In this document: positions 1 to 64,000 of the stretch, piece after piece | How the letters are laid out: every line of letters begins with the position of its first letter | Position numbering within the stretch: the stretch's first letter is position 1 | Assembly (NCBI GenBank): GCA_963926355.1 | Contig: CAWUWW010000006.1 | Span: 38,872 to 102,871 of the forward strand | Source of the DNA: an uncultured SAR86 cluster bacterium | Lineage (GTDB): Bacteria; Pseudomonadota; Gammaproteobacteria; Magnimaribacterales; D2472 | Length of the DNA: 64,000 nucleotides | Reading direction: 5' to 3' | Translations under genes and position numbers: made by a program | The notes under the pieces: generated by a model | Database searches by the model: none | Seen by the model: only the letters and a program-made list of their open reading frames with translations | What the model was told of the DNA's origin: nothing

Positions 1-416
1 CTATACCAAGTGGAATTATTTCTAGCAGATATGGGAAAAAAAGGTTTATCAATAATACTCCCAGATCTCCGCATCTCTCATTAGATATAGCGGCACCTGA
101 AGGCACGCCCATTGAAGCTCCAAGTCAAGGCAGGATTATTTTGACTGGTAACTTTTTTTATGCAGGAAATTATTTAATAATTGATCATGGTTATGGGCTT
201 TTGTCCTCTTACAGTCATATGTCTGAAGTATACATACAAACTGGTGACTTCATTAATAAAGGCAAAATTATTGGTACAGTTGGTTCTACCGGGAGAGTAA
301 CAGGTCCCCATCTTCATTGGACAGTCTATCTAAACACCGTCAGGATTAATCCAGAATCACTTTTAAAAAAAGATTACCTACAAAGTATTTTGCAGATCTC
401 CAAGGATATTATTTAA
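1..416 (+). CDS. M23 family metallopeptidase, C-terminal part (5' end outside window; first full codon at nt 3)
   Basis: The frame is open from the window edge. It translates to ...SPHLSLDIAAPEGTPIEAP...IIDHGYGLLSSYSHMS...GSTGRVTGPHLHW, matching the HxxxD and HxH LytM/M23 motifs. Confidence 0.8.
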   Translation, partial: IPSGIISSRYGKKRFINNTPRSPHLSLDIAAPEGTPIEAPSQGRIILTGNFFYAGNYLIIDHGYGLLSSYSHMSEVYIQTGDFINKGKIIGTVGSTGRVTGPHLHWTVYLNTVRINPESLLKKDYLQSILQISKDII

Positions 417-830
417 ATCATCTTTCGTTTGAGGTCTAAAAAAAGATTTTACCAAGACCCCATTTGGATTTATAAAAAATGTAGCAGGAACTGCTGAAGG
501 TGTTTGAATGCCCCAAATATCTCTAGGATGGGATATGAGTGATGGAATTTTTAAATTAAATTTTCTTGCTACAGGGGCAAGATCATCTTCATCCAATTCA
601 TCAAAATTAAATGCAAATACATGAACTCCTGGATTCTCTTCAGAGAATTCATTAAATTCAGGTATTTCTTTTATGCATGGAGCACACCAGTCTGCCCAAT
701 AGTTAACCACCACCCAATTTCCTTTTAGTTTTTCAAAAGAAGTATTCGAACCATTAAAAATCTCTACATCATTTTTCTGGCATCCAAATAATAGGAATAC
801 GCATAACAAGGGTATAATTTTCTTAATCAT
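378..830 (-). CDS. TlpA/ResA-like thiol:disulfide oxidoreductase lipoprotein
   Basis: Signal peptide with lipobox LLFGC. Thioredoxin-fold WCAPC active site within YWADWCAPCIKEIPE. Confidence 0.8.
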   Translation of the reverse strand: MIKKIIPLLCVFLLFGCQKNDVEIFNGSNTSFEKLKGNWVVVNYWADWCAPCIKEIPEFNEFSEENPGVHVFAFNFDELDEDDLAPVARKFNLKIPSLISHPRDIWGIQTPSAVPATFFINPNGVLVKSFFRPQTKDDLNNILGDLQNTL

Positions 831-852
831 GGAGACATCATAGGCTGAAAAT

Positions 853-1449
853 ATGGAAAATAAATACCTTTTAATACTTTTTTACTCTGCCGGCGGATCA
901 GTTAGAAATATTGCTCATTCAATTGCCGAGGGCGCAGAGAATGAAGGTGTTGCCATTAAAATAAGGACTGTGCCAAAGATATCTGCTGTAACAGAGCAAA
1001 CTGAAGAACAAATTCCTGAAAAAGGAGAGATATACTGCACAAAAGATGATTTGATTAACTGCAGTGGTTTAGCTATTGGCTCTCCGACAAGATTTGGCTC
1101 TATGGCATCGCCTCTAAAATATTTCTTAGACTCAACTGGTGACTTGTGGGCCTCAAATACCCTTGAAGACAAGCCTGGAATAGCATTTACCTCAACGGGT
1201 TCTATGCACGGAGGCCAAGAAGTTACCTTATTTAATTTAATAACTTACATGATGCATCATGGAATGATAATTCATGGCTCACCCTACTCTATTAAAGAAC
1301 TAAGCAGCTCTAATGCAGGAGGAACTCCATACGGCCCTTCTCATGTAGAAAGTTTTAATGATAGTAATGTTTTAACTCCAGATGAGCGGGCGATTGCAGT
1401 TAAGACTGGATCCAGATTAGCTAAGTTAATTAAAAAATTAAATGCTTAA
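853..1449 (+). CDS. wrbA: NAD(P)H:quinone oxidoreductase, WrbA-type flavodoxin-like protein
   Basis: 198 aa. N-terminal LILFYSAGGSVRNIA flavodoxin-like FMN loop, central GSPTRFGSMASPLKYFLD, and a length typical of WrbA. Confidence 0.8.
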   Translation: MENKYLLILFYSAGGSVRNIAHSIAEGAENEGVAIKIRTVPKISAVTEQTEEQIPEKGEIYCTKDDLINCSGLAIGSPTRFGSMASPLKYFLDSTGDLWASNTLEDKPGIAFTSTGSMHGGQEVTLFNLITYMMHHGMIIHGSPYSIKELSSSNAGGTPYGPSHVESFNDSNVLTPDERAIAVKTGSRLAKLIKKLNA

Positions 1450-1774
1450 TCTTAAGAAATATAAAATATTAACTAATATATTTATATTTTCTTTAATTAC
1501 TATAAAGCTTTTAACGGTTCTTGATCATAGAGTTACAAGTACTTTTTTTCTTATCTGGTCTCTTCCTTTTATTTTTTTTTACTTCCAAGCTAAATCTCTC
1601 TCCATAAAAGGTTATCAAGGGTTTTGTTTTATATTACTTATATATTTCCTATCTTCATCTTTGAGAGTATTTGGAGCCGATCTCTATCTATACAACTTAA
1701 TTGAATTAGTTTTAATAGTAATATTCTTTATCCATTGTATGTTTGGACCCAGGACTATTAGACTGCATATGTAA
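1442..1774 (+). CDS. small polytopic membrane protein (possibly DUF2069-like, judged by position after wrbA)
   Basis: 110 aa with 3-4 hydrophobic segments. The ATG overlaps the wrbA stop. No motif recognised; the family guess rests on remembered synteny only. Confidence 0.4.
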   Translation: MLNLKKYKILTNIFIFSLITIKLLTVLDHRVTSTFFLIWSLPFIFFYFQAKSLSIKGYQGFCFILLIYFLSSSLRVFGADLYLYNLIELVLIVIFFIHCMFGPRTIRLHM

Positions 1775-1839
1775 AGTTTACTTTACATTATACTAATCGT
1801 ATTCTATCATCTCATCTACAACAATTTGGAGATAATGAA

Positions 1840-3675
1840 ATGACAGAGAAAAAATCAATATGGGGAAAGGCTGATAGCTTTTTAAGTCTTACAAGAAAAA
1901 TTATAGTTAATGGTGTGACTGGACTTGTTCTGGTTGTAATTACTTTATCAATCTTAGGTGGAGTTACTTCTATTTTTTCAGGGTCTGATGAGGTTGAAAC
2001 AAAGGATAAAATTTTATGGTTTAAGCCAGTTGGTGTAGTAGTTGACTCTGAGGTAATTGGACAAGGCTCATTTTCATTAAACAAGATAGTTACAGGTGGG
2101 AGTACTCAATCTGATCAACATGAATTACAAGATCTTTTAGATGTTCTTGATAAAGCGGCAAACGATGAAAACTTGAGCGCAGTATATGTAAATGTTTCTG
2201 AGTTAGGAATGTATTGGGCATCAGCATTCAAACTTGCAGATGCAGTTAAAAGTGTAAAAGATAGTGGTAAGCAAGTTATTGCATACTCTGAGGGTTATGG
2301 TAATTCAGCCTACCTTATAAGCTCTCAAGCAAATAAAGTTTTTGTAAATAATTATGGTGGTGTTAACGCTTTTGGCTTCTCTAGGAAGAGAGAATACTAC
2401 GTAGATTTTTATAAAAATATAAAATTAAATTTTAATATTTTTACTGCTGGTGATTTTAAATCTGGTCCAGAGCCATATACAAGAGATTCCATGTCAGAAA
2501 ATGATAAGCGAGCATGGAATGAATTTGCCAACCCTATGTGGCAAAAAATGACAGGAATGATGGAGGAAGGAAGAGGTTTACCTAGTGGGACATTACAAAA
2601 CTATGGCGATCGTTTTTATGAAATGATGATAGATAATCCTGAAGCTGCTGAGGTAGCTTTAGAAATAGGCTTAGTAGATTATTCAGTAACAAGAGAGGAG
2701 TTCAAAGAATGGATGTTTGAACAATATCCAAATGAAGAAGAAGATAAATATGCATTTCCTGATAGCATCTCAATATATGACTACCTATCAACTATAGAAA
2801 AGGATAAAAATCCATCTAAAAATATTATTGCAATTATAAATGTTGAGGGTGCAATCATGACTGGCGAGACTGCTTATGGAGTTGCAGGATCAGATACAAT
2901 TGTAGAAAATATTCAAGCAGCAACTCAAGATAAATCTGTTAAAGCAATGGTGTTGAGAGTAAATAGCCCGGGTGGTGATGTATGGGCCAGTGAATTGATA
3001 ACAAATGCTTTGATTGAATTTAAAGAAACTGGGAGACCTGTAATAGCTTCAATGGGAGATATAGCAGCTTCTGGGGGAGTTTGGGTTACAACTAATTCAG
3101 ATGAAATATGGGCAGAAAAAGATACTTTGACTGGCTCTATTGGAGTCTATGGCATTATCCCAACGCTAGATGGGATATACGACTGGGCCGGAATAAAGGT
3201 TGATGGAGTAAGCTCAACCAAGGCTGCTGAGTGGGACGAAAGAGAATCAATGCCAAATGATGTTAAGAATACTATTCAAGCAAGCATTGATAATACATAT
3301 TTTAAGTTTGTAACCAAGGTTGCTGAAAATAGAGGCATGACATATGAAGAGGTTCTGCCTATTGCCGGTGGAAGAATATGGGCTGGATACAAGGCACTTG
3401 AATTAGGTCTTGTTGATAAAATAGGTGATCTAGAAGATGCCCTAGCATCAGCAGCTGAAAGAGCTGACTTAAAAGACTTTAAAATTAAAACCTATAAAAA
3501 ACCTGTGGATCCAATTGATGCTATTTTAAATGAATTGCTAGAAAATATTAATATTAAAATTGATGTAGACCCTAGGTTAGAATTAATAAGCTCTACCATT
3601 CCAAAACAACTAAAAGTTATTAACCCTTCTAAAAAAAGCGTGCTAGTGTATTGCTTTGATTGCGACTTAGAGTAG
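1840..3675 (+). CDS. sppA: signal peptide peptidase SppA, 67K type (tandem S49 domains)
   Basis: 611 aa. N-terminal TM segment and two S49 halves. The second contains VLRVNSPGGDVWASE and GDIAASGGVWV (serine nucleophile context). Confidence 0.85.
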   Translation: MTEKKSIWGKADSFLSLTRKIIVNGVTGLVLVVITLSILGGVTSIFSGSDEVETKDKILWFKPVGVVVDSEVIGQGSFSLNKIVTGGSTQSDQHELQDLLDVLDKAANDENLSAVYVNVSELGMYWASAFKLADAVKSVKDSGKQVIAYSEGYGNSAYLISSQANKVFVNNYGGVNAFGFSRKREYYVDFYKNIKLNFNIFTAGDFKSGPEPYTRDSMSENDKRAWNEFANPMWQKMTGMMEEGRGLPSGTLQNYGDRFYEMMIDNPEAAEVALEIGLVDYSVTREEFKEWMFEQYPNEEEDKYAFPDSISIYDYLSTIEKDKNPSKNIIAIINVEGAIMTGETAYGVAGSDTIVENIQAATQDKSVKAMVLRVNSPGGDVWASELITNALIEFKETGRPVIASMGDIAASGGVWVTTNSDEIWAEKDTLTGSIGVYGIIPTLDGIYDWAGIKVDGVSSTKAAEWDERESMPNDVKNTIQASIDNTYFKFVTKVAENRGMTYEEVLPIAGGRIWAGYKALELGLVDKIGDLEDALASAAERADLKDFKIKTYKKPVDPIDAILNELLENINIKIDVDPRLELISSTIPKQLKVINPSKKSVLVYCFDCDLE

Positions 3676-4353
3676 TTTTTTAATTAAAGGTATTGTAATT
3701 TTTCGCTTCATTTCCATTGAGAGCTGATCAAGGCTCTCAAGGATTCTTACTAAATCTGATAGATTCCTTTTAGCATAAGTTAGGAGGTATTGAGCTTCCC
3801 TTCCCCCTAAGTCAATTGATCTTAGGTTAGCTATAGACTTCAGCGCTTCTAATAAGTTATCTTGATTAATTTGAAATAGCTCATAGCTAGCAACTTTTCT
3901 CAATCTTGATTCTAAGTCTGGTAATGAAAAACTCAAAGAGCCTATCTCTAAGGACGATGCAAAAACTAATCTGCAATTAGAATTTAGTGAGCTATTAATT
4001 AAATTAAAAATTCCCTTCTCCCATTCTTTGTCTGAAGTAATATGCTCTAGTCCATCAAGACAGACCAGGTCCATAGTCTCAACTGAATCTAATATACCAA
4101 CACCATACGAAATTACTTCTTTTAGTGGAATATACAAGGATGGCCTGCCCTCGCCACTGTATGCATTGCACAATGATTGGAGTAAATATGTTTTTCCAGA
4201 GTCTTGATTGCCATATATAAATATATCGTCTAGTTGTGATAAATCAGCAATAGTTGAAATAAGCTCACTATTAGAAGGATCTTCATAGAAATGATCAAAA
4301 GAAGATTTATATGCTTTATTCCAAGGAAATGTAAGCTGCTTAGGATTATTCAT
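3667..4353 (-). CDS. hda: DnaA regulatory inactivator Hda
   Basis: N-terminus MNNPKQLTFPW resembles E. coli Hda MNTPAQLSLPL (clamp-binding motif region). AAA+ Walker A-like GNQDSGKTYLLQS. The track ORF extends to an upstream ATG at 4386; I prefer 4353. Confidence 0.7.
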   Translation of the reverse strand: MNNPKQLTFPWNKAYKSSFDHFYEDPSNSELISTIADLSQLDDIFIYGNQDSGKTYLLQSLCNAYSGEGRPSLYIPLKEVISYGVGILDSVETMDLVCLDGLEHITSDKEWEKGIFNLINSSLNSNCRLVFASSLEIGSLSFSLPDLESRLRKVASYELFQINQDNLLEALKSIANLRSIDLGGREAQYLLTYAKRNLSDLVRILESLDQLSMEMKRKITIPLIKKLL

Positions 4354-4897
4354 TATGGTAGGCCTTAATGTCGTAATACCAGTCATATGCGTAAACTATA
4401 AGACTTATTAAAGTAACTATAACAATAGAAATATCTAAAGCTACTAATGAAATGCTAACACCAAGAAGCTCAAATAATATAATAATAAAGATATAGGTAA
4501 TCTGAAGAGCTGTAGTTAACTTCCCAAGAATATTAGGAAGAGGAGCATTTGATTCTATTAAAGTCATTTGTATTGCTGCGCCGAGTAAAATTGCAACATC
4601 CCTACTTAAAAAAATAATAAAAATATAAAGAGGGATATATTCACTTACCCATAGAATAAAGATAGTTCCTGATAAAAGGAGTTTATCCGCAACAGGATCT
4701 AGTATTGTTCCTAATTCTGTTCTCCATTCCATTTTCCTTGCAAGAAAGCCATCAAGCGCATCTGTAAGTGAGGCAATAGCAAAAAATATAAGACTCATCA
4801 TAAAATCTTTATTAAGAATGCTCTCAAGAATTGGATAAATCAAAGCTATCCTTAATATGGATAAGAAATTAGGAATAAAAATAAAATACTTACTCAT
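4346..4897 (-). CDS. pgsA: CDP-alcohol phosphatidyltransferase (phosphatidylglycerophosphate synthase-like)
   Basis: 183 aa polytopic. The DALDGFLARK...G...DPVADK motif matches D(x)2DG(x)2AR...G(x)3D(x)3D. Confidence 0.75.
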   Translation of the reverse strand: MSKYFIFIPNFLSILRIALIYPILESILNKDFMMSLIFFAIASLTDALDGFLARKMEWRTELGTILDPVADKLLLSGTIFILWVSEYIPLYIFIIFLSRDVAILLGAAIQMTLIESNAPLPNILGKLTTALQITYIFIIILFELLGVSISLVALDISIVIVTLISLIVYAYDWYYDIKAYHNE

Positions 4898-5919
4898 TTT
4901 TTATAATATAGATTGATAGAGTTAGAGTCTTCTTCACTAACCAATATATCAAGAAAACCATTACTTTCAATCTCTTTTAGAATCGAGTTAATAGAGCCAT
5001 AAGTAGAGGCTTTATAAGTAATAGTATTATCTGCAAAACTTATTATTTCTAAATTTGGAATACTTAATATCATTGCCATCTTACTATTCAACCCAAGATA
5101 ATCTTCATGGGTATTAATACCTTGAATGGAGATGTAAGCAAAAGATTCGTTTGAGGTTTTAATCTGAAATTCATTCAAGCTTTCATCAACAAGTGGAGAT
5201 AAAAAAGATATGAATTTATCTTTGATATCAAATACAAAATTAGAGCTCTCAAAATTAGCATTCATATCACCGGATAATAACCAATTATTTAAACCAAGAT
5301 TAGAGATTTTGATATGAACTAATTTATCGTAATCATACTTTGATGATATATAACTCTTAGGGTCGGATAAAATACTGAAGGAAGATATTTTTTTAGTATC
5401 CTCTAAATCCAAAATTGGAAGTTCAAGAAAAATACCTCTTTCCTTAGAAAAAGTATTAAGTACCTTTTTAAATACCTCGTCCATCTCATGAAGAGCTTTA
5501 TTGGAAGATACAAAGTATGGCTGTTCTAATCCAGTATCAACTTCAAAAAGAAATAAAATTACCGGCCTGGAGTAACCAACAATCGGTATTGATAATTCCT
5601 TAAATTTTTTTACCAGCATGTCTTGATTAAATTTGACCTGAAGGTAGCTTGAGTTCTCAATATTTTTAATAGAATAACTAATAATTAAATCTTTACGCGA
5701 TATTCCAGAATTTATTATCTTCCATACATTAGAAGGTGAGACATCGCCACTTAGTCTATAGACCATGTTATTAAAAGATAAATTAATAGACTGTTCAATT
5801 TTTGAAGAGCTCTCAATAGGCTCGTAAATAGTAAATAGTTCATTAAACTCCTTCCCAAAGGAGAGATTAGAAAAGATAATGACTACTACTGTTAAATGTT
5901 TAATTAAATTGTTATTCAT
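4894..5919 (-). CDS. secreted hypothetical protein (DUF2066-like, judged by position divergent from purM)
   Basis: Signal-peptide-like N-terminus from the internal ATG (MNNNLIKHLTVVVIIFSNLSFG). The track start at 5949 is a TTG. Family assignment rests on remembered synteny only. Confidence 0.45.
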   Translation of the reverse strand: MNNNLIKHLTVVVIIFSNLSFGKEFNELFTIYEPIESSSKIEQSINLSFNNMVYRLSGDVSPSNVWKIINSGISRKDLIISYSIKNIENSSYLQVKFNQDMLVKKFKELSIPIVGYSRPVILFLFEVDTGLEQPYFVSSNKALHEMDEVFKKVLNTFSKERGIFLELPILDLEDTKKISSFSILSDPKSYISSKYDYDKLVHIKISNLGLNNWLLSGDMNANFESSNFVFDIKDKFISFLSPLVDESLNEFQIKTSNESFAYISIQGINTHEDYLGLNSKMAMILSIPNLEIISFADNTITYKASTYGSINSILKEIESNGFLDILVSEEDSNSINLYYKK

Positions 5920-5942
5920 TTGTTTCACAATAGGTATTCTAA

Positions 5943-6974
5943 ATGACAAAAGAAATTATAGACAATGATCCATACAAATCAGCTGGTGTAGATATAAATG
6001 CTGGTAATGAATTAGTTGATCTTATAAAAAAAGATGTCTCGGCATCTCATGGACCTAATGTGCTTGGAAGCATAGGCGGCTTTGCCGGTATGTTTAGGCT
6101 AGATAAAGAATATAAGAATCCTATTCTAGTAGCATGTACAGATGGTGTTGGGACTAAAGTAGCACTTGCGCAAGAGACAGGAATGCTAAATGGAATTGGC
6201 CAAGACCTTGTTGCTATGTGTGTTAATGACCTTATAGTCTGTGGAGCTAAGCCACTTTTTTTTCTAGATTACTTTGCCTCATCTAAATTAGAAATTAAAG
6301 AGGCGTCTACTATAATTAGTAGCATAGCTAATGCCTGTATCGAATCTGGATGCGCCCTCCTAGGTGGAGAGACGGCTGAAATGCCAGGTCATTATGTTGG
6401 GAAGAATTTTGATCTAGCAGGATTTTCTGTTGGTTGCGTAGATGAAGATAAGATCATCAACAATAAATCTATTACAGCAGGTAATATCCTAATAGGCATT
6501 GAATCAAGCGGTCCCCATTCAAATGGGTTTTCATTAATAAGAAAAATAATTAAAGATGCTAACTTAGCTAACTCAGATTTTACAAAAATTACTGAGATGG
6601 CCTTAAGACCTACCATCCTCTATCCCTCATTAATAATGACTCTAATAGAGAAATTTAATATTCATGGAATGGCGCATATAACAGGCGGAGGGTTAACAGA
6701 AAATATTCCTAGATCAATTCCTGAGGATCTATCTGTTGAAATACTAAAAGACTCGTGGGTAATGCCTGAAATATTTAAGTGGTTGAAAGATACTGGAGAC
6801 ATTAATGAAGCAGATATGTTTAGGATATTTAATTGCGGTATTGGCATGGTATTAATTATAGATTCAGAAATATCTCAAGAAATTCAAGATAAAATTACAG
6901 AAGAAGGTTACCAAAGTTATGTGATTGGTTCTGTTCAAAAAAAGAATTCAGATAAATTAATAAATTTCAGATAA
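5943..6974 (+). CDS. purM: phosphoribosylformylglycinamidine cyclo-ligase (AIR synthetase)
   Basis: YKSAGVDINAGN N-terminus, GGFAGMF, CTDGVGTK, DLVAMCVNDL and GGETAEMPG motifs. 343 aa. Confidence 0.95.
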   Translation: MTKEIIDNDPYKSAGVDINAGNELVDLIKKDVSASHGPNVLGSIGGFAGMFRLDKEYKNPILVACTDGVGTKVALAQETGMLNGIGQDLVAMCVNDLIVCGAKPLFFLDYFASSKLEIKEASTIISSIANACIESGCALLGGETAEMPGHYVGKNFDLAGFSVGCVDEDKIINNKSITAGNILIGIESSGPHSNGFSLIRKIIKDANLANSDFTKITEMALRPTILYPSLIMTLIEKFNIHGMAHITGGGLTENIPRSIPEDLSVEILKDSWVMPEIFKWLKDTGDINEADMFRIFNCGIGMVLIIDSEISQEIQDKITEEGYQSYVIGSVQKKNSDKLINFR

Positions 6975-6978
6975 ATTT

Positions 6979-7626
6979 ATGAAAAGAGTAGTTTTTCTCA
7001 TATCGGGCAATGGATCGAATCTTCAAGCCATTATAGATAAATGTAAAAATGGTGATATTAAAGCAAATATAGTTTCAGTTATTAGTAATAACCCTGATGC
7101 ATTTGGGCTAGAGAGAGCTAAATCTGAAAACATCAATACAAAAGTAATAAATCATAATGAATATAAAACTAGAGATTTATTTGATAATGACTTATTTAAG
7201 TATATAGAAGAGGTAAAGCCTGATTTAATTGTTTTAGCAGGATTTATGAGAATTCTTACTAAAAAAATTACAGACAGTTATTTTGGAAAAATTATTAATA
7301 TCCACCCCTCCTTGCTTCCAAAATACCCAGGGCTGAATACCCATTCTAAGGCTATAGAGAACAGAGATTCCTTGCATGGTGTCTCAGTTCACTATGTTTC
7401 AACAGAATTAGATGCAGGCCCCTTAATTGCTCAAGCAACAATAAAAACTAAAGAACATGAAAAAATAGATGAATTAGTAAAAAGAATTCATAAAATAGAG
7501 CATAAGATTTTTCCTAAAGTTATCAAACTTATCTGCAATGATCAAATTAGCTTAGATTCTGGAAAGGTAGTTTTTCATGATATTAAAATAAATGGAGATT
7601 ATATTGATGAATATTTTGAAATATAA
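6979..7626 (+). CDS. purN: phosphoribosylglycinamide formyltransferase
   Basis: VFLISGNGSNLQAII, VLAGFMRIL, NIHPSLLPKYPG and HGVSVHYVSTELDAGP motifs. Lies immediately after purM. Confidence 0.93.
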   Translation: MKRVVFLISGNGSNLQAIIDKCKNGDIKANIVSVISNNPDAFGLERAKSENINTKVINHNEYKTRDLFDNDLFKYIEEVKPDLIVLAGFMRILTKKITDSYFGKIINIHPSLLPKYPGLNTHSKAIENRDSLHGVSVHYVSTELDAGPLIAQATIKTKEHEKIDELVKRIHKIEHKIFPKVIKLICNDQISLDSGKVVFHDIKINGDYIDEYFEI

Positions 7627-8296
7627 ATTTCTTTTTCTAATAGTAATTTCTATAGATATAAGTGCGATTGAAATAAAAGATTATATTGCTCGTTACTCGT
7701 TTGAATCAGATGAAATATCTATTGAAGGTATCAGGAAGCTAGCAACATTAGGCGATGGTTATGAGCTTAGCTTTAAAGCAAAAAATATTTTTGCAAAACT
7801 TGAATTTAATTCAAGCTTTGTTATTTCTGATGATCAAATTATCACTAAAAGCTATAAAGTAAAAATAAAACCTAAGTTTGTTAATAGAGATCAGGTTGTT
7901 GATTTCAACTATGAAAAAAAATTAATTACAGCCTTGGGAAGAAATTCATGGAATGCAGAGTTCAACCCTTCGATCAGGGTTCTCGATCCATTGAATGCTC
8001 AAATTCAAATCAGATTAAATCTTCTAAAAGGAATTAAAGAATTCTCGATAAAGTTGGTAGAAATAAAAAATGGCGTCCTTGAAGATAACTTTTATAAAGT
8101 AATTGGCAAGGAACTATGCGCTGTGGGTAAAAAAAACTATGAATGCATTGTGTTGAAAAGAAGTAGAAAGAAAGAGGGAAGAGAAACTATATATTATTTA
8201 GCCCCAGACTTGGATTATATGTTCCTAAAGATTATAGATAATGGTCCAGAGCAAAAACAAAAATTAGAGTTGATAGAAATCTTAAGTCTTGGGTAG
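7607..8296 (+). CDS. secreted hypothetical protein (DUF3108-like, judged by position after purN)
   Basis: Signal peptide from the internal ATG ([20 protein letters not shown]). An alternative ATG lies at 7592. No catalytic motif recognised. Confidence 0.4.
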
Positions 8297-8851
8297 TGTT
8301 ACGCCTGTTTGCCCTTGATACTTTCCACTTCTATCCTTGTAACTTACCTCACACTGCTCATCAGATTCAAAAAATAGCATTTGAGCAACTCCTTCGCCTG
8401 CATATATTTTTGCAGGAAGATTGGTTGTGTTAGAAAATTCCAAGGTTACGTGCCCTTCCCATTCAGGTTCTAATGGGGTGACATTGACTATAATTCCGCA
8501 TCGTGCATATGTAGATTTACCTAGACATATAGTTAATACGTTTCTTGGAATTCTAAAATATTCAACGGTTCTTGCTAAAGCAAATGAATTTGGAGGAATA
8601 ACACAAACATCAGACTCAATATCTACAAAACTTTTTGCATCAAATGACTTAGGGTCAACGATTGCAGAATGAATATTTGTAAATACTTTAAACTCTTTTG
8701 CGCATCTAACATCATAGCCGTAACTAGAAACACCGTATGAGATTAATTTTTCACCATTTTCGTCAAGCCTAACTTGGTTTTTTGAAAAAGGTTCTATCAT
8801 TTTATCTTCGATAGATTTTCTTGTTATCCACTTATCTGATTTAATCGACAT
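8282..8851 (-). CDS. dcd: dCTP deaminase
   Basis: 189 aa. [10 protein letters not shown]-terminus typical of gammaproteobacterial Dcd. [18 protein letters not shown] and [11 protein letters not shown] motifs. Confidence 0.92.
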
Positions 8852-9437
8852 TTACTTCAGTTCTCCCTTGAATTGCTCTCGCAATGGTATTTCCATCGAC
8901 ATACTCTAACTCTCCACCAATAGGAATGCCATAAGATATTCTTGAAACTTTAATATCTTTTACATGATCACTAATGAACATTGCCGTGGCGTCTCCTTCT
9001 ACGGTGGAGCTTGTAGCTAAAATAACTTCTTGTACATTTTCAGAAGATATTAGGCTTAAAAAATTATCTATACCAAGATCTTCTGGGCCAATCCCCTCAA
9101 TTGGTGAAAGTCTTCCAAGAAGAACGAAGTATTTACCCCTAAAGCCACCTGTAGATTCTATGGCAAGGACATCTGATGGACTTTCTACAACGCAAATGCT
9201 TAAACTATCTCTGGAGGTATCTGTGCAAGTTTTACATAATTCATTTGAAGTAAGCATCCTACACCGCGAGCACCTTCTGACGTGCTCTAGAGCTTCTTTC
9301 ATTGTTTTAGCTAAAATACCTGCACCGTCTTTATTTTTATCAAGCAAATAAAGAGCCATTCTCTGTGCAGATTTTTTTCCAACACCCGGAAGGATTGTTA
9401 GAGCATTAATTAAGTCATTTAATAAGTCTTGGTTCAT
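8841..9437 (-). CDS. recR: recombination protein RecR
   Basis: [13 protein letters not shown] helix-hairpin-helix, Cys4 zinc finger [16 protein letters not shown], Toprim [14 protein letters not shown]. Confidence 0.95.
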
Positions 9438-9439
9438 TT

Positions 9440-11086
9440 TTATGTTGTTGGCTTTATTGATCCATCTTTAATATTACCATCAAATTTTTTGAGGAAATTT
9501 TGAATTGAAGCATCTTGAGCAATAGTTTTTTCAGCATTTATTTGTTTGCTGGCCTCTTCTTTATCTTTCATATCTAGCGGGGAGTTATTAGCCTGACCAT
9601 GATCAATTCTAATTGACAAGCTATCACCCAGCCTAGACATGCATGCAGATGTAAATTCAGAAAAAATATTATTAGGTATTTTATTTTCTTCATCTCCACC
9701 AGTTAAAATAAGTATGTCATTTTCATATCTATCAAATGAAAGATACCCGAAATAACTTCTAGCAAAAACACTTATATCTAAAGAATCAAAGAAGGTAATC
9801 CAGTGGTCTGATGAGTTGATAGTATTGCTATGGAATGCGGGAGATGTTTCTACCCCTATCTCCTTTAAGACTTTATGCTCTGAAGGCTCTTTTATTATTT
9901 CTTCTACTTTCTCTATCAAGGGAGACACTTCTTTTGTATTTTCTAGAGGCTTATTAGTTTTTAAGTTTTTTTTTTCTGCAGCCTCAATTCTAGGCGAGCT
10001 TTGATCAATTTTATGCAAAGGGTTAAAGGCAAGCATTCTTAGGAGGCATATTTCAAGTGACTCTTTTGCACTTGGGTGTACATGAAATTTAGAATATGCA
10101 TTAACTGCGATTTCATACAAGAGCTGACAAAACTCTTCATCAACCTTAATGGCCAAGTCTTTAATTGCAGAATCTTTAGAGTTATGCAGAACCTGTTCTA
10201 AGGAAGTCTTATGAAGTATGGATATAATGCTTTTTAAAATTGCTTCATACTCAGGGGATAGCTCTTCAATTTTATACAAGTCATTAAAAGCTCTTTCCCC
10301 ATCCCCATTAACTACCGAATTTATTAAAGAGATTAGTAAAGAATCATCTATGGTTCCTAATAATTTTTTAACATCTTCTGACTTCAGCTCTCCATTACCA
10401 TGCGCTATTGCTTGATCCAGAAGTGTTAAAGCATCTCTAACAGAACCTTTTGCTGAATTACATACAAGCTCGATACTTTCGTCATCATAGGGTATAGATT
10501 CTAAATCAATAATTTTTTTTAAATGCCCGGAAAGTAAAGAGCCGCCAACAGTTTTTAAATTAAGCTGAAGGCATCTCGACTGGACTGTCTTCGGTATTTT
10601 ATCAGGGTTTGTTGTGGCAAAAATAAAGATGATATGTGCAGGTGGCTCTTCTAAGGTTTTTAATAAAGCATTGAAGCTACTAGTGGAAAGCATATGAACT
10701 TCATCTATTAGATATATCTTATATCTACCTTGGGAGGGTTTATATTGAACAGTTTCAAGTAAGTCTCTCATATCATCTACACCTGTTTTTGATGCAGCAT
10801 CAACTTCCAGAAAATCTAAATGTCTTCCTATTCTAATTTCCTCGCAATTAGAACAGTTATCACAGGGAGTTGATGTTGGAGTTTCTTGAGATTGGCAGTT
10901 CAAGCACTTAGCTAAAATTCTAGCCAATGTTGTCTTTCCAACACCTCTTGTACCAGCAAAGATATAAGCCTGATGAATCCTATCTTGTGAAATACCATTA
11001 GAAATAGCTTGAACAATATGCTCTTGCCCAACAACTTCATTAAAATTTGTTGGTCGGTATTTTCTAGCTAAAACCTCATAGGACAT
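9440..11086 (-). CDS. dnaX: DNA polymerase III subunit tau/gamma
   Basis: YRPTNFNEVVGQEH, Walker A GTRGVGKTT, zinc module CDNCSNCEEI, DEVHMLS, SRC motif TVQSRC. 548 aa. The internal A10 run is described in findings. Confidence 0.95.
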   Translation of the reverse strand: MSYEVLARKYRPTNFNEVVGQEHIVQAISNGISQDRIHQAYIFAGTRGVGKTTLARILAKCLNCQSQETPTSTPCDNCSNCEEIRIGRHLDFLEVDAASKTGVDDMRDLLETVQYKPSQGRYKIYLIDEVHMLSTSSFNALLKTLEEPPAHIIFIFATTNPDKIPKTVQSRCLQLNLKTVGGSLLSGHLKKIIDLESIPYDDESIELVCNSAKGSVRDALTLLDQAIAHGNGELKSEDVKKLLGTIDDSLLISLINSVVNGDGERAFNDLYKIEELSPEYEAILKSIISILHKTSLEQVLHNSKDSAIKDLAIKVDEEFCQLLYEIAVNAYSKFHVHPSAKESLEICLLRMLAFNPLHKIDQSSPRIEAAEKKNLKTNKPLENTKEVSPLIEKVEEIIKEPSEHKVLKEIGVETSPAFHSNTINSSDHWITFFDSLDISVFARSYFGYLSFDRYENDILILTGGDEENKIPNNIFSEFTSACMSRLGDSLSIRIDHGQANNSPLDMKDKEEASKQINAEKTIAQDASIQNFLKKFDGNIKDGSIKPTT

Positions 11087-11107
11087 AGCGATAAATCATA
11101 ACATGCT

Positions 11108-11548
11108 CTAACTAAAAATAGAGTCAATTTCTTTAAAACTAAAGCCTCTATTTTGTAGAAAACTCTTTTGCTTTGCCTTGCCTTTAAAGTCACCGGAAAT
11201 ACCATCTTTAAATTTTTTATTAAAGACATTTTTAACTGCTTCGGTCCAGCCCCCCTCCTCATCAATAGCAATAGATGATAGGGATTCGCTAACCCCTCTA
11301 AAGTTAAGCTCATAAGCAATACGCTTTGGTCCAAAACCTTTTCTTTTACGTGCTCTAGTATACATTTCTGCATATCTAGAATCATTTATAAGCGAGGTTT
11401 GCTTAAGTTTTTTAACAGCACTTTCAACAACATCCCTTTCATCAAATTTGATTAAAAGTTTATCTCTAACTTCTTTTTCTGAGTGCTCTCTTCTTGAAAT
11501 AATATCAAGAGCTTTGTTGTAGATGGTAGGAAAAATTTCTTCGTTCAT
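11108..11548 (-). CDS. recX: regulatory protein RecX
   Basis: ALDIISRREHSEKEVRDKL, three-repeat helical pattern, YTRARKRKGFGPKRIAYEL. The track ORF starts at a GTG inside the upstream MFS gene; the ATG at 11548 lies 2 nt after the MFS stop. Confidence 0.75.
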   Translation of the reverse strand: MNEEIFPTIYNKALDIISRREHSEKEVRDKLLIKFDERDVVESAVKKLKQTSLINDSRYAEMYTRARKRKGFGPKRIAYELNFRGVSESLSSIAIDEEGGWTEAVKNVFNKKFKDGISGDFKGKAKQKSFLQNRGFSFKEIDSIFS

Positions 11549-11549
11549 T

Positions 11550-12824
11550 TTAATCAAATTGTTTGTCAGCACTCGCAAATAAAAGGTAGTAAATTCCGCC
11601 AAAAACAAGAAATCCACTGCATATATTAAATATTAGCGTCCAAGAGTTCGTAGCTTGAAGAATTATACCTGCAATGATCGGACTTAACAGTGCTGCAACC
11701 ATACCAAGACTCCCTGAAATTCCAAACAAAGAACCGGTATATTTTGGACCAAGGTCTGCATGGTTAACTCCATACCCCCCTGCTCCAAGTCCTGAACATA
11801 AATTAGTTAGGCATAGCAAAGTGATCACCAGCAAGATTGAGTCTTGAAAGGGAAGAAGAAATAAAAATAGTGCAGCTCCAAAAAAACCCAAACTATTAAA
11901 AAACTTTCTAACTTTAATAGTTTTATAGCCTTTTTTAATAAGCATATCTGCAGAAATACCACCTAAAATAAGAGCAAATACAGAAACAATACTTGGTACT
12001 AGTATTAGTAAAATAAATAGCTTGGATCCAAGCTCCAATCCTAAACCGCCCATTTCTCTTGAAGAGCTCATAAATTTTGGCAGGTATGAAAGGAAGGTGA
12101 ATAAGGCCCAGTTATTACAAAAAGTTGCAACAACGATAGCAGTAAAAGGCCCGTTTTTAATAACCTCTAAAAAAGGGATTGAAGGTGCTGAAGAATCTGT
12201 GGGAGCCTCAGCTTTAATATAATAAAGTTCTTCATTGGATATACTTTTATGATCTTCTGGGTATGAGGTAACCACTTTTTGCCAGAAGAAAAATAACAAT
12301 ATTCCAAGAGCCCCAAAGGAATAAAAAACCCATTCCCAGGAATATCCTTCAATAATCATAGCTGTTACAACAAGGCCGAAAACTGAGCCAAATGAGATTC
12401 CGCTATTTGTAATAGCTATCGCTCTAGTTCTTTCCTGAAAAGGAATCCATCTAGCATATATTGAGTGCCATGCTGGAAAAGTAACACCCTCTCCAAGTCC
12501 CATTAAAATTCTTATTAAAATTAAGAAGAAAAACCCACTATACGCAAAAGCTGGAGTAATTAATGTAAAGAGTGACCAGAAAAGTAGACCATATGCGAGA
12601 ACAATCTTCCCCCCATACTTATCAGCTAGAAACCCACTAAAAGTCATAGATATGATATAGCCAAAGTAAAAAGAGGCAAGAATAATACCCACCTGGGACT
12701 CACTCCATCCAAACTGGGCTTGCATGGGAATGATTGCAACAGAGATATTTACACGATCTATAAAACAAATAAATACAGCTAGAAAAGACATAAAAACTAT
12801 CCTAAATCTAACTGGAAAAATCAT
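11550..12824 (-). CDS. MFS transporter (anion:cation symporter-like)
   Basis: 424 aa with about 12 TM segments. DRVNISVAI near TM1 and a GFLADKYGGK loop (MFS D-R/K-x-G-R/K-like motif). Substrate unknown. Confidence 0.7.
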   Translation of the reverse strand: MIFPVRFRIVFMSFLAVFICFIDRVNISVAIIPMQAQFGWSESQVGIILASFYFGYIISMTFSGFLADKYGGKIVLAYGLLFWSLFTLITPAFAYSGFFFLILIRILMGLGEGVTFPAWHSIYARWIPFQERTRAIAITNSGISFGSVFGLVVTAMIIEGYSWEWVFYSFGALGILLFFFWQKVVTSYPEDHKSISNEELYYIKAEAPTDSSAPSIPFLEVIKNGPFTAIVVATFCNNWALFTFLSYLPKFMSSSREMGGLGLELGSKLFILLILVPSIVSVFALILGGISADMLIKKGYKTIKVRKFFNSLGFFGAALFLFLLPFQDSILLVITLLCLTNLCSGLGAGGYGVNHADLGPKYTGSLFGISGSLGMVAALLSPIIAGIILQATNSWTLIFNICSGFLVFGGIYYLLFASADKQFD

Positions 12825-12870
12825 GCACTAAAGATTAAAAAAATAATATTCATATCTTATATGATAAAAG

Positions 12871-14154
12871 CTATTTCTGCTTTTTAAGCCTTTGCTCAAG
12901 AGCATCTAAATTTAAATTACCCGGAGATCCTTCAGAATAATTTTTGACTTCAGAGCTTTTAAACAAAGAAATATCGGAAGCATTTTTTACAGTATTATAT
13001 GCATCTCTAAAAGGCATGCCATTGGCAACAAGCGCATAAACCTTATCTGTCATTCTCATCTCCTCATCAATAAAACTAGAAGAGTTATCTTTATTAATCT
13101 TTATAGACTTAATAAGATCAGGGACAATATTTAAACTTTTTAGGCATATTTCAAAACTTGATACCAGGCTTCTTTTGGTAAGCTGTAAATCTCTATGATA
13201 GCCGCTTGGAAGAGAAAGAAGGTTCTCTAGTTCAGATGCTTGGCCTGCAAGAATAGAATAATTAGCTCTTAAAATTTCAACCACATCTGGATTATGTTTA
13301 TTTGGCATAATTGATGAGCCTGTTAGATATTTACTATCAATATTTAATAAATTAAATTCTTGAGATAAAAATAAGCTCATGTCCCATGAAAATTTTCTTA
13401 TATCAAGCATTGGTTGCTTAAGTGTACTTAAGATTTGCATTTCATATTTTCCTCTACTGTTCTGAACATAAAGGCTATTTAATTGAACTCTTTTAAATCC
13501 TAAATCCTTAGTTACTTGCTTTCTATTAAGTGGCAAGCCAACTCCATAGCCAGCTGCTCCACCCAATGGGTTTGAATCAATCCAATTAATAGTACTATTA
13601 ATTAAATCTCCATTATCAATAAATGACTCTGCATATGAAGAGAACCAAAGACCCCAAGAAGAAGGCATTGCTCTTTGAAGATGGGTATAGCCAGGCATTG
13701 GAATATTTTCATATTTTTTAGCCAAAGATAAAAAAGTTCTGGCAATTTTTTTGTTAATTTTCTTAACCTCGAGAAGGCTGGCTTTTGCAAAAAGCCTCAT
13801 AGCAACTATTACCTGATCATTTCTGCTTCTTCCTGTATGAACTTTTTTTCCAAGATCACCTAACTCTTTAGTTAAAAAGAATTCTATAGCAGAATGGCAA
13901 TCCTCATATTTATTTGTTAATTTGAAAGACCCTTTAATAAACCTTTCCTTTAAATCTTTTAAAGATTTTTCTAATTTATTCAGCTCAACTTTCTTAAGAA
14001 CACCTATAGAATGTAAAGATTTTATATGTGCAGAAGTTGCATCAATATCATAAATAAATATAGCTCTATCAAGCTCTATATCCTCTCCAGCTAAGAATAA
14101 ATTTATCTCATCTGATGAATTGCCTCCATCTGTATTCCATAGTTTTTTAGTCAT
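12871..14154 (-). CDS. argH: argininosuccinate lyase
   Basis: HTGRSRNDQV, YTHLQRAMP and the fumarate-lyase signature GSSIMPNKHNPD. 427 aa, somewhat short for ArgH. Confidence 0.9.
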   Translation of the reverse strand: MTKKLWNTDGGNSSDEINLFLAGEDIELDRAIFIYDIDATSAHIKSLHSIGVLKKVELNKLEKSLKDLKERFIKGSFKLTNKYEDCHSAIEFFLTKELGDLGKKVHTGRSRNDQVIVAMRLFAKASLLEVKKINKKIARTFLSLAKKYENIPMPGYTHLQRAMPSSWGLWFSSYAESFIDNGDLINSTINWIDSNPLGGAAGYGVGLPLNRKQVTKDLGFKRVQLNSLYVQNSRGKYEMQILSTLKQPMLDIRKFSWDMSLFLSQEFNLLNIDSKYLTGSSIMPNKHNPDVVEILRANYSILAGQASELENLLSLPSGYHRDLQLTKRSLVSSFEICLKSLNIVPDLIKSIKINKDNSSSFIDEEMRMTDKVYALVANGMPFRDAYNTVKNASDISLFKSSEVKNYSEGSPGNLNLDALEQRLKKQK

Positions 14155-15085
14155 TTTTTATCCCTGTTAGCTCGTCTAAGTCACATGAAGAGTTTAAGTT
14201 TTGTATTGCCTGTGTAGCAGCGCCTTTTAATAGATTGTCTATAACACAACAAATAGTTACATCAGATCCATTTTTATTAAGTGAAAGGCCTCCAATAATC
14301 GCAGAGTGGGTATTAATTACCTTATTTATCATTGGTATGTCCTCTTGAACCTTTATTAGAGAATTACCCTCATAAAAATCATTGAACATTCCAAAGATCT
14401 CTAATTTATTTGAGTCTTTTTTAAGTTTAATGTGTGATGTTATTAGTATCCCTCTAAAAAAATTGCCAACATGAGGGCTGAACATTAAATCCTCATGACA
14501 ATGCCTTTGAACTTCATGCTCATGAATATGATTAGATAGAGAATAAGGGATAATATTATCTTTAAGGTTATCAGGATTATTTTTATCATTTGGAGAAGCC
14601 CCGGCTCCGCTATACCCCGATATACCCATGCAACTTACAGACCCCTCAATAAGATGTTTTATAGGAGTAATAGAAAGTTGGATGGCCGTGGCATAGCAGC
14701 CTGGGTTACTTATTCGATTAGTTGCTTTTTCTTTTGTAATTTCAGGCAACCTATATTGCCAATCTGCATCAAACCTAAAATCTGAACTTAAATCAATTAC
14801 TGTTATATCTGAGTAATTTTTATTAATAATATCAAGGTACTTAAAAGAATCATTATTTGGAAGGGCCATTATTACAATATCTATCTCATCAAGATCTATG
14901 TCTGAACTTTCTAATAAGGAGTAGGTTAAATTTAATTTTTTATATTCACTTACAGGATCTCCAGCTGAAGATTTTGAATAAATTTTTAATAGGTCAAAGT
15001 AAGGATGTTCATTGAGAATATGGATTATTTCTTGACCGACATAACCCCTGCCACCAATCATTGCAATATTAAATTTAGCTTTCAT
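14147..15085 (-). CDS. argC: N-acetyl-gamma-glutamyl-phosphate reductase
   Basis: NAD-binding IAMIGGRGYVGQE and active-site Cys context ISNPGCYAT. Start chosen at the second ATG (15085); the alternative is 15115. Confidence 0.85.
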   Translation of the reverse strand: MKAKFNIAMIGGRGYVGQEIIHILNEHPYFDLLKIYSKSSAGDPVSEYKKLNLTYSLLESSDIDLDEIDIVIMALPNNDSFKYLDIINKNYSDITVIDLSSDFRFDADWQYRLPEITKEKATNRISNPGCYATAIQLSITPIKHLIEGSVSCMGISGYSGAGASPNDKNNPDNLKDNIIPYSLSNHIHEHEVQRHCHEDLMFSPHVGNFFRGILITSHIKLKKDSNKLEIFGMFNDFYEGNSLIKVQEDIPMINKVINTHSAIIGGLSLNKNGSDVTICCVIDNLLKGAATQAIQNLNSSCDLDELTGIKND

Positions 15086-16385
15086 ATGTAATTGTTGCCG
15101 GCTGAGTAGATGCATACTTAATGCATCCTGACAGTTCGTCTGTGTCAGTTATCCCAACCCAAAAAATATTCCAATCTTCATGCCTCTGGAATCCATCACA
15201 AACGTCTTTATAAAAATTATTTATAGAGTTTTTCGATCTTGACCTCCAGAATATTTTAGTATGATTTGATGTCATCTTGTTCCACATGGCATTCCCTAAA
15301 CCCTCCCCCCTTGCTGAGCTAATTACGGCAAATTTATCCATATAAGCTATATCATGCTGATAAGACATTACTATTGCAGCTCTATTGCAAGAGCTAATAT
15401 AGAAATCTTTGGTACCGTTTGTAAAATAGTCATTAACTAGAGACCCGCCAAAAGAATTCTCTAGTATTTTAGTAAGCTTATTAATATTATTTTCATCTAG
15501 TACTTTTGAGTGGTTAATTTTATGACCTGCTTTCACTAAAGTACCGAAACCAGCATCAGTAAATAACTCTCTGTTTAAATGCAATGGCTTGGTAATAGAA
15601 ACAGAGCTATTATTTGGCAGCGACTCTAAAAGTAGCTTAATTTGTTGAAGTTTTAATTTCATGCCTGAGTGAAGCCATTCTTTAGTCATAAGCCTCTCAT
15701 AGTCATCTTTAATATTAATTGTAGAAATTAAATTATTATTTGCATCTAATATACCGCCAAGTTCGCTTAGAAAAATTACTTTGTCAGGAGCTATTTCTCT
15801 AGCTAAAGCAAGAGTGGCTTTATCTGCATTGATATTAACCACTTGACCCTCTGGGGTTCTACCAACAGGAGCAATAACTGGAACACCATCGTTTGAAATA
15901 ATATCTTTTATCTTATCTGAGAATGTCTCAATCACTTCTCCAACATATCCCAAGGATTGATTTGTAATATTGCATTCAAAAATTTCTCCAATCAAAGAAA
16001 CAGCTTTTACGCCCTCATCTTTTAATGCATCGGTAAGTTTTAAATTTTCTCTAGTAAATATAGATACTGCTACATCTAAAACTTCTTTAGTTGTAACTCT
16101 TTGGCCATCAAGAAAAGAAAACTCAATACCCTGTTCCTCAAGTTCTTCAGAGAGCATTGGGCCAGCTCCATGAACTATAATAGGTCTTAAGCCAACTTCA
16201 TCAAGAAAAGCTAAAGAAGAAACGAGATTTTCTAAATCACTTTGAATAACTGCTCCACCGACTTTAATTACAGCAAACCTATACTCGTCTGAAGAAAATC
16301 TTTCTAAATATTTTCTTATTTCCTTCTCGCTACTCATCCCGCTTAGTAGCTTTAGTATGGTATTTTTTGTAAAACTTTTATTCAT
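15075..16385 (-). CDS. argAB: bifunctional N-acetylglutamate synthase/kinase (AAK domain fused to a C-terminal GNAT domain)
   Basis: N-terminal amino-acid-kinase domain (VIKVGGAVI, PIIVHGAGP). C-terminal region YMDKFAVISSARGEGLGNAMW...IFWRSRSKNSINNFY...WNIFWVG matches the LDKF.V.....G.G...W...LFWRSR..NPIN.WY...W..FW.G pattern I recall for Xanthomonas NAGS/K and mammalian NAGS. Confidence 0.85.
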   Translation of the reverse strand: MNKSFTKNTILKLLSGMSSEKEIRKYLERFSSDEYRFAVIKVGGAVIQSDLENLVSSLAFLDEVGLRPIIVHGAGPMLSEELEEQGIEFSFLDGQRVTTKEVLDVAVSIFTRENLKLTDALKDEGVKAVSLIGEIFECNITNQSLGYVGEVIETFSDKIKDIISNDGVPVIAPVGRTPEGQVVNINADKATLALAREIAPDKVIFLSELGGILDANNNLISTINIKDDYERLMTKEWLHSGMKLKLQQIKLLLESLPNNSSVSITKPLHLNRELFTDAGFGTLVKAGHKINHSKVLDENNINKLTKILENSFGGSLVNDYFTNGTKDFYISSCNRAAIVMSYQHDIAYMDKFAVISSARGEGLGNAMWNKMTSNHTKIFWRSRSKNSINNFYKDVCDGFQRHEDWNIFWVGITDTDELSGCIKYASTQPATITYES

Positions 16386-16389
16386 TTTA

Positions 16390-17577
16390 TTATTTATTGA
16401 TGTCAGTCCAGGTAGCAGTACTTTGACCTAAAAGCTTAATAAATCCAGTGGATTCTTCTACACCCCATGAAGCTGATTGTGCATATATAGCTTCTTTACT
16501 AACAAGAATTTTCTTAGCCTCCACTTGCACAGCCTCAGCTTTCCCACCTGATAATAAAATAGTGACTATACCGTTAACTGGTTTTTGAATATCTTCTAGG
16601 AAGTTTTCTAGGTTTCTTGTAAGGGGATCAAAATAAAAACCTCCATACACAAGCTCAACCCATTTTTTACCTACTATAGGCTTAAAGAAGTTTTGTTTAT
16701 CAGTAAAAATAGCCTCTTCAAGTGCTCTATGGGCTCTTTGAAGAATTGTTATTCCAGGAGCTTCAAATAAAAACCTACCTTTGATACCAATAATGGTGTC
16801 ACTTGCAAATATTTCTCTTCCAACTCCATACTTGCCTCCCAATGAATTTAAAGTTCTAAGAATTTCTGGACCATTTATTAACTTCCCGTTAAGTTTTTTT
16901 GCCTCACCTTTCTTAAATTCAATAGTGATTTTTTTAGTAGTCTGAGGGTACTTATCTGGGGTACTGCAAAGAATGTAGCTCTCAGAAGAAGGTTCTTTCC
17001 ATTCATCAATTTCTGATCCGGAAACTGTAGCTCCCATTAGGTTTTCGTTAACACTATACGTGGAGTGTAAAGAAGAAACTTTAAAGCCTCTATCTTGAAG
17101 ATACTCTTTTTCATAACCTCTAACATCAGACACTTTATTTTGAATTTCTCTAATTGGAGTAATTGTTTTGTAATTGCCAAAAGCTTGAATAGATAAGTCA
17201 AATCTTACTTGATCATTACCCATACCAGTGCAGCCATGAGAAATATATTTTGTATTAAGCTTTTTACATAATTTTATTGCCTCTTTAACAATTAAATATC
17301 TGTCAGAGCACAGAGCTGGGTACTTGTCTTGATATAAAGAACCTGACCAAACCAATGGTTTGATAATTTCTTTCCATAATGATGAGTCTATATTTACATT
17401 AATATGCTTTTTTGCACCTAGCTCATTTGCTCTTTTAGTAATTTTATCCTCTTCTTTCTTGGAAGTACCGCCTGTATTTACAAATATTGTATGAACTTCG
17501 AAGCCCTGTTCTATAAGATAAGGTACACAAAAACTTGTGTCCAAACCTCCAGAAAATGCTAAAACAATTTTTTTCAT
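16390..17577 (-). CDS. argG: argininosuccinate synthase
   Basis: MKKIVLAFSGGLDTS N-terminus (ATP PPi loop), HGCTGMGNDQVRF and GATVSGSE motifs. 395 aa. Confidence 0.95.
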   Translation of the reverse strand: MKKIVLAFSGGLDTSFCVPYLIEQGFEVHTIFVNTGGTSKKEEDKITKRANELGAKKHINVNIDSSLWKEIIKPLVWSGSLYQDKYPALCSDRYLIVKEAIKLCKKLNTKYISHGCTGMGNDQVRFDLSIQAFGNYKTITPIREIQNKVSDVRGYEKEYLQDRGFKVSSLHSTYSVNENLMGATVSGSEIDEWKEPSSESYILCSTPDKYPQTTKKITIEFKKGEAKKLNGKLINGPEILRTLNSLGGKYGVGREIFASDTIIGIKGRFLFEAPGITILQRAHRALEEAIFTDKQNFFKPIVGKKWVELVYGGFYFDPLTRNLENFLEDIQKPVNGIVTILLSGGKAEAVQVEAKKILVSKEAIYAQSASWGVEESTGFIKLLGQSTATWTDINK

Positions 17578-17578
17578 T

Positions 17579-18580
17579 TTATTTATCCTTTAATAATGTT
17601 GTTAATAATGATTTTTGAACATGCATTCTATTCCCAGCCTCTTGAACAGCCACGCAATAATCAGCATCCATGACGGCATCAGTAGCTTTTATATTCCTTC
17701 TTAATGGGAGGCAGTGACTGAATATTGCATTATCAGTCATAGACATTTTATTTTCATCAACTATAAAGTGCTTGTATTGATCTCTAATAATTTTTTCTGG
17801 TTCTGGATTTCCATAATAATTAAGTGATCCCCAGCTTTTTGCATAAACAACATCAGCATTTGAGTACCCCTCTTCAATATTATGCGTTACTGTAAAAGAA
17901 GTTCCATTTGCCTTACAGTTAGATTTAGCTTGGGATGTATAGTTATTATGAAGAATATAGTCATCTGATGGGCACAATAACCTTACATTCATTCCAAATT
18001 TACTTGCTATCATCAAAGAAGAGTTTGCTACTGCGGTGTTCAAGGGTTTTGGATGATAGGTCCATGTAAGTAAGTAATCTTTTCCAGAGAGGTCTCCCAG
18101 CTGTTCTTGAAGCGTTAATATATGAGCTAGCTCTTGGCATGGATGAGTGATGGTCTCCATGTTTACCACAGGTACGGAAGCATATTTAGAGAAGCTATTA
18201 ATTATATTGTCAGATAAATCCTCATCGAGATTAATAAACTTAGGAAATGCTCTAATAGCAATAAGATCGCAGTACTCTGATAAAACTCCGGCAACCTCAA
18301 TAATGTGCTCTTCTGATTCAGAATCCATTATAGAATTTAATTTAAACTCTATAGGCCAGGCATCTTTTCCAGGATGAAGAACTACTGCATAACCACCTAA
18401 TTCTTGCACACCAATTTCAAAACTAGTTCTAGTTCTCATAGATGGATTGAAAAATAATAACGCCACAGATTTATTCTTAAGCGTTTCCTGAAATTTATTT
18501 ATTTTAAGATCTTTAGCATAATCCAAGATATCTTGTAATTCGTCCTTAGACCAGTCTGATGTAGAGATAAAATTTTTCAT
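17579..18580 (-). CDS. argF: N-acetylornithine carbamoyltransferase (AOTCase, argF')
   Basis: FFNPSMRTRTSFE (SMRTR rather than the OTCase STRTR), GKDAWPIEF, METITHPCQELAH, LTWTYHPKPLNTAVANS and FSHCLPLRRNIKATDAVMD are near-identical to the X. campestris AOTCase sequence as I recall it. The track start at 18613 is a TTG lying inside a terminator hairpin, so I use the ATG at 18580. Confidence 0.88.
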   Translation of the reverse strand: MKNFISTSDWSKDELQDILDYAKDLKINKFQETLKNKSVALLFFNPSMRTRTSFEIGVQELGGYAVVLHPGKDAWPIEFKLNSIMDSESEEHIIEVAGVLSEYCDLIAIRAFPKFINLDEDLSDNIINSFSKYASVPVVNMETITHPCQELAHILTLQEQLGDLSGKDYLLTWTYHPKPLNTAVANSSLMIASKFGMNVRLLCPSDDYILHNNYTSQAKSNCKANGTSFTVTHNIEEGYSNADVVYAKSWGSLNYYGNPEPEKIIRDQYKHFIVDENKMSMTDNAIFSHCLPLRRNIKATDAVMDADYCVAVQEAGNRMHVQKSLLTTLLKDK

Positions 18581-18596
18581 AATTAGTATTTTAAGT

Positions 18597-18623
18597 AAAA
18601 AAAAACCCAGCAAATGGCTGGGT
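18597..18623 (-). terminator. rho-independent terminator/attenuator hairpin 16 nt upstream of the argF' ATG
   Basis: The minus strand reads ACCCAGC-CAUUU-GCUGGGU followed by U8-9. It is a 7-bp GC-rich stem with a 5-nt loop. Confidence 0.75.
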
Positions 18624-18648
18624 CTAATTTACAAATAGATAGATCCAG

Positions 18649-18693
18649 CTATATTGGCAGTACCCGTCTTACTTGTATTTTAAAGTTGTTCAT
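18649..18693 (-). promoter_or_regulatory. candidate arg-operon leader peptide ORF (MNNFKIQVRRVLPI*)
   Basis: ATG at 18693, tandem Arg codons AGA CGG at 18669-18664, and a UAG stop overlapping the 5' arm of an antiterminator that competes with the terminator at 18597-18623. No clear SD. Confidence 0.4.
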
Positions 18694-18703
18694 TTCAGAA
18701 ATT

Positions 18704-18739
18704 AGTATATATAAAATATTAAGTTTGTAAACTTTACAA
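18704..18739 (-). promoter_or_regulatory. candidate promoter (TTTACA-N16-TATACT) overlapped by a perfect 15-bp palindrome TTGTAAAcTTTACAA
   Basis: -35 at 18726-18731, -10 at 18704-18709 (minus strand), palindrome at 18725-18739. Many alternative AT-rich hexamers exist nearby. Confidence 0.3.
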
Positions 18740-18746
18740 CCTTGAC

Positions 18747-19190
18747 CTATAGCCATCGTCTTGTTTTTTTTGAGTAATCACTCCATTCAGTAAATTTTTG
18801 GCTCATAACCTTTTCTTCAGGAATGATCTGAAATACCGTTATGTATATCATAAAACTAACTATAAAAATCGGTGTTAATAAGGCTCCAAAAGATATGCCA
18901 GAGCCTAGAATGATAAATACCATACCTAGATACATGGGGTTTCTAGATATATTAAATGGCCCTGATGTAACTAAATATGACGCCTTGTCAGGACTCATTG
19001 GATTGATTGTAGTTTGTACTTTTTTAAACTCTTTTGCGGCATAAATTAATATTGACATTCCTAATAGAATGAGAAGAAATCCAATAAGAATATTGGTACT
19101 GTATTTAAATTGAGGAAAAATTAAATTTACAAGATAGTTGATTGCTAAGAAAAAGAAAGTAACTATCGGCGGAGGAATCCTTGTATGCAT
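18747..19190 (-). CDS. isoprenylcysteine carboxyl methyltransferase (ICMT)/phospholipid methyltransferase family membrane protein
   Basis: 147 aa with 4 TM segments. SGPFNISRNPMYLGMV matches the ICMT-family RNPMY motif. Confidence 0.65.
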   Translation of the reverse strand: MHTRIPPPIVTFFFLAINYLVNLIFPQFKYSTNILIGFLLILLGMSILIYAAKEFKKVQTTINPMSPDKASYLVTSGPFNISRNPMYLGMVFIILGSGISFGALLTPIFIVSFMIYITVFQIIPEEKVMSQKFTEWSDYSKKTRRWL

Positions 19191-19220
19191 TAAGCAAGTT
19201 TAAAATAAATTCTTTTTAAT

Positions 19221-19305
19221 TGGTAGGGATGGAGGGGATCGAACCCCCACGCCTTGCGGCACTAGGTTCTAAACCTAGCGTGTCTACCAGTTCCACCACA
19301 TCCCC
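19221..19305 (-). tRNA. tRNA-Leu (anticodon UAG)
   Basis: 85 nt, folded by hand. Acceptor GGGGAUG/CAUCCCU (G1-U72), 3-bp D stem, anticodon arm CUAGG-UUUAGAA-CCUAG, 13-nt long variable arm UGCCGCAAGGCGU, T arm GGGGG-UUCGAUC-CCCUC, encoded ACCA end. Confidence 0.92.
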
Positions 19306-19354
19306 AGAAAGAAGCATTATATAGATTATTATTAATTAAAGGAAAGGTTAAATT

Positions 19355-19744
19355 TTACAAATCGTAAGAAATTTGATTCTTTCTACTTTTGTGAATTGTA
19401 TATAGTGAAATACAAAAAATGAAACCCACTATAAAAGTTGCCACTGAGAAGTCAGTAAAGCCTTCATAAATAAAACCAAAAATTTTTGCAACCATCATTG
19501 TTGAAGTGATGTAAATCAAAATAGTTCCTATTTGAACTTTTGATGAAGAGTAAACATACCTAATGGTTAAATAGCCACAAGCCAATATAAATCCAGCATA
19601 GGTCCTAACCAGGATTGATTGATCAGCACCTTCTATAGAAAATGGAATGAAAATATTATTAACATTCGGACCAAAAACAGTAACTGCCCCCATTACTAAA
19701 AATAATAAGCCAATAGAAACTAAAAATATTCTAAAAATAATCAT
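19355..19744 (-). CDS. small 4-TM membrane protein, function unknown
   Basis: 129 aa from the ATG at 19744. The track start is a TTG at 19801. ATGA overlap with the stop of the upstream small ORF. Confidence 0.5.
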   Translation of the reverse strand: MIIFRIFLVSIGLLFLVMGAVTVFGPNVNNIFIPFSIEGADQSILVRTYAGFILACGYLTIRYVYSSSKVQIGTILIYITSTMMVAKIFGFIYEGFTDFSVATFIVGFIFCISLYTIHKSRKNQISYDL

Positions 19745-19953
19745 AATACTCCAAGCATATAAAGGGCTATAAGAAAAGAAATTCCTCCAACACCCATCCA
19801 AATATACATTTCTTTATAATTTTTAAACTTATATGAGTTAATTGCAAGGAAACAGCAAAAAATTGGAGCAACTACCAAAACCCCATATCCAATTAATATT
19901 GCCAAAGGTATGAATGCTAATAGTAAAAAAGCTTGTAAAAACCACTTATTCAT
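19741..19953 (-). CDS. small 2-3-TM membrane protein, function unknown
   Basis: 70 aa from the ATG at 19953 (MNKWFLQAFLLLAF...). The track start at 19968 is a TTG. Translationally coupled (ATGA) to the next ORF. Confidence 0.45.
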   Translation of the reverse strand: MNKWFLQAFLLLAFIPLAILIGYGVLVVAPIFCCFLAINSYKFKNYKEMYIWMGVGGISFLIALYMLGVL

Positions 19954-19990
19954 AGGGTTATAAGACAACTATTTGAATATATTGTCAATT

Positions 19991-20638
19991 CTATTCGGAC
20001 TCAAACTCTAAATTATCACTGTCCATGGCGGATATCTCAGTTTGAATCTCTGCAATTGTTTGATTTAGCTGAATTTTATAAGTATTAAGTGCTTGAACTG
20101 AATCATCGATTAAAATAAGTTGGGTTTCTAATGATTTAATAGTTCTTTGAATATCTTGCATCTCCGAGATACCAAGAGTAAGTTTGTTTATTTGTAATTC
20201 ATTATTTTTAATAGTCTGTTTATTTAATTTAATTTCTTTGGAAGATGTTTGAGTGATGGTAAGCAAGTCTTTAGAGATTTTTTCTAACTCTGTTAGAGAT
20301 TTACTTAATTTGGCAATATTAACTTTATTTTTTTTGTTACTTAAATCCCAAAGCTTTCTAACCTCTTTATCTAAGAATTGTATAGAGGAGCTAATATCAG
20401 TAAGAGAGTCATTGTTAGTTTCATCTGCAATATTGATTTGTTCTTCAATGATTACCAATCTATTATCTATTAATTCTAAAGTTGTATTAATCGACTTTGA
20501 TTCAAAACTTTGCCATATAGCAAGAGATAAAATACTCATAAAAACAAGAATGTATATAAAACCAATAAATAAGCCTCCTGAGCTAGATTTATTTAAGTAG
20601 GCAGGTGATGTTTTGTCTGGTCTTATGTCTGAGTTCAT
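19991..20638 (-). CDS. N-terminally membrane-anchored coiled-coil protein, function unknown
   Basis: One TM segment (GLFIGFIYILVFMSILSLAIW) followed by about 160 aa of heptad-like I/L/K/E/N/Q-rich sequence. Confidence 0.5.
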   Translation of the reverse strand: MNSDIRPDKTSPAYLNKSSSGGLFIGFIYILVFMSILSLAIWQSFESKSINTTLELIDNRLVIIEEQINIADETNNDSLTDISSSIQFLDKEVRKLWDLSNKKNKVNIAKLSKSLTELEKISKDLLTITQTSSKEIKLNKQTIKNNELQINKLTLGISEMQDIQRTIKSLETQLILIDDSVQALNTYKIQLNQTIAEIQTEISAMDSDNLEFESE

Positions 20639-20705
20639 GTTTTTATAAATGATTTTATTAGCCTATAATAATTAAATCATATTTTACATTAACTAAAGAT
20701 TATTT

Positions 20706-21818
20706 ATGAATTTAGATTTTTCAAATGACCAAAAATTTCTTCAAGAAGAGGCGAGAAAGTTTCTCGAGAAAGAAGGCTCAATCAATAGAAATAGAAAAGT
20801 ATTAGATTCTGATCATAATACTGATATTGAACTCTGGAATAAAATAGTTGATCTTGGATGGACTGGAATTAGAATTCCTGAAGAGTATGGGGGGCTTGGC
20901 TTATCTCATTTAGAACTATGTGTTGTTGCAGAGGAGCTAGGAAGATTTCTTGCTCCGGTGCCTTTCTCATCTTCTGTCTACCTATTTACAGAAGCTATTA
21001 TAAAGTATGCCAATGAGGACATGAAAAAAGAGATCTTACCTAAAATAATCACTGGTCAAATTATTGGAACTCTTGCAGTGACTGAGGAGTTATGTGCGCC
21101 CACAGCCTTTAATATAAAAACTGAAGTTATTAATAACCATATCTCAGGCAAAAAAATTGCAGTACCAGATGCTGGAATTGCCACACATTCTATTATTGTA
21201 GCTAAATCAGGGGACTCTATAAGCTTAAACCTTGTAGATCATTCTTTAAATCAAGTTACTATCTCCCATCAAGAAAATATTGATGAAAGTAGAGGTCATT
21301 TTTCAATTGTTCTTAATGAAGCTCAGTGTGAACTTATTGGGGATACGTCTAATGGATGGCATTTATTTGAATCATTAATGGATCAGGCTGCTGTTTTATT
21401 TAGCTTTGAGCAGCTAGGCGGGTCTCAAGCTTCCTTGGATATGGCAGTTAGTTATGCAAAAGAGCGATATGCTTTTGGTAGACCGATAGGATCCTTTCAA
21501 GCCATTAAACACAAACTAGCTGATATGTATATTGCATTAACTTTAGCAAAATCAAATTGCTATTATGCAGCCTGGGCTCTTTCCTCAGATTCATCAGACC
21601 TGCCTACAGCTGCAGCAACAGCAAGAGTAAGCTCAACAAAGGCATATCAATTCTGCTCAAAAGAGAACATCCAAACACACGGAGGTAATGGTTTTACATG
21701 GGAATATGATTGTCATATGTTCTATCGAAGATCAAAACTTCTTTCTGTAAATATTGGCTCTCTTGGGAAATGGAAAGAGAAGTTAGTAAGCAGTCTTGAA
21801 CAATCAAATAAAAATTAG
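20706..21818 (+). CDS. acyl-CoA dehydrogenase family protein (shorter partner of an adjacent pair)
   Basis: 370 aa. ACAD N-terminal pattern (LWNKIVDLGWTGIRIPEEYGG), C-terminal FGRPIGSFQAIKHKLADM and HGGNGFTWEYD. Confidence 0.8.
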   Translation: MNLDFSNDQKFLQEEARKFLEKEGSINRNRKVLDSDHNTDIELWNKIVDLGWTGIRIPEEYGGLGLSHLELCVVAEELGRFLAPVPFSSSVYLFTEAIIKYANEDMKKEILPKIITGQIIGTLAVTEELCAPTAFNIKTEVINNHISGKKIAVPDAGIATHSIIVAKSGDSISLNLVDHSLNQVTISHQENIDESRGHFSIVLNEAQCELIGDTSNGWHLFESLMDQAAVLFSFEQLGGSQASLDMAVSYAKERYAFGRPIGSFQAIKHKLADMYIALTLAKSNCYYAAWALSSDSSDLPTAAATARVSSTKAYQFCSKENIQTHGGNGFTWEYDCHMFYRRSKLLSVNIGSLGKWKEKLVSSLEQSNKN

Positions 21819-21826
21819 GAAGAGCT

Positions 21827-23047
21827 ATGGATTTTAATGACACACCTGAACAAGCTAAATTTAGAAAAACTTGCAGAAAATGGCTGGAAGATAATGCTGA
21901 ATTAAGCTCAGGGGGTTCTAGAGAAGATTCTTTTGGAAATATTGACTATCTTGAAGTTGCTAAAGAATGGCAAAGAAAAAAATATCAAGCTGGTTGGGCT
22001 ATGCTACATTGGCCAAAAAGCTACGGTGGAATTGAAGCCTCACCAATTGAAAGAATTATTTGGTCTGAAGAAGAGTCAAAGTTTAATGTACCAAAGGGTA
22101 TTTTTGAAATAGGACTTGGAATGTGTGGCCCTGTGATGATGCAATATGCAACTGAAGAACAAAAATCTAGATTTCTTCCACCCATGGCTGAAGGTAAAGA
22201 GATTTGGTGTCAGTTATTTTCCGAACCATCAGCTGGATCTGATGTTGCTGGACTTAGAAGTAAAGCTGTTAAAAATGGAGATGAGTGGATAGTTAATGGT
22301 CAGAAGGTTTGGACTTCTGGAGCCCATTTTTGTGATTATGGAATTTTAGTTGTCAGGCATGATGCTAATTTAGACAAACACAAAGGAATGACTTTCTTTT
22401 TTGTTGATATGAAATCTCCAGGAATTGAAGTAAAACCTATTAAACAAATAACTGGTGGATCTAGCTTTAATGAGGTTTATTTTAATGATGTAGTAATTCC
22501 AGATACCCAAAGATTAGGAGATATAGGTGATGGCTGGAAGGTAGCCATAACAACTCTTATGAATGAAAGATTAGCCGTTGGAGATGCAAGTGGGGCTGAT
22601 GTAGAAGATGCATTTAGGTGGGCTAAAAACCAAGATGATTCCGGAGAACCATTAATCAATAATAAAGCTGCTAGAGGCTTAATTGCAGATTGGTATTGTG
22701 AGGCTAATGGTCTTAAAAATACTAAGTTACGAACTATGTCTGCCCTTTCAAAAGGAGAAACACCTGGGCCTGAAGCATCTATAACGAAAGTTGTTAGTGC
22801 TAATAAGCTTCAGAATATTGGTAACTTTGGAATTGACTCACTTGACATGGCAGGAATGCTAAAATCTGAAGATCCTGATATTAAAAATTTTCAAGGCTCT
22901 TGGTTGGGGGCTCCTGGTTTGAGAATTGCTGGGGGGACTGATGAAATTCTTAGAAATATAATTGCAGAAAGAGTTTTAGGCCTTCCTCAAGACCAAAGAG
23001 CAGATAAAGGCATAGCTTTTAAAGATATTCCATCAGGAAACTCATAA
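21827..23047 (+). CDS. acyl-CoA dehydrogenase family protein
   Basis: 406 aa. CQLFSEPSAGSD, VNGQKVWTSGA and C-terminal RIAGGTDEILRNIIAERVLGLP. Starts 8 nt after the previous ACAD. Confidence 0.85.
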   Translation: MDFNDTPEQAKFRKTCRKWLEDNAELSSGGSREDSFGNIDYLEVAKEWQRKKYQAGWAMLHWPKSYGGIEASPIERIIWSEEESKFNVPKGIFEIGLGMCGPVMMQYATEEQKSRFLPPMAEGKEIWCQLFSEPSAGSDVAGLRSKAVKNGDEWIVNGQKVWTSGAHFCDYGILVVRHDANLDKHKGMTFFFVDMKSPGIEVKPIKQITGGSSFNEVYFNDVVIPDTQRLGDIGDGWKVAITTLMNERLAVGDASGADVEDAFRWAKNQDDSGEPLINNKAARGLIADWYCEANGLKNTKLRTMSALSKGETPGPEASITKVVSANKLQNIGNFGIDSLDMAGMLKSEDPDIKNFQGSWLGAPGLRIAGGTDEILRNIIAERVLGLPQDQRADKGIAFKDIPSGNS

Positions 23048-23052
23048 TAAGG

Positions 23053-24768
23053 CTACCTAAAACTTGCTAAGAACTGTAAGAAGTTAGTTGACCCTCCATC
23101 TACCTGAATCGCACCAGAAGCAATGGCTTTTACAGGACTAATAAGCCCTGATAAAACTTGCTTAATAACAGTTTCGCTTGCCTCTACGGTAATATTGCAA
23201 TCGCCTAAAGCACTATTAGAAATTGCCGCAACATCATTCCTTATAGAAATTGTTTTATTATTTCCAGAAGGAAATATAAAACATACATTGTAATTATCTT
23301 TATAGATATTTTCTGGATTTAAACTTACTGACAGCCTGCTAAACATTGTATCAATTGATATTTCACTCACAGCCCCTTCGGTTATTATTGTTTCAGGAAA
23401 ACCTTTAAAATTCTTATCTAACTCAAGAGCGGATGTTAAAAAATAGTTTCTTTTGTTTGGATTTGAAGATCTATTACCTATATATAGCAATGCCTCTTTC
23501 TTTAGCTGATAAACCTCTTCTAAAGAATACTCTAAGGCAATCAATTGGTCGCTTAACTCTAAAGCCCATTGCATATCTTTATTAAAAATTGCCGCCTCTA
23601 AAGCAATAAATATTTTATCCTCTCCACCCAATAACTCAGAAAGTCTCTGTGCAGTTTCTAATGTTGATAACGGGTCTAGGTCAGTTGGATTTCCACTAAA
23701 CCATCCAAGATATCCATTAAAAATACTTTTAACAGACCACCTAATGGTTCCATAAAATTCTGAAAGAAATGGGGATTCAGCTAATTTGGCTGGAAGTTCT
23801 ATCTCTTTAACTATCTCATCAGGTGTCAGTCCTTCATTTATAAGCCTAATAGTTTGATCGTGAACGTATTGAATGGCATCTCTATAAATAGTTAATGTTT
23901 CCATAACTATATTACCTGTTAAGGGCTTTGTATGACTTGGGAATAAGTATTGAGGATTGAATGATCTCATGTGATCAAGGCTATTCACCCAACCAGCTAC
24001 ATCTCTATGCGTAGTTCCTCTAATAGTATATAAATTAGGAAAGGTTCTGTATATATTGTCCCCTGGCATAAGGGAAAGGTGATCAGGCAGCCAAACAAAT
24101 AACTGATCATTTGTTTCACCCGGAGCGTGATAAAGCTCAATATTCACCCCTGCTATGTTAATTTTTAGTTCTTTATTAAACGTAACATCTGGCTGAATAT
24201 ATCCTATAGGCGATTTTGAGATATTTAAGCTAGAGCCTATTCCAACATTGATTACCTCCCCCTCAGCCAAAGCAGTGCCAAACATTCTTGTGCTTCTCTT
24301 AGAAATAATAGGTTCGATAATGCCAAGAATACGCTGCATATAAAAATCCGTTGATTCGTGAGCAATAATTTTTGGTCTTTGAGCCTGAGTTGTTAAGTAG
24401 AAAGAAGTTCCAAAAGTATGATCTCCATGATTATGGGTATAAATAACAGCCTTTATAGGATTATTATTTTTAAGCTTAAATAAGGCGTATATCTGGGATG
24501 CTTCGAAAGTACTATCAGCGGAATCTATAATAATATTTCCATCAACCCCCTCAACCATTATTGAATTAGCTATGCCAAAACCAACTGCAATATGAATTTT
24601 TCCCCCTGGAGTATCGTAAGAATAAATGTTTCTTTCAAACTCTTTAGAATGCTCTATTAATTTTTCAACTTTTGATGTTTTTGGGAATTCTTGGGATACT
24701 TCATTTTCGCTTGAACATGAGGATACAATGAATAAGAAAACTGCTAAATATATATAATTAAATTTCAT
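23053..24768 (-). CDS. alkyl/aryl-sulfatase (metallo-beta-lactamase fold, SdsA1/BDS1-like) lipoprotein
   Basis: Lipoprotein signal MKFNYIYLAVFLFIVSSC, MBL motif IYTHNHGDHTFG, and a long C-terminal dimerisation/SCP2-like region ending ...VDGGSTNFLQFLASF. The track start at 24858 is a TTG. Confidence 0.8.
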   Translation of the reverse strand: MKFNYIYLAVFLFIVSSCSSENEVSQEFPKTSKVEKLIEHSKEFERNIYSYDTPGGKIHIAVGFGIANSIMVEGVDGNIIIDSADSTFEASQIYALFKLKNNNPIKAVIYTHNHGDHTFGTSFYLTTQAQRPKIIAHESTDFYMQRILGIIEPIISKRSTRMFGTALAEGEVINVGIGSSLNISKSPIGYIQPDVTFNKELKINIAGVNIELYHAPGETNDQLFVWLPDHLSLMPGDNIYRTFPNLYTIRGTTHRDVAGWVNSLDHMRSFNPQYLFPSHTKPLTGNIVMETLTIYRDAIQYVHDQTIRLINEGLTPDEIVKEIELPAKLAESPFLSEFYGTIRWSVKSIFNGYLGWFSGNPTDLDPLSTLETAQRLSELLGGEDKIFIALEAAIFNKDMQWALELSDQLIALEYSLEEVYQLKKEALLYIGNRSSNPNKRNYFLTSALELDKNFKGFPETIITEGAVSEISIDTMFSRLSVSLNPENIYKDNYNVCFIFPSGNNKTISIRNDVAAISNSALGDCNITVEASETVIKQVLSGLISPVKAIASGAIQVDGGSTNFLQFLASFR

Positions 24769-24769
24769 A

Positions 24770-26650
24770 ATGAAAAAGATCGAAGCTTTTAATAGTAAGC
24801 ATAATATAACCCCATTAAAGCCATTGTGGAATGAAACTTTATGGAAAAAATCGGACAACGAAGATAATAAAAATACATATCCGTTTTCAGAAGAGTTTGA
24901 TGATATTTTTTTTCAAGATAATGTTATTGAAGAAACAAACTATGTCTTCATTCAAGGAAATAACCTTGAAGAAAGGTGGAAGCAAAAAAAATTAAACGAA
25001 TTTAAAATCGGCGAACTTGGTTTTGGATTGGGATTAAATTTTTTTATTACATTAAAAAAGTGGATTGAGCTATATGATAAAAATTCAGGCAAGTTAACGT
25101 TTGTATCTATAGATTGTTATGCTCCGAAGCTCTCAGATATTAAAAAAATTAAAAATATCTATCCTGAGTTAGAGGAAGTTATTGATATATTCATTTCTCA
25201 AAATCCAATTTTTTTTAATGGAACCAATAATTTTTATATTGATAAATATCAAGTAACTTTAAAATTAATTATTGAAGAAATTGATACAGGATTGAAATCA
25301 ATTGAGAATATACCTAGTAATAAAATTGATGCTTGGTTCTTAGACGGATTTGATCCAAAAAAAAATCCAGATATGTGGAATGCTAACATCTTTAAAACAA
25401 TCTCAACCTTAAGTAATTTTAAATCAACCTTTGCAACCTATACTGCTGCTGGCTTTGTTAAAAGAAATCTTATGAAATATGGATTTGATGTTACTAAAAT
25501 TAAAGGATTTGCCAATAAAAGACATATGCTAAAAGGGAATTTTTTATATAGCAATCCCTTGCACATTAAGACAATATCTAAATCATATAGTGATGTAGCC
25601 GTAATTGGGTCAGGACTTTCCTCTGCCATTGTTGCAAATAAATTAGCATGCCATGGGTACAAGGTAGATGTTTATGAAAAAGGCAAATCTATCACAATAG
25701 AAACATCAAGCAATCCTTGGGCGGCTATGTATCCAAAACTATCACTAGGAGATGACTCAAGATCATATTTTTTAACTCAATCTTATTTTTATGCCCTGGA
25801 TTACTATAAAAAATATATTAAATCTTTTGATAATAGTGGTATTTTATTTCTATCAAATAGTGACTATAGGCAAGAATGGATTGAGAAAATTAATAAGCTT
25901 GATAGAAATGATATTTTTACAATTCAAAGCAAGGAAGTTATTAATAAAGCTAATAGTATCAATCAAAGCCTTGATGGTCTGTTGGTAAGGCACGGAGGAT
26001 GTCTATCGCCAAGCATTATTTGTAAGGAGCTTCTTATACATCCAAATATCACTATAAAGCTAAATCATGATTTTAAAAAATATGAACAAATTAATCCTGA
26101 GTTTGTTATGCCTATTTTTTCAAATACTGATTCCAAGAAAAAGTACTCAAGCTTAATACTTTCATCCGGGGTCAATTTAAAGAATTATGTTTCAAACATA
26201 ACATCTATGAAAGGCAGTATTATTGGAATAGAGTGTGATGAGTTAAGGGGTATTCAATATCCAATTAACCACTCTGGGTATGTATTGCCTCAAACTAATG
26301 GAATTACCTGGATTGGATCATCTTATGAGCAAGAAAATAAATCATTATCAACAAAAGAGATTCAAGAACATATTCTTTCAAAAGCTATAGAGGTTTTTAA
26401 AAATATAAAAGTTAATACACAAATTCTTGAGTGGTCAGGAATAAGATCAACTCTGCCAGATAGAATGCCTTTAGCAGGAGAAATTGATAATAATGTATTT
26501 ATGATCGGAGGCCTAGCTTCAAGAGGCTTAAGCTTTGCACCACTTTTAGCTGAAATAGTTTCGAATGAAATAAGTGGATTAGCTAGCCCGGTGTCTAAGA
26601 AAGTTCTGGAAAGCCTTAGCCCAAGTAGATTTACTAAAAACTCAACATAA
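24770..26650 (+). CDS. mnmC: bifunctional tRNA (mnm5s2U34) methyltransferase / FAD-dependent cmnm5s2U34 oxidoreductase
   Basis: FSEEFDDIFF...ETNYVF resembles E. coli MnmC SRDFDDVYF...ETRYVF. DAWFLDGFDPKKNPDMW matches DAWFLDGFAPAKNPDMW. FAD dinucleotide fold VAVIGSGLSSA in the C-terminal half. Confidence 0.88.
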   Translation: MKKIEAFNSKHNITPLKPLWNETLWKKSDNEDNKNTYPFSEEFDDIFFQDNVIEETNYVFIQGNNLEERWKQKKLNEFKIGELGFGLGLNFFITLKKWIELYDKNSGKLTFVSIDCYAPKLSDIKKIKNIYPELEEVIDIFISQNPIFFNGTNNFYIDKYQVTLKLIIEEIDTGLKSIENIPSNKIDAWFLDGFDPKKNPDMWNANIFKTISTLSNFKSTFATYTAAGFVKRNLMKYGFDVTKIKGFANKRHMLKGNFLYSNPLHIKTISKSYSDVAVIGSGLSSAIVANKLACHGYKVDVYEKGKSITIETSSNPWAAMYPKLSLGDDSRSYFLTQSYFYALDYYKKYIKSFDNSGILFLSNSDYRQEWIEKINKLDRNDIFTIQSKEVINKANSINQSLDGLLVRHGGCLSPSIICKELLIHPNITIKLNHDFKKYEQINPEFVMPIFSNTDSKKKYSSLILSSGVNLKNYVSNITSMKGSIIGIECDELRGIQYPINHSGYVLPQTNGITWIGSSYEQENKSLSTKEIQEHILSKAIEVFKNIKVNTQILEWSGIRSTLPDRMPLAGEIDNNVFMIGGLASRGLSFAPLLAEIVSNEISGLASPVSKKVLESLSPSRFTKNST

Positions 26651-27143
26651 TTTCATCTACAAGAACACCAACACTGTCTTCATTGGCAATAGATCTATAA
26701 GAGTTATCTCTCCAAGTAGTCACCACTGTCCACAATGTACTATCTTCTTTTAAGTCTTTTAAATTAACTCTCAAGATATTTTCTGTAATAGTTCTGGTGT
26801 CATTATGCATCTGAATTCCATTCCAATAATACCTAGAGTAATGAAAATTTATGTGATCAGATTCAATAGAATCTTTACTGGTTAGATTAATAACAAAAGC
26901 TAAATTTGATTCAGGAGAAAATTCCAAACCCCTTTCTTCGATTGCATTCTTTAAATTATTCTTAAATCTCTCTAGAATAATTGGATTAACCTCTGCGCTA
27001 ATATTAGATTCATTTATATTTATAGAAAAGTCGCTATAATTACTTAAATCAAAAGTAGCGATTGAATCGACCTCAATATTTGATTGGATACTTGTACAGC
27101 CAATTAAAATTACCAGACTCATTAATGTTGTTATTTTTTTCAT
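26634..27143 (-). CDS. small outer-surface/periplasmic lipoprotein (DUF4136-like?)
   Basis: Lipobox LVILIGCTS. About 170 aa. An alternative ATG lies at 27158. The family guess rests on size and general pattern only. Confidence 0.4.
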   Translation of the reverse strand: MKKITTLMSLVILIGCTSIQSNIEVDSIATFDLSNYSDFSININESNISAEVNPIILERFKNNLKNAIEERGLEFSPESNLAFVINLTSKDSIESDHINFHYSRYYWNGIQMHNDTRTITENILRVNLKDLKEDSTLWTVVTTWRDNSYRSIANEDSVGVLVDEIMLSF

Positions 27144-27173
27144 AGAATAATTGTACATGTTTTAGAATAAATT

Positions 27174-30041
27174 ATGTTTAACCTTCAAGATCAAAAATAT
27201 ATTCCCCTTTTAGACCTTAATGCTCAAATATACAATGAATCAGAATTCAATTGTAAGCATGTGCATTTAGACTCCTCAAGTGAGGAAAAGGTATTCATGG
27301 TTGCCTTTAGAACTATTCCAGAAAATTCATCTGGGGTTGCTCATATTCTTGAACATACAGCGCTATGTGGATCAAAGAAATACCCTGTAAGAGATCCGTT
27401 TTTCATGATGATTAGAAGATCCTTAAATACTTTTATGAACGCCTTTACATCAAGTGATTGGACTGCTTATCCATTTGCAACACTAAATGATAAAGATTTT
27501 AAAAATCTTCTTGGCGTATATCTTGATTCATCATTTTTTCCTAATTTAGATAACCTCGATTTTGCTCAGGAAGGACATAGGCTTGAGTTTTCAGAAAAAG
27601 ATAATCCAGAAAGTGAAATTGAAATCAAAGGGGTTGTTTACAATGAGATGAAGGGGGCTATGAGCTCAGTTTCCAGTCAGTTATGGCATGGCATGTCAAA
27701 ACACCTATACTCATCTTCAACCTATACACATAACAGCGGTGGAAACCCTGAAGACATTATTGATCTTACGCATGAGGACTTGGTTAGTTTTCATAAAAAA
27801 CATTACCATCCATCTAATGCAACATTTTTTACTTTTGGTAAAATTGATCCTAAGGAGATTCAGCAATATATAAAAGAAAATGTTCTAAAAAACTTTACGC
27901 CTTCTAAAGAAAAGATTGCAGTAGAGAATGAGGTAAGAATGTCCTCTCCAAAAACTGTTTCTGATTTTTACAACCCTCAGCCGGGAGATGAAAATAATCA
28001 TCATGTAGTTATCAGCTGGCTATTAAATGAAAGTCACAACCCTTTAGAGCTCTTAGAGTCATATTTGATGTCTAATATTCTTTTAGATAACTCAGCATCT
28101 CCGTTAAGAAAAGCGCTAGAGAATTCTGATTTAGGTAAATCCCTATCTCCTCTTACGGGCCTAGAAGCTGATCAGAAGGAGCTAGTTTTTGCAGCTGGCC
28201 TAGAAGGTGTTGATGTAAATAAACAAAAGGAAGTAGAAGATTTGGTTTTAAATTGTTTAAAAGAACTTGTTAAAGATGGAATACCTCAAGATCTTATAGA
28301 ATCCTCTCTTCATCAACTTGAAATTAGGCAAAGAGAAATTACTGGATCTGGAATGCCATTTGGACTTCAGATTATGCTTAGCTGCCTTCCAGCATGCATT
28401 CATAATGATGATCCACTAAATATTTTAGATCTAGATTCTGCTTTTTCAAGTATAAAAAATAATCTTAAATCTAATAGATATATTGAGAGACTCATTGAAA
28501 AACATCTAATTAATAATAATCACAGATTAAATTATTCTTTAATTCCAGACACTGAGCATAATAAAAAAAATGAAGAGATAATTCAGCAAAAAGTTCTAAA
28601 TAAAACTCAAAATCTAAGTGATGATGATAAAGAAAAAATGATCGAACTTGCAGCTGCTCTTGAAGCCAGGCAAGAGCAAGATGACGATCCTGAAGTACTC
28701 CCAAAGGTAACTAAGGATGATATTCCAAAGAATAGGAGTTACGCTCATCCATTAATAAATAATAGTAATAATCACTCAAATTATTTTTACAAGACTGGGA
28801 CAAACGGAATTGTCTACCACTCAATGCTATTCCCTTGTAATTCTTTAAATATTGAAGAGCTTAAAATTGCCAATCTATTTACCAGCACTCTTACTGACAT
28901 TGGGCTTGGGTCAGAAGATTATGAATTAATTCAAAAGCAGCAATCTTCAGTAACTGGTGGTATTTCAGCCTCTTTTGTAATGATGCCAGGAACTAGTGAT
29001 GATAATCATAAATTAGCTCTTAAGATTAGTGGTAAGAGTCTAGAAAAAAATGATCTCTTAATGCAAGACCTTATGCTTAAGACCATCCATGAATCAAACT
29101 TTAGTGAAGCACAAAGAATAAAAGAACTTCTAGATTTCATATCCTCTGATAACGAGCAGTCATTAACGCAGAATGGCCATGCCTTATCAATGGGCAATGC
29201 AGCGGCACAAATTAATACAATTGCATCAACTAACGATCTAACTTCAGGTTTAAATTTTATAACTAATACAAATCTACTATCCAGAGAGATTTCAAATAAT
29301 GGTAATTTAGACCTTTATATAGATCATCTTAGGTCTATTAAATCTAAAATATCAGATCATCCAAGTCACTCATTTTTAGCCTCTTCTGTTAATTTAAATG
29401 AGTTAAATCTTAATTGTGATCTAAAATCAGATATACCAAATATCTCGATCCAAGAACTTGCAGATGTACAAAGTGAATCTTATGGATGGATAACTGGATC
29501 TCAGGTAAGTTTCTGTGCTGAAGCTTTCCCATCTGTGGACTCAAGACATGAAGATGCTCCAGCGTTGACTATTCTTGGAGCTGTTTTACGAAACGGATAC
29601 CTTCACTCAGCCATAAGAGAAAAAGGTGGAGCATACGGATCTGGAGCGTCTCAAGATTCCCATAATAAAGTTTTTAAATTCTTTTCATACAGGGACCCGA
29701 AATGTACAGATACATTTGAAGAGTTTGATAATTCAAGAAAATGGTCTTTAGAAAATATTACTTCTGAACAATTAGATGAAGGTATATTGGGAGTAATATC
29801 ATCCATTGATAAACCATTATCCCCATATGGCGAAGCTATAAGCGACTTTATAAATGAGCTCGATAATAAGTCGCAAGAGGATAGGCTATTGTTTAGATCT
29901 AGGATAAAAGATTGTACTTTAGATGATTTAGTAAAAGTTTCTAAAAAATACTTATTTGGCAATTCTAAAAAATCTGTTTTAGCGGGAGAAAGCTTTAAAG
30001 AAGAAATAAGTAAGTTAGGGTTTGATATAAAAAATATCTAA
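27174..30041 (+). CDS. M16C family (PreP / presequence-protease-like) zinc metallopeptidase
   Basis: 955 aa. Inverted zinc motif HILEHTALCGSKKYPVRDPFF resembles PreP HILEHSVLCGSRKYP. A size near 1000 aa is typical of M16C. Confidence 0.85.
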   Translation: MFNLQDQKYIPLLDLNAQIYNESEFNCKHVHLDSSSEEKVFMVAFRTIPENSSGVAHILEHTALCGSKKYPVRDPFFMMIRRSLNTFMNAFTSSDWTAYPFATLNDKDFKNLLGVYLDSSFFPNLDNLDFAQEGHRLEFSEKDNPESEIEIKGVVYNEMKGAMSSVSSQLWHGMSKHLYSSSTYTHNSGGNPEDIIDLTHEDLVSFHKKHYHPSNATFFTFGKIDPKEIQQYIKENVLKNFTPSKEKIAVENEVRMSSPKTVSDFYNPQPGDENNHHVVISWLLNESHNPLELLESYLMSNILLDNSASPLRKALENSDLGKSLSPLTGLEADQKELVFAAGLEGVDVNKQKEVEDLVLNCLKELVKDGIPQDLIESSLHQLEIRQREITGSGMPFGLQIMLSCLPACIHNDDPLNILDLDSAFSSIKNNLKSNRYIERLIEKHLINNNHRLNYSLIPDTEHNKKNEEIIQQKVLNKTQNLSDDDKEKMIELAAALEARQEQDDDPEVLPKVTKDDIPKNRSYAHPLINNSNNHSNYFYKTGTNGIVYHSMLFPCNSLNIEELKIANLFTSTLTDIGLGSEDYELIQKQQSSVTGGISASFVMMPGTSDDNHKLALKISGKSLEKNDLLMQDLMLKTIHESNFSEAQRIKELLDFISSDNEQSLTQNGHALSMGNAAAQINTIASTNDLTSGLNFITNTNLLSREISNNGNLDLYIDHLRSIKSKISDHPSHSFLASSVNLNELNLNCDLKSDIPNISIQELADVQSESYGWITGSQVSFCAEAFPSVDSRHEDAPALTILGAVLRNGYLHSAIREKGGAYGSGASQDSHNKVFKFFSYRDPKCTDTFEEFDNSRKWSLENITSEQLDEGILGVISSIDKPLSPYGEAISDFINELDNKSQEDRLLFRSRIKDCTLDDLVKVSKKYLFGNSKKSVLAGESFKEEISKLGFDIKNI

Positions 30042-33418
<3,377 letters not shown>

Positions 33419-36406
33419 TTATGTTTCTGCAAATTCTAGTGCTTGATTTACATCAACAGATACCATTCTAGAAACACCAGCTTCTTGCATAGTAACTCCC
33501 ATCAAGTGGTCACTTTTTTCCATTGAAACCTTGTTGTGGGTTATAAAAATAAATTGGACTGTTTTTGACATTTCTTCAACCATGTTTATAAATCTCATTG
33601 TATTTAGATCATCTAAAGGTGCATCAACCTCATCTAACATACAAAAAGGTGCTGGATTAAGTTCAAATATTGAAAACACTAGGGCAAGAGCAGTTAAGGC
33701 CTTTTCACCGCCTGACAATTGAGAGATGGATGAATTCTTTTTACCAGGAGGTCTAGCCATTAGAATAACACCTGCGTTTAAAGCGTCATCATCTGTTAAA
33801 GTTAGTTCTGCAAAGCCTCCACCAAATAATTTTGGAAAAACTTCCTTAATTCTAACGTTAACAGCATCAAAACTTTCCTTAAATCTTGATTTTGTCTCAT
33901 TATCTATAGTTTTTATAGCGCCTGAGAGCTTGTCTAATGCCTCAGTTAAGTCATCGTACTGAATATCAAGCTCTTCTTTACGTTTAGACTCCTGGGCTAT
34001 CTCCTCAGGAGCTGCGAGGTTAATAGCTCCTAACCTGATAATACTAGCTTGAATATCTGAAAGCTTATCTTGTAAATCCTTAATATTCATGCCTTCATAT
34101 TCTGAATAATTAATATCCTGAACTTCTAGACCGGATTCTTTAATTTTTACATTAGCATTTTCTAAATTTATCTCATATGTCTTTAACTCTAATCTAGTAT
34201 CAGTAACCTTCTCTGTAATGGTCTTTAAATCTAGCTCTGCAATTGATTTTTTATTTTCTAAATCTCTCAAGCTTTCATTGAACTTAGATTGCTTTTGACG
34301 TATCTCAGTAAGAATTGATTCAGCTGAAGAGCTTTTTTGAAGCAAGTCTGTCATGGTCGTTTCAATATCTTTTTTTCTAGTTCCTGTTTCTGAAATAACC
34401 TTAATAAGATCATTTTGCCTAGTAAGGTACTCTTCTGGTGCTGCCAAATTAACTGAGCCTAGAGCGGTAATATTTCTCTGAACTTCACTCAAGGAAATTT
34501 CAAGATTTTCTAAATTTAAATCTTTAAATTCATTTGGGTTTATATCGGAGATCTTAATATCTGCCTTGCTTAGAACATCAGATGCATTTTGTAAGTTAAC
34601 CTCATATGTTCTTAAGTCTAGTTTTAAGTTATTTACCTCTCTATCTAAATCCCTAAGTTCGTTAGAAGCAATAGAGCTCTTACTTTCAAGACCTCTAACA
34701 TGATCATCAATCTCTAGCTTTAATTGCTTAATTGAATTTAATTCACCCTCTGAATTATTTTTTCTTAAATTCAGTTCTAATAACTCTTTTTCGGCAATTT
34801 CTCTCTTCTGTATAGTTATCTTAATGAGATCAGATAAATCATTTTGTCTTGTTAAGTACTCATTAGTTAGACTTTTTGATTGAGCTGATGCAAGTTGAAA
34901 AATATTTTTTAATGAGTCTTTAAGTTCAGCTGTCTTAGATGAAATGCTATCGTTTTTTAGATTAAGACTTTTTACTGCATCAATGATCGTATCTAATAAA
35001 TGCAGTGCTTTTTCTTTTGGGCTTAAATGCTCAAGATTGGATTCTCTTTCTTCAGCTTTCTTGAAGCTTTCTTTAGCTTTTTCAAGGTCTATCTTCCCTT
35101 GGGCCTCTACTCTATTTAGATTGGCTATACTTTCTTCAAGTCTAGCGGTATTTGCCCCTATAGAAAAGCTATCTTTTTGAGCGGAATCTGATTTAGAGGC
35201 GATTGATAGCTGTCGCTCTTTAACCTCATTTTTCTTTTCTTGATGTGAGTTAACCTCTGATTGTTTTAAAGAGATTTGAATTTCCAGCGGCCTTACCTTA
35301 GCCTCAAGAGTATTCTTCTTATCCATGGCCTCAAGAGCTTTAATAATTGATATATTAAGTTTTAATTCTTTTTCTTTTGGGCTCAAGTCTTTAAAAGCTG
35401 ACTCTTTTTCTATTGCCTTTTTGTAACTCTCCTTGGCCCTTTCCAAGCCCTGCTTACTTTCAGACTCTGTCCTTGTTAAATTTTGAAGATTTGTTTCATA
35501 TCTAGCAATCTCTGCACCAATTGAGTAAAAATTCTTTTGTGCATTTTCATAAGCATCTACAACTGATTCGTTTTGAGTTCTAAATTCATCAATCTGTGAT
35601 TGCTTTGTTTGAGCTTCAGCTTCTCTAATCTTAAAATCTCTATTCAAGGCATCAAGATTTTTTTGCAACCTATCTCTACTATTCTTAGCTTCTAATGAAA
35701 ATAATACTGCTGTATTGAGTTGGTTTTTAGATTCATCATTTTTTAAAGCATTATACTTATCTGCTGCATTAGCCTGATTCTCAAGCCTTCTAATAAGCCT
35801 AGCAATTTCATCTCTAATATCCTTAACTCTAGATAGATTTTCTTTTGTCTTTTTAATTCTGCTTTCTGTTTCTCTTCTTCTCTCCCTGTACTTAGAAACT
35901 CCAGCAGCTTCCTCTATATGAGTTCTTAATTCCTCAGGCTTTGCACTAACAAGCCTGCTAACCATTCCTTGTTCTATAATTGCATAAGAGCTTGGCCCTA
36001 AACCAGTACCAAGAAATATATCCTGAACATCTTTTAATCTGCATTTTGTATTATTTATAAAATAATCAGACAAAGCATCTCTAGTCATAACTCTTTTAAT
36101 TGATATTTCGTTAAAAGAAGCGTACTCACCTCCGATCTTTCCACTTGAATTATCAAATAACAATTCAATACTGCATTGACCGGAAGCTTTTCTATTCTCA
36201 GAACCGTTAAAAATAACATCAACCATAGATTCGCCTCTAAGGTTTTTTGCTGATCGTTCGCCTAGCACCCATCTAACTGCATCAATTACGTTTGATTTTC
36301 CACACCCATTTGGTCCAACAACGCCAACAAGGTTAGTTGGAAAGGAAATTTTCGTTGAATCTACGAAACTTTTAAAACCGGCTAGTTTTATGTGCTTAAG
36401 TTGCAT
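33419..36406 (-). CDS. smc: SMC-family chromosome segregation ATPase (no recognisable hinge; see findings)
   Basis: FKSF, Walker A GPNGCGKSN, signature LSGGEKALTALAL, Walker B FCMLDEVDAPLD, D-loop region. 995 aa. Locus context smc-zipA-ligA. Confidence 0.85.
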   Translation of the reverse strand: MQLKHIKLAGFKSFVDSTKISFPTNLVGVVGPNGCGKSNVIDAVRWVLGERSAKNLRGESMVDVIFNGSENRKASGQCSIELLFDNSSGKIGGEYASFNEISIKRVMTRDALSDYFINNTKCRLKDVQDIFLGTGLGPSSYAIIEQGMVSRLVSAKPEELRTHIEEAAGVSKYRERRRETESRIKKTKENLSRVKDIRDEIARLIRRLENQANAADKYNALKNDESKNQLNTAVLFSLEAKNSRDRLQKNLDALNRDFKIREAEAQTKQSQIDEFRTQNESVVDAYENAQKNFYSIGAEIARYETNLQNLTRTESESKQGLERAKESYKKAIEKESAFKDLSPKEKELKLNISIIKALEAMDKKNTLEAKVRPLEIQISLKQSEVNSHQEKKNEVKERQLSIASKSDSAQKDSFSIGANTARLEESIANLNRVEAQGKIDLEKAKESFKKAEERESNLEHLSPKEKALHLLDTIIDAVKSLNLKNDSISSKTAELKDSLKNIFQLASAQSKSLTNEYLTRQNDLSDLIKITIQKREIAEKELLELNLRKNNSEGELNSIKQLKLEIDDHVRGLESKSSIASNELRDLDREVNNLKLDLRTYEVNLQNASDVLSKADIKISDINPNEFKDLNLENLEISLSEVQRNITALGSVNLAAPEEYLTRQNDLIKVISETGTRKKDIETTMTDLLQKSSSAESILTEIRQKQSKFNESLRDLENKKSIAELDLKTITEKVTDTRLELKTYEINLENANVKIKESGLEVQDINYSEYEGMNIKDLQDKLSDIQASIIRLGAINLAAPEEIAQESKRKEELDIQYDDLTEALDKLSGAIKTIDNETKSRFKESFDAVNVRIKEVFPKLFGGGFAELTLTDDDALNAGVILMARPPGKKNSSISQLSGGEKALTALALVFSIFELNPAPFCMLDEVDAPLDDLNTMRFINMVEEMSKTVQFIFITHNKVSMEKSDHLMGVTMQEAGVSRMVSVDVNQALEFAET
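34001..34861 (-). repeat. intragenic tandem duplication B in smc (aa 516-658 vs 659-802, period 143 aa)
   Basis: Both copies begin EYLTRQNDL, contain L(R/K)TYE(V/I)NL(Q/E)NA, and end LG(S/A)(V/I)NLAAPEE. The DNA copies are clearly diverged. Confidence 0.8.
34952..35542 (-). repeat. intragenic tandem duplication A in smc (aa 289-408 vs 409-485+, period 120 aa)
   Basis: AQKNFYSIGAEIARYETNLQNL...LSPKEKELKL aligns with AQKDSFSIGANTARLEESIANL...LSPKEKALHL. 40 of 77 positions are identical in my hand alignment. Confidence 0.8.
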
Positions 36407-36437
36407 TTTGAAGTGTTAATTTTACTTATATATTAAA

Positions 36438-37217
36438 CTATTGTTCCTTTTTTAACCATTCATTTGCTTGAATTTTATAGGTATTTGACGACATATTGCG
36501 GTCAAATAAAATTGAGGTATTTAATGAGAAATTATTTGTAGAATTTTGACACTCAAGGAAGATTTTTATATTAATGGTTTCTTGATTTAAATATGCTGAG
36601 GTAATATCAAATCCTGGTATAGAGGAGTCTTTGTTTGTCAGAACAATAGGCTCAAAAGTTAAAAAATTTACGCTCGCAATTGGTATGTTTGGGCCATTCA
36701 TTATAAAAAGCTCCGCTGTTCCCTTGATTGGTGAGCAAACTAGAGCATTCCCAAACTCTATAATTAAATCTGATTTAGAATATTTTGGAAATTTTGCATC
36801 TCTCAACTCAGTATAAATATTATAAAAAAGAAATTTTTCTTCAGGGCTTTGAAAGTAACTTTCTGAAAACGAGATCAAGCTCTCCGCTGTATTAAATTTT
36901 TTGAGTGAAATGGCATCTTTAATATACGAAGTTACCCATAAAAGGATAAGCTCTTGGTTAATCTGCCCCTCTAATTTAACAAAAGCTTCATTAGTTATAG
37001 CTTTATCTTCAGAAATTAATGCAAGAAATTCACTATTAAGTTGTTGATCTTTAAAGGAGCCTAAAAATGAAAATTTTCCTATAAATGAAAATATACAAAA
37101 TAAAATAATAACTATTGAAAGCCCAAAAATATAGCCTTTATTTTTTGTTCTTTGAGAAAGAAGATATGCAAAAATAGGAAGTAATGCAAAAATTACAAGT
37201 AAATATATGTAAATCAT
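36438..37217 (-). CDS. membrane protein at the CcmI position of the ccm operon (CcmI-like assignment is tentative)
   Basis: Two N-terminal TM segments and a 4-nt overlap with the ccmH stop. I could not recognise TPR repeats. Confidence 0.35.
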   Translation of the reverse strand: MIYIYLLVIFALLPIFAYLLSQRTKNKGYIFGLSIVIILFCIFSFIGKFSFLGSFKDQQLNSEFLALISEDKAITNEAFVKLEGQINQELILLWVTSYIKDAISLKKFNTAESLISFSESYFQSPEEKFLFYNIYTELRDAKFPKYSKSDLIIEFGNALVCSPIKGTAELFIMNGPNIPIASVNFLTFEPIVLTNKDSSIPGFDITSAYLNQETINIKIFLECQNSTNNFSLNTSILFDRNMSSNTYKIQANEWLKKEQ

Positions 37218-37588
37218 ATCTTTCTTCTAAAAAAGAAAGTTGTCAGGGCAAGTAAAAGAATTGATATGGGTGCAATCCATAAAAAATAAGTTCCTTTATC
37301 AAAGCCTGGATCATACAAAACCTCATTACCAAATCTATTTACAATATATTTTTTAATCTCACTGTCAGATTTTCCCTCTTTAATAAGCTCAACAATCTTC
37401 AGTTTTATATCTTCTGATACTGGCGCATTAGAGCTAGCTAATGAACCGCTTGTACACTTAGGACATCTTATTTCTTTAATTAAGTTATAGAATCTTTTCT
37501 CATTCTCAAGGTTCGTAAACTCATACAAGGAATCTGCAAATAGAAAATTACAAGAAAGAAGAATAACTAAGCAAAGTTTCTTAATCAT
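37214..37588 (-). CDS. ccmH: cytochrome c-type biogenesis protein CcmH
   Basis: IRCPKCTSGSLASSNAP matches the LRCPxC...S.A CcmH motif. C-terminal TM segment. Confidence 0.85.
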   Translation of the reverse strand: MIKKLCLVILLSCNFLFADSLYEFTNLENEKRFYNLIKEIRCPKCTSGSLASSNAPVSEDIKLKIVELIKEGKSDSEIKKYIVNRFGNEVLYDPGFDKGTYFLWIAPISILLLALTTFFFRRKI

Positions 37589-38109
37589 TTAAATAGCTCA
37601 TATTTATTAATAACAGGAGTAAAGACATCTTGCCAAATCATAGTATTAACCTCACCCCTGTAATGAACAAGAACCTCACCATTACTCACTAAAAAAGTTT
37701 CAGGAGCACCTGTAACACCCATATCTAAAGCCAATGAACCTTTAAAATCATGAATAATTAATTTATAGGGATCACCAAATTTATTAATCCAATTAATAGC
37801 ATCGTCTCTGTCATCTTTATAATTAATACCCATAATTGGAATATTTTTATTACTCAACTTAACCAAAAAACCATGCTCAACTCTGCAAGTTATACACCAA
37901 CTTGCCCATACGTTAATTAAATAGGTTCCTTGAATGTCTTTATTGGATATAGGAGATTGTGAGTAAAGCTCATTAAGCTCAAATTGAGGAAGATTGTAGT
38001 TCCTATAATCAGCTCCTGGATAGTAATCATCATCATTTATGTATAGATAAAAAAAAGATATCAAAGCAATTGGAAGAATTATTACAAACATTCTTAATAT
38101 AAATTTCAT
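37585..38109 (-). CDS. ccmG: thiol:disulfide interchange protein CcmG/DsbE
   Basis: N-terminal anchor, WASWCITCRVEH thioredoxin CxxC, and a GVTGAPETF motif typical of DsbE. Confidence 0.9.
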   Translation of the reverse strand: MKFILRMFVIILPIALISFFYLYINDDDYYPGADYRNYNLPQFELNELYSQSPISNKDIQGTYLINVWASWCITCRVEHGFLVKLSNKNIPIMGINYKDDRDDAINWINKFGDPYKLIIHDFKGSLALDMGVTGAPETFLVSNGEVLVHYRGEVNTMIWQDVFTPVINKYELFK

Positions 38110-40001
38110 CGCTTAGCCCTATTAATAGAAACTATAAGCATGATTCCTGAAAAACTCATCATGATTGCTGAAAACCAGATCCATCTTATAAAATAATTGA
38201 ATTGAATATTTACAATCCAACTACCATCTTTTAATTGATCGCCAATTGTTATATATATGTCTTTTAATAAGGTGACATAAATATCTGTTTCGGTAGTGAT
38301 CTGACCTCGTGCAAAATACTTTCTCTTTTCAGGCTTCAGATAAAAATTATTTCCCAATGGATCAGTTAAAGTGAATATTGCCTGGACTGAGTCATGATTG
38401 GGATTATTGACTAATTTTAAGTCACTTAATTTAATTTCATAACCTTGATACATGTCAGATTGATTAATATTGATATTAAGTGCTCTTTCTGAACTCAATT
38501 CATTATTTAGAGCAATTGATATCATTAACATTCCTAGGCCCATATGAGCAATAACACTAAAGGGATTTGAGTACTTATTATTTAAAAGATAATCCCAAAT
38601 AACAAAAAGATATCTAATTATTATTAAAGACCCAGCAAAGATGGAAATAAGCTCCCAAGTTCCGGTAATGTTAAAAATTTTATAAGCTGAAAATACTAAA
38701 GATCCACTAATAAGTGCTGATATGGACATTGAGTTTATAAGGCTTCTGATTACAAACTTTCTTTGCCACCTAGCTTCTACTGAAAAGAATAAAAAGATAC
38801 TGGCAAGAACTGTCATAGGAACAAATATGGCGTTATAAAAAGGTGCTCCTACACTAATTTTTTGCTCATAGATTGATTCATAAATTAAGGGATATAAGAT
38901 TCCCAGCATTGTTGAGAAAACCAGTACTCCAAAAAATATATTATTTATTGAGATAAATGACTCTTTAGAAAAAGTTTTGATTGCAGATCCTGAGGTAAGC
39001 ATAGAGAGTCTAGACGAAAATATTGTCATAGATCCAATTATCAATATACCAATGAATGCTAATAGATATAAACCTCTTTCAGGGTCATTAGCAAAAGAAT
39101 GAACGCTATCAATTATTCCAGATCGAACAATAAAAGCTCCAAATAAACTTAAAGAAAAAACAATAATAGAAAGAAGAATTGTCCAAATCCTAAGGGATGA
39201 GGATTTTGAAGAAACGCTAATGGAATGAATAAAAGCTGTAGCTGCTAACCACGGCATTAGGGCAACATTTTCAACTGGATCCCAGAACCAGTAACCTCCC
39301 CAGCCCAATTCATAATATGCCCACCAAGATCCTAATGTAATTCCTATGGTAAGAAAAACCCATGCAGCTATAGACCATGTCCTAACCAAAGCCTCCCATT
39401 TAACAGAAGAGTTACCCTCAATCATGAAAGCAATAGCATGAGCAAAAGCAATAACAAAACCTATATAACCCATATAAAGAAAAGGTGGGTGTATGGCTAA
39501 AGCCGGATCCTGGAGAACTGGATTTATATCTGCTCCATTGGCTGGAGCTATGGGCAAAATAGTCTCAAAGGGGTTTGATGTGAGAAGAAGAAAGAGAAGA
39601 AATCCAACAATAATAATTGATATTATTCCCATGCTTTTTACTTTTAAATCTTGTAAATTATCCGTAACAAAATTAAACAAGGCACCCCAAAGAACTAGAA
39701 ATAATATCCAAAGAAACATAGATCCCTCATGGGCACTCCAAATTGATGTTATTTTATAAAAAATAGGAAGATTAGAATTTGAATGCTGAGCTATATAAAG
39801 TACAGAGAAATTATCTGAAACTGCCAGCCATACATAAATAAGAAATGAGGTGACTAATAGTAAAGAGCTGTGTGTATAAATCTTAGAAACAAGATTTGCT
39901 ATATGCTGGTCTTTAGAATCAAATAAAAATGAGAATGAAAAATTTAAAAAAAACAATCCTGTAGAGAGAATTGTAAGAAATTGAGCTATCTCAACTAACA
40001 T
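38106..40001 (-). CDS. ccmF: cytochrome c heme lyase subunit CcmF
   Basis: 631 aa polytopic. WWD motif WGGYWFWDPVEN. Conserved histidines in flanking TM segments. Confidence 0.93.
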   Translation of the reverse strand: MLVEIAQFLTILSTGLFFLNFSFSFLFDSKDQHIANLVSKIYTHSSLLLVTSFLIYVWLAVSDNFSVLYIAQHSNSNLPIFYKITSIWSAHEGSMFLWILFLVLWGALFNFVTDNLQDLKVKSMGIISIIIVGFLLFLLLTSNPFETILPIAPANGADINPVLQDPALAIHPPFLYMGYIGFVIAFAHAIAFMIEGNSSVKWEALVRTWSIAAWVFLTIGITLGSWWAYYELGWGGYWFWDPVENVALMPWLAATAFIHSISVSSKSSSLRIWTILLSIIVFSLSLFGAFIVRSGIIDSVHSFANDPERGLYLLAFIGILIIGSMTIFSSRLSMLTSGSAIKTFSKESFISINNIFFGVLVFSTMLGILYPLIYESIYEQKISVGAPFYNAIFVPMTVLASIFLFFSVEARWQRKFVIRSLINSMSISALISGSLVFSAYKIFNITGTWELISIFAGSLIIIRYLFVIWDYLLNNKYSNPFSVIAHMGLGMLMISIALNNELSSERALNININQSDMYQGYEIKLSDLKLVNNPNHDSVQAIFTLTDPLGNNFYLKPEKRKYFARGQITTETDIYVTLLKDIYITIGDQLKDGSWIVNIQFNYFIRWIWFSAIMMSFSGIMLIVSINRAKR

Positions 40002-40406
40002 TTATTTTTCTATCTCTATGCCAGGGGGCATATAATTTTCATCATGTTTTGCAAGAATTTGTTCAGCATAAACGATTCCATTCTTAAGATAGCCCAAGGC
40101 TACGACACCGCTACCCTCTTTAAATAAATCAGGAACAGCGCCATTGAAATTAACAACAATAGAATGTTTATAATCCGTTATTTGAAAAGTAATATTTGTC
40201 TTATCCCTAATTACAGAACCCTCCAGAACCATACCTCCAATTTTAATTCTTTTGTTATCTGGGACAGTTTGTTCAATTATCTCAGTGGGTGTAAAGAAAA
40301 AATCTAAATTTGAATCAAGTGCTTTAAAAATAAGAAAGGAACCCAGTCCCGAAAATAGTAAAATTACCAATACAGTTAGAAGTCTTTTTTTTCTTAGTGC
40401 TTTCAT
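40002..40406 (-). CDS. ccmE: cytochrome c maturation heme chaperone CcmE
   Basis: 134 aa. N-terminal anchor, OB-fold, and C-terminal heme-binding His context LAKHDENYMPP. Confidence 0.93.
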   Translation of the reverse strand: MKALRKKRLLTVLVILLFSGLGSFLIFKALDSNLDFFFTPTEIIEQTVPDNKRIKIGGMVLEGSVIRDKTNITFQITDYKHSIVVNFNGAVPDLFKEGSGVVALGYLKNGIVYAEQILAKHDENYMPPGIEIEK

Positions 40407-40576
40407 TTGATTTTTTTAGATAGATTCCCAATCTTAATTCTATAAATAAAAAAAGTTATTATTAAAGTTCCAAAAACTATACCAAAAACACTCCATACAT
40501 ATAATCCATGGTTTTGCCCATTTTGGCTCTCCATTATTATTGCTTCGGAAATAGAGCTAAAAGCAAAATTAAACAT
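40403..40576 (-). CDS. ccmD: heme exporter protein CcmD (57 aa; not in the supplied ORF track)
   Basis: Hand translation gives MFNFAFSSISEAIIMESQNGQNHGLYVWSVFGIVFGTLIITFFIYRIKIGNLSKKIK. YVW followed by a single TM segment is the CcmD hallmark. The ATG overlaps the ccmC stop and the TGA overlaps the ccmE ATG (ATGA). Confidence 0.8.
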   Translation of the reverse strand: MFNFAFSSISEAIIMESQNGQNHGLYVWSVFGIVFGTLIITFFIYRIKIGNLSKKIK

Positions 40577-41300
40577 ATTTTTTTACCCAAGACTTATTTC
40601 TCTCACGATTCAATATTTGTAATTTAGAGGATAGTAGTACTAAACATAAAACTAATCCGGAAAAGCCTATAACAGAAGCAAATAAGGGATAAAGCATCAA
40701 TGTATCGATAGCTGGCTTATCGCTTATGGTGATTGAGGCAGTTTGATGTAAGGTACTCCACCACTCTACTGACATTTTAATTATTGGAATATTTACAGAG
40801 CCAACTAAAACCAGAATGGCTAAAAATTTATCAGCTTTTTCATTATTAGTGAAAGAGTCATGAAGTGAAATTAGGCCTAAATACATAATAAATAGTATTA
40901 ATGTTGAAATAATTCTAGCATCCCATACCCACCAAGTTCCCCATGTTGGAATGCCCCAAATTGATCCTGAGACCAATGCAATAAAAGTTGTTATGGCACC
41001 TATTGGAGCAATAGATCTGACAAGATAAGCTGATAATTTAACTTTCCAAATTAAAAAAATAGCACTAGCAAAAGCCATCCCAAGATACAGTGATTGAGAG
41101 ATAAATGATGCAGGCACATGAAGGTATATGATTCTGTAGGAATTACCTTGAACGAAATCTTCAGGCGTTAGGAATAAACCCCAAAAAATAGCAACAAGAT
41201 AAATTATTAGCGAAGTAAGAAATATGTATGAATAAGCTTTATCTACCTGCATTAAATAAGTTTTTGGAGAGGCGAATTGATGTATAAACTTTTTTATCAC
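40569..41300 (-). CDS. ccmC: heme exporter protein CcmC
   Basis: WWD motif WGTWWVWDARI. 243 aa with 6 TM segments. Confidence 0.93.
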   Translation of the reverse strand: MIKKFIHQFASPKTYLMQVDKAYSYIFLTSLIIYLVAIFWGLFLTPEDFVQGNSYRIIYLHVPASFISQSLYLGMAFASAIFLIWKVKLSAYLVRSIAPIGAITTFIALVSGSIWGIPTWGTWWVWDARIISTLILFIMYLGLISLHDSFTNNEKADKFLAILVLVGSVNIPIIKMSVEWWSTLHQTASITISDKPAIDTLMLYPLFASVIGFSGLVLCLVLLSSKLQILNRERNKSWVKKYV

Positions 41301-41329
41301 TATATTTAGCTGTGCCAGTTAATAAAAAA

Positions 41330-41977
41330 TTATTCTAAATGCGCTCTAATAACAAATGAAATAATTAATGGAATTATGACTATTATAATTGATAAGACTC
41401 CTAAAAGTAGAATTAGAAAATCAAAATAATTTAAGCCTAGGTTAATAGCTATAACAACTTTTCCTAAAACTACCAATAAGGGAAGAAGTAAGGGCATTGT
41501 TATAAGAGTCCCTAAAACAGAGCCTTTCGTAAGAGTTAATGAGTTACCAAAACAAAATAAATTTAAAAAAATATATGAAGAGATAAGAAGTACTGGGAAG
41601 ATAAGTAAGGCCGTCTCATGTGACGATGTTATGCCTAGACAGTATATGGAACCTATAACTGAAACAGGAACTCCTATAAGAGACCAATAAATTAAAATCT
41701 TAGCTCCAATTATAAATGACAAAGATTTGGTATGAATAACCAATTGCTCTAAAGAGCCATCATTATAATCTTCTAGAAAGATATCTTCTGTTGCAAGCAT
41801 CATCACCAGAAGAACAGCAATCCATAATATTGAAAAAAAAGCCTGTTCTAAATCTTTATTTAAGAATTCTACGGTTAAAGGAAAGGCTGTCATTATTAAA
41901 ATAAAAACAAGGATTGGCCCCAACCAACCTCTAGATTTTTTTCTTAGCTTGAGAAGTTCAAAATATAAGATATTCAT
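41330..41977 (-). CDS. ccmB: heme exporter permease CcmB
   Basis: Polytopic. N-terminus MNILYFELLKLRKK...FPL parallels E. coli CcmB. An alternative ATG at 42013 would overlap ccmA. Confidence 0.85.
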   Translation of the reverse strand: MNILYFELLKLRKKSRGWLGPILVFILIMTAFPLTVEFLNKDLEQAFFSILWIAVLLVMMLATEDIFLEDYNDGSLEQLVIHTKSLSFIIGAKILIYWSLIGVPVSVIGSIYCLGITSSHETALLIFPVLLISSYIFLNLFCFGNSLTLTKGSVLGTLITMPLLLPLLVVLGKVVIAINLGLNYFDFLILLLGVLSIIIVIIPLIISFVIRAHLE

Positions 41978-41984
41978 ATTTTTT

Positions 41985-42563
41985 TTATATATTAAGGCTG
42001 ATAGATTTGGCATCTATATTCAAATTAATATGAGAAGAAAAAATTATTGATTTATTTTTATCTAACTCATCCCGAAGAAATGAAGTCAGAAAAGATTGAG
42101 CTTCATCATCTAAACCTACACAGGGTTCATCCAAAACTAATAATTCTGACTTGTTAAGAAAAATTTTTAACAAGGCTAATTTCTTTTGCTGTCCAAATGA
42201 CAGACTAGATACAACCACATCCAACTTATCATATAAATCTATGTCTTTAAGCAAAGTATAGACACTCTCATTGAGCTTAAGGTTTTGGAGAATTAAATTA
42301 TCTTCAACTGTAAGATACTGTTTTAAAGCATTTTTATGACCTAAATAGCATATATCAGAAGTTAATTTTGCCTCAATAAACCCTTTAGTTGGTTTGGATA
42401 TGCCTAATATAATTCTTAGTAAAGTTGTCTTTCCCGACCCATTAGATCCAGTGATATGTATTGCTGAGCCAGAATTTACTTCAAAAGATATATTTTGAAA
42501 GAGCTTTTTTTCATTAATTTTATAGCTCAGGTTTTCTGCTTTAAAAAGATATGTCATTGTCAT
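41985..42563 (-). CDS. ccmA: heme exporter ATP-binding protein CcmA
   Basis: Walker A GSNGSGKTT, signature LSFGQQKKLAL, Walker B LLVLDEP. 192 aa. Confidence 0.9.
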   Translation of the reverse strand: MTMTYLFKAENLSYKINEKKLFQNISFEVNSGSAIHITGSNGSGKTTLLRIILGISKPTKGFIEAKLTSDICYLGHKNALKQYLTVEDNLILQNLKLNESVYTLLKDIDLYDKLDVVVSSLSFGQQKKLALLKIFLNKSELLVLDEPCVGLDDEAQSFLTSFLRDELDKNKSIIFSSHINLNIDAKSISLNI

Positions 42564-43075
42564 TAATCTAAATTAAGATTCTTAGTTCTTATTATAAGAG
42601 CAGGAAGTGGTTTTTGTGGATCTATTCTTGAATAAAATCTTTTTGAAATTTCTGAAAAATGAGATGAATCAAAGACACCCATTCCTCCAACTGAAAAATA
42701 TAAGCGCTTGCTAAAATAAATACCCTGCTCGAGATTAGGTATGCTTCTTACTATAGTAGTAACTCTTTTTATATTTTGTATGATATTTTTTCTTGCCTGG
42801 CTAAACTCAAACCAACCCCAAGAAGATAGCCCTATTAAGGCAATTTTTTTCAATGCATCTTTGGCATCAGTATTTGGAAAGGAAGATGGGGGAAGAAGAA
42901 CAATTATCTCCCCTTTTGCACTAGAGATTAATAGATCTAAATCATTTTCACTTGATAGAGATTCGGTTTGATTTGATAAAATATATTCCTCGTACTTATT
43001 CGCAGGAGGTAATTTTACATTCTTTAATCTAGTTTTTGAGCCAAGAACTATGTATGTAACTAATTCTTGACTCAA
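42563..43075 (-). CDS. hypothetical protein translationally coupled to ccmA
   Basis: 170 aa and soluble. The TAATG junction shares 1 nt with the ccmA ATG. GIYFSKRLYFSVGGMGVFD weakly recalls the GT-A glycosyltransferase C-terminal region, but no DxD motif is recognised. Confidence 0.4.
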   Translation of the reverse strand: MSQELVTYIVLGSKTRLKNVKLPPANKYEEYILSNQTESLSSENDLDLLISSAKGEIIVLLPPSSFPNTDAKDALKKIALIGLSSWGWFEFSQARKNIIQNIKRVTTIVRSIPNLEQGIYFSKRLYFSVGGMGVFDSSHFSEISKRFYSRIDPQKPLPALIIRTKNLNLD

Positions 43076-43083
43076 AATATTAT

Positions 43084-44376
43084 TTAGATTTTAGATAGTG
43101 CTTGTTCATAGTCAGCAATAATATCATCTATATGTTCCAAACCAATCGAAAGCCTTACAAAGCTCGGAGAAACTCCTGCTGATGCTAGCTCTTCAGGTGT
43201 AAGTTGGCTATGCGTAGTACTTGCTGGATGAATAGCAAGACTTCTAGAATCGCCAATATTTGCAACGTGATAAACCATCTCAAGTGCATTAATAAATTTT
43301 TTACCAGCCTCTACTCCGCCTTTAATTTCAAAGCCCATTAATCCTCCATTGCCACGGGTTAAGTACTTTTCTGCTCTTTCTTTGGCATGGCCTTCCATAA
43401 GCGAAGGATATATAACTTTTTCTACAGAGTCATGATTTGATAGGTATTGAGCTATCTTTTCTGCATTGCTGCAATGTTCTCTCATTCTCAAGGCCAAGGT
43501 TTCAAGGCCTTGAATAAACATAAATGCATTAAAAGGACTCATTGCTGCCCCCATATCTCTTAGGATGGTTGTCCTAGCTTTAAGAATATACGCTATAGGA
43601 CCAAGAGGCTTAACAGCTTCAGTCCATATAGCACCGCCATAAGATGGATCAGGACTGTTTAGAGCTGGCTGTCTATCTGGAAATGATTCCCAGTCAAAGT
43701 TACCACTATCAACAATTATTCCACCAATTGAAGTACCGTGACCGCCAATAAATTTAGTTGTTGAGTGAATTATTATTGCAGCACCATGATCAAATGGCTT
43801 ACAAATAACAGGAGCGGCAGTATTATCTACAATTAATGGAATTCCTAAAGGTCTTCCTAATTCGGCAACCTCTGAAATAGGAAATACTTCAAAACTTGGA
43901 TTAGGTAAAACTTCTCCATAATAAGCCCTGGTCTTATCATCCGTAGCATTTAGGAAGTTCTGTGGATCAGCTGGATCAACAAACCTAACCTCAATACCCA
44001 TATCTGACATTGAATTTTTAAATTGGTTGTAAGTTCCTCCATATAGATGAGAAGAAGCAACTATATTATCGCCATTTTTAGCAATATTTTGAATAGCCAT
44101 TGCCGAAGCAGCCTGTCCTGAGGCTACAGCCAAAGCACCGACACCGCCTTCTAGGGCTGCAATTCTATCTTCTAAAACTGCGCAAGTAGGATTCATTATT
44201 CTTGAATAAATATTTCCTAATTCAGATAAAGAAAAAAGGTTAGCAGCATGATCACAGTCATCAAATAGGAAACTTGAAGTTTGATGAATAGGAACAGCAA
44301 CTGAGTTTGTGTTTTCGTCCTTTCTCCACCCTGCATGGAGACCAATTGTTTCAGGGTTTGTATATATTTTGCTCAT
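43084..44376 (-). CDS. metY: O-acetylhomoserine aminocarboxypropyltransferase (sulfhydrylase)
   Basis: 430 aa. PLP-lysine context HSTTKFIGGHGT, SRIMNPT, and the Cys/Met-metabolism PLP enzyme pattern throughout. Confidence 0.9.
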   Translation of the reverse strand: MSKIYTNPETIGLHAGWRKDENTNSVAVPIHQTSSFLFDDCDHAANLFSLSELGNIYSRIMNPTCAVLEDRIAALEGGVGALAVASGQAASAMAIQNIAKNGDNIVASSHLYGGTYNQFKNSMSDMGIEVRFVDPADPQNFLNATDDKTRAYYGEVLPNPSFEVFPISEVAELGRPLGIPLIVDNTAAPVICKPFDHGAAIIIHSTTKFIGGHGTSIGGIIVDSGNFDWESFPDRQPALNSPDPSYGGAIWTEAVKPLGPIAYILKARTTILRDMGAAMSPFNAFMFIQGLETLALRMREHCSNAEKIAQYLSNHDSVEKVIYPSLMEGHAKERAEKYLTRGNGGLMGFEIKGGVEAGKKFINALEMVYHVANIGDSRSLAIHPASTTHSQLTPEELASAGVSPSFVRLSIGLEHIDDIIADYEQALSKI

Positions 44377-44435
44377 AATGAATCCTTTAAATAAAGTTAA
44401 AAATTCAGCATAAAGGGAAGTATTAGTTCTAGGTT

Positions 44436-44484
44436 CTCTCTTTAGCCAATTTAGAACGCCGGCAAGCTGAAATCAAAAGGCGTA
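44436..44484 (-). ncRNA. candidate SAM-II/SAM-V-class riboswitch aptamer (H-type pseudoknot) in the metY leader
   Basis: Minus strand: ACGCC-UUUUGAUUUCAGCUUGCC-GGCGU-UCUAAAUU-GGCUAAAG. P1 is ACGCC/GGCGU. Loop UUU(C)AGCU pairs with the 3' tail GGCUAAA. The U-rich 5' loop strand is available for triplex formation. Confidence 0.45.
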
Positions 44485-44489
44485 AAATT

Positions 44490-44517
44490 ATTATATTGAA
44501 AAAAATATAAATAACAA
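44490..44517 (-). promoter_or_regulatory. sigma70-type promoter for metY (TTGTTA-N16-TATAAT)
   Basis: -10 TATAAT at 44495-44490 and -35 TTGTTA at 44517-44512 (minus strand). The predicted start falls about 6-7 nt downstream, at the first base of the P1 helix. Confidence 0.55.
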
Positions 44518-44589
44518 TAGTTATAGCTTGATATTACTAGCATGTTCTACCTAAATAACTATAATTGAGATTTTAACGATAATAAAACC

Positions 44590-44988
44590 ATGGCAAAAAA
44601 ATATAATAATTTTAGAATTGGCGGATCACCTCATAATGTTAATGAAGATTATGCTGTATGGACAAACGACCTTTTACAAAGAGTTATTGCAAGTAAAACT
44701 GTAATCCAACCTAGTAAATCTACGCATGGCCACAAGTTAATTGATTCAGATGTTGTCTATATTATTACCAACGGAAGAGGAACTATGGAGGTTGTTGAAT
44801 ATGCAAATTCTGATGAGGGGCATGGATCTAATCCATCCTATGGAATTGAGCATAAAGACTCATACGACCTATCTTCTGGTGATGTTATTCTTATAGAATC
44901 AGGTGACTACTGCAAAGTAATTAACGACTCTGACCATGATCAGCTTACCTATCTAAGAATATTTGATAGAGGTGGCTGGAGAAAGTAA
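44590..44988 (+). CDS. small cupin-like protein
   Basis: 132 aa. Beta-rich pattern with HGHKL...VVYIITNGRGTMEV...GDVILIESGDYCKVIN resembles a cupin two-motif layout. Confidence 0.45.
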   Translation: MAKKYNNFRIGGSPHNVNEDYAVWTNDLLQRVIASKTVIQPSKSTHGHKLIDSDVVYIITNGRGTMEVVEYANSDEGHGSNPSYGIEHKDSYDLSSGDVILIESGDYCKVINDSDHDQLTYLRIFDRGGWRK

Positions 44989-45011
44989 ATTTTCTTCTTT
45001 ATAACCACTTC

Positions 45012-45371
45012 ATGAAAGATAAACTAGGAATATTTTTTTCAGGGCTCTGTGTAGTTCATTGCGTACTGTTTAGCTTATTGATTTGGGGTGGTGTTGGATC
45101 GGCAAGTTTTTTAAGCCTTTCTGAAGAGTTAGTTCACCCTATTTTATTAGTATTTGTTTTTATTGTAGGCCTAGTAAGCTTTCCTTCAGCCTACTTTGAC
45201 CACAAAAGATTAGAGCCTATGGCTTTAGGATTAATTGGAACTATAGGCCTTCTCGTGGCATTATTTCTAAATACTACGCTTGAGGTTGTTACAACTTTAT
45301 TAAGCGGATCAATGCTTATTGCAGCCCATCTTTGGAATCACAGACTTAGAAATAAGCTTAATTTAAGTTAA
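45012..45371 (+). CDS. MerC-domain-like membrane protein
   Basis: 119 aa with 4 TM segments. The N-terminal LGIFFSGLCVVHCVLFSLL pattern is typical of MerC-family proteins. Confidence 0.5.
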   Translation: MKDKLGIFFSGLCVVHCVLFSLLIWGGVGSASFLSLSEELVHPILLVFVFIVGLVSFPSAYFDHKRLEPMALGLIGTIGLLVALFLNTTLEVVTTLLSGSMLIAAHLWNHRLRNKLNLS

Positions 45372-46356
45372 TTCTAGCAACCATTGGAAAGTGATCAGAG
45401 ACACCTTTTTTTGTCTTAGGATCAAACCTGTGAGGCTTACCTGAGTCTTTATAGGTATTAAAGTCTGTTTTTAAAACGTTGATACTATCTTTATCAAAAG
45501 ATACACCTCTATCTCTTGAAACAAATATAGTATCAAGAAAATCCCAAGACTTCCCGTAACTATAATAGTAAGAGCCTTTGCAGGACAAGCACCCTTCCCT
45601 ATGGGCTACATACCATTGATCTTCCTGATTCTTATAAACACCTTCTTTAAGATCGTCTTTAGAGTTAAGGTTGAAATCACCAAGTGCAATAGAAGCATCG
45701 GAATGATAAAGTTGAAGTTCTTTTAATAAATCAAATGATTCAATCCTCATCTGTAGATCATTAAAATTTGATGGGAAATGAACGTTATATATCCTTATTT
45801 TTTTGTTATTTAAAAATATGCTAGCTTCAAGAATTGGGCGCGTATCTTTTTTTTCAAATTGAGGAGAGAACTTAACATAATGAAGTTTTGGATCTGACAT
45901 TTTGAATTTGGAAATAAAAGCATTATCAATACCTCTCTTATCAGTTCCCTCAACAAGAACATAATCAATATATCCATAAGGCTTAAGCAGAATATAAAGT
46001 TGTTCTAAAATATTATTATTTTCAACTTCTTGCAATGCAATAATATCAGCGCCAGTATTGTCATAAGAAATAATATTTTTAACAAGATTGGCCAGCTTTG
46101 CATTCTTGGTGTCTTCATTCCAATCCAAATATAGACACTCCATTCTCCACGCCTTTACATTAATGTTATGGCATGAATTTATATGTTCAAAAGATTCTTT
46201 ATTTTCAATGGGGAGAAAAGCCTTATCGTCCTTATCTACATCGTCTAAGGTATCGAAAAGGTTTTGAGCATTAAGATTCATAATACTAAAAGACTCAGAG
46301 TAAAGATTGGGTATTAACAGGATGAAAAATAAAAATAATTGAATTTTAGCTAACAT
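45358..46356 (-). CDS. secreted endonuclease/exonuclease/phosphatase (EEP) family protein
   Basis: Signal peptide. N-terminal SIMNLNAQNLF, ALQEVEN, GDFNL and C-terminal SDHFPMVARI are the EEP catalytic motifs. Confidence 0.8.
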   Translation of the reverse strand: MLAKIQLFLFFILLIPNLYSESFSIMNLNAQNLFDTLDDVDKDDKAFLPIENKESFEHINSCHNINVKAWRMECLYLDWNEDTKNAKLANLVKNIISYDNTGADIIALQEVENNNILEQLYILLKPYGYIDYVLVEGTDKRGIDNAFISKFKMSDPKLHYVKFSPQFEKKDTRPILEASIFLNNKKIRIYNVHFPSNFNDLQMRIESFDLLKELQLYHSDASIALGDFNLNSKDDLKEGVYKNQEDQWYVAHREGCLSCKGSYYYSYGKSWDFLDTIFVSRDRGVSFDKDSINVLKTDFNTYKDSGKPHRFDPKTKKGVSDHFPMVARINLN

Positions 46357-46830
46357 TTATAAATCTCTTATTTTTAGCTTCAGATTAAAGGGAAAATTCT
46401 CATTAATTTTATTAGCAGCTTGATAGTTTAATAAATTCTTAAGCCTATTATCATCAAAATCGGTAACCTTTCTTGCGTTCAGGTCCATGTGCCCAAGAAC
46501 AGTTTCAAATATAGCCGCAAGGTCACCCTCTTCGTTTAGGAGTATTCCAACAAAATGCAGTAGTTTATTGTTAACGTTATATAAATAAAATGATGGATAT
46601 ACCTTATCTCCGAGTCTGAATTCTTTAAGGTACCTAATACTATCCTCAAGGGTAAAAGTTGAAAAACCGCTTTCTACATACTCAGGGCTAAAATCTAGTT
46701 CTTTAATATACATAGAGGTGTAACAGCTATCAAACATTTTGTAATAGTAGTTAACATTCATGTGTTTATTGTGATCACACATATCCTGAGAAACAGTTAT
46801 TGGATCAGATAAATAAGGTAATGGATTCAT
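46357..46830 (-). CDS. hotdog-fold (4HBT-like) acyl-CoA thioesterase family protein
   Basis: 157 aa. The N-terminal CDHNKHMNVNYYYKMFD resembles the D.N.H..N..Y..yf catalytic region of 4HBT thioesterases. Confidence 0.5.
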   Translation of the reverse strand: MNPLPYLSDPITVSQDMCDHNKHMNVNYYYKMFDSCYTSMYIKELDFSPEYVESGFSTFTLEDSIRYLKEFRLGDKVYPSFYLYNVNNKLLHFVGILLNEEGDLAAIFETVLGHMDLNARKVTDFDDNRLKNLLNYQAANKINENFPFNLKLKIRDL

Positions 46831-46849
46831 AATATAGATAGTATGGGCT

Positions 46850-46874
46850 AAAAAAAAAGCCCAGTAAACTGGGC
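46850..46874 (-). terminator. rho-independent terminator after the 903-aa TonB-dependent receptor
   Basis: Minus strand: GCCCAG-UUUA-CUGGGC followed by U9. Confidence 0.85.
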
Positions 46875-46897
46875 TTTTAAAATATCTTTTTTAAATT

Positions 46898-49609
46898 CTA
46901 GAAAGACGTACCAAACTTAAGACCCCATGTTCTTGGGTCAGTAAATGAACCGTATAGCTGACCACCTTGAAGGTTACTAGCTGCACGGATTGAATTTAAC
47001 TGTCTGTCGTCAGCAAGATTCTTAGCATATAAAGATACATACCAATCAGCGTCATTAGGCTCATGCTTAACTACAAGATCCCATGTTTTTTGCTCAGGGA
47101 TATCAAATCTAGACATTCCAAAAGGATCGCCGTTAGCAGCTCCTCTGAATCTGTAAGCAATTCTAGCTGAAGTCATTCCATTATCAGTATTGATCATTTG
47201 TGTATAAGCTAAACTGTATGACAAGTCAGTAGTTCCTGGTAAATCAAAACCGTTAAGGTTTACTTCAGTACCAGCAGCTGCAGGACAGCCAGCTGAGAAT
47301 GAGAATGGAACCGTACAATTATATCCAGCTGATTTAAATGCAACTACACCATTGTTACCAACAGCACCTGTTAAACCACCGATAGCATCAAGATTACCAA
47401 GATATGCAGCAGTTCCAGTGGCATTTGTTGGATTCATGTAATTAACAGCCATAGTGTCATTAGTGATTTCATTTTTAGCTTTTAACCAGCTAAATTCAAC
47501 CAAACTAGTTTCTGATAGGTATAAGGACATAAGGCCTTCAAAACCCATGATTTCAGCATCGGCATTGTAGTTATGTGATCCTTGATCTTCGATAGTAGCT
47601 AATAACATCCCTTGATTATTGTTATGGAATATATTCATATTTAAAAGCATTGCTCCATCAAGTAAAATGCTTTTTATACCAAAGTCTAGAACTCCAGTTT
47701 CTTCTTGGTCATAAGTATCAGGATTTGATCCTGCATTAACACCACCAGCTTTTATAGCAGTACTGTAGCTACCATAAACCATTATGTCGTTTGAAATATC
47801 ATGCTGTAATGCAATTTTATAAGCAAAAGCATCATCTGTTTGAACTTTATATTGGCTATATCCTAAATCCATTCTATTAACATCTGGTTTAGAAGGTCCG
47901 CCATATGCAATCCAAAGCTGCCCAGCTAAATCGTTGTAGTTCATACTTGCAACAGTATCGTCATTATAACGAGCGCCTAAAGTAAGTTTAGTTGCATCTG
48001 AAAGATCAACATACAACTCACCGTATAAAGCTTTTGATTTAATTCTTACGTGCTGATCACTAATAGTTCCACCAAGGTCCCAAGGAACAACAGCATCAGG
48101 ATTGCCATAGACAGCCATAACAGCAGCCATATCAGCAAAACCAGTGGCAGCAGCGCCTAATACAGACTGATAAAATGCAACTCCACCTTTTTTAGACCAA
48201 TCTAAACCAAGGCTTTGCATAACTGCATTGTAAGGATGATTTGCAAAACTTGTCATGATTTGAGTACCAGCAGTTTGAACTCTGTACTCGTTATCATTTC
48301 TTTGATCATAATTGTAGTAACCAACAGTGAAGTTAACAGGACCGTCATAGTCTGAAACTAAGTTAATTTCTGCTTGGTCAGACCAAGTGCTCACGTCAGA
48401 AAAGTTATAAGCTCTATCAGTAGTAACTACTTCACAGAATTGTTTTTGGCCACCAAAACATAAATTTGCTGAAATTGGAGGCAATCCAAGAGCTGCTAAA
48501 GCACCTGTTAATGGAGCAGAAGATATACTACCGTCATCATCATTCATTTGATGAAAATCTCTATTATCATAAGAGTACTTAATAATCATTCTTAATGAGT
48601 CATTAATATCATGGTTAAGCTCTAAATTTGCAATTGAAACATCTTGCTCATGCGTAGGCTCTCTATCAAGGTATAAAGTACCAAATCCATCAGACAATGA
48701 AGCACCGTATCTATTTGCAATTACTCCAGAATCTAGTAGTCCAAGAAATCCAAATAAACCAGCAACGTGACCTCTTGTATCTGCAGCAGTGTTTATACTG
48801 CCTCTTTCATAAGGACTACATCCATAAAACTGATCTTGTTTACAAAAAGTGACTTCTTCTTGTGGTCTGTTGTCATCACTAGATTGCTCTGAATAAGTTA
48901 ATTTTAATTGTGTTGTATCAGAAATATCCCAATCTAGTGAAAGTCTTAGACCTAGATCATTTCTGTCATCCATTTTATTTCCAGTAGCACCGTTAGTGAC
49001 CATTCCATCTCTTTTATTAGACATAACAGCCAATCTTGTTCTTACAGAATCTGAAAGAGGAAGGTTTATAACAGCATTAGTTGTTTGCTTACCCCAAGTA
49101 CCCACTTCAATATCAACACTTCCTTCTACTTCGCTTGAAGGTCTAGCTGTAACTAAGTTAATAACTCCAGCAACTGAATTTCTTCCAAATAATGTTCCTT
49201 GAGGTCCTTTAAGAACTTCAATTCTTTCAAGATCCATAAAGCCCATGTCATTCATATAACTAACATTAGTACTATGACCATTAACCGATGTAACCATTGA
49301 GGAAACAACAGCAGCTCCAACTCCGTAAGAGCCGATACCTCTCATAGTAAAACCTGAACCAGAACCAACACCTTTAGCTACTTCAAAACCAGGAACCACT
49401 TCTGCCAAATCTGTTAAGTCATAGATTTGATCAGCTGATAATTGGTCGCTTGAAAAAGCTTCAATTGATAAAGCAAGATCTTGAATAGATTCTGCTTTCT
49501 TGGTTGCGGTAACAACTACTTCCTCGATCTCTTGTGCAGAAGCTGCAACAGAGATGAATACTATATTAAGTAGTAACGCATTTTTTAAAAATAATTTTAT
49601 ATTTGACAT
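46898..49609 (-). CDS. TonB-dependent receptor
   Basis: Signal peptide, TonB box EEVVVTA, plug motif IEVLKGPQGTLFGRNSVAGVIN, 22-strand-sized barrel, C-terminal ...TWGLKFGTSF ending in Phe. Confidence 0.92.
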   Translation of the reverse strand: MSNIKLFLKNALLLNIVFISVAASAQEIEEVVVTATKKAESIQDLALSIEAFSSDQLSADQIYDLTDLAEVVPGFEVAKGVGSGSGFTMRGIGSYGVGAAVVSSMVTSVNGHSTNVSYMNDMGFMDLERIEVLKGPQGTLFGRNSVAGVINLVTARPSSEVEGSVDIEVGTWGKQTTNAVINLPLSDSVRTRLAVMSNKRDGMVTNGATGNKMDDRNDLGLRLSLDWDISDTTQLKLTYSEQSSDDNRPQEEVTFCKQDQFYGCSPYERGSINTAADTRGHVAGLFGFLGLLDSGVIANRYGASLSDGFGTLYLDREPTHEQDVSIANLELNHDINDSLRMIIKYSYDNRDFHQMNDDDGSISSAPLTGALAALGLPPISANLCFGGQKQFCEVVTTDRAYNFSDVSTWSDQAEINLVSDYDGPVNFTVGYYNYDQRNDNEYRVQTAGTQIMTSFANHPYNAVMQSLGLDWSKKGGVAFYQSVLGAAATGFADMAAVMAVYGNPDAVVPWDLGGTISDQHVRIKSKALYGELYVDLSDATKLTLGARYNDDTVASMNYNDLAGQLWIAYGGPSKPDVNRMDLGYSQYKVQTDDAFAYKIALQHDISNDIMVYGSYSTAIKAGGVNAGSNPDTYDQEETGVLDFGIKSILLDGAMLLNMNIFHNNNQGMLLATIEDQGSHNYNADAEIMGFEGLMSLYLSETSLVEFSWLKAKNEITNDTMAVNYMNPTNATGTAAYLGNLDAIGGLTGAVGNNGVVAFKSAGYNCTVPFSFSAGCPAAAGTEVNLNGFDLPGTTDLSYSLAYTQMINTDNGMTSARIAYRFRGAANGDPFGMSRFDIPEQKTWDLVVKHEPNDADWYVSLYAKNLADDRQLNSIRAASNLQGGQLYGSFTDPRTWGLKFGTSF

Positions 49610-49745
49610 GATTTCCCCTTGTGAATGTCTATTTACAAATCGTAGAGTAGGCTAATTAGAGAGAAAATTAACTAAAAATTGCATACAAATTATATATATA
49701 AATATAATTGGTATTTCATGATCTATTAGATTATTTTTACAACAC

Positions 49746-49769
49746 AAAAAAAAGGCTGGTAAACCAGCC
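49746..49769 (-). terminator. rho-independent terminator after the 964-aa TonB-dependent receptor
   Basis: Minus strand: GGCUGG-UUUA-CCAGCC followed by U8. Confidence 0.85.
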
Positions 49770-49792
49770 TTTTAATTAACTAATCCTTTTAA

Positions 49793-52687
49793 CTAGAAGC
49801 TAGTTCCAAACTCAAGACCGTATGTTCTAGGATCTGTATAGGTAGAGAATTGTGCTCCACCTTGAAGCGCGCTAGATGCAGCCCAAGTTCCAACGAACTG
49901 ATCATCAGCTAAGTTTTTACCGTATACACGAACATACCAGTCAGAACCATTTGGTCTGTAAGTAGCTGACATATCCCAGTATTTAGTTTCAGGCATTCTT
50001 GCTCTATCTTGATTAAAGACGTTACCTTCTCTTTCACCCTGGTATCTATAAGAGACTCTAAGTGATGTAACTGAATTATCATTTATCATATCTTTATTTA
50101 CACCTATACCAAATGAGGACTTAGGAGACTGAGGTAATGAATTACCACTTATGTCTACAGTTCCACCTAGACCTGCACCAGTACATGGCACTCCTCCAAG
50201 AGGATTGAAAGGTTGTAAACATAGATATCCAGCAGATTTAAATATTAACATTGGGTTGCCATCAGCTCCTACGGCCCAACCATATGTAACCACTCCAGCA
50301 GGATCATAAGGCAAACTTTGAAGACCAGCACCTAAAGCAGTTGGTGTACAAAGACCTATGGCTGTTGCACAACCGGCAACACCTTGAGTGAACCCAGCAG
50401 GATTTACATCTAAAAGAGCGACTGCATTTCCTGGATTAATTGGATCAGGTAATCTTTGATCGCCAAGCTCACTTTCAACAAGCAACCAATTAATATCAAT
50501 ACTCATAGTCTCACTAAGGAAAGCAAGCATGTTACCTTCAAAGCCCATAATCTCTGCATCAATGTTGTAGTTTTTTGAACCAGCATTTTCAATGTTTGAT
50601 ATAAGCATTCCATCTGTAGTGTTCATAAATAATGAAGCATTAAACAAAACCTTTCCGTCAAATAAAATACTTTTAGTACCTATTTCAAAGACGCCTGTTT
50701 CTTCTTTGGCATAAGGATCTGAAACTGATCCAATCACCGGGTTATTACCACCAGCTTTAGTTGCTGTTGTATAACTTGCATAAATCATTTGATTGTCTGA
50801 AAGATCATGTTGTATAGCTAATTTATAAGCTAAGCCATCGTCTTTAACAGTCTCATAAGTTGGGAAGAATCCGTACTCACCAGAATCCCATTGTGATTGA
50901 GGGTAGTTAGGACAATCGAAGTCTGTAAGACAAGTCATTATAGAATCTTTAACCGTATCATCATTATATCTAAGACCAATAGTTAGCTTAGTTACATCTG
51001 AAAGATCAACATATAACTCTCCAAGTAAGGCATTTGATTTAATTCTTACGTGATCGTCATTAAGATAACCTCTAAGTTCAGTTGGCAAATGGTAAGGGTT
51101 TATACCTTGATAATTAAGCAATCCCTGCAAACAATAAGGGTTAGTCGTTGCACCGCCACCAGCTGCCGCATAAGGACCAAGAACTCCAGATTGACATGCT
51201 GCACTTCCAGCTAATCCACCTAGTACCCATGTTTGATAAAAAGGAATTCCTCCGTAAGCACCAAAAGCACCTCCGTAAAGAGCGTTATTGTATGGGTGGG
51301 CTGAGAAATCACTTGTTAAATTCCAAGCAGCAGTTTGCACTTGATATCTATTGTGAGATCTAGAATCATAAGTATATAGACCGGCAGTAAAGTTGATAGG
51401 TCCGTCATAGTCAGAAACAATAGTTATTTCCCCTTGATTGCTATTACTTGTAGCATTTGAGAACTCATAAGTTCTGTCACCTGTTACTGTTTCAGTAAAA
51501 CTATAATCTGTTCCATTAAAATTTCCGCCAAATGTTGCAGGGAAGGACACCGCAGGTAAGCCATATGCTGCAAGAATTCCTGGGAATGGTCTTTCGCTAT
51601 GAGAATAATCGTTATCCCCCATATGAAAGTAATCTCTAATTGTATGAGTAAGTTTAACTGAAAGTTGTAATTCACTTGTTAGCTCAGTTACAAATTCTAA
51701 TTGTGAATTACTCCACTCAGATTTATGGTCTGGGTTTCTTGTTAAATATGCTTCTCTAAAGCTATTTGGACCTACGACACCAGCATATTGATTAACAAAG
51801 GCTGAGCTTTCTAGTCCAGCTACTAAGTTAAATAAAGCAGCTGTACTTCCTCTTGAATCAGCGGACAAATTAAGAGAACCTACTGCTAAAGGATTACAAC
51901 CTAATAAAGTATGAGGCTCACAAACAATAGTACCTATATTATTTCTACTATCTTCTGCTTTGTAGAAACTATGGTTAAATTTAACAAACGTTGTATCACT
52001 AATATCATAATCAATTGATAATCTTCCGCCCTCAGCATCCTTGTCATTAAAGGTAGAGTTATCTCTTAAGTTTATGGTGAAACCATCTCTTGTAGAAGTG
52101 GTAACTGCAAGTCTAGTTCTTAGCTTATCTGAAATAGGAATATTAATGACTCCTGTCATATCATTTTGACCAAAGTTACCTTTTAAAATATCAAACTTAC
52201 CACCAAACTCTGAAGTTGGTCTTTTTGTAACTTGGTTAATTACGCCTACTACAGCATTTCTTCCAAATAAAGTCCCTTGAGGTCCTTTTAGAACTTCAAC
52301 ACGCTCAACATCAAGGAAGCCAAGATCATAAAAGCCTGATGAACCAACATCATGACCATTTTCTGATACAACAACTGCCCCAACAACAGCGGCACCTACT
52401 CCGTAAGAACCCGTTCCTCTGATTGCAAATGAAACACCAGAACCAATTCCTTTATCCATAATAAGGCCTGGAACCATGTCGCCTAAATCCGAAGCGTCTT
52501 TGATTAAATTATCTTCCATACTCTGAGCCGTAAAAGCCTCAATAGAAATAGCTAGATCCTGAACTGATTCAGCTTTTTTTGTAGCTGTAACAACCACCTC
52601 TTCAATCTCTTGAGAAGTAATGTTTAAAGAAAAAACGAAAAGTAAACCTATACTAGAGTTAAGTATATATTTAGTAAATTTGTTCAT
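49793..52687 (-). CDS. TonB-dependent receptor (paralogue of the downstream one)
   Basis: Signal peptide, TonB box EEVVVTA, VEVLKGPQGTLFGRNAVVGVIN, C-terminal ...TYGLEFGTSF. Strong SD AAGGGGGA. Confidence 0.92.
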   Translation of the reverse strand: MNKFTKYILNSSIGLLFVFSLNITSQEIEEVVVTATKKAESVQDLAISIEAFTAQSMEDNLIKDASDLGDMVPGLIMDKGIGSGVSFAIRGTGSYGVGAAVVGAVVVSENGHDVGSSGFYDLGFLDVERVEVLKGPQGTLFGRNAVVGVINQVTKRPTSEFGGKFDILKGNFGQNDMTGVINIPISDKLRTRLAVTTSTRDGFTINLRDNSTFNDKDAEGGRLSIDYDISDTTFVKFNHSFYKAEDSRNNIGTIVCEPHTLLGCNPLAVGSLNLSADSRGSTAALFNLVAGLESSAFVNQYAGVVGPNSFREAYLTRNPDHKSEWSNSQLEFVTELTSELQLSVKLTHTIRDYFHMGDNDYSHSERPFPGILAAYGLPAVSFPATFGGNFNGTDYSFTETVTGDRTYEFSNATSNSNQGEITIVSDYDGPINFTAGLYTYDSRSHNRYQVQTAAWNLTSDFSAHPYNNALYGGAFGAYGGIPFYQTWVLGGLAGSAACQSGVLGPYAAAGGGATTNPYCLQGLLNYQGINPYHLPTELRGYLNDDHVRIKSNALLGELYVDLSDVTKLTIGLRYNDDTVKDSIMTCLTDFDCPNYPQSQWDSGEYGFFPTYETVKDDGLAYKLAIQHDLSDNQMIYASYTTATKAGGNNPVIGSVSDPYAKEETGVFEIGTKSILFDGKVLFNASLFMNTTDGMLISNIENAGSKNYNIDAEIMGFEGNMLAFLSETMSIDINWLLVESELGDQRLPDPINPGNAVALLDVNPAGFTQGVAGCATAIGLCTPTALGAGLQSLPYDPAGVVTYGWAVGADGNPMLIFKSAGYLCLQPFNPLGGVPCTGAGLGGTVDISGNSLPQSPKSSFGIGVNKDMINDNSVTSLRVSYRYQGEREGNVFNQDRARMPETKYWDMSATYRPNGSDWYVRVYGKNLADDQFVGTWAASSALQGGAQFSTYTDPRTYGLEFGTSF

Positions 52688-52808
52688 AATTTATCCCCCT
52701 TAATGGAATTAGAACTTTTAATTATAAAAACTATATCACTAAAAAATAGTTATAAAAATATATATATTAATCGTATATAATTAATCATATTATTTATTAA
52801 TAATACGA

Positions 52809-53006
52809 TTATTCTTTATGCCAAGGATGGCATTTAGATATTCTTACAACTGAGAGATGAATGCCTTTAAAAATTCCAAACTTCTCAATTGACTCAATAG
52901 CGTATTGAGAACATGTTGGATTGAATCTGCAGGATGGAGGCGTTAGAGGCGATATAAAATATCTATAAAATCTGATTGGCAGGATGAATATTTTTATAAA
53001 AAACAT
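52809..53006 (-). CDS. yidD: membrane protein insertion efficiency factor YidD
   Basis: 65 aa. [31 protein letters not shown] matches the YidD signature (C.F.PTCS.Y). Confidence 0.9.
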
Positions 53007-53017
53007 ATCGCCATATT

Positions 53018-54949
53018 CTATTGGGGACGAGTGTTTTCTTGAATTAAGATATTAATTGCCTCTTCTAAACCACAAACTTCTGTTTTATCACTATCCATAC
53101 GTCTTATAGAGACAGTTCTATCTTCTTGCTCTCTTTTTCCAAGAGCAATAATTACCGGAACTTTCACTGAACTATGTTCACGAACTTTATAGCTAATTTT
53201 TTCATTTCTTAAATCAACATTACATCTTATTCCGCCCTTACTTAGCTTATCGATGATTTCATTAGCATATTCATCAGCGTCAGAAATAATAGTAGCTACA
53301 ACGACTTGAACTGGAGCAAGCCAAAAAGGAAGTTTGCCTGAGTAGTTTTCTATCAAGACTCCTATAAATCTTTCAAAAGAACCAAGGATGGCTCTATGAA
53401 TCATAACAGGCCTATGCTTAGAGCCGTCCTCCCCAACATATTCTGCATCAAGTCTTTCTGGAAGATTAAAATCTGCCTGGAAGGTTCCGCATTGCCACTC
53501 TCTCCCTATTGCATCTGTTAAAACAAAATCAAGCTTTGGGCCATAGAAAGCTCCGCCGCCTTCTTCTAGCTGATAAGGAAGTCCTAAATTTTTAATTGCT
53601 GACTCTAGAGCATGCTCTGCTTTATCCCAAACTTCGTCACTACCAACTCTAACCTCTGGACGAGTAGAAAGTTTAATATCAAACTTCTCAAAACCTAGGT
53701 CTTTATATATACGAGATAATAATTCAATAAATAAACCAGTCTCTGATTCTATTTGTTCTTCGGTACAAAAGATATGACCATCATCTTGAGTAAACCCTCT
53801 TACTCTCATTAATCCATGCATAGTTCCAGATGCCTCATATCTATGACAAGACCCAAACTCTGCCAATCTTAAAGGCAGGTCTCTATAAGACTTAAGCCCT
53901 TGATTGTATATCTGAACATGGCAAGGACAATTCATTGGCTTTAGAGCATTAACTCTTTTTTCATTAGCATGCTCTTCATCAATTTCTGTAATAAACATAT
54001 TTTCTCGATATTTATCCCAATGACCCGAAGCTTCCCATAACTTTCTATCTAGAACTTGAGGGGTCTTAATCTCCTTATAGCCGGAAGATTCTAAATTCGA
54101 TCTCATGTAACTCTCTAAGAGTCTATAGATTGTCCAGCCATCCGGATGCCAGAAAACCATACCCGGAGCTTCTTCTTGAAAATGAAATAAATTCATTTCC
54201 TTTCCCAGCCTTCTATGATCTCTTTTTTCTGCCTCTTCTATTCTTTCTAAATATGCACTTAAATCTTTTTCATTCTTCCATGCAGTTCCATATATTCTAG
54301 TGAGCATTTTATTATTAGAATCTCCTTTCCAATATGCTCCTGCTATTTTTAATAATTTGAATGCGCCTATATGCTTAAAATTTGGAATATGGGGCCCTCG
54401 ACATAAATCAACAAACTTAGAATCATCTTGATAATAAAGTTGAAAGTTATCTTCTTGCTCAGAGTCGTTAATAATAGATTCCTTGTATGACTCTCCTTCT
54501 AATTTAAATATCTCAATAGCCTCTTGTTTTGTATTAAGTTTTTTTGTTATGGATGAGTTAGATGAAATAATTTTTTTCATCTCCTTTTCGATAGACCCTA
54601 AATCTTCTGGTGATATAGGTTTTGTAAATTCGAAATCATAATAAAACCCATCAGTGATAGTTGGGCCAATGGCCAACTTGGTTCCAGGGAATAAATTCCT
54701 TACAGCTCTAGCTAAAACTTGGGCAGTTAAGGTATGTCTCATTATTTCTAAGCCATCATCAGAATCTATAGTTATTATTGAAACCTTTGAGTCTTCATTT
54801 ATAGGGTCGTTTAGATCTTTTTGAACGCCATTAACAGTCACAGCAAGTGCTGCTTTAGCAAGGCCAGGCCCAATACTAGAAGCTAAATCAAAGCCTGTTG
54901 ATCCTGTCTCTAATTCTCGAATACTTCCGTCTGGTAATGTAATATTCAT
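53018..54949 (-). CDS. thrS: threonine--tRNA ligase
   Basis: 643 aa. TGS domain N-terminus MNITLPDGS, editing domain, class II motifs ([12 protein letters not shown] context [13 protein letters not shown]), and an anticodon-binding C-terminus. Confidence 0.95.
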
Positions 54950-54959
54950 ATCGAGAATA

Positions 54960-56789
54960 TTATATAGGTAAATACAGGACTGTATTAGTTGAAAGTATCA
55001 TTATAAATATTAACGTTGTGACCATCGGCCCCAGATAAACCCTTCCAGTCATATAGAAAAAATACCTATTAAAGTATGGCAAAACAAACATCATAGGAAC
55101 AATTGCAAATAATAAATTCACACTAAGCCAGTTTGTTGTCCAGAAAACAGTTCCGGTTTTTGCAAAAGTTACGTATTGAATAATTATTATTAACAAGAGT
55201 CCTAATGAGTTTGCAAATCCTGCTATGAGCATAGAATACCATTCTGACTGACCTTCTATTCTCATTGCCCCATTTACCCTTAATGAATTAGAGAAAAAGA
55301 ATATAAAAAAGAAAGGGGCATACATTGCTAAAACTTTTAACATTTCAGGTTGAAATATTCTTACTCCCATAAACCAAAATCTATAATCTACATGAAAAAT
55401 ATAATAGATAAAAAATAGCAGTAAATAGTAAATAGTAAAAACTATAAGTGCCAGTACAAAGGTTTTTAATATGTATTTTGGGTTAGCTTTAAGTCCCCAA
55501 GATTTTGATGACACACCATGCTTTTTGCCAAAAAACTGGTATGACAGCGTAAATAAAATTAGCCCTATAATTCCATTAAAGGTAGCCCAGAGCATTACAG
55601 AATTATTCATTCTCTGAGGATAAAACCAAGTTAATTCTCTATTTGCAGCAGCAGAAAAAATATTTTTAGCCGCATCAACCATGGGTATATATGAAAGACA
55701 TGCTATTGAGGCGCCAAGAAAAAATATTATCCAAAAAATTATTTTTGATTTTCCGCTCTGGATAGGGAGAGGTTTTGGTATATCTCTTACTAAAGGCTTA
55801 AAGAGATTTAGAGACAGTAAAACCTTAGATAAAGGTAGAAGCATTATTAATGCAGCAACCATTGATATTAATGTCATTAATTCTTTCCACTGCCATATCT
55901 GATTAAAGGAATCTAGATTAGATTTAATATCAAAAACTTTTTCAAAATACTCTATTTGATTTGCAGTGGCTATATTATTGTAGGGCTGAAAGGGATGAAT
56001 AAGTTCTTCATTATGAATGACTCTTAACGACCTATCATCTAAAGAACCATAGTATTTACCTAACTCGACCTTCTTTACAAGGTCGTTACCATTATTAATG
56101 CCCCAATTAATAACTCTAATAGACTCAGGTGCAATCTTCATATTTGAAGCGCTCCAGCCAGTTAATTCATTTCTGAATGCTCCTTCATCATAGAGCGCGT
56201 AACTGACACCAACATTAGATCTAATATCATTAAGTACATTATCTAAAAGAGTTAAAACATACCCTGATACAAAAATAGAATGGAGCTTACTGGGTTTATT
56301 ATTTTCAATTGCCTGTTTTCCAAAGTAATTAGCGCCTCTTATAGCAGCATTACCTCCCATTGAATGACCTGTAGTTGCAATCTTATTGGTATCTATATAA
56401 TTTAGAAATTTGCCTGTATGCGCTTTTTCAACCAAGGTAAACATTCCATACCCTTCAGTGGTAGCTGATCTTCTGCTTCTTGACGAGCTAGAGAGACCTT
56501 GAGCATAGGGATCAATTAAGGCAACAACCATACCCCTTCTTGATAACTCTATAGCAATATTTGATAGGGCTTCTTTTGACCTTTGAAACCCAGGGACTAC
56601 AACAATAAATGGAGCCTTATTTTTATTAGTTGCTGAGTCAGGCTTGTATAAATCAAAAACTAAATGCTGTCCATTATTAGTTGGGATCTTCATAGATCTT
56701 ACTTCTACTTTTCCAAAATCAGATTGAATTAGTGATGCAGTAAAACTACAAATAACAATAATACAAATGTACTTTAGTAAAATTTTCAT
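54960..56789 (-). CDS. alpha/beta hydrolase domain fused to a C-terminal polytopic membrane domain, function unknown
   Basis: N-terminal signal/anchor. Hydrolase core with nucleophile elbow GHSMGG ([13 protein letters not shown]). The last ~300 aa contain about 8 hydrophobic helices. ATG at 56789; the track start at 56795 is a GTG. Confidence 0.6.
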
Positions 56790-56827
56790 TCGCACATTAT
56801 AATCTTGAAGAGAGATTAATTAATACT

Positions 56828-56902
56828 GCCTTCTTAGTTAAATGGATATAACAGATCCCTCCTAAGGATTAGTTGCAGGTTCGATTCCTGCAGAGGGCGC
56901 CA
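56828..56902 (+). tRNA. tRNA-Arg (anticodon CCU)
   Basis: 75 nt, folded by hand. Acceptor GCCUUCU/AGAGGGC, D arm GUUA-AAUGGAUA-UAAC, anticodon arm GAUCC-CUCCUAA-GGAUU, T arm GCAGG-UUCGAUU-CCUGC, G73, encoded CCA. Confidence 0.9.
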
Positions 56903-56910
56903 TAAAAAAA

Positions 56911-56931
56911 CCCTCTATAAAAGAGGGTCTT
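56911..56931. terminator. bidirectional rho-independent terminator between tRNA-Arg (+) and the convergent minus-strand operon
   Basis: CCCTCT-ATAAA-AGAGGG, flanked by an A7 run upstream and TCTTT downstream. Confidence 0.7.
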
Positions 56932-56948
56932 TAAAAGTTTCAAACATC

Positions 56949-57650
56949 CTACTCAACTCTTACCATCAAGTCGTCTGAGTGCTCTAATACATCAAGTTTC
57001 ACATCAGCTAGTTCACTTTCATGAATATCGCCAATTACCTTAACTTTTTTAGCAAAGTCTGCATAACTATCGTAACCACAAACAAAATACCAAGCCTGTT
57101 CTGGGCCCAAGATATGCTCCATTAAATTGCAACCACCAAAGGCAGTATCATATGCTCCAAATATTTTTCTAGCATTAGCTCTTTTTTCATTATCAGTTAG
57201 ATAAGGTCCAAAAGAATAAGTTGCCATAAGAATATAAGGCGTCTTCTTCCTTAGATTTTTTTCAACCATTGCCAGTAAGTTATCAGAATGATCTCCATAT
57301 AACTGCTTAGGCTCTCTAGTTAAAGGCTCATCAGCATTATCATTTATCTCTGCAAACTGCTCCCAGCTATCAAAATAACAATAAGTATAGAAAGCTCTAT
57401 CTCCACCAAATTGATGTCTTAGCAATCCACATACGTTATATCCATCTTCTTCTAGTGATTTAACATTTTCTAAAAGACTTTTGGCAATCTTGTCTGCGTT
57501 AGAACCTGCGGGCATTGTGTATGAAGATAGGTAAGCTAAGTTATGTTCCATTTTTTTTGTTTCATGAGTAGCTTCACCATTTTCATGATGCGCACTGAAA
57601 GCAAAAAAACTTAAACTTAATAGCGGCAATAATATAAATATTTTTTTCAT
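56949..57650 (-). CDS. secreted protein made of two tandem ~100-aa repeats (ferredoxin-like/ABM-like guess), function unknown
   Basis: Signal peptide ending FSA, then HHENGEATHE. Internal repeat: YNVCGLLRHQFGGDRAFYTYCYFDSWEQFAEI vs FGGCNLMEHILGPEQAWYFVCGYDSYADFAKK. Confidence 0.5.
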   Translation of the reverse strand: MKKIFILLPLLSLSFFAFSAHHENGEATHETKKMEHNLAYLSSYTMPAGSNADKIAKSLLENVKSLEEDGYNVCGLLRHQFGGDRAFYTYCYFDSWEQFAEINDNADEPLTREPKQLYGDHSDNLLAMVEKNLRKKTPYILMATYSFGPYLTDNEKRANARKIFGAYDTAFGGCNLMEHILGPEQAWYFVCGYDSYADFAKKVKVIGDIHESELADVKLDVLEHSDDLMVRVE

Positions 57651-57652
57651 TA

Positions 57653-58138
57653 CTAGTCCTCAAAATCTGTTGCTAGAGTCTTATGAACGCCGCCGTAACT
57701 AGCTGGAGAATAATGAGCACTTCTTACAACCCAGTTATCCCCTTCTTTAACCCAATTCATTGTTACTCTTGTTCTGTAATCACTCATCTGATCTTTGCTT
57801 CCAACCATTCCTTCTGAGTAAAATCTAACATGAACTACATCATCAGAAATTGCTGTAGCTTCAGTATAGAAATGTTGAGTTACAGCATCTCCACCATTTG
57901 CCCAACTTGCAACGGTTTGCTTGGCTAAAGGCTTGTGAAAGCTTCCATCAGAATTTGTGTCCAATGTTCCATGCTTACTGCTCATTGCAACGACTGTTTT
58001 ATAGTCTTTACTATTTCTTGCATCCATATATGCCGATAAAGCTTTTAAAACTTGTGCTTCGCTAGAATCTGCATGATGGTCTGCAAATGTAAAAGTACTG
58101 ATGCCAAGAATGGCTATCATTAAAGTTATTTTATTCAT
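57653..58138 (-). CDS. secreted NTF2-like (SnoaL/DUF4440-like) protein
   Basis: Signal peptide ending FA, then DHHADSSE. ALSAYMDARNSKDYKTV... and the C-terminal W.V....HYS pattern resemble NTF2-like fold proteins. Confidence 0.4.
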   Translation of the reverse strand: MNKITLMIAILGISTFTFADHHADSSEAQVLKALSAYMDARNSKDYKTVVAMSSKHGTLDTNSDGSFHKPLAKQTVASWANGGDAVTQHFYTEATAISDDVVHVRFYSEGMVGSKDQMSDYRTRVTMNWVKEGDNWVVRSAHYSPASYGGVHKTLATDFED

Positions 58139-58211
58139 TTTTTGTTTCCCTAATTAAAAATTAATACGAGTAAATATAGTACATGAATTTAATTAAAGAG
58201 AAAAATTAAGT

Positions 58212-59618
58212 TTATTTTTTTAAACTCCACTCAGACCCAGAGCTAGTATCTTTTAAAATAACTCCCATAGATTCGAGCTCATCTCTTATTTGATCTGCCT
58301 TTACAAAGTCTTTAATTTCTTTGGCTGCCATTCTTTCCGCTATAAGCATCTCAACGTTATTAGAATCTATACTTAACGAGTCGATATCCTCTTTAAACCA
58401 TAAAGATGGGTCTGATTGTAAAATACCCAAGAGAGAAGATACTAATAAGAGCTTAGATTTAAAAGAGCTTTTCTGATCAGCGGTAATATTTTTATAATCT
58501 TTGACTAATTTATTTAAATAAGTAATTGCTGATGGTGTATTGAGATCATCAAAGAGAGAATCTCTTACCTCATCGGGCAGGCCCTCATTAGGGTTAATCT
58601 TAATATCAGCTAAGTCCTGGTAAATACTGTATAGCTTGTCTAATAATTTTTTAGATTGATATGCGACCTGATTATTCCAATCTAAGCCTTGTCTGTAATG
58701 AGATGATAAAAGCGCAAGTCTGATCACCTCGCCCTCAAAATCTTCAGCTAAATCTTTTACTAAGATTATATTGCCCAATGATTTAGACATTTTCTCCCCA
58801 TCGACAGTAACAAAGCCATTGTGTATCCAGTAATTAGCATAAGAATTAGGATTGTTTATGTCTGCACTTGAGCAACAACTTTGAGCTATTTCATTTTCAT
58901 GATGAGGGAATGTTAAATCCCTTCCTCCGCCATGAATATCAAACGGAAGACCTAAGGTTTTTTCTGACATTGCCGAGCATTCGGTATGCCATCCAGGCCT
59001 GCCGTAACCCCATGGAGAATCCCAGCCAGGCTGTTCTTCATTACTAGGTTTCCATAATACAAAGTCAGCTGGATCTTTTTTAAATGGGGCTATCTCTACC
59101 CTACTTCCTGCAATTTGCTCCTCCCTATTTCTATTAGATAAAAGCCCATAATTTGCATAAGATGGAACATGAAATAATACATGTCCTTCTATCTCATAAG
59201 CATGGTCTTTAGCTATTAGGTTAGATATAAGATCTATCATTTCTGATATATATTCGGTTGCCTTGGGTTGGATATCAGGATGTAATACTGATAATTTAGA
59301 CATATCTTCATTATAAATATTGGTATATTTTTGAGTGATCTCACTGATAGGAACATTTAGCTCATTCGCTGCGTCTATAATTTTGTCGTCTATGTCTGTA
59401 ATATTTGAAACATAGGTAACTTTTGGATAAGAATATCTTAAAACCCTGACAAGAGTATCAAAGACAACCGCCATTCTTGCATTGCCAATGTGAGCATAAT
59501 TGTAGACTGTTGGTCCACATGCATATATCTTTACATGCCCTGCATCAAGAGGATTAAAGTCTTGCTTTTTACCTTCGAGGGTATTATAAATTCTTAAAGA
59601 CTGCACTGTTAGCACCAT
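58212..59618 (-). CDS. cysS: cysteine--tRNA ligase
   Basis: HIGNAR (HIGH) and KMSKS motifs. LRIYNTLEGKKQDF parallels E. coli IFNTLTRQKEEF. The track start at 59633 is a TTG; ATG at 59618 (or GTG at 59606) is more likely. Confidence 0.93.
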   Translation of the reverse strand: MVLTVQSLRIYNTLEGKKQDFNPLDAGHVKIYACGPTVYNYAHIGNARMAVVFDTLVRVLRYSYPKVTYVSNITDIDDKIIDAANELNVPISEITQKYTNIYNEDMSKLSVLHPDIQPKATEYISEMIDLISNLIAKDHAYEIEGHVLFHVPSYANYGLLSNRNREEQIAGSRVEIAPFKKDPADFVLWKPSNEEQPGWDSPWGYGRPGWHTECSAMSEKTLGLPFDIHGGGRDLTFPHHENEIAQSCCSSADINNPNSYANYWIHNGFVTVDGEKMSKSLGNIILVKDLAEDFEGEVIRLALLSSHYRQGLDWNNQVAYQSKKLLDKLYSIYQDLADIKINPNEGLPDEVRDSLFDDLNTPSAITYLNKLVKDYKNITADQKSSFKSKLLLVSSLLGILQSDPSLWFKEDIDSLSIDSNNVEMLIAERMAAKEIKDFVKADQIRDELESMGVILKDTSSGSEWSLKK

Positions 59619-60036
59619 GCTCAAATACTTCAACTGAAATTAGGTGAACTCTTCCTTTGGTTTGATCAGCAATAAAGGTATTAGCAAAATTAAAAGTAAG
59701 TTCAGCAAATTTTTCACAGCCAACATTTTCCATTACAACTACTTTTGCTATCCCTAGTGTATCTCCAAGATTCTTTAAAGTTTCAAGTTCAGGGTCGTCA
59801 GATGAAACAACTAAAGTATGATCAAAATGATCTTTAATCCAATCTTGAATAACTTTAAATTCTCCAAAATCATAAACCCATGATTTATCATCAAGCTCTT
59901 TAGTCTCTAAGGTAAATTTAAAACCTAAGCTATAACCATGAATCAACTGACAATCAGAGTTAGCTCTCCATTGCCTAAATGCACATGAGAAACCTCTTTC
60001 AGTTCCAAAGGTTTTTATAACTTGATATGTTTTCAT
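59584..60036 (-). CDS. 6-pyruvoyl-tetrahydropterin synthase (PTPS/QueD, COG0720) fold protein with a degenerate metal site
   Basis: 150 aa. CQLIHGYSL aligns to QueD CGRLHGHSF, SWVYDFGEFK to GWIIDFAELK, and FDHTLV to LDHHYL. Adjacent to maf and folE. Confidence 0.6.
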   Translation of the reverse strand: MKTYQVIKTFGTERGFSCAFRQWRANSDCQLIHGYSLGFKFTLETKELDDKSWVYDFGEFKVIQDWIKDHFDHTLVVSSDDPELETLKNLGDTLGIAKVVVMENVGCEKFAELTFNFANTFIADQTKGRVHLISVEVFEHGANSAVFKNL

Positions 60037-60665
60037 TTAATATTTTTTAAACTAATAATTTCTAAGTCCCTTAAAGACTTTAGTAAAGGTAATAATGGCA
60101 TACCTCTGACAGTATATGAAGAGCCGTCTACATAAGAGAATAAATTGCACCCTAAAGATTCAAATTTATAAGCTCCTGCTGCATGAATAGGATTTTCAAG
60201 CCTTACGTAATTAACAATCTCCTCTTCTGATAAATCATGCATCTTTAAAGACACTCTCTCTGAATATTCCCATAGTGATTTACCGCCTTTAAAGATACAA
60301 ATTCCACTATGCTGAAAATGCTCTTTTCCTGATAGTTGCTTAAGATTTTCTATAGCCTTTTCAGGAGAGCCAGGCTTATCAAATAATTTATTCTCCAGAA
60401 CACACATCTGATCTCCGCCAATAACAATATGGCTTGGGTACTGTTCACTGACTGTTAATGCTTTAGCTGCTGCTAGAGCAATGACCTGTTTTTCAAAAGG
60501 TTGTGATGATATTGCTTCTTTAAGAATATCTTCGTCTACGTGAGAGGTAATTACATCAAATTTAATACCAGCATCTTCAAGCATTATTTTCCTGCTTTCA
60601 GAGCCCGAAGCTAAAATTATTGGAATAGTGGGATTGATACTAGACAGTATCGACTCCTGCTTCAT
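60033..60665 (-). CDS. maf: Maf-like nucleoside triphosphate pyrophosphatase
   Basis: IILASGSESRKIML N-terminus, VIGGDQM, AGAYKFESLG. 210 aa. Confidence 0.88.
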   Translation of the reverse strand: MKQESILSSINPTIPIILASGSESRKIMLEDAGIKFDVITSHVDEDILKEAISSQPFEKQVIALAAAKALTVSEQYPSHIVIGGDQMCVLENKLFDKPGSPEKAIENLKQLSGKEHFQHSGICIFKGGKSLWEYSERVSLKMHDLSEEEIVNYVRLENPIHAAGAYKFESLGCNLFSYVDGSSYTVRGMPLLPLLKSLRDLEIISLKNIK

Positions 60666-61250
60666 TTAAAAATGTTTAGGTGAATTTATTAGGTTCATAA
60701 ATTCAGCTCTAGTTTCAATATTATCTCTGAAACTACCAAGCATTCTGCTTGTAATAGTACTTGATTCAGTTTTATGTATTCCTCTAGTAGACATACACTC
60801 ATGATTTGCATCTATAACAACAGCAACACCTTTAGGCTCAAGAACTCTATTGATAGTGTCAGCAATTAAAGCCGTCATGGTTTCTTGGGTTTGAAGCCTC
60901 TTTCCGAATATGTCAACAACTCTGGCCAACTTACTTATACCAACTACCCTTTGATTAGGTATATAACCAACATGTGCAACGCCAACTATTGGAACCATAT
61001 GATGTTCACAATGTGATTCAACTCTTATATTTCTAACTATTACAGCATCGTCATAGCCCTCAACTTCTTCAAAGGTCTTACCTAGAACAGCTTCAGGATC
61101 TTCGCCATAACCAGAGAAGAATTCGCCGTATGATCTTATTACTCTATCTGGAGTTTCAAGTAATCCTTCTCTGTCAGGATCATCTCCCGCCCATGAAATT
61201 AGAGTTCTTACTGCTTTTAAAGCCTCTTCTTTTGATGGTTTTTGAGTCAT
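60666..61250 (-). CDS. folE: GTP cyclohydrolase I (FolE type I)
   Basis: [33 protein letters not shown] and QERLT-like LQTQETMT. 194 aa. Confidence 0.95.
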
Positions 61251-61344
61251 TACTTTCTCCGTTTTAATAAATAATTTGGTTCATTTTATATGATATTAAA
61301 GAATTTTGATAAACTATTATCATTCTTTTTAATAGTACAAAAAA

Positions 61345-62001
61345 ATGTCAGAACTTAAAGCCTTAATTAATCCAGTAACACCATTTCAGCAAAATGCTTC
61401 AATCATATATTGCTCTTCATCGAAGAAATGTGCCTTTGTTGACCCGGGAGGCGACATAGAATCTCTTCTTGCAGTTGCAAAAGAGAATGGCCTAATACCG
61501 GAAAAGATTCTTTTGACTCATGGTCATATTGATCATGCCGGAGGAGCTACTGAATTAGCAGAAATTCTTAAATTAGAAATTCATGGGCCGCATATAGATG
61601 ATAAGTTTTTACTTGATGAGCTTAAGACTCAAGGCGAAATGTTTGGCATGGAAGCGAGAAACTGTACTCCGGATAAATGGCTAAAAGAAGGAGATATTAT
61701 TAATGTAGGAGAGTTAACTTTAGATGTGTACTTCTGCCCTGGTCATACTCCCGGCCATATAATTTTTTTTAATAAAGTATCAAAGCTAGCTTTAGTTGGA
61801 GATGTTCTTTTTAAGGGGTCTATTGGTAGAACAGATCTTCCTGGAGGTAATCATCAAGATTTACTAGATTCAATTGCTATAAAATTGTGGCCTCTAGGTA
61901 ACGATGTAAAATTTATTCCAGGACACGGTCCAGTTTCAACTTTTGGAGAAGAGAGGAGAAGTAATGCTTTTGTTGCAGACGGTATCCTACAGAAATCTTA
62001 A
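61345..62001 (+). CDS. MBL-fold metallo-hydrolase (glyoxalase II-like)
   Basis: THGHIDHAGG (HxHxDH), CPGHTPGH, GDVLFKGSIGRTD, PGHGP. Confidence 0.85.
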   Translation: MSELKALINPVTPFQQNASIIYCSSSKKCAFVDPGGDIESLLAVAKENGLIPEKILLTHGHIDHAGGATELAEILKLEIHGPHIDDKFLLDELKTQGEMFGMEARNCTPDKWLKEGDIINVGELTLDVYFCPGHTPGHIIFFNKVSKLALVGDVLFKGSIGRTDLPGGNHQDLLDSIAIKLWPLGNDVKFIPGHGPVSTFGEERRSNAFVADGILQKS

Positions 62002-62802
62002 CTATTTCTTGTCGTATCTTCCCGGAGCAAAAATAGAACCCATAAGATTCATTGCTGGCTGGGGTATATTCTTTATTAAGAATACTAAAACTCTATATGT
62101 TTTTGTCGGTATGCATAAATGCTTGCCTTTGAGCGTTGCCTCAACAGCCTCGCCCGCTATCCTTTTTGCTGGAAATTTCATAAAACTTGGAACTTTATCC
62201 ATCTCATCCTGAACTCCGCTTGAAGTATGAAATTCAGTAATAGTAAAGCCGGGACAAACAGCGGTAGATGTGATGCCCTTATGATTATAATTTGCATTTA
62301 ATGAATCACTAAACCTATTCATAAACGTTTTTATTGGTCCATATAAGGCTTGAATTGATGATGGCGGAGCAAATGCAGCTACCGATGAAACTATCATTAT
62401 TTTTCCATGACCTTTTTTAAGCATATCTGGAATAAAAATTTTAGACATAGCAATTACCGATGTCCCTAAAACTCTAATAAATTTCTCTTCATCATCCATT
62501 GATGTTTCATGGAATTGTGTCTTTATTCCATAGCCTGCGTTATTAACTAGGATATCAATTTGATAATCATTCTCTTTACAAAAATTATAAATATTATTAG
62601 GAGCATTGGGATCACTTAAATCGCTTGATATGAAATCAACCTTAACTTGATGGTCATTACTAATGGTTTCTGCTAATTCTTTAAGCTTCTCTTCCCTTCT
62701 TGCTGTAAGCACAATATTGAAACCTTTTTCGGCAAATATTTGAGCCATCTCTAGACCTATTCCAGATGAGGCGCCTGTTATTAATACGTATGAATTTTTC
62801 AT
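62002..62802 (-). CDS. SDR family oxidoreductase
   Basis: TGASSGIG cofactor motif, NNAG, and a catalytic YGPIK (YxxxK) context. 266 aa. Confidence 0.88.
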   Translation of the reverse strand: MKNSYVLITGASSGIGLEMAQIFAEKGFNIVLTARREEKLKELAETISNDHQVKVDFISSDLSDPNAPNNIYNFCKENDYQIDILVNNAGYGIKTQFHETSMDDEEKFIRVLGTSVIAMSKIFIPDMLKKGHGKIMIVSSVAAFAPPSSIQALYGPIKTFMNRFSDSLNANYNHKGITSTAVCPGFTITEFHTSSGVQDEMDKVPSFMKFPAKRIAGEAVEATLKGKHLCIPTKTYRVLVFLIKNIPQPAMNLMGSIFAPGRYDKK

Positions 62803-62869
62803 AAATATATACTAACAGCATATATTTATCTAAGATAGAATTACTAAAAATTATCCAAAAAGGAATCAA

Positions 62870-64000
62870 ATGAAAATTCAAAAATTATTTTTTATGTTAT
62901 CAATTTTTACAATGGGATATGGCCTATTAGCTCATACTCCAAACGCCTATGCTGCCTCATCTGATAAGAGCATGGAGGAAAATTCTAAAGAAGATATTGA
63001 GGGACTAGATGATGAAAAGATGCCTGATGAAAAAGAATATAAAACAATAGAAGAGTTTTTAGAAGATGGTGAATATAAGACTATTGATGGCTTTATGAAT
63101 ATCATTCACGAGACTGAAAAAGATGAATATTTTTTAATGCTTGAGGAAGATCAACTCAATAGTGAGTTTATCTATTTTGTCTATATCCTAAATGGCCCCC
63201 AGGATGTGGGTGCAAGCGGAGGCTCAATGGGAGATGGATCAATACTTGAGTTTAGAAAATTTAAAGAGGATATAGGTCTATACAAAAAGAATACCAAGTA
63301 CACCTATGATGATTCAAATAAGATTTCTCAATCAAAACTAACAAATATTATCGAAGCATTTATGGGAAGATTTGAAATTGCGGTCAAAGAAGAAGGCAAG
63401 TACGTTATCAATATAGACAAATTATTCTTAAGTGAAATGCTTACAAGCATTACCCCAAATATTCCAAAAGAATATATGGAATATTATGATTTAAATGTAG
63501 GTAGCGCTGATAAGGCAAAGACTTATATCAATGAAATAAAAAATTACCCAAAAAACACCTCTGCTGAAGTTACTTATGGTTTTTTTAATCCAAAACCAAA
63601 ATCTGGAGCTCCGGTAGACGCTGTTGCAGATCCAAGATATACCTATATTTCTGCAAAGCATCTTTTTGTTGAAATGCCAGATAATAATTTTGAGCAAAGA
63701 ATAGCAGACGAAAGAGTTGGTTATTTTTCAGAGAAAGTAACAGACCTTTCTTCATACGACACCTATACCGCTAGAGATTTAATGAATAGATGGAGATTGG
63801 TTAAAAAGAACCCAGATGCCAAGCTTTCAGAACCTGTAGAACCAATAGTTTACTGGGTTGAAAACTCAACACCTGAAGAAATTAGACCCTTTGTGGTTAA
63901 GGGTATTGAGGGTTGGAATGCTGCTTTTGAAAAAGCTGGCTTTAAAAATGCAGTTGTTGCAAAAATACAACCTGATGACGCTGAGTGGGATGCAGGCGAT
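62870..64000 (+). CDS. secreted zinc-dependent metalloprotease (DUF5117/DUF4953-type), 3' end outside window; not in the ORF track
   Basis: Hand translation from the ATG at 62870 (AGGA SD at 62861) stays open for 377 codons to the window end. Signal peptide MKIQKLFFMLSIFTMGYGLLAHTPNAYA. PIVYWVENSTPEEIRPFVVKGIEGWNAAFEKAGFKNAV matches the conserved region of this family as I recall it. Confidence 0.65.
   Translation, partial: MKIQKLFFMLSIFTMGYGLLAHTPNAYAASSDKSMEENSKEDIEGLDDEKMPDEKEYKTIEEFLEDGEYKTIDGFMNIIHETEKDEYFLMLEEDQLNSEFIYFVYILNGPQDVGASGGSMGDGSILEFRKFKEDIGLYKKNTKYTYDDSNKISQSKLTNIIEAFMGRFEIAVKEEGKYVINIDKLFLSEMLTSITPNIPKEYMEYYDLNVGSADKAKTYINEIKNYPKNTSAEVTYGFFNPKPKSGAPVDAVADPRYTYISAKHLFVEMPDNNFEQRIADERVGYFSEKVTDLSSYDTYTARDLMNRWRLVKKNPDAKLSEPVEPIVYWVENSTPEEIRPFVVKGIEGWNAAFEKAGFKNAVVAKIQPDDAEWDAGD

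What the first reader, a model, noticed from the sequence alone, without database searches (positions are those of the whole stretch)
18580..18740. Candidate translation-coupled attenuator (Arg-Arg leader peptide with antiterminator/terminator alternative) in front of the arg operon
A strong terminator (ACCCAGC-CAUUU-GCUGGGU-U8) ends 16 nt before the argF' ATG, leaving no room for a promoter after it. Transcription of argF'-argG-argAB-argC-argH must therefore read through it.

Upstream is a 14-codon ORF, AUG AAC AAC UUU AAA AUA CAA GUA AGA CGG GUA CUG CCA AUA UAG, with two adjacent Arg codons, one of them the GC-rich CGG. Its stop codon overlaps the segment AGCUGGAUCU. That segment can pair with AGACCCAGC (8 bp, one A-C mismatch, 15-nt loop), which contains the whole 5' arm of the terminator, so the two structures are mutually exclusive.

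The geometry fits classical attenuation:
- A ribosome reaching the UAG masks the antiterminator arm, so the terminator forms.
- A ribosome stalled at AGA-CGG, about 13 nt upstream, leaves that arm free.

A possible promoter (TTTACA-N16-TATACT) and a perfect 15-bp palindrome TTGTAAAcTTTACAA lie just upstream.

Caveats:
- There are only two Arg codons.
- The leader ORF has no obvious SD and a very short 5' UTR.
- The hairpin could simply be the terminator of the upstream methyltransferase gene.

I am not aware of leader-peptide attenuation being the textbook mode of arg biosynthesis control in Gammaproteobacteria, where ArgR repression is the usual mechanism.
Basis: inference. Interest (0 to 1): 0.65.

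Follow-up and report, generated by a model that had tools for sequence, protein, structure and literature searches.

The report
Arginine leader-peptide attenuator before arg operon
A roughly 100-base leader in front of the arginine-biosynthesis operon of a marine SAR86 bacterium encodes a 14-codon mini-gene with two arginine codons and three competing RNA hairpins. This is the classic trp-operon attenuation design, applied here to arginine and conserved across many relatives, and I found no paper describing it.

Summary
On the minus strand there is:
- a promoter-like site (TTTACA-N16-TATACT, 18731-18704);
- a 14-codon ORF (18693-18649, MNNFKIQVRRVLPI*, AGA-CGG at codons 9-10);
- a segment overlapping the stop codon (AGCUGGAUCU, 18650-18641) that can pair with the terminator 5' arm (AGACCCAGC, 18625-18617);
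- a strong terminator whose U-tract ends 16 nt before the argF' ATG.

Comparative data turn the guess into a well-supported model.
- The element travels with argF', whatever gene lies upstream.
- A search pattern that did not constrain the ORF retrieved 85 distinct AT-rich leaders. Of these, 74 have an ATG exactly 14 codons before the TAG, and codon 10 is CGG in 77 of 83.
- CGG makes up only 0.7% of Arg codons in this window.
- A third hairpin (1:2) buries the Arg codons against the antiterminator arm.
- Relatives in Kangiellaceae carry leaders with runs of 3-5 Arg codons. The Xanthomonadales counterpart is filed in Rfam as the "sRNA" Xoo5.
- The same scaffold carrying Lys codons precedes dapB-dapA-dapD-lysA.

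The promoter spacing implies a leaderless start. The 15-bp palindrome is not conserved.

Verdict: a new, arginine-specific member of the leader-peptide attenuator class. It is supported by sequence comparison but untested experimentally.

The parts
18726..18731 (-). -35-like hexamer TTTACA of the leader promoter
   Evidence: TTTACA is the best -35 in 55 of 73 leaders in which a -10-like hexamer was found. The extended GTTTACAAA is conserved in the argF' group.
18704..18709 (-). -10-like hexamer TATACT, 10 nt before the leader ATG
   Evidence: TATACT occurs in 59 of 76 leaders, and the hexamer ends 7-10 nt before the ATG in 73 of 76. This implies a 5' UTR of about 0-4 nt.
18649..18693 (-). Leader ORF, 14 codons plus TAG: MNNFKIQVRRVLPI*
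   Evidence: In 74 of 85 distinct homologues an ATG lies exactly 14 codons before the TAG. The frame is open for at least 14 codons in 83 of 85, against 14 and 4 of 85 in the other two frames. There are no indels in the ORF columns of alignment A1.
18664..18669 (-). Regulatory Arg codons AGA-CGG (codons 9-10)
   Evidence: Codon 10 is CGG in 77 of 83 leaders and codon 9 is AGA in 50. CGG is 4 of 606 Arg codons in the window's 50 long ORFs. Other lineages keep Arg here with different codons.
18657..18677 (-). Region 1: 5' strand of the 1:2 (anti-antiterminator) hairpin, codons 6-12 including both Arg codons
   Evidence: The minimum-free-energy fold of 18680-18626 pairs 18677-18657 with 18649-18630 at -11.0 kcal/mol. 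Across 41 leaders the median is -14.9 with median z = -3.2. The manually drawn structure is 73% paired, against 33-44% when the partners are slid.
18630..18650 (-). Region 2: core AGCUGGAUCU (18650-18641) overlaps the stop codon and pairs either with region 1 or with region 3
   Evidence: TAGCTGG is invariant in 12 of 13 short-leader loci found through argF' alone. L011 has TAGGTTGGG, which is still complementary.
18617..18625 (-). Region 3: AGACCCAGC, the terminator 5' arm, which is also the antiterminator 3' arm
18597..18611 (-). Region 4: GCUGGGUUU (terminator 3' arm) and U-tract
   Evidence: 9 pairs, then T-run. Energy -13.4 kcal/mol.
17579..18580 (-). argF' (N-acetylornithine carbamoyltransferase), first gene controlled
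   Evidence: NF003384, 526 bits. 86% identical to SAR86 genomes.
11550..17577 (-). Rest of the transcription unit: argG, argA/B fusion, argC, argH, then an MFS transporter (12824-11550)
   Evidence: No convincing internal terminator. The MFS is 66.5% identical to the MFS of the second leader-controlled operon.

Best explanation
This is a ribosome-mediated (leader-peptide) transcription attenuator that reports arginyl-tRNA supply and controls argF'-argG-argA/B-argC-argH, and probably the MFS gene that follows.

Proposed sequence of events:
1. Transcription starts a few bases before the leader AUG.
2. A ribosome translates the 14-codon ORF while RNA polymerase transcribes the leader.
3. With charged tRNA-Arg plentiful, the ribosome runs to the UAG. 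There it covers AGCUGGAUCU (region 2), so regions 3 and 4 fold into the terminator and transcription stops at about 18597.
4. With charged tRNA-Arg scarce, the ribosome stalls with AGA or CGG in the A site. That holds region 1 and protects only to about 18654, leaving region 2 free. Region 2 pairs with the terminator 5' arm and polymerase reads into argF'.
5. With no translation at all, region 1 pairs with region 2 and the terminator forms.

Shown here: the sequence elements, their conservation, the ORF constraint and the mutually exclusive pairings. Inferred: the transcription start, translation of the ORF, the stall site and the dependence on arginine.
For: - The anatomy is exactly as described.
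- The element is linked to argF', not to the upstream gene. In relatives the upstream neighbour is tRNA-Leu or unrelated ORFs.
- There is an ORF constraint under an ORF-blind search. 74 of 85 leaders have an ATG exactly 14 codons before the TAG. The frame is open in 83 of 85, against 14 and 4 of 85 for the control frames. Length changes come in multiples of three. Codons 2-8 vary in amino acid.
- Arg is kept with different synonymous codons in different lineages, which argues for selection on the amino acid or tRNA rather than on a nucleotide motif. Examples: AGA-CGG; AGA-AAC-AGG-AGA in L010; AGG-AGA in L011; CGN runs of 3-5 in Kangiellaceae; CGT-GCC-CGC-CGA in Xanthomonadales.
- Specificity tracks the pathway. 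A version of the scaffold rich in Lys codons precedes dapB-dapA-dapD-lysA.
- The three hairpins have comparable energies: medians of -14.9, -11.9 and -14.6 kcal/mol. The 1:2 structure shows compensatory changes.
- Of 79 argF' loci from different species, 49 have an Arg-codon cluster, a GCYGG segment and a CCCRGY/RCYGGG-U terminator upstream.
- In Xanthomonas oryzae the counterpart region gives discrete short transcripts of about 100-130 nt. Their 5' end, mapped by RACE, lies 2 nt before the leader AUG (PMC3039613).
- Two consecutive Arg codons in a short upstream ORF do sense arginine in Salmonella speF (PMC6386406).
- No ARG box is found at the promoter.
Against: - There are no expression data for SAR86, and neither the transcription start nor translation is demonstrated.
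- Many leaders of the TonB-receptor group carry a single Arg codon.
- CGG could be conserved for RNA reasons. It can pair with CUG of region 2, and these were the only pairs RNAalifold called, all three invariant.
- RNAalifold did not recover the 1:2 hairpin from the mixed alignment. Support for that hairpin rests on per-sequence folds and a manually drawn structure.
- The antiterminator core was fixed by my metagenome search pattern, so only the 13 loci found through argF' test it without bias.
- The window's own z-scores are modest.
- The cloned 3' end of Xoo5 lies just before the terminator hairpin, not at its U-tract.
- In one contig (L188) the Lys-type leader also contains two Arg codons.
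Confidence: 0.8

Rival explanations
1. The leader is translated and controls termination, but it is not arginine-specific. The very rare CGG codon simply imposes a pause, so the element reports general translation capacity or ribosome availability, as ermC-type and hflX-type leaders do.
For: CGG is 0.7% of Arg codons. Many TonB-receptor-group leaders have only this one Arg codon. That second operon has no obvious link to arginine.
Against: Lineages without CGG keep two to five Arg codons of other types at the same place. The main target is always the arg operon. The Lys-codon version sits on a lysine operon.
Confidence: 0.08
2. The promoter-to-terminator unit is a free-standing small RNA gene acting in trans, as Xoo5 is annotated. 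The arg operon is then expressed only by incidental read-through.
For: It is a self-contained unit of about 100 nt with its own promoter and terminator. There are weak sub-threshold Rfam matches to sRNA families (PrrF 26.8 bits, AbsR28 22.5 bits). Xoo5 was detected as a stable short RNA.
Against: The Rfam matches lie far below the gathering scores and mainly align the terminator. The conserved ORF frame and Arg codons are not explained. It is always co-oriented with and directly in front of arg, TonB-receptor or lys operons that have no promoter of their own. A trans role for the terminated leader is not excluded and would be compatible with attenuation.
Confidence: 0.05
3. It is a structured RNA switch that binds a ligand or a protein, and the ORF is incidental.
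For: Nucleotide blocks are highly conserved (ACGGG, TAGCTGG, the ACCCAGC/GCTGGGT arms). The hairpins are mutually exclusive.
Against: There is no Rfam riboswitch match. The variable part has no conserved pocket-like core. The frame, length, start and stop of the ORF are conserved while its sequence drifts. The K-for-R exchange between lys and arg operons has no explanation in a ligand model.
Confidence: 0.04
4. It is just the terminator of the upstream methyltransferase gene, or an insulator, with constitutive leaky read-through into the arg genes.
For: The hairpin lies downstream of that gene, and no other terminator separates them.
Against: The hairpin starts 122 nt after that gene's stop codon and lies behind a promoter-like site. 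In relatives the same leader follows tRNA-Leu or other genes. The conserved ORF and alternative pairings are unexplained.
Confidence: 0.03

Closest known systems
E. coli trp operon attenuator (trpL); details recalled from established knowledge
   Same: 14-codon leader peptide. Two adjacent regulatory codons near codons 9-11. The stop codon lies just before or inside region 2. Four regions form 1:2, 2:3 (antiterminator) and 3:4 (terminator plus U-tract). It sits directly before the first biosynthetic gene.
   Different: It senses Arg, not Trp. There is no SD, and the promoter spacing predicts a leaderless or nearly leaderless mRNA. One of the two codons is the rarest Arg codon of the genome. 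No repressor operator is detectable. There is no sequence similarity.
Rfam RF02242 'Xoo5' (Xanthomonadaceae sRNA; Liang et al. 2011, PMC3039613)
   Same: Same position and orientation directly upstream of argF'. It contains a small ORF with an R-x-R-R motif. Some members share TAGCTGG...ACCCAGC...GCTGGGTTTT. Its 5' end lies 2 nt before the ORF's AUG.
   Different: The Rfam model does not detect the window element even at E <= 10. The ORF has 29-46 codons and is GC-rich. It is annotated as an sRNA and was never interpreted as a leader. The model ends before the terminator.
Salmonella speF leader orf34 (Ben-Zvi et al. 2019, PMC6386406)
   Same: Two consecutive Arg codons in a short upstream ORF. 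Ribosome pausing at low arginine selects an alternative mRNA structure.
   Different: The output there is RNase G sensitivity plus Rho-dependent termination of a polyamine gene. It is not an intrinsic terminator in front of an arginine biosynthesis operon.
Mycobacterial leaderless polycysteine short-ORF attenuators (bioRxiv 10.1101/834739)
   Same: A leaderless short ORF as first cistron, whose cognate codons tune expression of the downstream biosynthetic operon.
   Different: Actinobacteria and Cys codons. I did not read that paper's mechanism in detail. Here the leaderless start is inferred only from promoter spacing.
ArgR / ARG-box repression (textbook control of arg genes in Enterobacteria)
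   Same: Same pathway under control.
   Different: That is a protein repressor acting at the promoter. No ARG-box-like site lies near this promoter, and window-wide matches are at or below chance. Whether the genome has argR could not be tested.

Membership tests
Leader-peptide (ribosome-mediated) transcription attenuators | Short ORF upstream of a biosynthetic operon, enriched in codons for the pathway's amino acid | tested here: met
   14-codon ORF with AGA-CGG. It is conserved in 74 of 85 homologues, and Arg is kept with varying codons across lineages.
Leader-peptide (ribosome-mediated) transcription attenuators | Intrinsic terminator between the leader ORF and the first structural gene, with no promoter after it | tested here: met
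   9-bp stem plus T9, ending 16 nt before the argF' ATG. No promoter-like site follows in the window or conserved in relatives.
Leader-peptide (ribosome-mediated) transcription attenuators | Antiterminator that uses the terminator 5' arm and is masked by a ribosome at the stop codon | tested here: met
   AGCUGGAUCU with AGACCCAGC, -10.9 kcal/mol. 84% paired in 41 leaders against 14-46% when slid. The stop codon overlaps the arm. The core is ascertainment-biased in the metagenome set but present in the 13 loci found through argF'.
Leader-peptide (ribosome-mediated) transcription attenuators | Anti-antiterminator (1:2) that includes the regulatory codons | tested here: met
   Per-sequence folds give a median of -14.9 kcal/mol and z = -3.2. 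The manual structure is 73% paired against at most 44% when slid, and its covariation score exceeds all 500 shuffles. Caveat: RNAalifold did not recover it from the mixed alignment.
Leader-peptide (ribosome-mediated) transcription attenuators | The leader ORF is translated | not testable with these tools
   There is no SD. The -10 hexamer ends 7-10 nt before the ATG in 73 of 76 leaders, which suggests leaderless initiation. Only 10 of 50 window genes have an SD-like motif.
Leader-peptide (ribosome-mediated) transcription attenuators | Read-through rises when the cognate charged tRNA is limiting | not testable with these tools
   Needs Term-seq, reporter or in vitro assays.
Rfam RF02242 Xoo5 | Covariance-model score at or above the gathering threshold (50 bits) | tested here: not met
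   No Xoo5 match in window 17000-21000 at E <= 10, nor in SAR86 loci L003 and L016 at gathering. Xanthomonadales loci score 53-115 bits.
Rfam RF02242 Xoo5 | Located directly upstream of, and co-oriented with, argF' | tested here: met
   True of the window element and of all 13 Xoo5 hits.
ArgR operator (ARG box) | Match to TNTGAATWWWWATTCANW overlapping the promoter | tested here: not met
   No match with up to 3 mismatches between 18690 and 18760. There are 74 matches in the window against 97 expected. The local palindrome is not conserved.
Known trans-acting sRNA families, riboswitches, T-box | Rfam match at gathering score | tested here: not met
   Best matches are PrrF at 26.8 of 90 bits and AbsR28 at 22.5 of 50 bits, mostly over the terminator. 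There is no riboswitch or T-box match.

The most novel reading that the evidence does not exclude
An old, unrecognised family of Arg-codon leader-peptide attenuators is the main regulator of acetylornithine-carbamoyltransferase-type arg operons across Xanthomonadales, Kangiellaceae and SAR86. The Rfam "sRNA" Xoo5 would be one of its members.

In streamlined SAR86 the family has shrunk to a leaderless 14-codon ORF whose key sensor is a single, extremely rare CGG codon, that is, the charging of a minor tRNA-Arg. There it has also been copied onto a TonB-receptor/P450/MFS operon. Re-coded with Lys codons, it sits on a dapB-dapA-dapD-lysA operon. Together these would form a small regulon that works without any transcription factor.
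Probability: 0.4. Interest if true: 0.7.

Novelty: new member of a known kind. Interest (0 to 1): 0.6.

Why it matters
Arginine and lysine are not among the amino acids classically listed as controlled by leader-peptide attenuation (trp, his, phe, leu, thr, ilv). Textbook arginine control is the ArgR repressor.

If this holds, three things follow.
- A whole branch of Gammaproteobacteria that uses the acetylornithine carbamoyltransferase route regulates arginine synthesis purely in cis.
- An Rfam "sRNA" family (Xoo5) should be re-annotated as an operon leader.
- The very abundant but hard-to-culture SAR86 group gains a readable marker of arginine limitation. The ratio of leader to argF' reads in ocean metatranscriptomes would report it.

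The leaderless start and the use of the genome's rarest Arg codon would also make it a compact model for how few codons a ribosome-based sensor needs.

Tried and rejected
- **Rfam.** No family explains the window element. The PrrF, RyhB and AbsR28 matches are sub-threshold and terminator-driven.
- **RNAalifold.** On the mixed 41-sequence alignment it returned only three invariant pairs, CGG with CUG. I therefore relied on per-sequence folds and a manually specified structure with controls.
- **Further copies in the window.** The covariance model R1 found only the leader itself at 92.6 bits. The hits at 46853-46915 and 56904-57010 are plain bidirectional terminators.
- **Promoter inside or after the terminator giving a leaderless argF'.** TTGCTG-N15-TAAAAT fails the scan thresholds and is not conserved in relatives. 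Rejected.
- **Palindrome as operator.** It is perfect only in the window, 6 of 7 in the L003 group, and 5 of 7 or fewer elsewhere. No ARG box is present. Not supported.
- **argR in the window.** None of 20 small ORFs matches ArgR domains.
- **Literature.** Nine searches found no description of an Arg-codon leader attenuator for arginine biosynthesis. Subscription journals are largely outside the library.
- **Chance hits.** Three metagenome hits (L100, L141, L161) are ordinary enterobacterial gene-end terminators, which shows the pattern's low background.
Full report
**Where the window comes from and how the locus is laid out**

The argF' product is 82-86% identical to SAR86-cluster genomes. 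The window has 33.7% G+C. On the minus strand the order is:
- tRNA-Leu (19305-19221);
- a PEMT/ICMT-family methyltransferase (19190-18747);
- a 166-nt spacer;
- argF' (N-acetylornithine carbamoyltransferase, NF003384, 526 bits), argG, an argA/B fusion, argC and argH;
- an MFS transporter.

The genes are packed, and no convincing terminator lies inside the cluster.

**Check of the observation**

- -35 TTTACA at 18731-18726 and -10 TATACT at 18709-18704;
- ORF from ATG 18693 to TAG 18649, MNNFKIQVRRVLPI*, with AGA-CGG at 18669-18664;
- AGCUGGAUCU at 18650-18641, overlapping the stop codon;
- terminator AGACCCAGC / CAUUU / GCUGGGUUU plus U-tract, 18625-18597 (9 pairs);
- 16 nt from the U-tract to the argF' ATG at 18580.

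ViennaRNA energies are -11.0 kcal/mol for a 1:2 hairpin, -10.9 for the 2:3 antiterminator and -13.4 for the terminator. In this single sequence the folds are only modestly better than shuffles (z = -1.7 and -2.0). The window alone therefore proves little.

**Relatives found through the argF' protein, with no constraint on the leader**

Thirteen SAR86-type loci keep the whole arrangement (L001-L011, L022, L027). Each has GTTTACAAA...TATACT, an ATG a few bases later, a 14-codon ORF (15 in L010), Arg at codons 9-10, a TAG embedded in TAGCTGG, and the ACCCAGC/GCTGGGT terminator.

The upstream neighbour differs between loci. It is tRNA-Leu directly in some and unrelated ORFs in others. The element therefore belongs to argF' and not to the methyltransferase gene.

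**An ORF-blind metagenome search**

I scanned metagenome contigs with TAGCTGG-N15-35-ACCCAGC-N3-7-GCTGGGTTTT, which says nothing about an ORF. Results for the 85 distinct AT-rich hits:
- 74 have an ATG exactly 14 codons upstream of the TAG. The rest have 15 codons, a GTG start, or a stop shifted by a few bases.
- The frame is open for at least 14 codons in 83 of 85, against 14 of 85 and 4 of 85 in the other two frames.
- Codon 10 is CGG in 77 of 83, and codon 9 is AGA in 50.

Codons 2-8 differ freely in amino acid. Alignment A1 has no indel inside the ORF columns, whereas indels do occur in the non-coding spacer and loop. Length differences are whole codons. This is the signature of a translated frame whose peptide sequence does not matter.

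**The Arg codons are selected as Arg codons**

Different lineages use different codons at the equivalent place:
- AGA-CGG in the main SAR86 group;
- AGA-AAC-AGG-AGA in L010;
- AGG-AGA in L011;
- CGG-AGA in L027;
- runs of three to five CGN codons in Kangiella, Aliikangiella and related genomes, for example VNKQPAFSQIAIIRRRRRSSYAGVR*;
- CGT-GCC-CGC-CGA (S-R-A-R-R-P) in Xanthomonadales.

In this window CGG is 4 of 606 Arg codons (0.7%) and AGA is 72%. The leader thus pairs the commonest Arg codon with the rarest.

I cannot tell which of the two is the sensor. CGG may also be held in place by pairing with CUG of region 2. Those were the only pairs RNAalifold called, and all three are invariant.

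**Structures**

- *Antiterminator (2:3).* Paired in 84% of cells across 41 leaders, against 14-46% when the partner is slid. The core was fixed by my pattern, so the unbiased support comes from the 13 protein-derived loci.
- *Anti-antiterminator (1:2).* In the window 18677-18657 pairs with 18649-18630, placing AGA-CGG opposite GGAUCUAUC. Per-sequence folds give a median of -14.9 kcal/mol and a median z of -3.2. A manually drawn version is 73% paired against 33-44% when slid. It shows compensatory changes in the outer stem (for example C-G to A-U at three pairs), and its covariation score exceeds all 500 shuffles.
- *Caveat.* RNAalifold on the heterogeneous alignment failed to recover this hairpin.

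**Geometry (inference from standard ribosome footprints)**

- With CGG in the A site, the mRNA is covered to about 18654, so region 2 (from 18650) is just free.
- With UAG in the A site, it is covered to about 18639, which hides AGCUGGAUCU.

This matches the classical model. From memory, it also resembles E. coli trpL (14 codons, two regulatory codons at positions 10-11).

**Start of the transcript**

In 73 of 76 leaders a -10-like hexamer ends 7-10 nt before the ATG. The hexamer is TATACT in 59 of them. None has an SD-like motif. That predicts a 5' UTR of about 0-4 nt.

Only 10 of 50 window genes have an SD-like motif, so the lack of an SD is not disqualifying.

**Link to Xoo5**

In Xanthomonadales the region directly upstream of argF' matches Rfam RF02242 "Xoo5" in 13 of 22 loci tested, always co-oriented with argF'. 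Xoo5 was found in Xanthomonas oryzae as transcripts of about 100-130 nt, with the 5' end mapped by RACE (PMC3039613).

The first position of the Rfam model lies 2 nt before the AUG of the conserved small ORF (...SARMASGMTSRARRPE...). That is independent experimental support for a nearly leaderless leader mRNA and for accumulation of short leader transcripts.

The model ends just before the terminator hairpin, so the 3' end does not prove termination at the U-tract. The authors did not interpret Xoo5 as an arg leader.

The Xoo5 model does not detect the SAR86 element. I therefore treat the two as related by position and shared arms, not as one Rfam family.

Overall, 49 of 79 species-level argF' loci have an Arg cluster, a GCYGG segment and a CCCRGY/RCYGGG-U terminator upstream.

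**Two further contexts**

- The same Arg-type leader (for example MLKINLHKNRELAQ* or MLNVNLHRRRGASA*, always with CGG at codon 10) precedes an operon for a TonB-dependent receptor, a 205-aa protein, a cytochrome P450 and an MFS transporter. That MFS is 66.5% identical to the MFS that follows argH in the window.
- A version with Lys codons (MKILRNNKAKLKPAI*) and the same three hairpins precedes dapB-dapA-dapD-lysA. In contig L188 that lysine operon is followed directly by the Arg leader and argF'. There the Lys leader (…KESKRKPAI*) and the Arg leader (…KERNRRPAI*) look like paralogues, although the Lys one also holds two Arg codons.

A change of codon identity that follows the pathway is hard to explain except by ribosome-based sensing.

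**What is not supported**

- The 15-bp palindrome is perfect only in the window.
- No E. coli-type ARG box lies near the promoter.
- There is no second copy of the leader in the window.
- No Rfam sRNA, riboswitch or T-box family matches.

**Literature**

Nine full-text searches found no description of leader-peptide attenuation of arginine biosynthesis. The nearest precedents are:
- the two-Arg-codon orf34 of Salmonella speF (PMC6386406);
- leaderless Cys-codon attenuators in mycobacteria (bioRxiv 10.1101/834739).

The library lacks most subscription journals, so prior description cannot be excluded.

**Verdict**

Translation of the ORF, the start site and the arginine dependence remain inferences.

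It is a new, arginine-specific member of a textbook class. Its notable twists are the leaderless start, the rare-codon sensor, the small cis-regulon and the Lys-coded sibling. I put confidence in the mechanism at about 0.8 and interest at 0.6.

Noticed in passing
L083, L087, L091, L105, L111, L113, L118, L121, L125, L146, L148, L163, L173, L179 (leader just upstream of the first ORF); window 11550-12824 (-): The same Arg-type leader precedes an operon for a TonB-dependent receptor, a 205-aa protein with no family match, a cytochrome P450 and an MFS transporter. That MFS is 66.5% identical to the MFS that follows argH in the window. The substrate is unknown, and a link to arginine or nitrogen scavenging is only a guess.
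   Followed up: partly
L150, L164, L183, L185, L188 (first match, about 55-118): A Lys-codon version of the scaffold (MKILRNNKAKLKPAI*, MCSVSKLNRKESKRKPAI*) has the same TAGCTGG/ACCCAGC/GCTGGGT hairpins and precedes dapB-dapA-dapD-lysA. In L188 this operon is followed directly by the Arg leader and argF'. It is a candidate lysine leader-peptide attenuator.
   Followed up: partly
L072 2768-2891, L054 2747-2870, and 11 further Xanthomonadales loci: Rfam family Xoo5, annotated as an sRNA, lies directly upstream of and co-oriented with argF'. It encodes a conserved small ORF with S-R-A-R-R-P, and its RACE-mapped 5' end is 2 nt before that ORF's AUG. It looks like the arg operon leader rather than a free-standing sRNA.
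   Followed up: partly
L013, L016, L019, L023 (about 30-170 nt upstream of argF'); L012, L015, L017, L018: Other SAR86 clades lack the 14-codon leader. Some have an ORF of about 40 codons ending RRRRSI*, RRLRSI* or KLRSL*, followed at once by a weak hairpin 8-30 nt before the argF' ATG, in some cases without a U-tract. In others a panD-like gene ends ...QR(I/L)RSL* before a similar hairpin. This may be a translational rather than a transcriptional form of Arg sensing.
   Followed up: no
window 18704-18693 and 76 homologous leaders: The -10 hexamer ends 7-10 nt before the leader ATG in 73 of 76 leaders, and no SD is present. This predicts leaderless or nearly leaderless translation, which as far as I know is unusual for Gammaproteobacteria. 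Only 10 of 50 long ORFs in the window have an SD-like motif.
   Followed up: partly
window 18725-18739: The perfect palindrome TTGTAAAGTTTACAA overlaps the -35. Its left half matches 6 of 7 in the L003 group but 5 of 7 or fewer in most other leaders. It could be a lineage-specific operator or chance in AT-rich DNA.
   Followed up: partly
window 46850-46885 and 56904-56935: Two G+C-rich hairpins flanked by A-runs and T-runs, that is, bidirectional terminators. One lies directly after tRNA-Arg(CCT). They were picked up weakly by the leader covariance model but are unrelated to it.
   Followed up: yes

What the first reader, a model, noticed from the sequence alone, without database searches (positions are those of the whole stretch)
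33419..36406. SMC at the conserved smc-zipA-ligA locus lacks a recognisable hinge and instead has two ancient tandem duplications of its coiled-coil arms
The head is canonical: GPNGCGKSN, LSGGEKALTALAL, FCMLDEVDAPLD. Between about aa 170 and 830, however, I find only K/E/L/N/S/Q-rich heptad-like sequence. There is no glycine-rich globular segment of about 150 aa of the kind that forms the SMC hinge, no cysteines that could form a Rad50-type zinc hook, and the protein is about 150-200 aa shorter than typical SMCs.

Two internal tandem repeats are visible:
- Repeat A is aa 289-365 vs 409-485 (AQKNFYSIGAEIARYETNLQNL...LSPKEKELKL vs AQKDSFSIGANTARLEESIANL...LSPKEKALHL). 40 of 77 positions are identical by hand alignment and the period is 120 aa.
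- Repeat B is aa 516-658 vs 659-802. Both copies start EYLTRQNDL and end LG(S/A)(V/I)NLAAPEE, and the period is 143 aa.

Repeat A lies in the ascending arm. Repeat B copies the descending-arm segment that normally immediately precedes the C-terminal head. Both antiparallel strands were therefore lengthened by comparable amounts, as expected if the arm must stay in register. The DNA copies are well diverged, which argues against an assembly artefact.

If the hinge is really absent, dimerisation and DNA-entry mechanisms attributed to the hinge would have to be replaced, for example by a RecN-like coiled-coil apex near aa 490-515.
Basis: partly seen in the sequence, partly recalled or inferred. 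Interest (0 to 1): 0.72.

Follow-up and report, generated by a model that had tools for sequence, protein, structure and literature searches.

The report
Hingeless SAR86 SMC with duplicated arms
This gene encodes the chromosome-organising SMC ATPase of an abundant marine bacterium (SAR86) that has naturally lost the 'hinge' domain usually considered indispensable, and whose shortened coiled-coil arms were later rebuilt to normal length by duplicating one matching segment on each strand.

Summary

- **Identity.** ORF 33419-36406 (-) is the Smc orthologue at a ccm-smc-zipA-ligA locus of a SAR86-cluster gammaproteobacterium. The heads are canonical.
- **No hinge.** A hinge profile built from its closest canonical relatives scores 43-193 bits on the held-out controls listed and 1.5 bits here. 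AlphaFold2 gives one long helical hairpin that turns at aa 481-485.
- **Real repeats.** A1 is aa 236-355 and A2 is 356-475 (period 120). B1 is aa 516-658 and B2 is 659-801 (period 143). Both score z of about 26-28.
- **Decisive comparison.** 72 SAR86 species carry this gene in discrete lengths: 995, 732, 730, 727 and 810 aa. The difference 995 - 732 = 263 = 120 + 143, so the 732-aa form lacks exactly one copy of each repeat.
- **Direction.** The outer copies (A1, B2) are the ancestral head-proximal arm. The inner copies evolve about twice as fast. The 995-aa clade is nested among short forms, so the duplications are derived.
- **History.** An earlier deletion of roughly 290-445 central positions removed the hinge and distal arms. 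The duplications restored an arm of about 330 aa.
- **Prior art.** Hinge-less ocean SMCs were reported in 2025 and assigned to Actinomycetes. The SAR86 host, the length classes and the paired duplication were not.
- **Open.** The dimerisation mode and ScpAB partnership remain untested.

The parts
33419..36406 (-). smc gene: 995-aa hingeless Smc (stop codon 33419-33421)
   Evidence: ORF list and translation. TIGR02168 scores 837.5 bits against a cutoff of 567. SMC_N E = 1.4e-51. Heads score about 183 bits each against the B. subtilis Smc head 5XG3.
35897..36406 (-). N-terminal half of the ATPase head (aa 1-170), with Walker A GPNGCGKS at 36293-36316
   Evidence: Nearly invariant in 30 species, entropy 0.12 bits. 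dN/dS is about 0.01.
35702..35896 (-). Head-proximal N-arm (neck plus N-helix of the Smc joint, aa 171-235); not duplicated
   Evidence: Colinear with canonical profile positions 171-235. Conserved, entropy 0.34. Helical in AF2.
35342..35701 (-). Repeat A1 (aa 236-355): outer, ancestral copy of the N-arm unit
   Evidence: Offset-120 diagonal spans about aa 226-355. Maps to canonical positions up to 334. 54% identical to the single unit of the short forms, against 32% for A2.
34982..35341 (-). Repeat A2 (aa 356-475): inner, derived copy of the N-arm unit
   Evidence: aa 337-472 map back to canonical N-arm positions 217-353, 22 bits. Absent from the 732/730/727-aa orthologues. Evolves about twice as fast, within-clade identity 0.50 against 0.75.
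34817..35071 (-). Apex element (aa 446-530): 'LSPKEKAxHLLDxII' helix, tight turn at aa 481-485 (34952-34966), then the 'K..ELK..L..I..IAsaQSKsLT-EYLxRQN' helix. This is where the hinge would normally be.
   Evidence: AF2 gives H463-480, turn 481-485 and H486 onward in two independent runs. More conserved than the flanking inner arms in the 995/73x clade. No hinge signal.
34433..34861 (-). Repeat B1 (aa 516-658): inner, derived copy of the C-arm unit. It includes a duplicated copy of the joint's C-terminal helix-loop repeats (aa ~596-660, 'LDLRTYEVNLQNA...LGSVNLAAPEEY').
   Evidence: aa 477-663 map to canonical C-arm positions 802-980, 44 bits. Absent from the short forms. AF2 helix breaks at 615-631 and 649-656. 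Joint-like residues are invariant in 34 sequences.
34004..34432 (-). Repeat B2 (aa 659-801): outer, ancestral copy of the C-arm unit, ending in the true Smc joint loop LGAINLAAPEE
   Evidence: aa 663-994 are colinear with canonical positions 837-1168, 468 bits. Aligns to the B. subtilis joint/head structure 5XG3. 53% identical to the short-form unit, against 30% for B1.
33422..34003 (-). C-terminal neck and ATPase head half (aa 802-995), with signature LSGGE at 33704-33718 and Walker B at 33626-33643
   Evidence: Entropy 0.19.
32792..33418 (-). zipA (208 aa), starting immediately after the smc stop codon; it marks the conserved smc-zipA-lig locus
   Evidence: ZipA_C E = 4.3e-12. The same order is found in SAR86 relatives and next to the 736-, 827- and 906-aa hingeless forms.
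30628..32787 (-). ligA (NAD-dependent DNA ligase, 719 aa)
   Evidence: Pfam DNA_ligase_aden, OB, HHH and BRCT domains.

Best explanation
This is the single, functional Smc orthologue of a SAR86-cluster gammaproteobacterium. It belongs to a lineage in which Smc has lost its hinge.

**Shown: architecture.** The protein has canonical ABC-ATPase heads, a neck and a joint. It then forms one continuous intramolecular antiparallel coiled coil that reverses at a simple helix-turn-helix apex at aa 481-485. No globular domain is present.

**Shown: history.**
- Relative to canonical relatives of about 1170 aa, the related hingeless forms correspond to nested central deletions of the hinge plus hinge-proximal arms. 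In canonical profile positions these are about 428-715 in a 906-aa form and about 375-819 in the 727-736-aa forms.
- In the stem of the 995-aa clade, one 120-aa unit of the N-strand and one 143-aa unit of the C-strand were each tandemly duplicated. Each unit is head-proximal arm, and the C-strand unit includes the joint's C-terminal helix-loop repeats.
- This inserted a new inner coiled-coil module (A2:B1) between the old module (A1:B2) and the apex. Each arm grew from about 198 aa to about 330 aa, which is inside the canonical Smc arm-length regime.

**Inferred: mechanism.**
- The protein still works as an ATP-driven Smc, presumably with a kleisin on its conserved neck and cap.
- It probably dimerises through ATP-engaged heads, kleisin bridging and side-by-side arm contacts. 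The conserved apex hairpin possibly adds an apex-apex contact.
- The paired duplication was selected because arm length and register are functionally constrained.
For: **Identity and orthology.**
- TIGR02168 scores 837 bits against a cutoff of 567.
- The heads are close to B. subtilis Smc.
- The ccm-smc-zipA-lig order is conserved.
- The organism is SAR86; the closest relatives at 92% identity include a 'SAR86B' MAG.

**No hinge.**, plus AF2 models with arm pLDDT of 80-95 and only helices in the centre. Foldseek neighbours are SMC and Rad50 arm hairpins, with 5NNV at TMt 0.81.

**Duplication.**
- z = 26-28.
- A full 120-aa unit.
- The inner copies map onto the same canonical arm positions as the outer copies.
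- The 732-aa orthologues lack exactly one copy of each repeat.

**Direction.**
- The outer copies are orthologous to the short-form units (54% and 53% identity, against 32% and 30%).
- The 995 clade is monophyletic in 96/100 bootstraps, sister to 732+730 in 70/100, and nested within the 727/736 short forms.

**Function retained.**
- Heads are nearly invariant.
- dN/dS is about 0.01 in the heads and 0.03-0.12 in the inner arms for the closest pairs.
- There are no indels in 29 species of 995 aa or 26 species of 732 aa.

**Arm-length constraint and hinge dispensability in the literature.**
- The B. subtilis arm is 344 aa, with a functional window of 321-373 aa (PMC5344682).
- Arm contacts contribute to dimerisation of hinge-less B. 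subtilis Smc (PMC5526789).
- Hinge-deleted Smc(EQ) still targets parS, and mini-Smc(EQ) constructs were built to map the ParB/parS-binding region (PMC4785775).
Against: - No partner could be examined.
- Dimerisation was not modelled. Only monomer AF2 was available, with pTM of 0.28 and 0.41.
- The apex motif is conserved only in the 995/73x clade, not in the 810-, 827-, 906- and 736-aa classes. That weakens a universal 'mini-hinge' role.
- In B. subtilis, dimerisation-defective Smc localises poorly to parS (PMC4785775), so a hingeless Smc needs some compensation that has not been identified.
- The short arms of about 198 aa do not fall on the natural arm-length modes of 163, 238 or 341 aa.
- No single-duplication intermediate of 852 or 875 aa was seen, so how two separate duplications were fixed is unexplained.
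- The unit trees place the fast-evolving inner copies outside all other units. This is compatible with long-branch effects, but it does not positively prove a stem-lineage duplication.
- dS is saturated, so the dN/dS values are rough.
Confidence: 0.75

Rival explanations
1. The apex hairpin is itself a new constitutive dimerisation module. This would be a four-helix bundle or RecN-like apex-apex contact that functionally replaces the hinge, so the complex remains a closed ring or rod held at both ends.
For: - The apex (aa ~455-525) is clearly more conserved than the flanking inner arms. Entropy dips at 451-480 and 496-510, and L461, P463-A467, A506, S507, Q509, S510, S512 and T514 are invariant in 34 sequences.
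- The short forms keep the same motif.
- The hinge can be exchanged for another dimeriser, by the title of PMC6969161 and the zinc-hook Smc strains listed in PMC5344682.
Against: - The motif is absent from the other hingeless classes.
- AF2 confidence is lowest there, pLDDT 61-79.
- There is no Cys or zinc hook.
- No multimer prediction or experiment is available. Conservation could simply reflect the need to nucleate the fold-back.
Confidence: 0.35
2. The 995-aa architecture is ancestral within this group. The 727-732-aa forms would then have arisen by recombination between the repeat copies, deleting one copy of each.
For: - The short-form A unit is chimeric in similarity. Its first three quarters are closest to A1 and its last quarter to A2 (0.54 vs 0.39), as unequal crossing-over would produce.
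- The inner copies branch outside all other units in the NJ trees.
- A rough clock puts the duplication at 1.1-1.3 times the long/short split (my calculation from the identities).
Against: - The tree from shared regions nests a monophyletic 995 clade (96/100) inside the short forms 727 and 736. Deletion of both copies would therefore have to occur at least twice, each time precisely.
- The chimeric pattern is equally explained by context. The end of A2 keeps the ancestral partner, the apex helix.
- The faster rate of the inner copies explains their deep placement.
Confidence: 0.12
3. The protein is a decaying or functionally re-purposed relic of Smc in a streamlined genome. It would no longer act as a chromosome-organising dimeric motor, for example working as a monomeric ATPase or in a different role.
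For: - Loss of the hinge and about 40% of the arms in a lineage with small genomes.
- smc null mutants have mild phenotypes in many bacteria and under slow growth (abstract of PMC3919155).
- NCBI annotates the orthologues only as 'AAA family ATPase'.
- The ScpAB status is unknown.
Against: - Strong purifying selection everywhere.
- Heads, neck and joint are nearly invariant.
- Exact length conservation within classes.
- The arm was actively rebuilt by matched duplications, which is hard to explain unless arm geometry matters.
- The gene is retained across at least 72 species.
Confidence: 0.1
4. The missing hinge is an artefact: a misassembly, collapse or frameshift, or the protein is another SMC-family member such as RecN, SbcC/Rad50 or MukB/MksB.
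For: - Repeats can cause assembly collapse.
- The protein is 150-200 aa shorter than typical Smc.
Against: - Independent SAG, MAG and long-read assemblies give the same ungapped 995-aa protein.
- The repeat copies are only 49-53% identical at the nt level.
- RecN scores 23 bits against a cutoff of 408. Rad50 models score far below their cutoffs. There are no MukB or Mks hits.
Confidence: 0.01

Closest known systems
Canonical bacterial Smc of the Smc-ScpAB complex (TIGR02168; B. subtilis Smc, structures 5XG3, 3ZGX, 5NNV)
   Same: - Head sequence, Walker A, signature and Walker B motifs, neck, and the joint with LGxxNLxAxEE.
- An intramolecular antiparallel coiled coil.
- A mean arm of about 330 aa, against 344 aa in B. 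subtilis.
- The chromosomal position smc-zipA-lig typical of gammaproteobacteria.
   Different: - There is no hinge dimerisation domain; the arms end in a 5-residue turn.
- The distal half of each arm is not orthologous to canonical distal arms. It is a paralogous copy of the proximal arm, so a second joint-like C-part sits in mid-arm.
- The ScpAB partnership is untested.
Engineered B. subtilis hinge-deleted Smc, 'mini-Smc' and resized-arm Smc (Minnen 2016, PMC4785775; Buermann 2017, PMC5344682; Diebold-Durand 2017, PMC5526789)
   Same: - N- and C-terminal halves are fused after removal of the hinge and central arms. The short 727-736-aa SAR86 forms are essentially natural mini-Smcs.
- Arm length behaves as a constrained, quantised trait.
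- Residual dimerisation occurs through arm contacts.
   Different: - These are laboratory constructs. The reports read here cover parS targeting and dimerisation of EQ mutants, not full function.
- The SAR86 proteins are natural, conserved under purifying selection across dozens of species, and one clade re-extended the arms by duplication.
'Hinge-less' SMC cluster from the ocean gene catalogue (Environ Microbiome 2025, PMC12153180)
   Same: SMC-type heads, a coiled coil without a hinge, no CXXC zinc hook, marine origin and high abundance, and no co-occurring regular SMC in GORG-Tropics single-cell genomes.
   Different: - That cluster was assigned to Actinomycetes and branches near actinobacterial seed sequences. 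This protein is gammaproteobacterial (SAR86) at an smc-zipA-lig locus.
- The paper describes no arm-length classes, no internal duplications and no deletion series.
- Sequence identity between the two sets could not be tested, because the held supplements contain no sequences.
RecN
   Same: An SMC-family head plus an antiparallel coiled coil that lacks a hinge. Dimerisation through the coiled-coil tip is my recollection of the D. radiodurans RecN structure and was not tested here.
   Different: - TIGR00634 scores 23 bits against a cutoff of 408.
- RecN is about 550 aa with short arms.
- This protein is an Smc orthologue by sequence, joint and synteny.
Rad50/SbcC
   Same: Hinge-less heads plus long antiparallel arms. 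These are the top Foldseek hits for the arm fragment (7ZR1).
   Different: - Rad50 and SbcC dimerise through a CXXC zinc hook. This protein has no cysteine between aa 123 and 921.
- Rad50 NCBIfam models score 24-42 bits against cutoffs of 700-1087.
MukB / MksB / JetC
   Same: SMC-like motors with a reduced or divergent hinge, found in gammaproteobacteria.
   Different: - There are no Pfam or NCBIfam hits to these families.
- They retain a small globular hinge, whereas no globular domain is predicted here.

Membership tests
Bacterial Smc (TIGR02168 SMC_prok_B; Smc-ScpAB) | Split ABC-ATPase head: N-terminal Walker A, C-terminal signature motif and Walker B/D-loop | tested here: met
   GPNGCGKSN at 31-39, LSGGE at 897-901 and FCMLDEVDAPLD at 921-932. 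SMC_N E = 1.4e-51. The heads score 183 and 182 bits against B. subtilis Smc 5XG3.
Bacterial Smc (TIGR02168 SMC_prok_B; Smc-ScpAB) | Whole-protein score above the curated equivalog cutoff | tested here: met
   837.5 bits against a cutoff of 567.35, in three stretches because the centre does not match.
Bacterial Smc (TIGR02168 SMC_prok_B; Smc-ScpAB) | Long intramolecular antiparallel coiled-coil arm with a head-proximal 'joint' | tested here: met
   AF2 helices with pLDDT of 80-95 and joint-type breaks at 758-774 and 797-799. Foldseek matches Smc arm fragments 5NNV and 5XG2. The LGAINLAAPEE loop aligns to the B. subtilis joint loop. The joint definition comes from PMC5526789.
Bacterial Smc (TIGR02168 SMC_prok_B; Smc-ScpAB) | Central globular hinge dimerisation domain (about 150-190 aa, Gly-rich interface) | tested here: not met
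   No PF06470 hit at E <= 10. No PDB hinge match. No Gly/Pro hump. The lineage-matched hinge HMM gives 1.5 bits against 43-193 bits in the held-out controls listed. AF2 shows only a 5-residue turn.
Bacterial Smc (TIGR02168 SMC_prok_B; Smc-ScpAB) | Partner subunits ScpA (kleisin) and ScpB encoded in the genome | not testable with these tools
   None found among the 43 window ORFs scanned against Pfam, with a few also against NCBIfam. Only indirect support exists: the neck and cap are highly conserved.
Bacterial Smc (TIGR02168 SMC_prok_B; Smc-ScpAB) | Orthologous genomic position (smc-zipA-lig in gammaproteobacteria) | tested here: met
   The order is smc, zipA, ligA in the window. The same order occurs in SAR86 relatives and next to the 736-, 827- and 906-aa forms. 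That this order is typical (P. aeruginosa PA1527-1529) is from my own knowledge.
RecN | Match to the RecN equivalog model; about 550 aa with a short coiled coil | tested here: not met
   TIGR00634 scores 23.2 bits against a cutoff of 407.85. The protein is 995 aa.
Rad50/SbcC | CXXC zinc hook at the coiled-coil apex; match to Rad50/SbcC models | tested here: not met
   Cysteines occur only at 35, 78, 122 and 922. Rad50 models score 24-42 bits against cutoffs of at least 700.
MukB/MksB/JetC | Family-specific head and hinge profiles | tested here: not met
   No such family appears among the Pfam or NCBIfam hits.
Published ocean 'hinge-less SMC' cluster (PMC12153180) | SMC-type heads, a coiled coil without a hinge, and no CXXC | tested here: met
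   compared with the description.
Published ocean 'hinge-less SMC' cluster (PMC12153180) | Membership of that sequence cluster (Actinomycetes-annotated, branching near actinobacterial Smc) | not testable with these tools
   No cluster sequences are in the held supplements. The host here is SAR86, a gammaproteobacterium, so this is either an independent hinge loss or a taxonomic mis-assignment in that study.

The most novel reading that the evidence does not exclude
SAR86, one of the most abundant bacterial lineages of the surface ocean, runs its chromosome with an Smc that has no hinge at all. After the hinge was lost, arm length evolved in discrete jumps, giving classes of 727-736, 810, 827, 906 and 995 aa. 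One clade rebuilt a canonical ~330-aa arm by duplicating a matched N-strand/C-strand module, which created a second joint-like element in mid-arm. If the complex is still a DNA-loop-extruding Smc-kleisin motor, three things follow:

- The hinge is dispensable in nature for dimerisation and for DNA entry or obstacle bypass.
- The helical apex, or arm-arm contacts, is a previously unknown way of closing an SMC ring.
- The series is a natural experiment on why SMC arm length is quantised.
Probability: 0.4. Interest if true: 0.85.

Novelty: new variant of a known kind. Interest (0 to 1): 0.66.

Why it matters
**What the hinge is thought to do.** The hinge is treated as a defining and essential SMC feature. 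It provides constitutive dimerisation, DNA binding, and a proposed DNA gate or bypass gate.

**What this finding adds.**
- A whole, ecologically dominant bacterial lineage keeps a strongly conserved Smc without a hinge. This offers a natural system for asking what the hinge is really needed for and what can replace it.
- The discrete length classes, and the paired duplication that restores an arm of about 330 aa, give independent evolutionary support for the idea from B. subtilis engineering that arm length and strand register are functionally tuned.
- The duplicated joint C-part raises testable questions about the joint's role in ParB binding and head orientation.

**Practical consequences.**
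- These orthologues are under-annotated as 'AAA family ATPase'.
- The Pfam hinge model cannot be used alone to call hinge loss in gammaproteobacteria.

Tried and rejected
- **Pfam PF06470 as the hinge test.** Rejected as insufficient, because canonical-length relatives P0124 and P0126 also give no hit. I replaced it with a lineage-matched hinge HMM with held-out controls.
- **Self-BLASTP of the whole protein.** It returned only the identity HSP, so I replaced it with segment alignments, shuffles and diagonal scans.
- **ScpA/ScpB or other partners in the window.** I scanned 43 ORFs and found none. The conserved 259-aa ORF just upstream of smc has two N-terminal TM helices and no family hit. It looks like a CcmI-like part of the ccm operon, not a kleisin.
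- **Full-length AF2 with a shallow 34-sequence MSA.** It gave unusable heads (pLDDT 20-45, pTM 0.28). Only its secondary structure for the arms was used. A fragment run gave a mean pLDDT of 83.8.
- **Foldseek on the hairpin.** It returns generic long coiled coils, which is useful only to exclude a globular domain.
- **Internal repeats in the other length classes.** No strong diagonal: seven fall within their shuffled range and two (P0125, P0143) only marginally exceed it.
- **A universal apex motif across all hingeless classes.** None found.
- **A single DNA event producing A-A-apex-B-B.** Considered and rejected. Tandem duplication of A-apex-B would give A-apex-B-A-apex-B.
- **First bootstrap script.** It timed out and was rewritten.
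- **Supplements of PMC12153180.** They hold no sequences, so that cluster could not be compared with this protein.

Full report
**What is at the coordinates.**

ORF 33419-36406 on the minus strand encodes 995 aa.
- It carries Walker A (GPNGCGKSN, aa 31-39), the ABC signature (LSGGEKALTALAL, aa 897-909) and Walker B/D-loop (FCMLDEVDAPLD, aa 921-932).
- Pfam gives SMC_N at E = 1.4e-51, spanning aa 3-979.
- NCBIfam TIGR02168 (SMC_prok_B) scores 837.5 bits against a cutoff of 567.
- The two head halves each align at about 183 bits to the B. subtilis Smc head-joint structure 5XG3.
- The gene is followed directly by zipA (32792-33418) and NAD-dependent ligA (30628-32787), and preceded by the ccm operon.
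- RecN and Rad50 models score far below their cutoffs, and no MukB or Mks model hits.

The protein is therefore the Smc orthologue at the usual gammaproteobacterial smc-zipA-lig position.

**The hinge is really absent.**

- There is no PF06470 hit, even at E <= 10 on the central 555 aa.
- No hinge chain is matched in the PDB.
- The only cysteines are at 35, 78, 122 and 922, so there is no zinc hook.
- A control showed that PF06470 also misses the hinge of canonical-length relatives P0124 (1160 aa) and P0126 (1167 aa). I therefore built a hinge HMM from 100 of the closest canonical relatives (P0124 aa 500-680).
  - The held-out canonical controls listed score 43-193 bits at aa ~500-690 (37 were held out; part of the list was cut from the output).
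  - The window protein scores 1.5 bits, on a coil-like end of the profile.
  - The other SAR86 forms score negative bits.
- Canonical relatives show a central Gly/Pro-rich hump, and the window protein has none.
- AlphaFold2 agrees in two runs. The full-length run had poor heads because of a shallow MSA, but arm pLDDT was 80-90. The aa 290-700 fragment had a mean pLDDT of 83.8, above 90 in the inner coil.
  - Both give H342/291-459, a kink at the LSP (460-462), H463-480, a five-residue turn at 481-485, then H486-614.
  - The model is a helical hairpin with no globular domain.
- Foldseek neighbours are Rad50, MukB and Smc arm fragments. 5NNV has a target TM-score of 0.81 and 5XG2 has 0.68.

**The repeats are real.**

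The score is 185 against 32 +/- 6 for shuffles (z = 26).
- Repeat B (516-658 vs 659-801) has 53/143 identities. The score is 278 against 46 +/- 8 (z = 27.7).
- Diagonal scans give 114 and 106 against 42 +/- 6 for shuffled arms. Seven of the nine other proteins scanned stay within their shuffled range; P0125 and P0143 only marginally exceed it.
- Averaged over 30 species, the offset-120 signal runs from about aa 226 to 355. Repeat A is therefore a complete tandem unit, A1 = 236-355 and A2 = 356-475.
- At the DNA level the copies are 53% and 49% identical, with about 40% at third codon positions, against a background of 31 +/- 2%. They are old duplications, not assembly artefacts.

**Organism and orthologues: the decisive comparison.**

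- More than 120 protein clusters at 72-92% identity are all 995 aa without a hinge hit, on contigs up to 912 kb.
- A scan of one genome per GTDB species returned 72 loci. Many are named as SAR86-cluster SAGs or MAGs; the others carry only generic Gammaproteobacteria or Proteobacteria titles. The closest, at 92% identity, include a 'SAR86B' MAG.
- Their Smc proteins fall into discrete lengths: 995 aa (29 species), 732 (26), 730 (2), 727 (8) and 810 (6).
- The difference 995 - 732 = 263 = 120 + 143. In the alignment, the 732-aa form lacks exactly one copy of A and one copy of B and is otherwise colinear.
- Within each class there are no indels at all.
- Further hingeless forms of 736, 827 and 906 aa are also encoded next to zipA in marine metagenomes.

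**Origin.**

Against a full-length profile of canonical relatives (1169 positions), the mappings are as follows.

| Form | N-block | C-block | Positions missing |
|---|---|---|---|
| 732 aa | 1-374 | 820-1168 | about 375-819 (hinge plus distal arms) |
| 810 aa | 1-368 | 748-1168 | about 369-747 |
| 827 aa | 1-431 | 734-1168 | about 432-733 |
| 906 aa | 1-427 | 716-1168 | about 428-715 |

In the window protein:
- aa 1-334 map to positions 1-334, and aa 663-994 map to 837-1168.
- The inner segments map back onto the same proximal-arm positions. aa 337-472 map to 217-353 (22 bits), and aa 477-663 map to 802-980 (44 bits).

The inner half of each arm is therefore a paralogous copy of the proximal arm, not the original distal arm.

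**Direction of change.**

- The single A and B units of the short forms are 54% and 53% identical to the outer copies A1 and B2, but only 32% and 30% identical to the inner copies A2 and B1.
- The inner copies evolve about twice as fast. Within-clade identity is 0.50 and 0.52, against 0.75 and 0.70.
- An NJ tree of the regions shared by all forms, rooted with seven canonical Smcs, gives (906,((827,810),(736,(727...,(995,(732+730)))))).
  - The 995 clade is monophyletic in 96/100 bootstraps.
  - It is sister to 732+730 in 70/100.
- Parsimony therefore favours this sequence: hinge loss, then further trimming, then re-lengthening by duplication in the stem of the 995-aa clade.
- The alternative is that the long form is ancestral and the short forms arose by recombination. 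It is not formally excluded, because the short A unit is chimeric in similarity. I give it about 0.12.

**Anatomy of the long arm (partly inferred).**

With the turn at 481-485, the strands pair as follows:
- A2 with B1, forming the new inner module.
- A1 with B2, forming the old outer module.
- The end of A2 with the unduplicated apex helix 486-515. This explains why only that quarter of A2 stays close to the short forms (0.54 against 0.39).

The B unit is 23 aa longer than the A unit. AF2 places about 24 non-helical residues in B1 (615-631 and 649-656), matching the breaks in B2 at the true joint (758-774 and 797-799). The B. subtilis joint is a continuous N-helix (188-253) facing a C-part (922-1011) that splits into four helices (PMC5526789). 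B2 contains that C-part, so B1 is a duplicated joint C-part sitting in mid-arm.

Its residues (LDLRTYE.NL.NA ... LGS.NLA.PEEY) and the opposing end of A1 (FKDL.PK.ELKLNISIIKA) are nearly invariant in the 995-aa clade, although the rest of B1 drifts. This suggests a structured second joint-like seam. I could not extract contacts from the models, so these pairings are inferred from geometry and homology.

**Is it functional?**

- Heads, neck and joint are almost invariant, with entropy of 0.12-0.34 bits.
- dN/dS is about 0.01 in the heads and 0.03-0.12 in the inner arms for the closest pairs. dS is saturated, so these values are rough.
- Length is strictly conserved within classes.
- The mean arm length, taken as (L - ~333)/2 by my estimate, is about 198 aa for the short forms, about 237 for the 810-aa form and about 330 for the long form.
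  - Buermann et al. report a B. subtilis arm of 344 aa, functional windows of 253-267, 321-373 and 407-435 aa, and natural modes at 163, 238, 341, 423 and 515 aa.
  - The long form lies in the canonical window.
  - The short form does not sit on a mode.

**How it most likely works.**

Shown: an Smc head, neck and joint on a hingeless hairpin arm.

Inferred:
- It still acts as an ATP-driven Smc, probably with a kleisin on the conserved neck and cap.
- It probably dimerises through engaged heads, kleisin bridging and side-by-side arm contacts. Such contacts contribute to dimerisation of hinge-less B. subtilis Smc (PMC5526789).
- Engineered hinge-deleted Smc(EQ) still targets parS, although dimerisation-defective Smc localises poorly (PMC4785775).
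- The conserved apex may add an apex-apex contact. This is the rival hypothesis, at 0.35, and it was not testable here.
- ScpA and ScpB were not found in the 43 window ORFs scanned.

**Novelty.**

- A 2025 survey reported an abundant 'hinge-less' SMC cluster in the ocean gene catalogue. It was assigned to Actinomycetes, has no CXXC, and does not co-occur with a regular SMC in GORG-Tropics SAGs (PMC12153180).
- That paper does not mention SAR86, arm-length classes, a deletion series or duplications. Its held supplements contain no sequences, so identity with the present family cannot be tested.
- Searches for SAR86 with SMC, for hingeless or hinge-less SMC, and for arm duplication found nothing else relevant.
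- I therefore rate the hinge loss itself as recently described in kind. The SAR86 assignment, the quantised length classes and the paired arm-module duplication with a second joint-like element are new, making this a new variant of a known kind.

**Unexplained.**

- How two separate duplications, 360 and 429 nt long and about 480 nt apart, were fixed without a mismatched-arm intermediate. No 852- or 875-aa form was seen.
- What dimerises the protein.
- Whether the mid-arm joint copy has a function. The true joint is the ParB interface (PMC9449133).

Noticed in passing
window 30628-32787 (-) vs L001-L003 13630-14913 (+): In sister SAR86 lineages (Smc 73% identical) the ccm-smc-zipA-ligase-SLT order is conserved. 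There, however, the NAD-dependent LigA of the window (719 aa) is replaced in place by a 427-aa ATP-dependent ligase (PF01068 + PF14743).
   Followed up: no
proteins P0124 (1160 aa) and P0126 (1167 aa), relatives of window 33419-36406: Pfam SMC_hinge (PF06470) gives no hit at E <= 0.01 on these canonical-length gammaproteobacterial Smcs. P0126 scores 131 bits against the lineage-matched hinge profile, and both proteins show a central Gly/Pro-rich hump and hinge-type sequence. Pfam absence alone cannot be used to call hinge loss in this part of the tree.
   Followed up: yes
orthologues of window 33419-36406 (e.g. P0075, P0083, P0120): NCBI names the SAR86 Smc orthologues only 'AAA family ATPase', although TIGR02168 scores 837 bits against a cutoff of 567. 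They are systematically under-annotated.
   Followed up: partly
window 32792-33418 (-); L076 5087-5560: ZipA is reduced. It is 208 aa here, with TIGR02205 at only 27.7 bits against a cutoff of 119.65. A 157-aa protein with a weak ZipA_C hit follows the 906-aa hingeless Smc.
   Followed up: no
window 36438-37217 (-): A 259-aa ORF lies between ccmH and smc and is conserved in SAR86 relatives as 257 aa. It has no Pfam or NCBIfam family and two N-terminal hydrophobic helices. It is probably a divergent CcmI-like component of the ccm operon.
   Followed up: partly
window 56949-57650 (-), 19355-19801 (-), 19991-20638 (-): Three ORFs of 233, 148 and 215 aa have no convincing family assignment. The 215-aa one has only a weak SlyX-like C-terminus (E = 0.002).
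   Followed up: no
proteins P0143 (990 aa) and P0261 (1071 aa): These are hinge-bearing relatives with shortened arms. In P0143, canonical profile positions ~382-450 and ~728-791 are missing next to a retained hinge. This shows that arm shortening with hinge retention also occurs among the relatives.
   Followed up: partly
L004-L075 (72 GTDB species loci): Protein length is strictly invariant within each class: 29 species at exactly 995 aa and 26 at exactly 732 aa, despite 67-92% identity. This indicates strong selection against indels in the arms.
   Followed up: yes
window 8841-9437 (-), 11108-11617 (-), 3667-4386 (-): Other DNA-metabolism genes are present in the window: recR, recX and an Hda-like protein. 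The window also holds tRNA-Leu (19221-19305, -) and tRNA-Arg (56828-56902, +).
   Followed up: no
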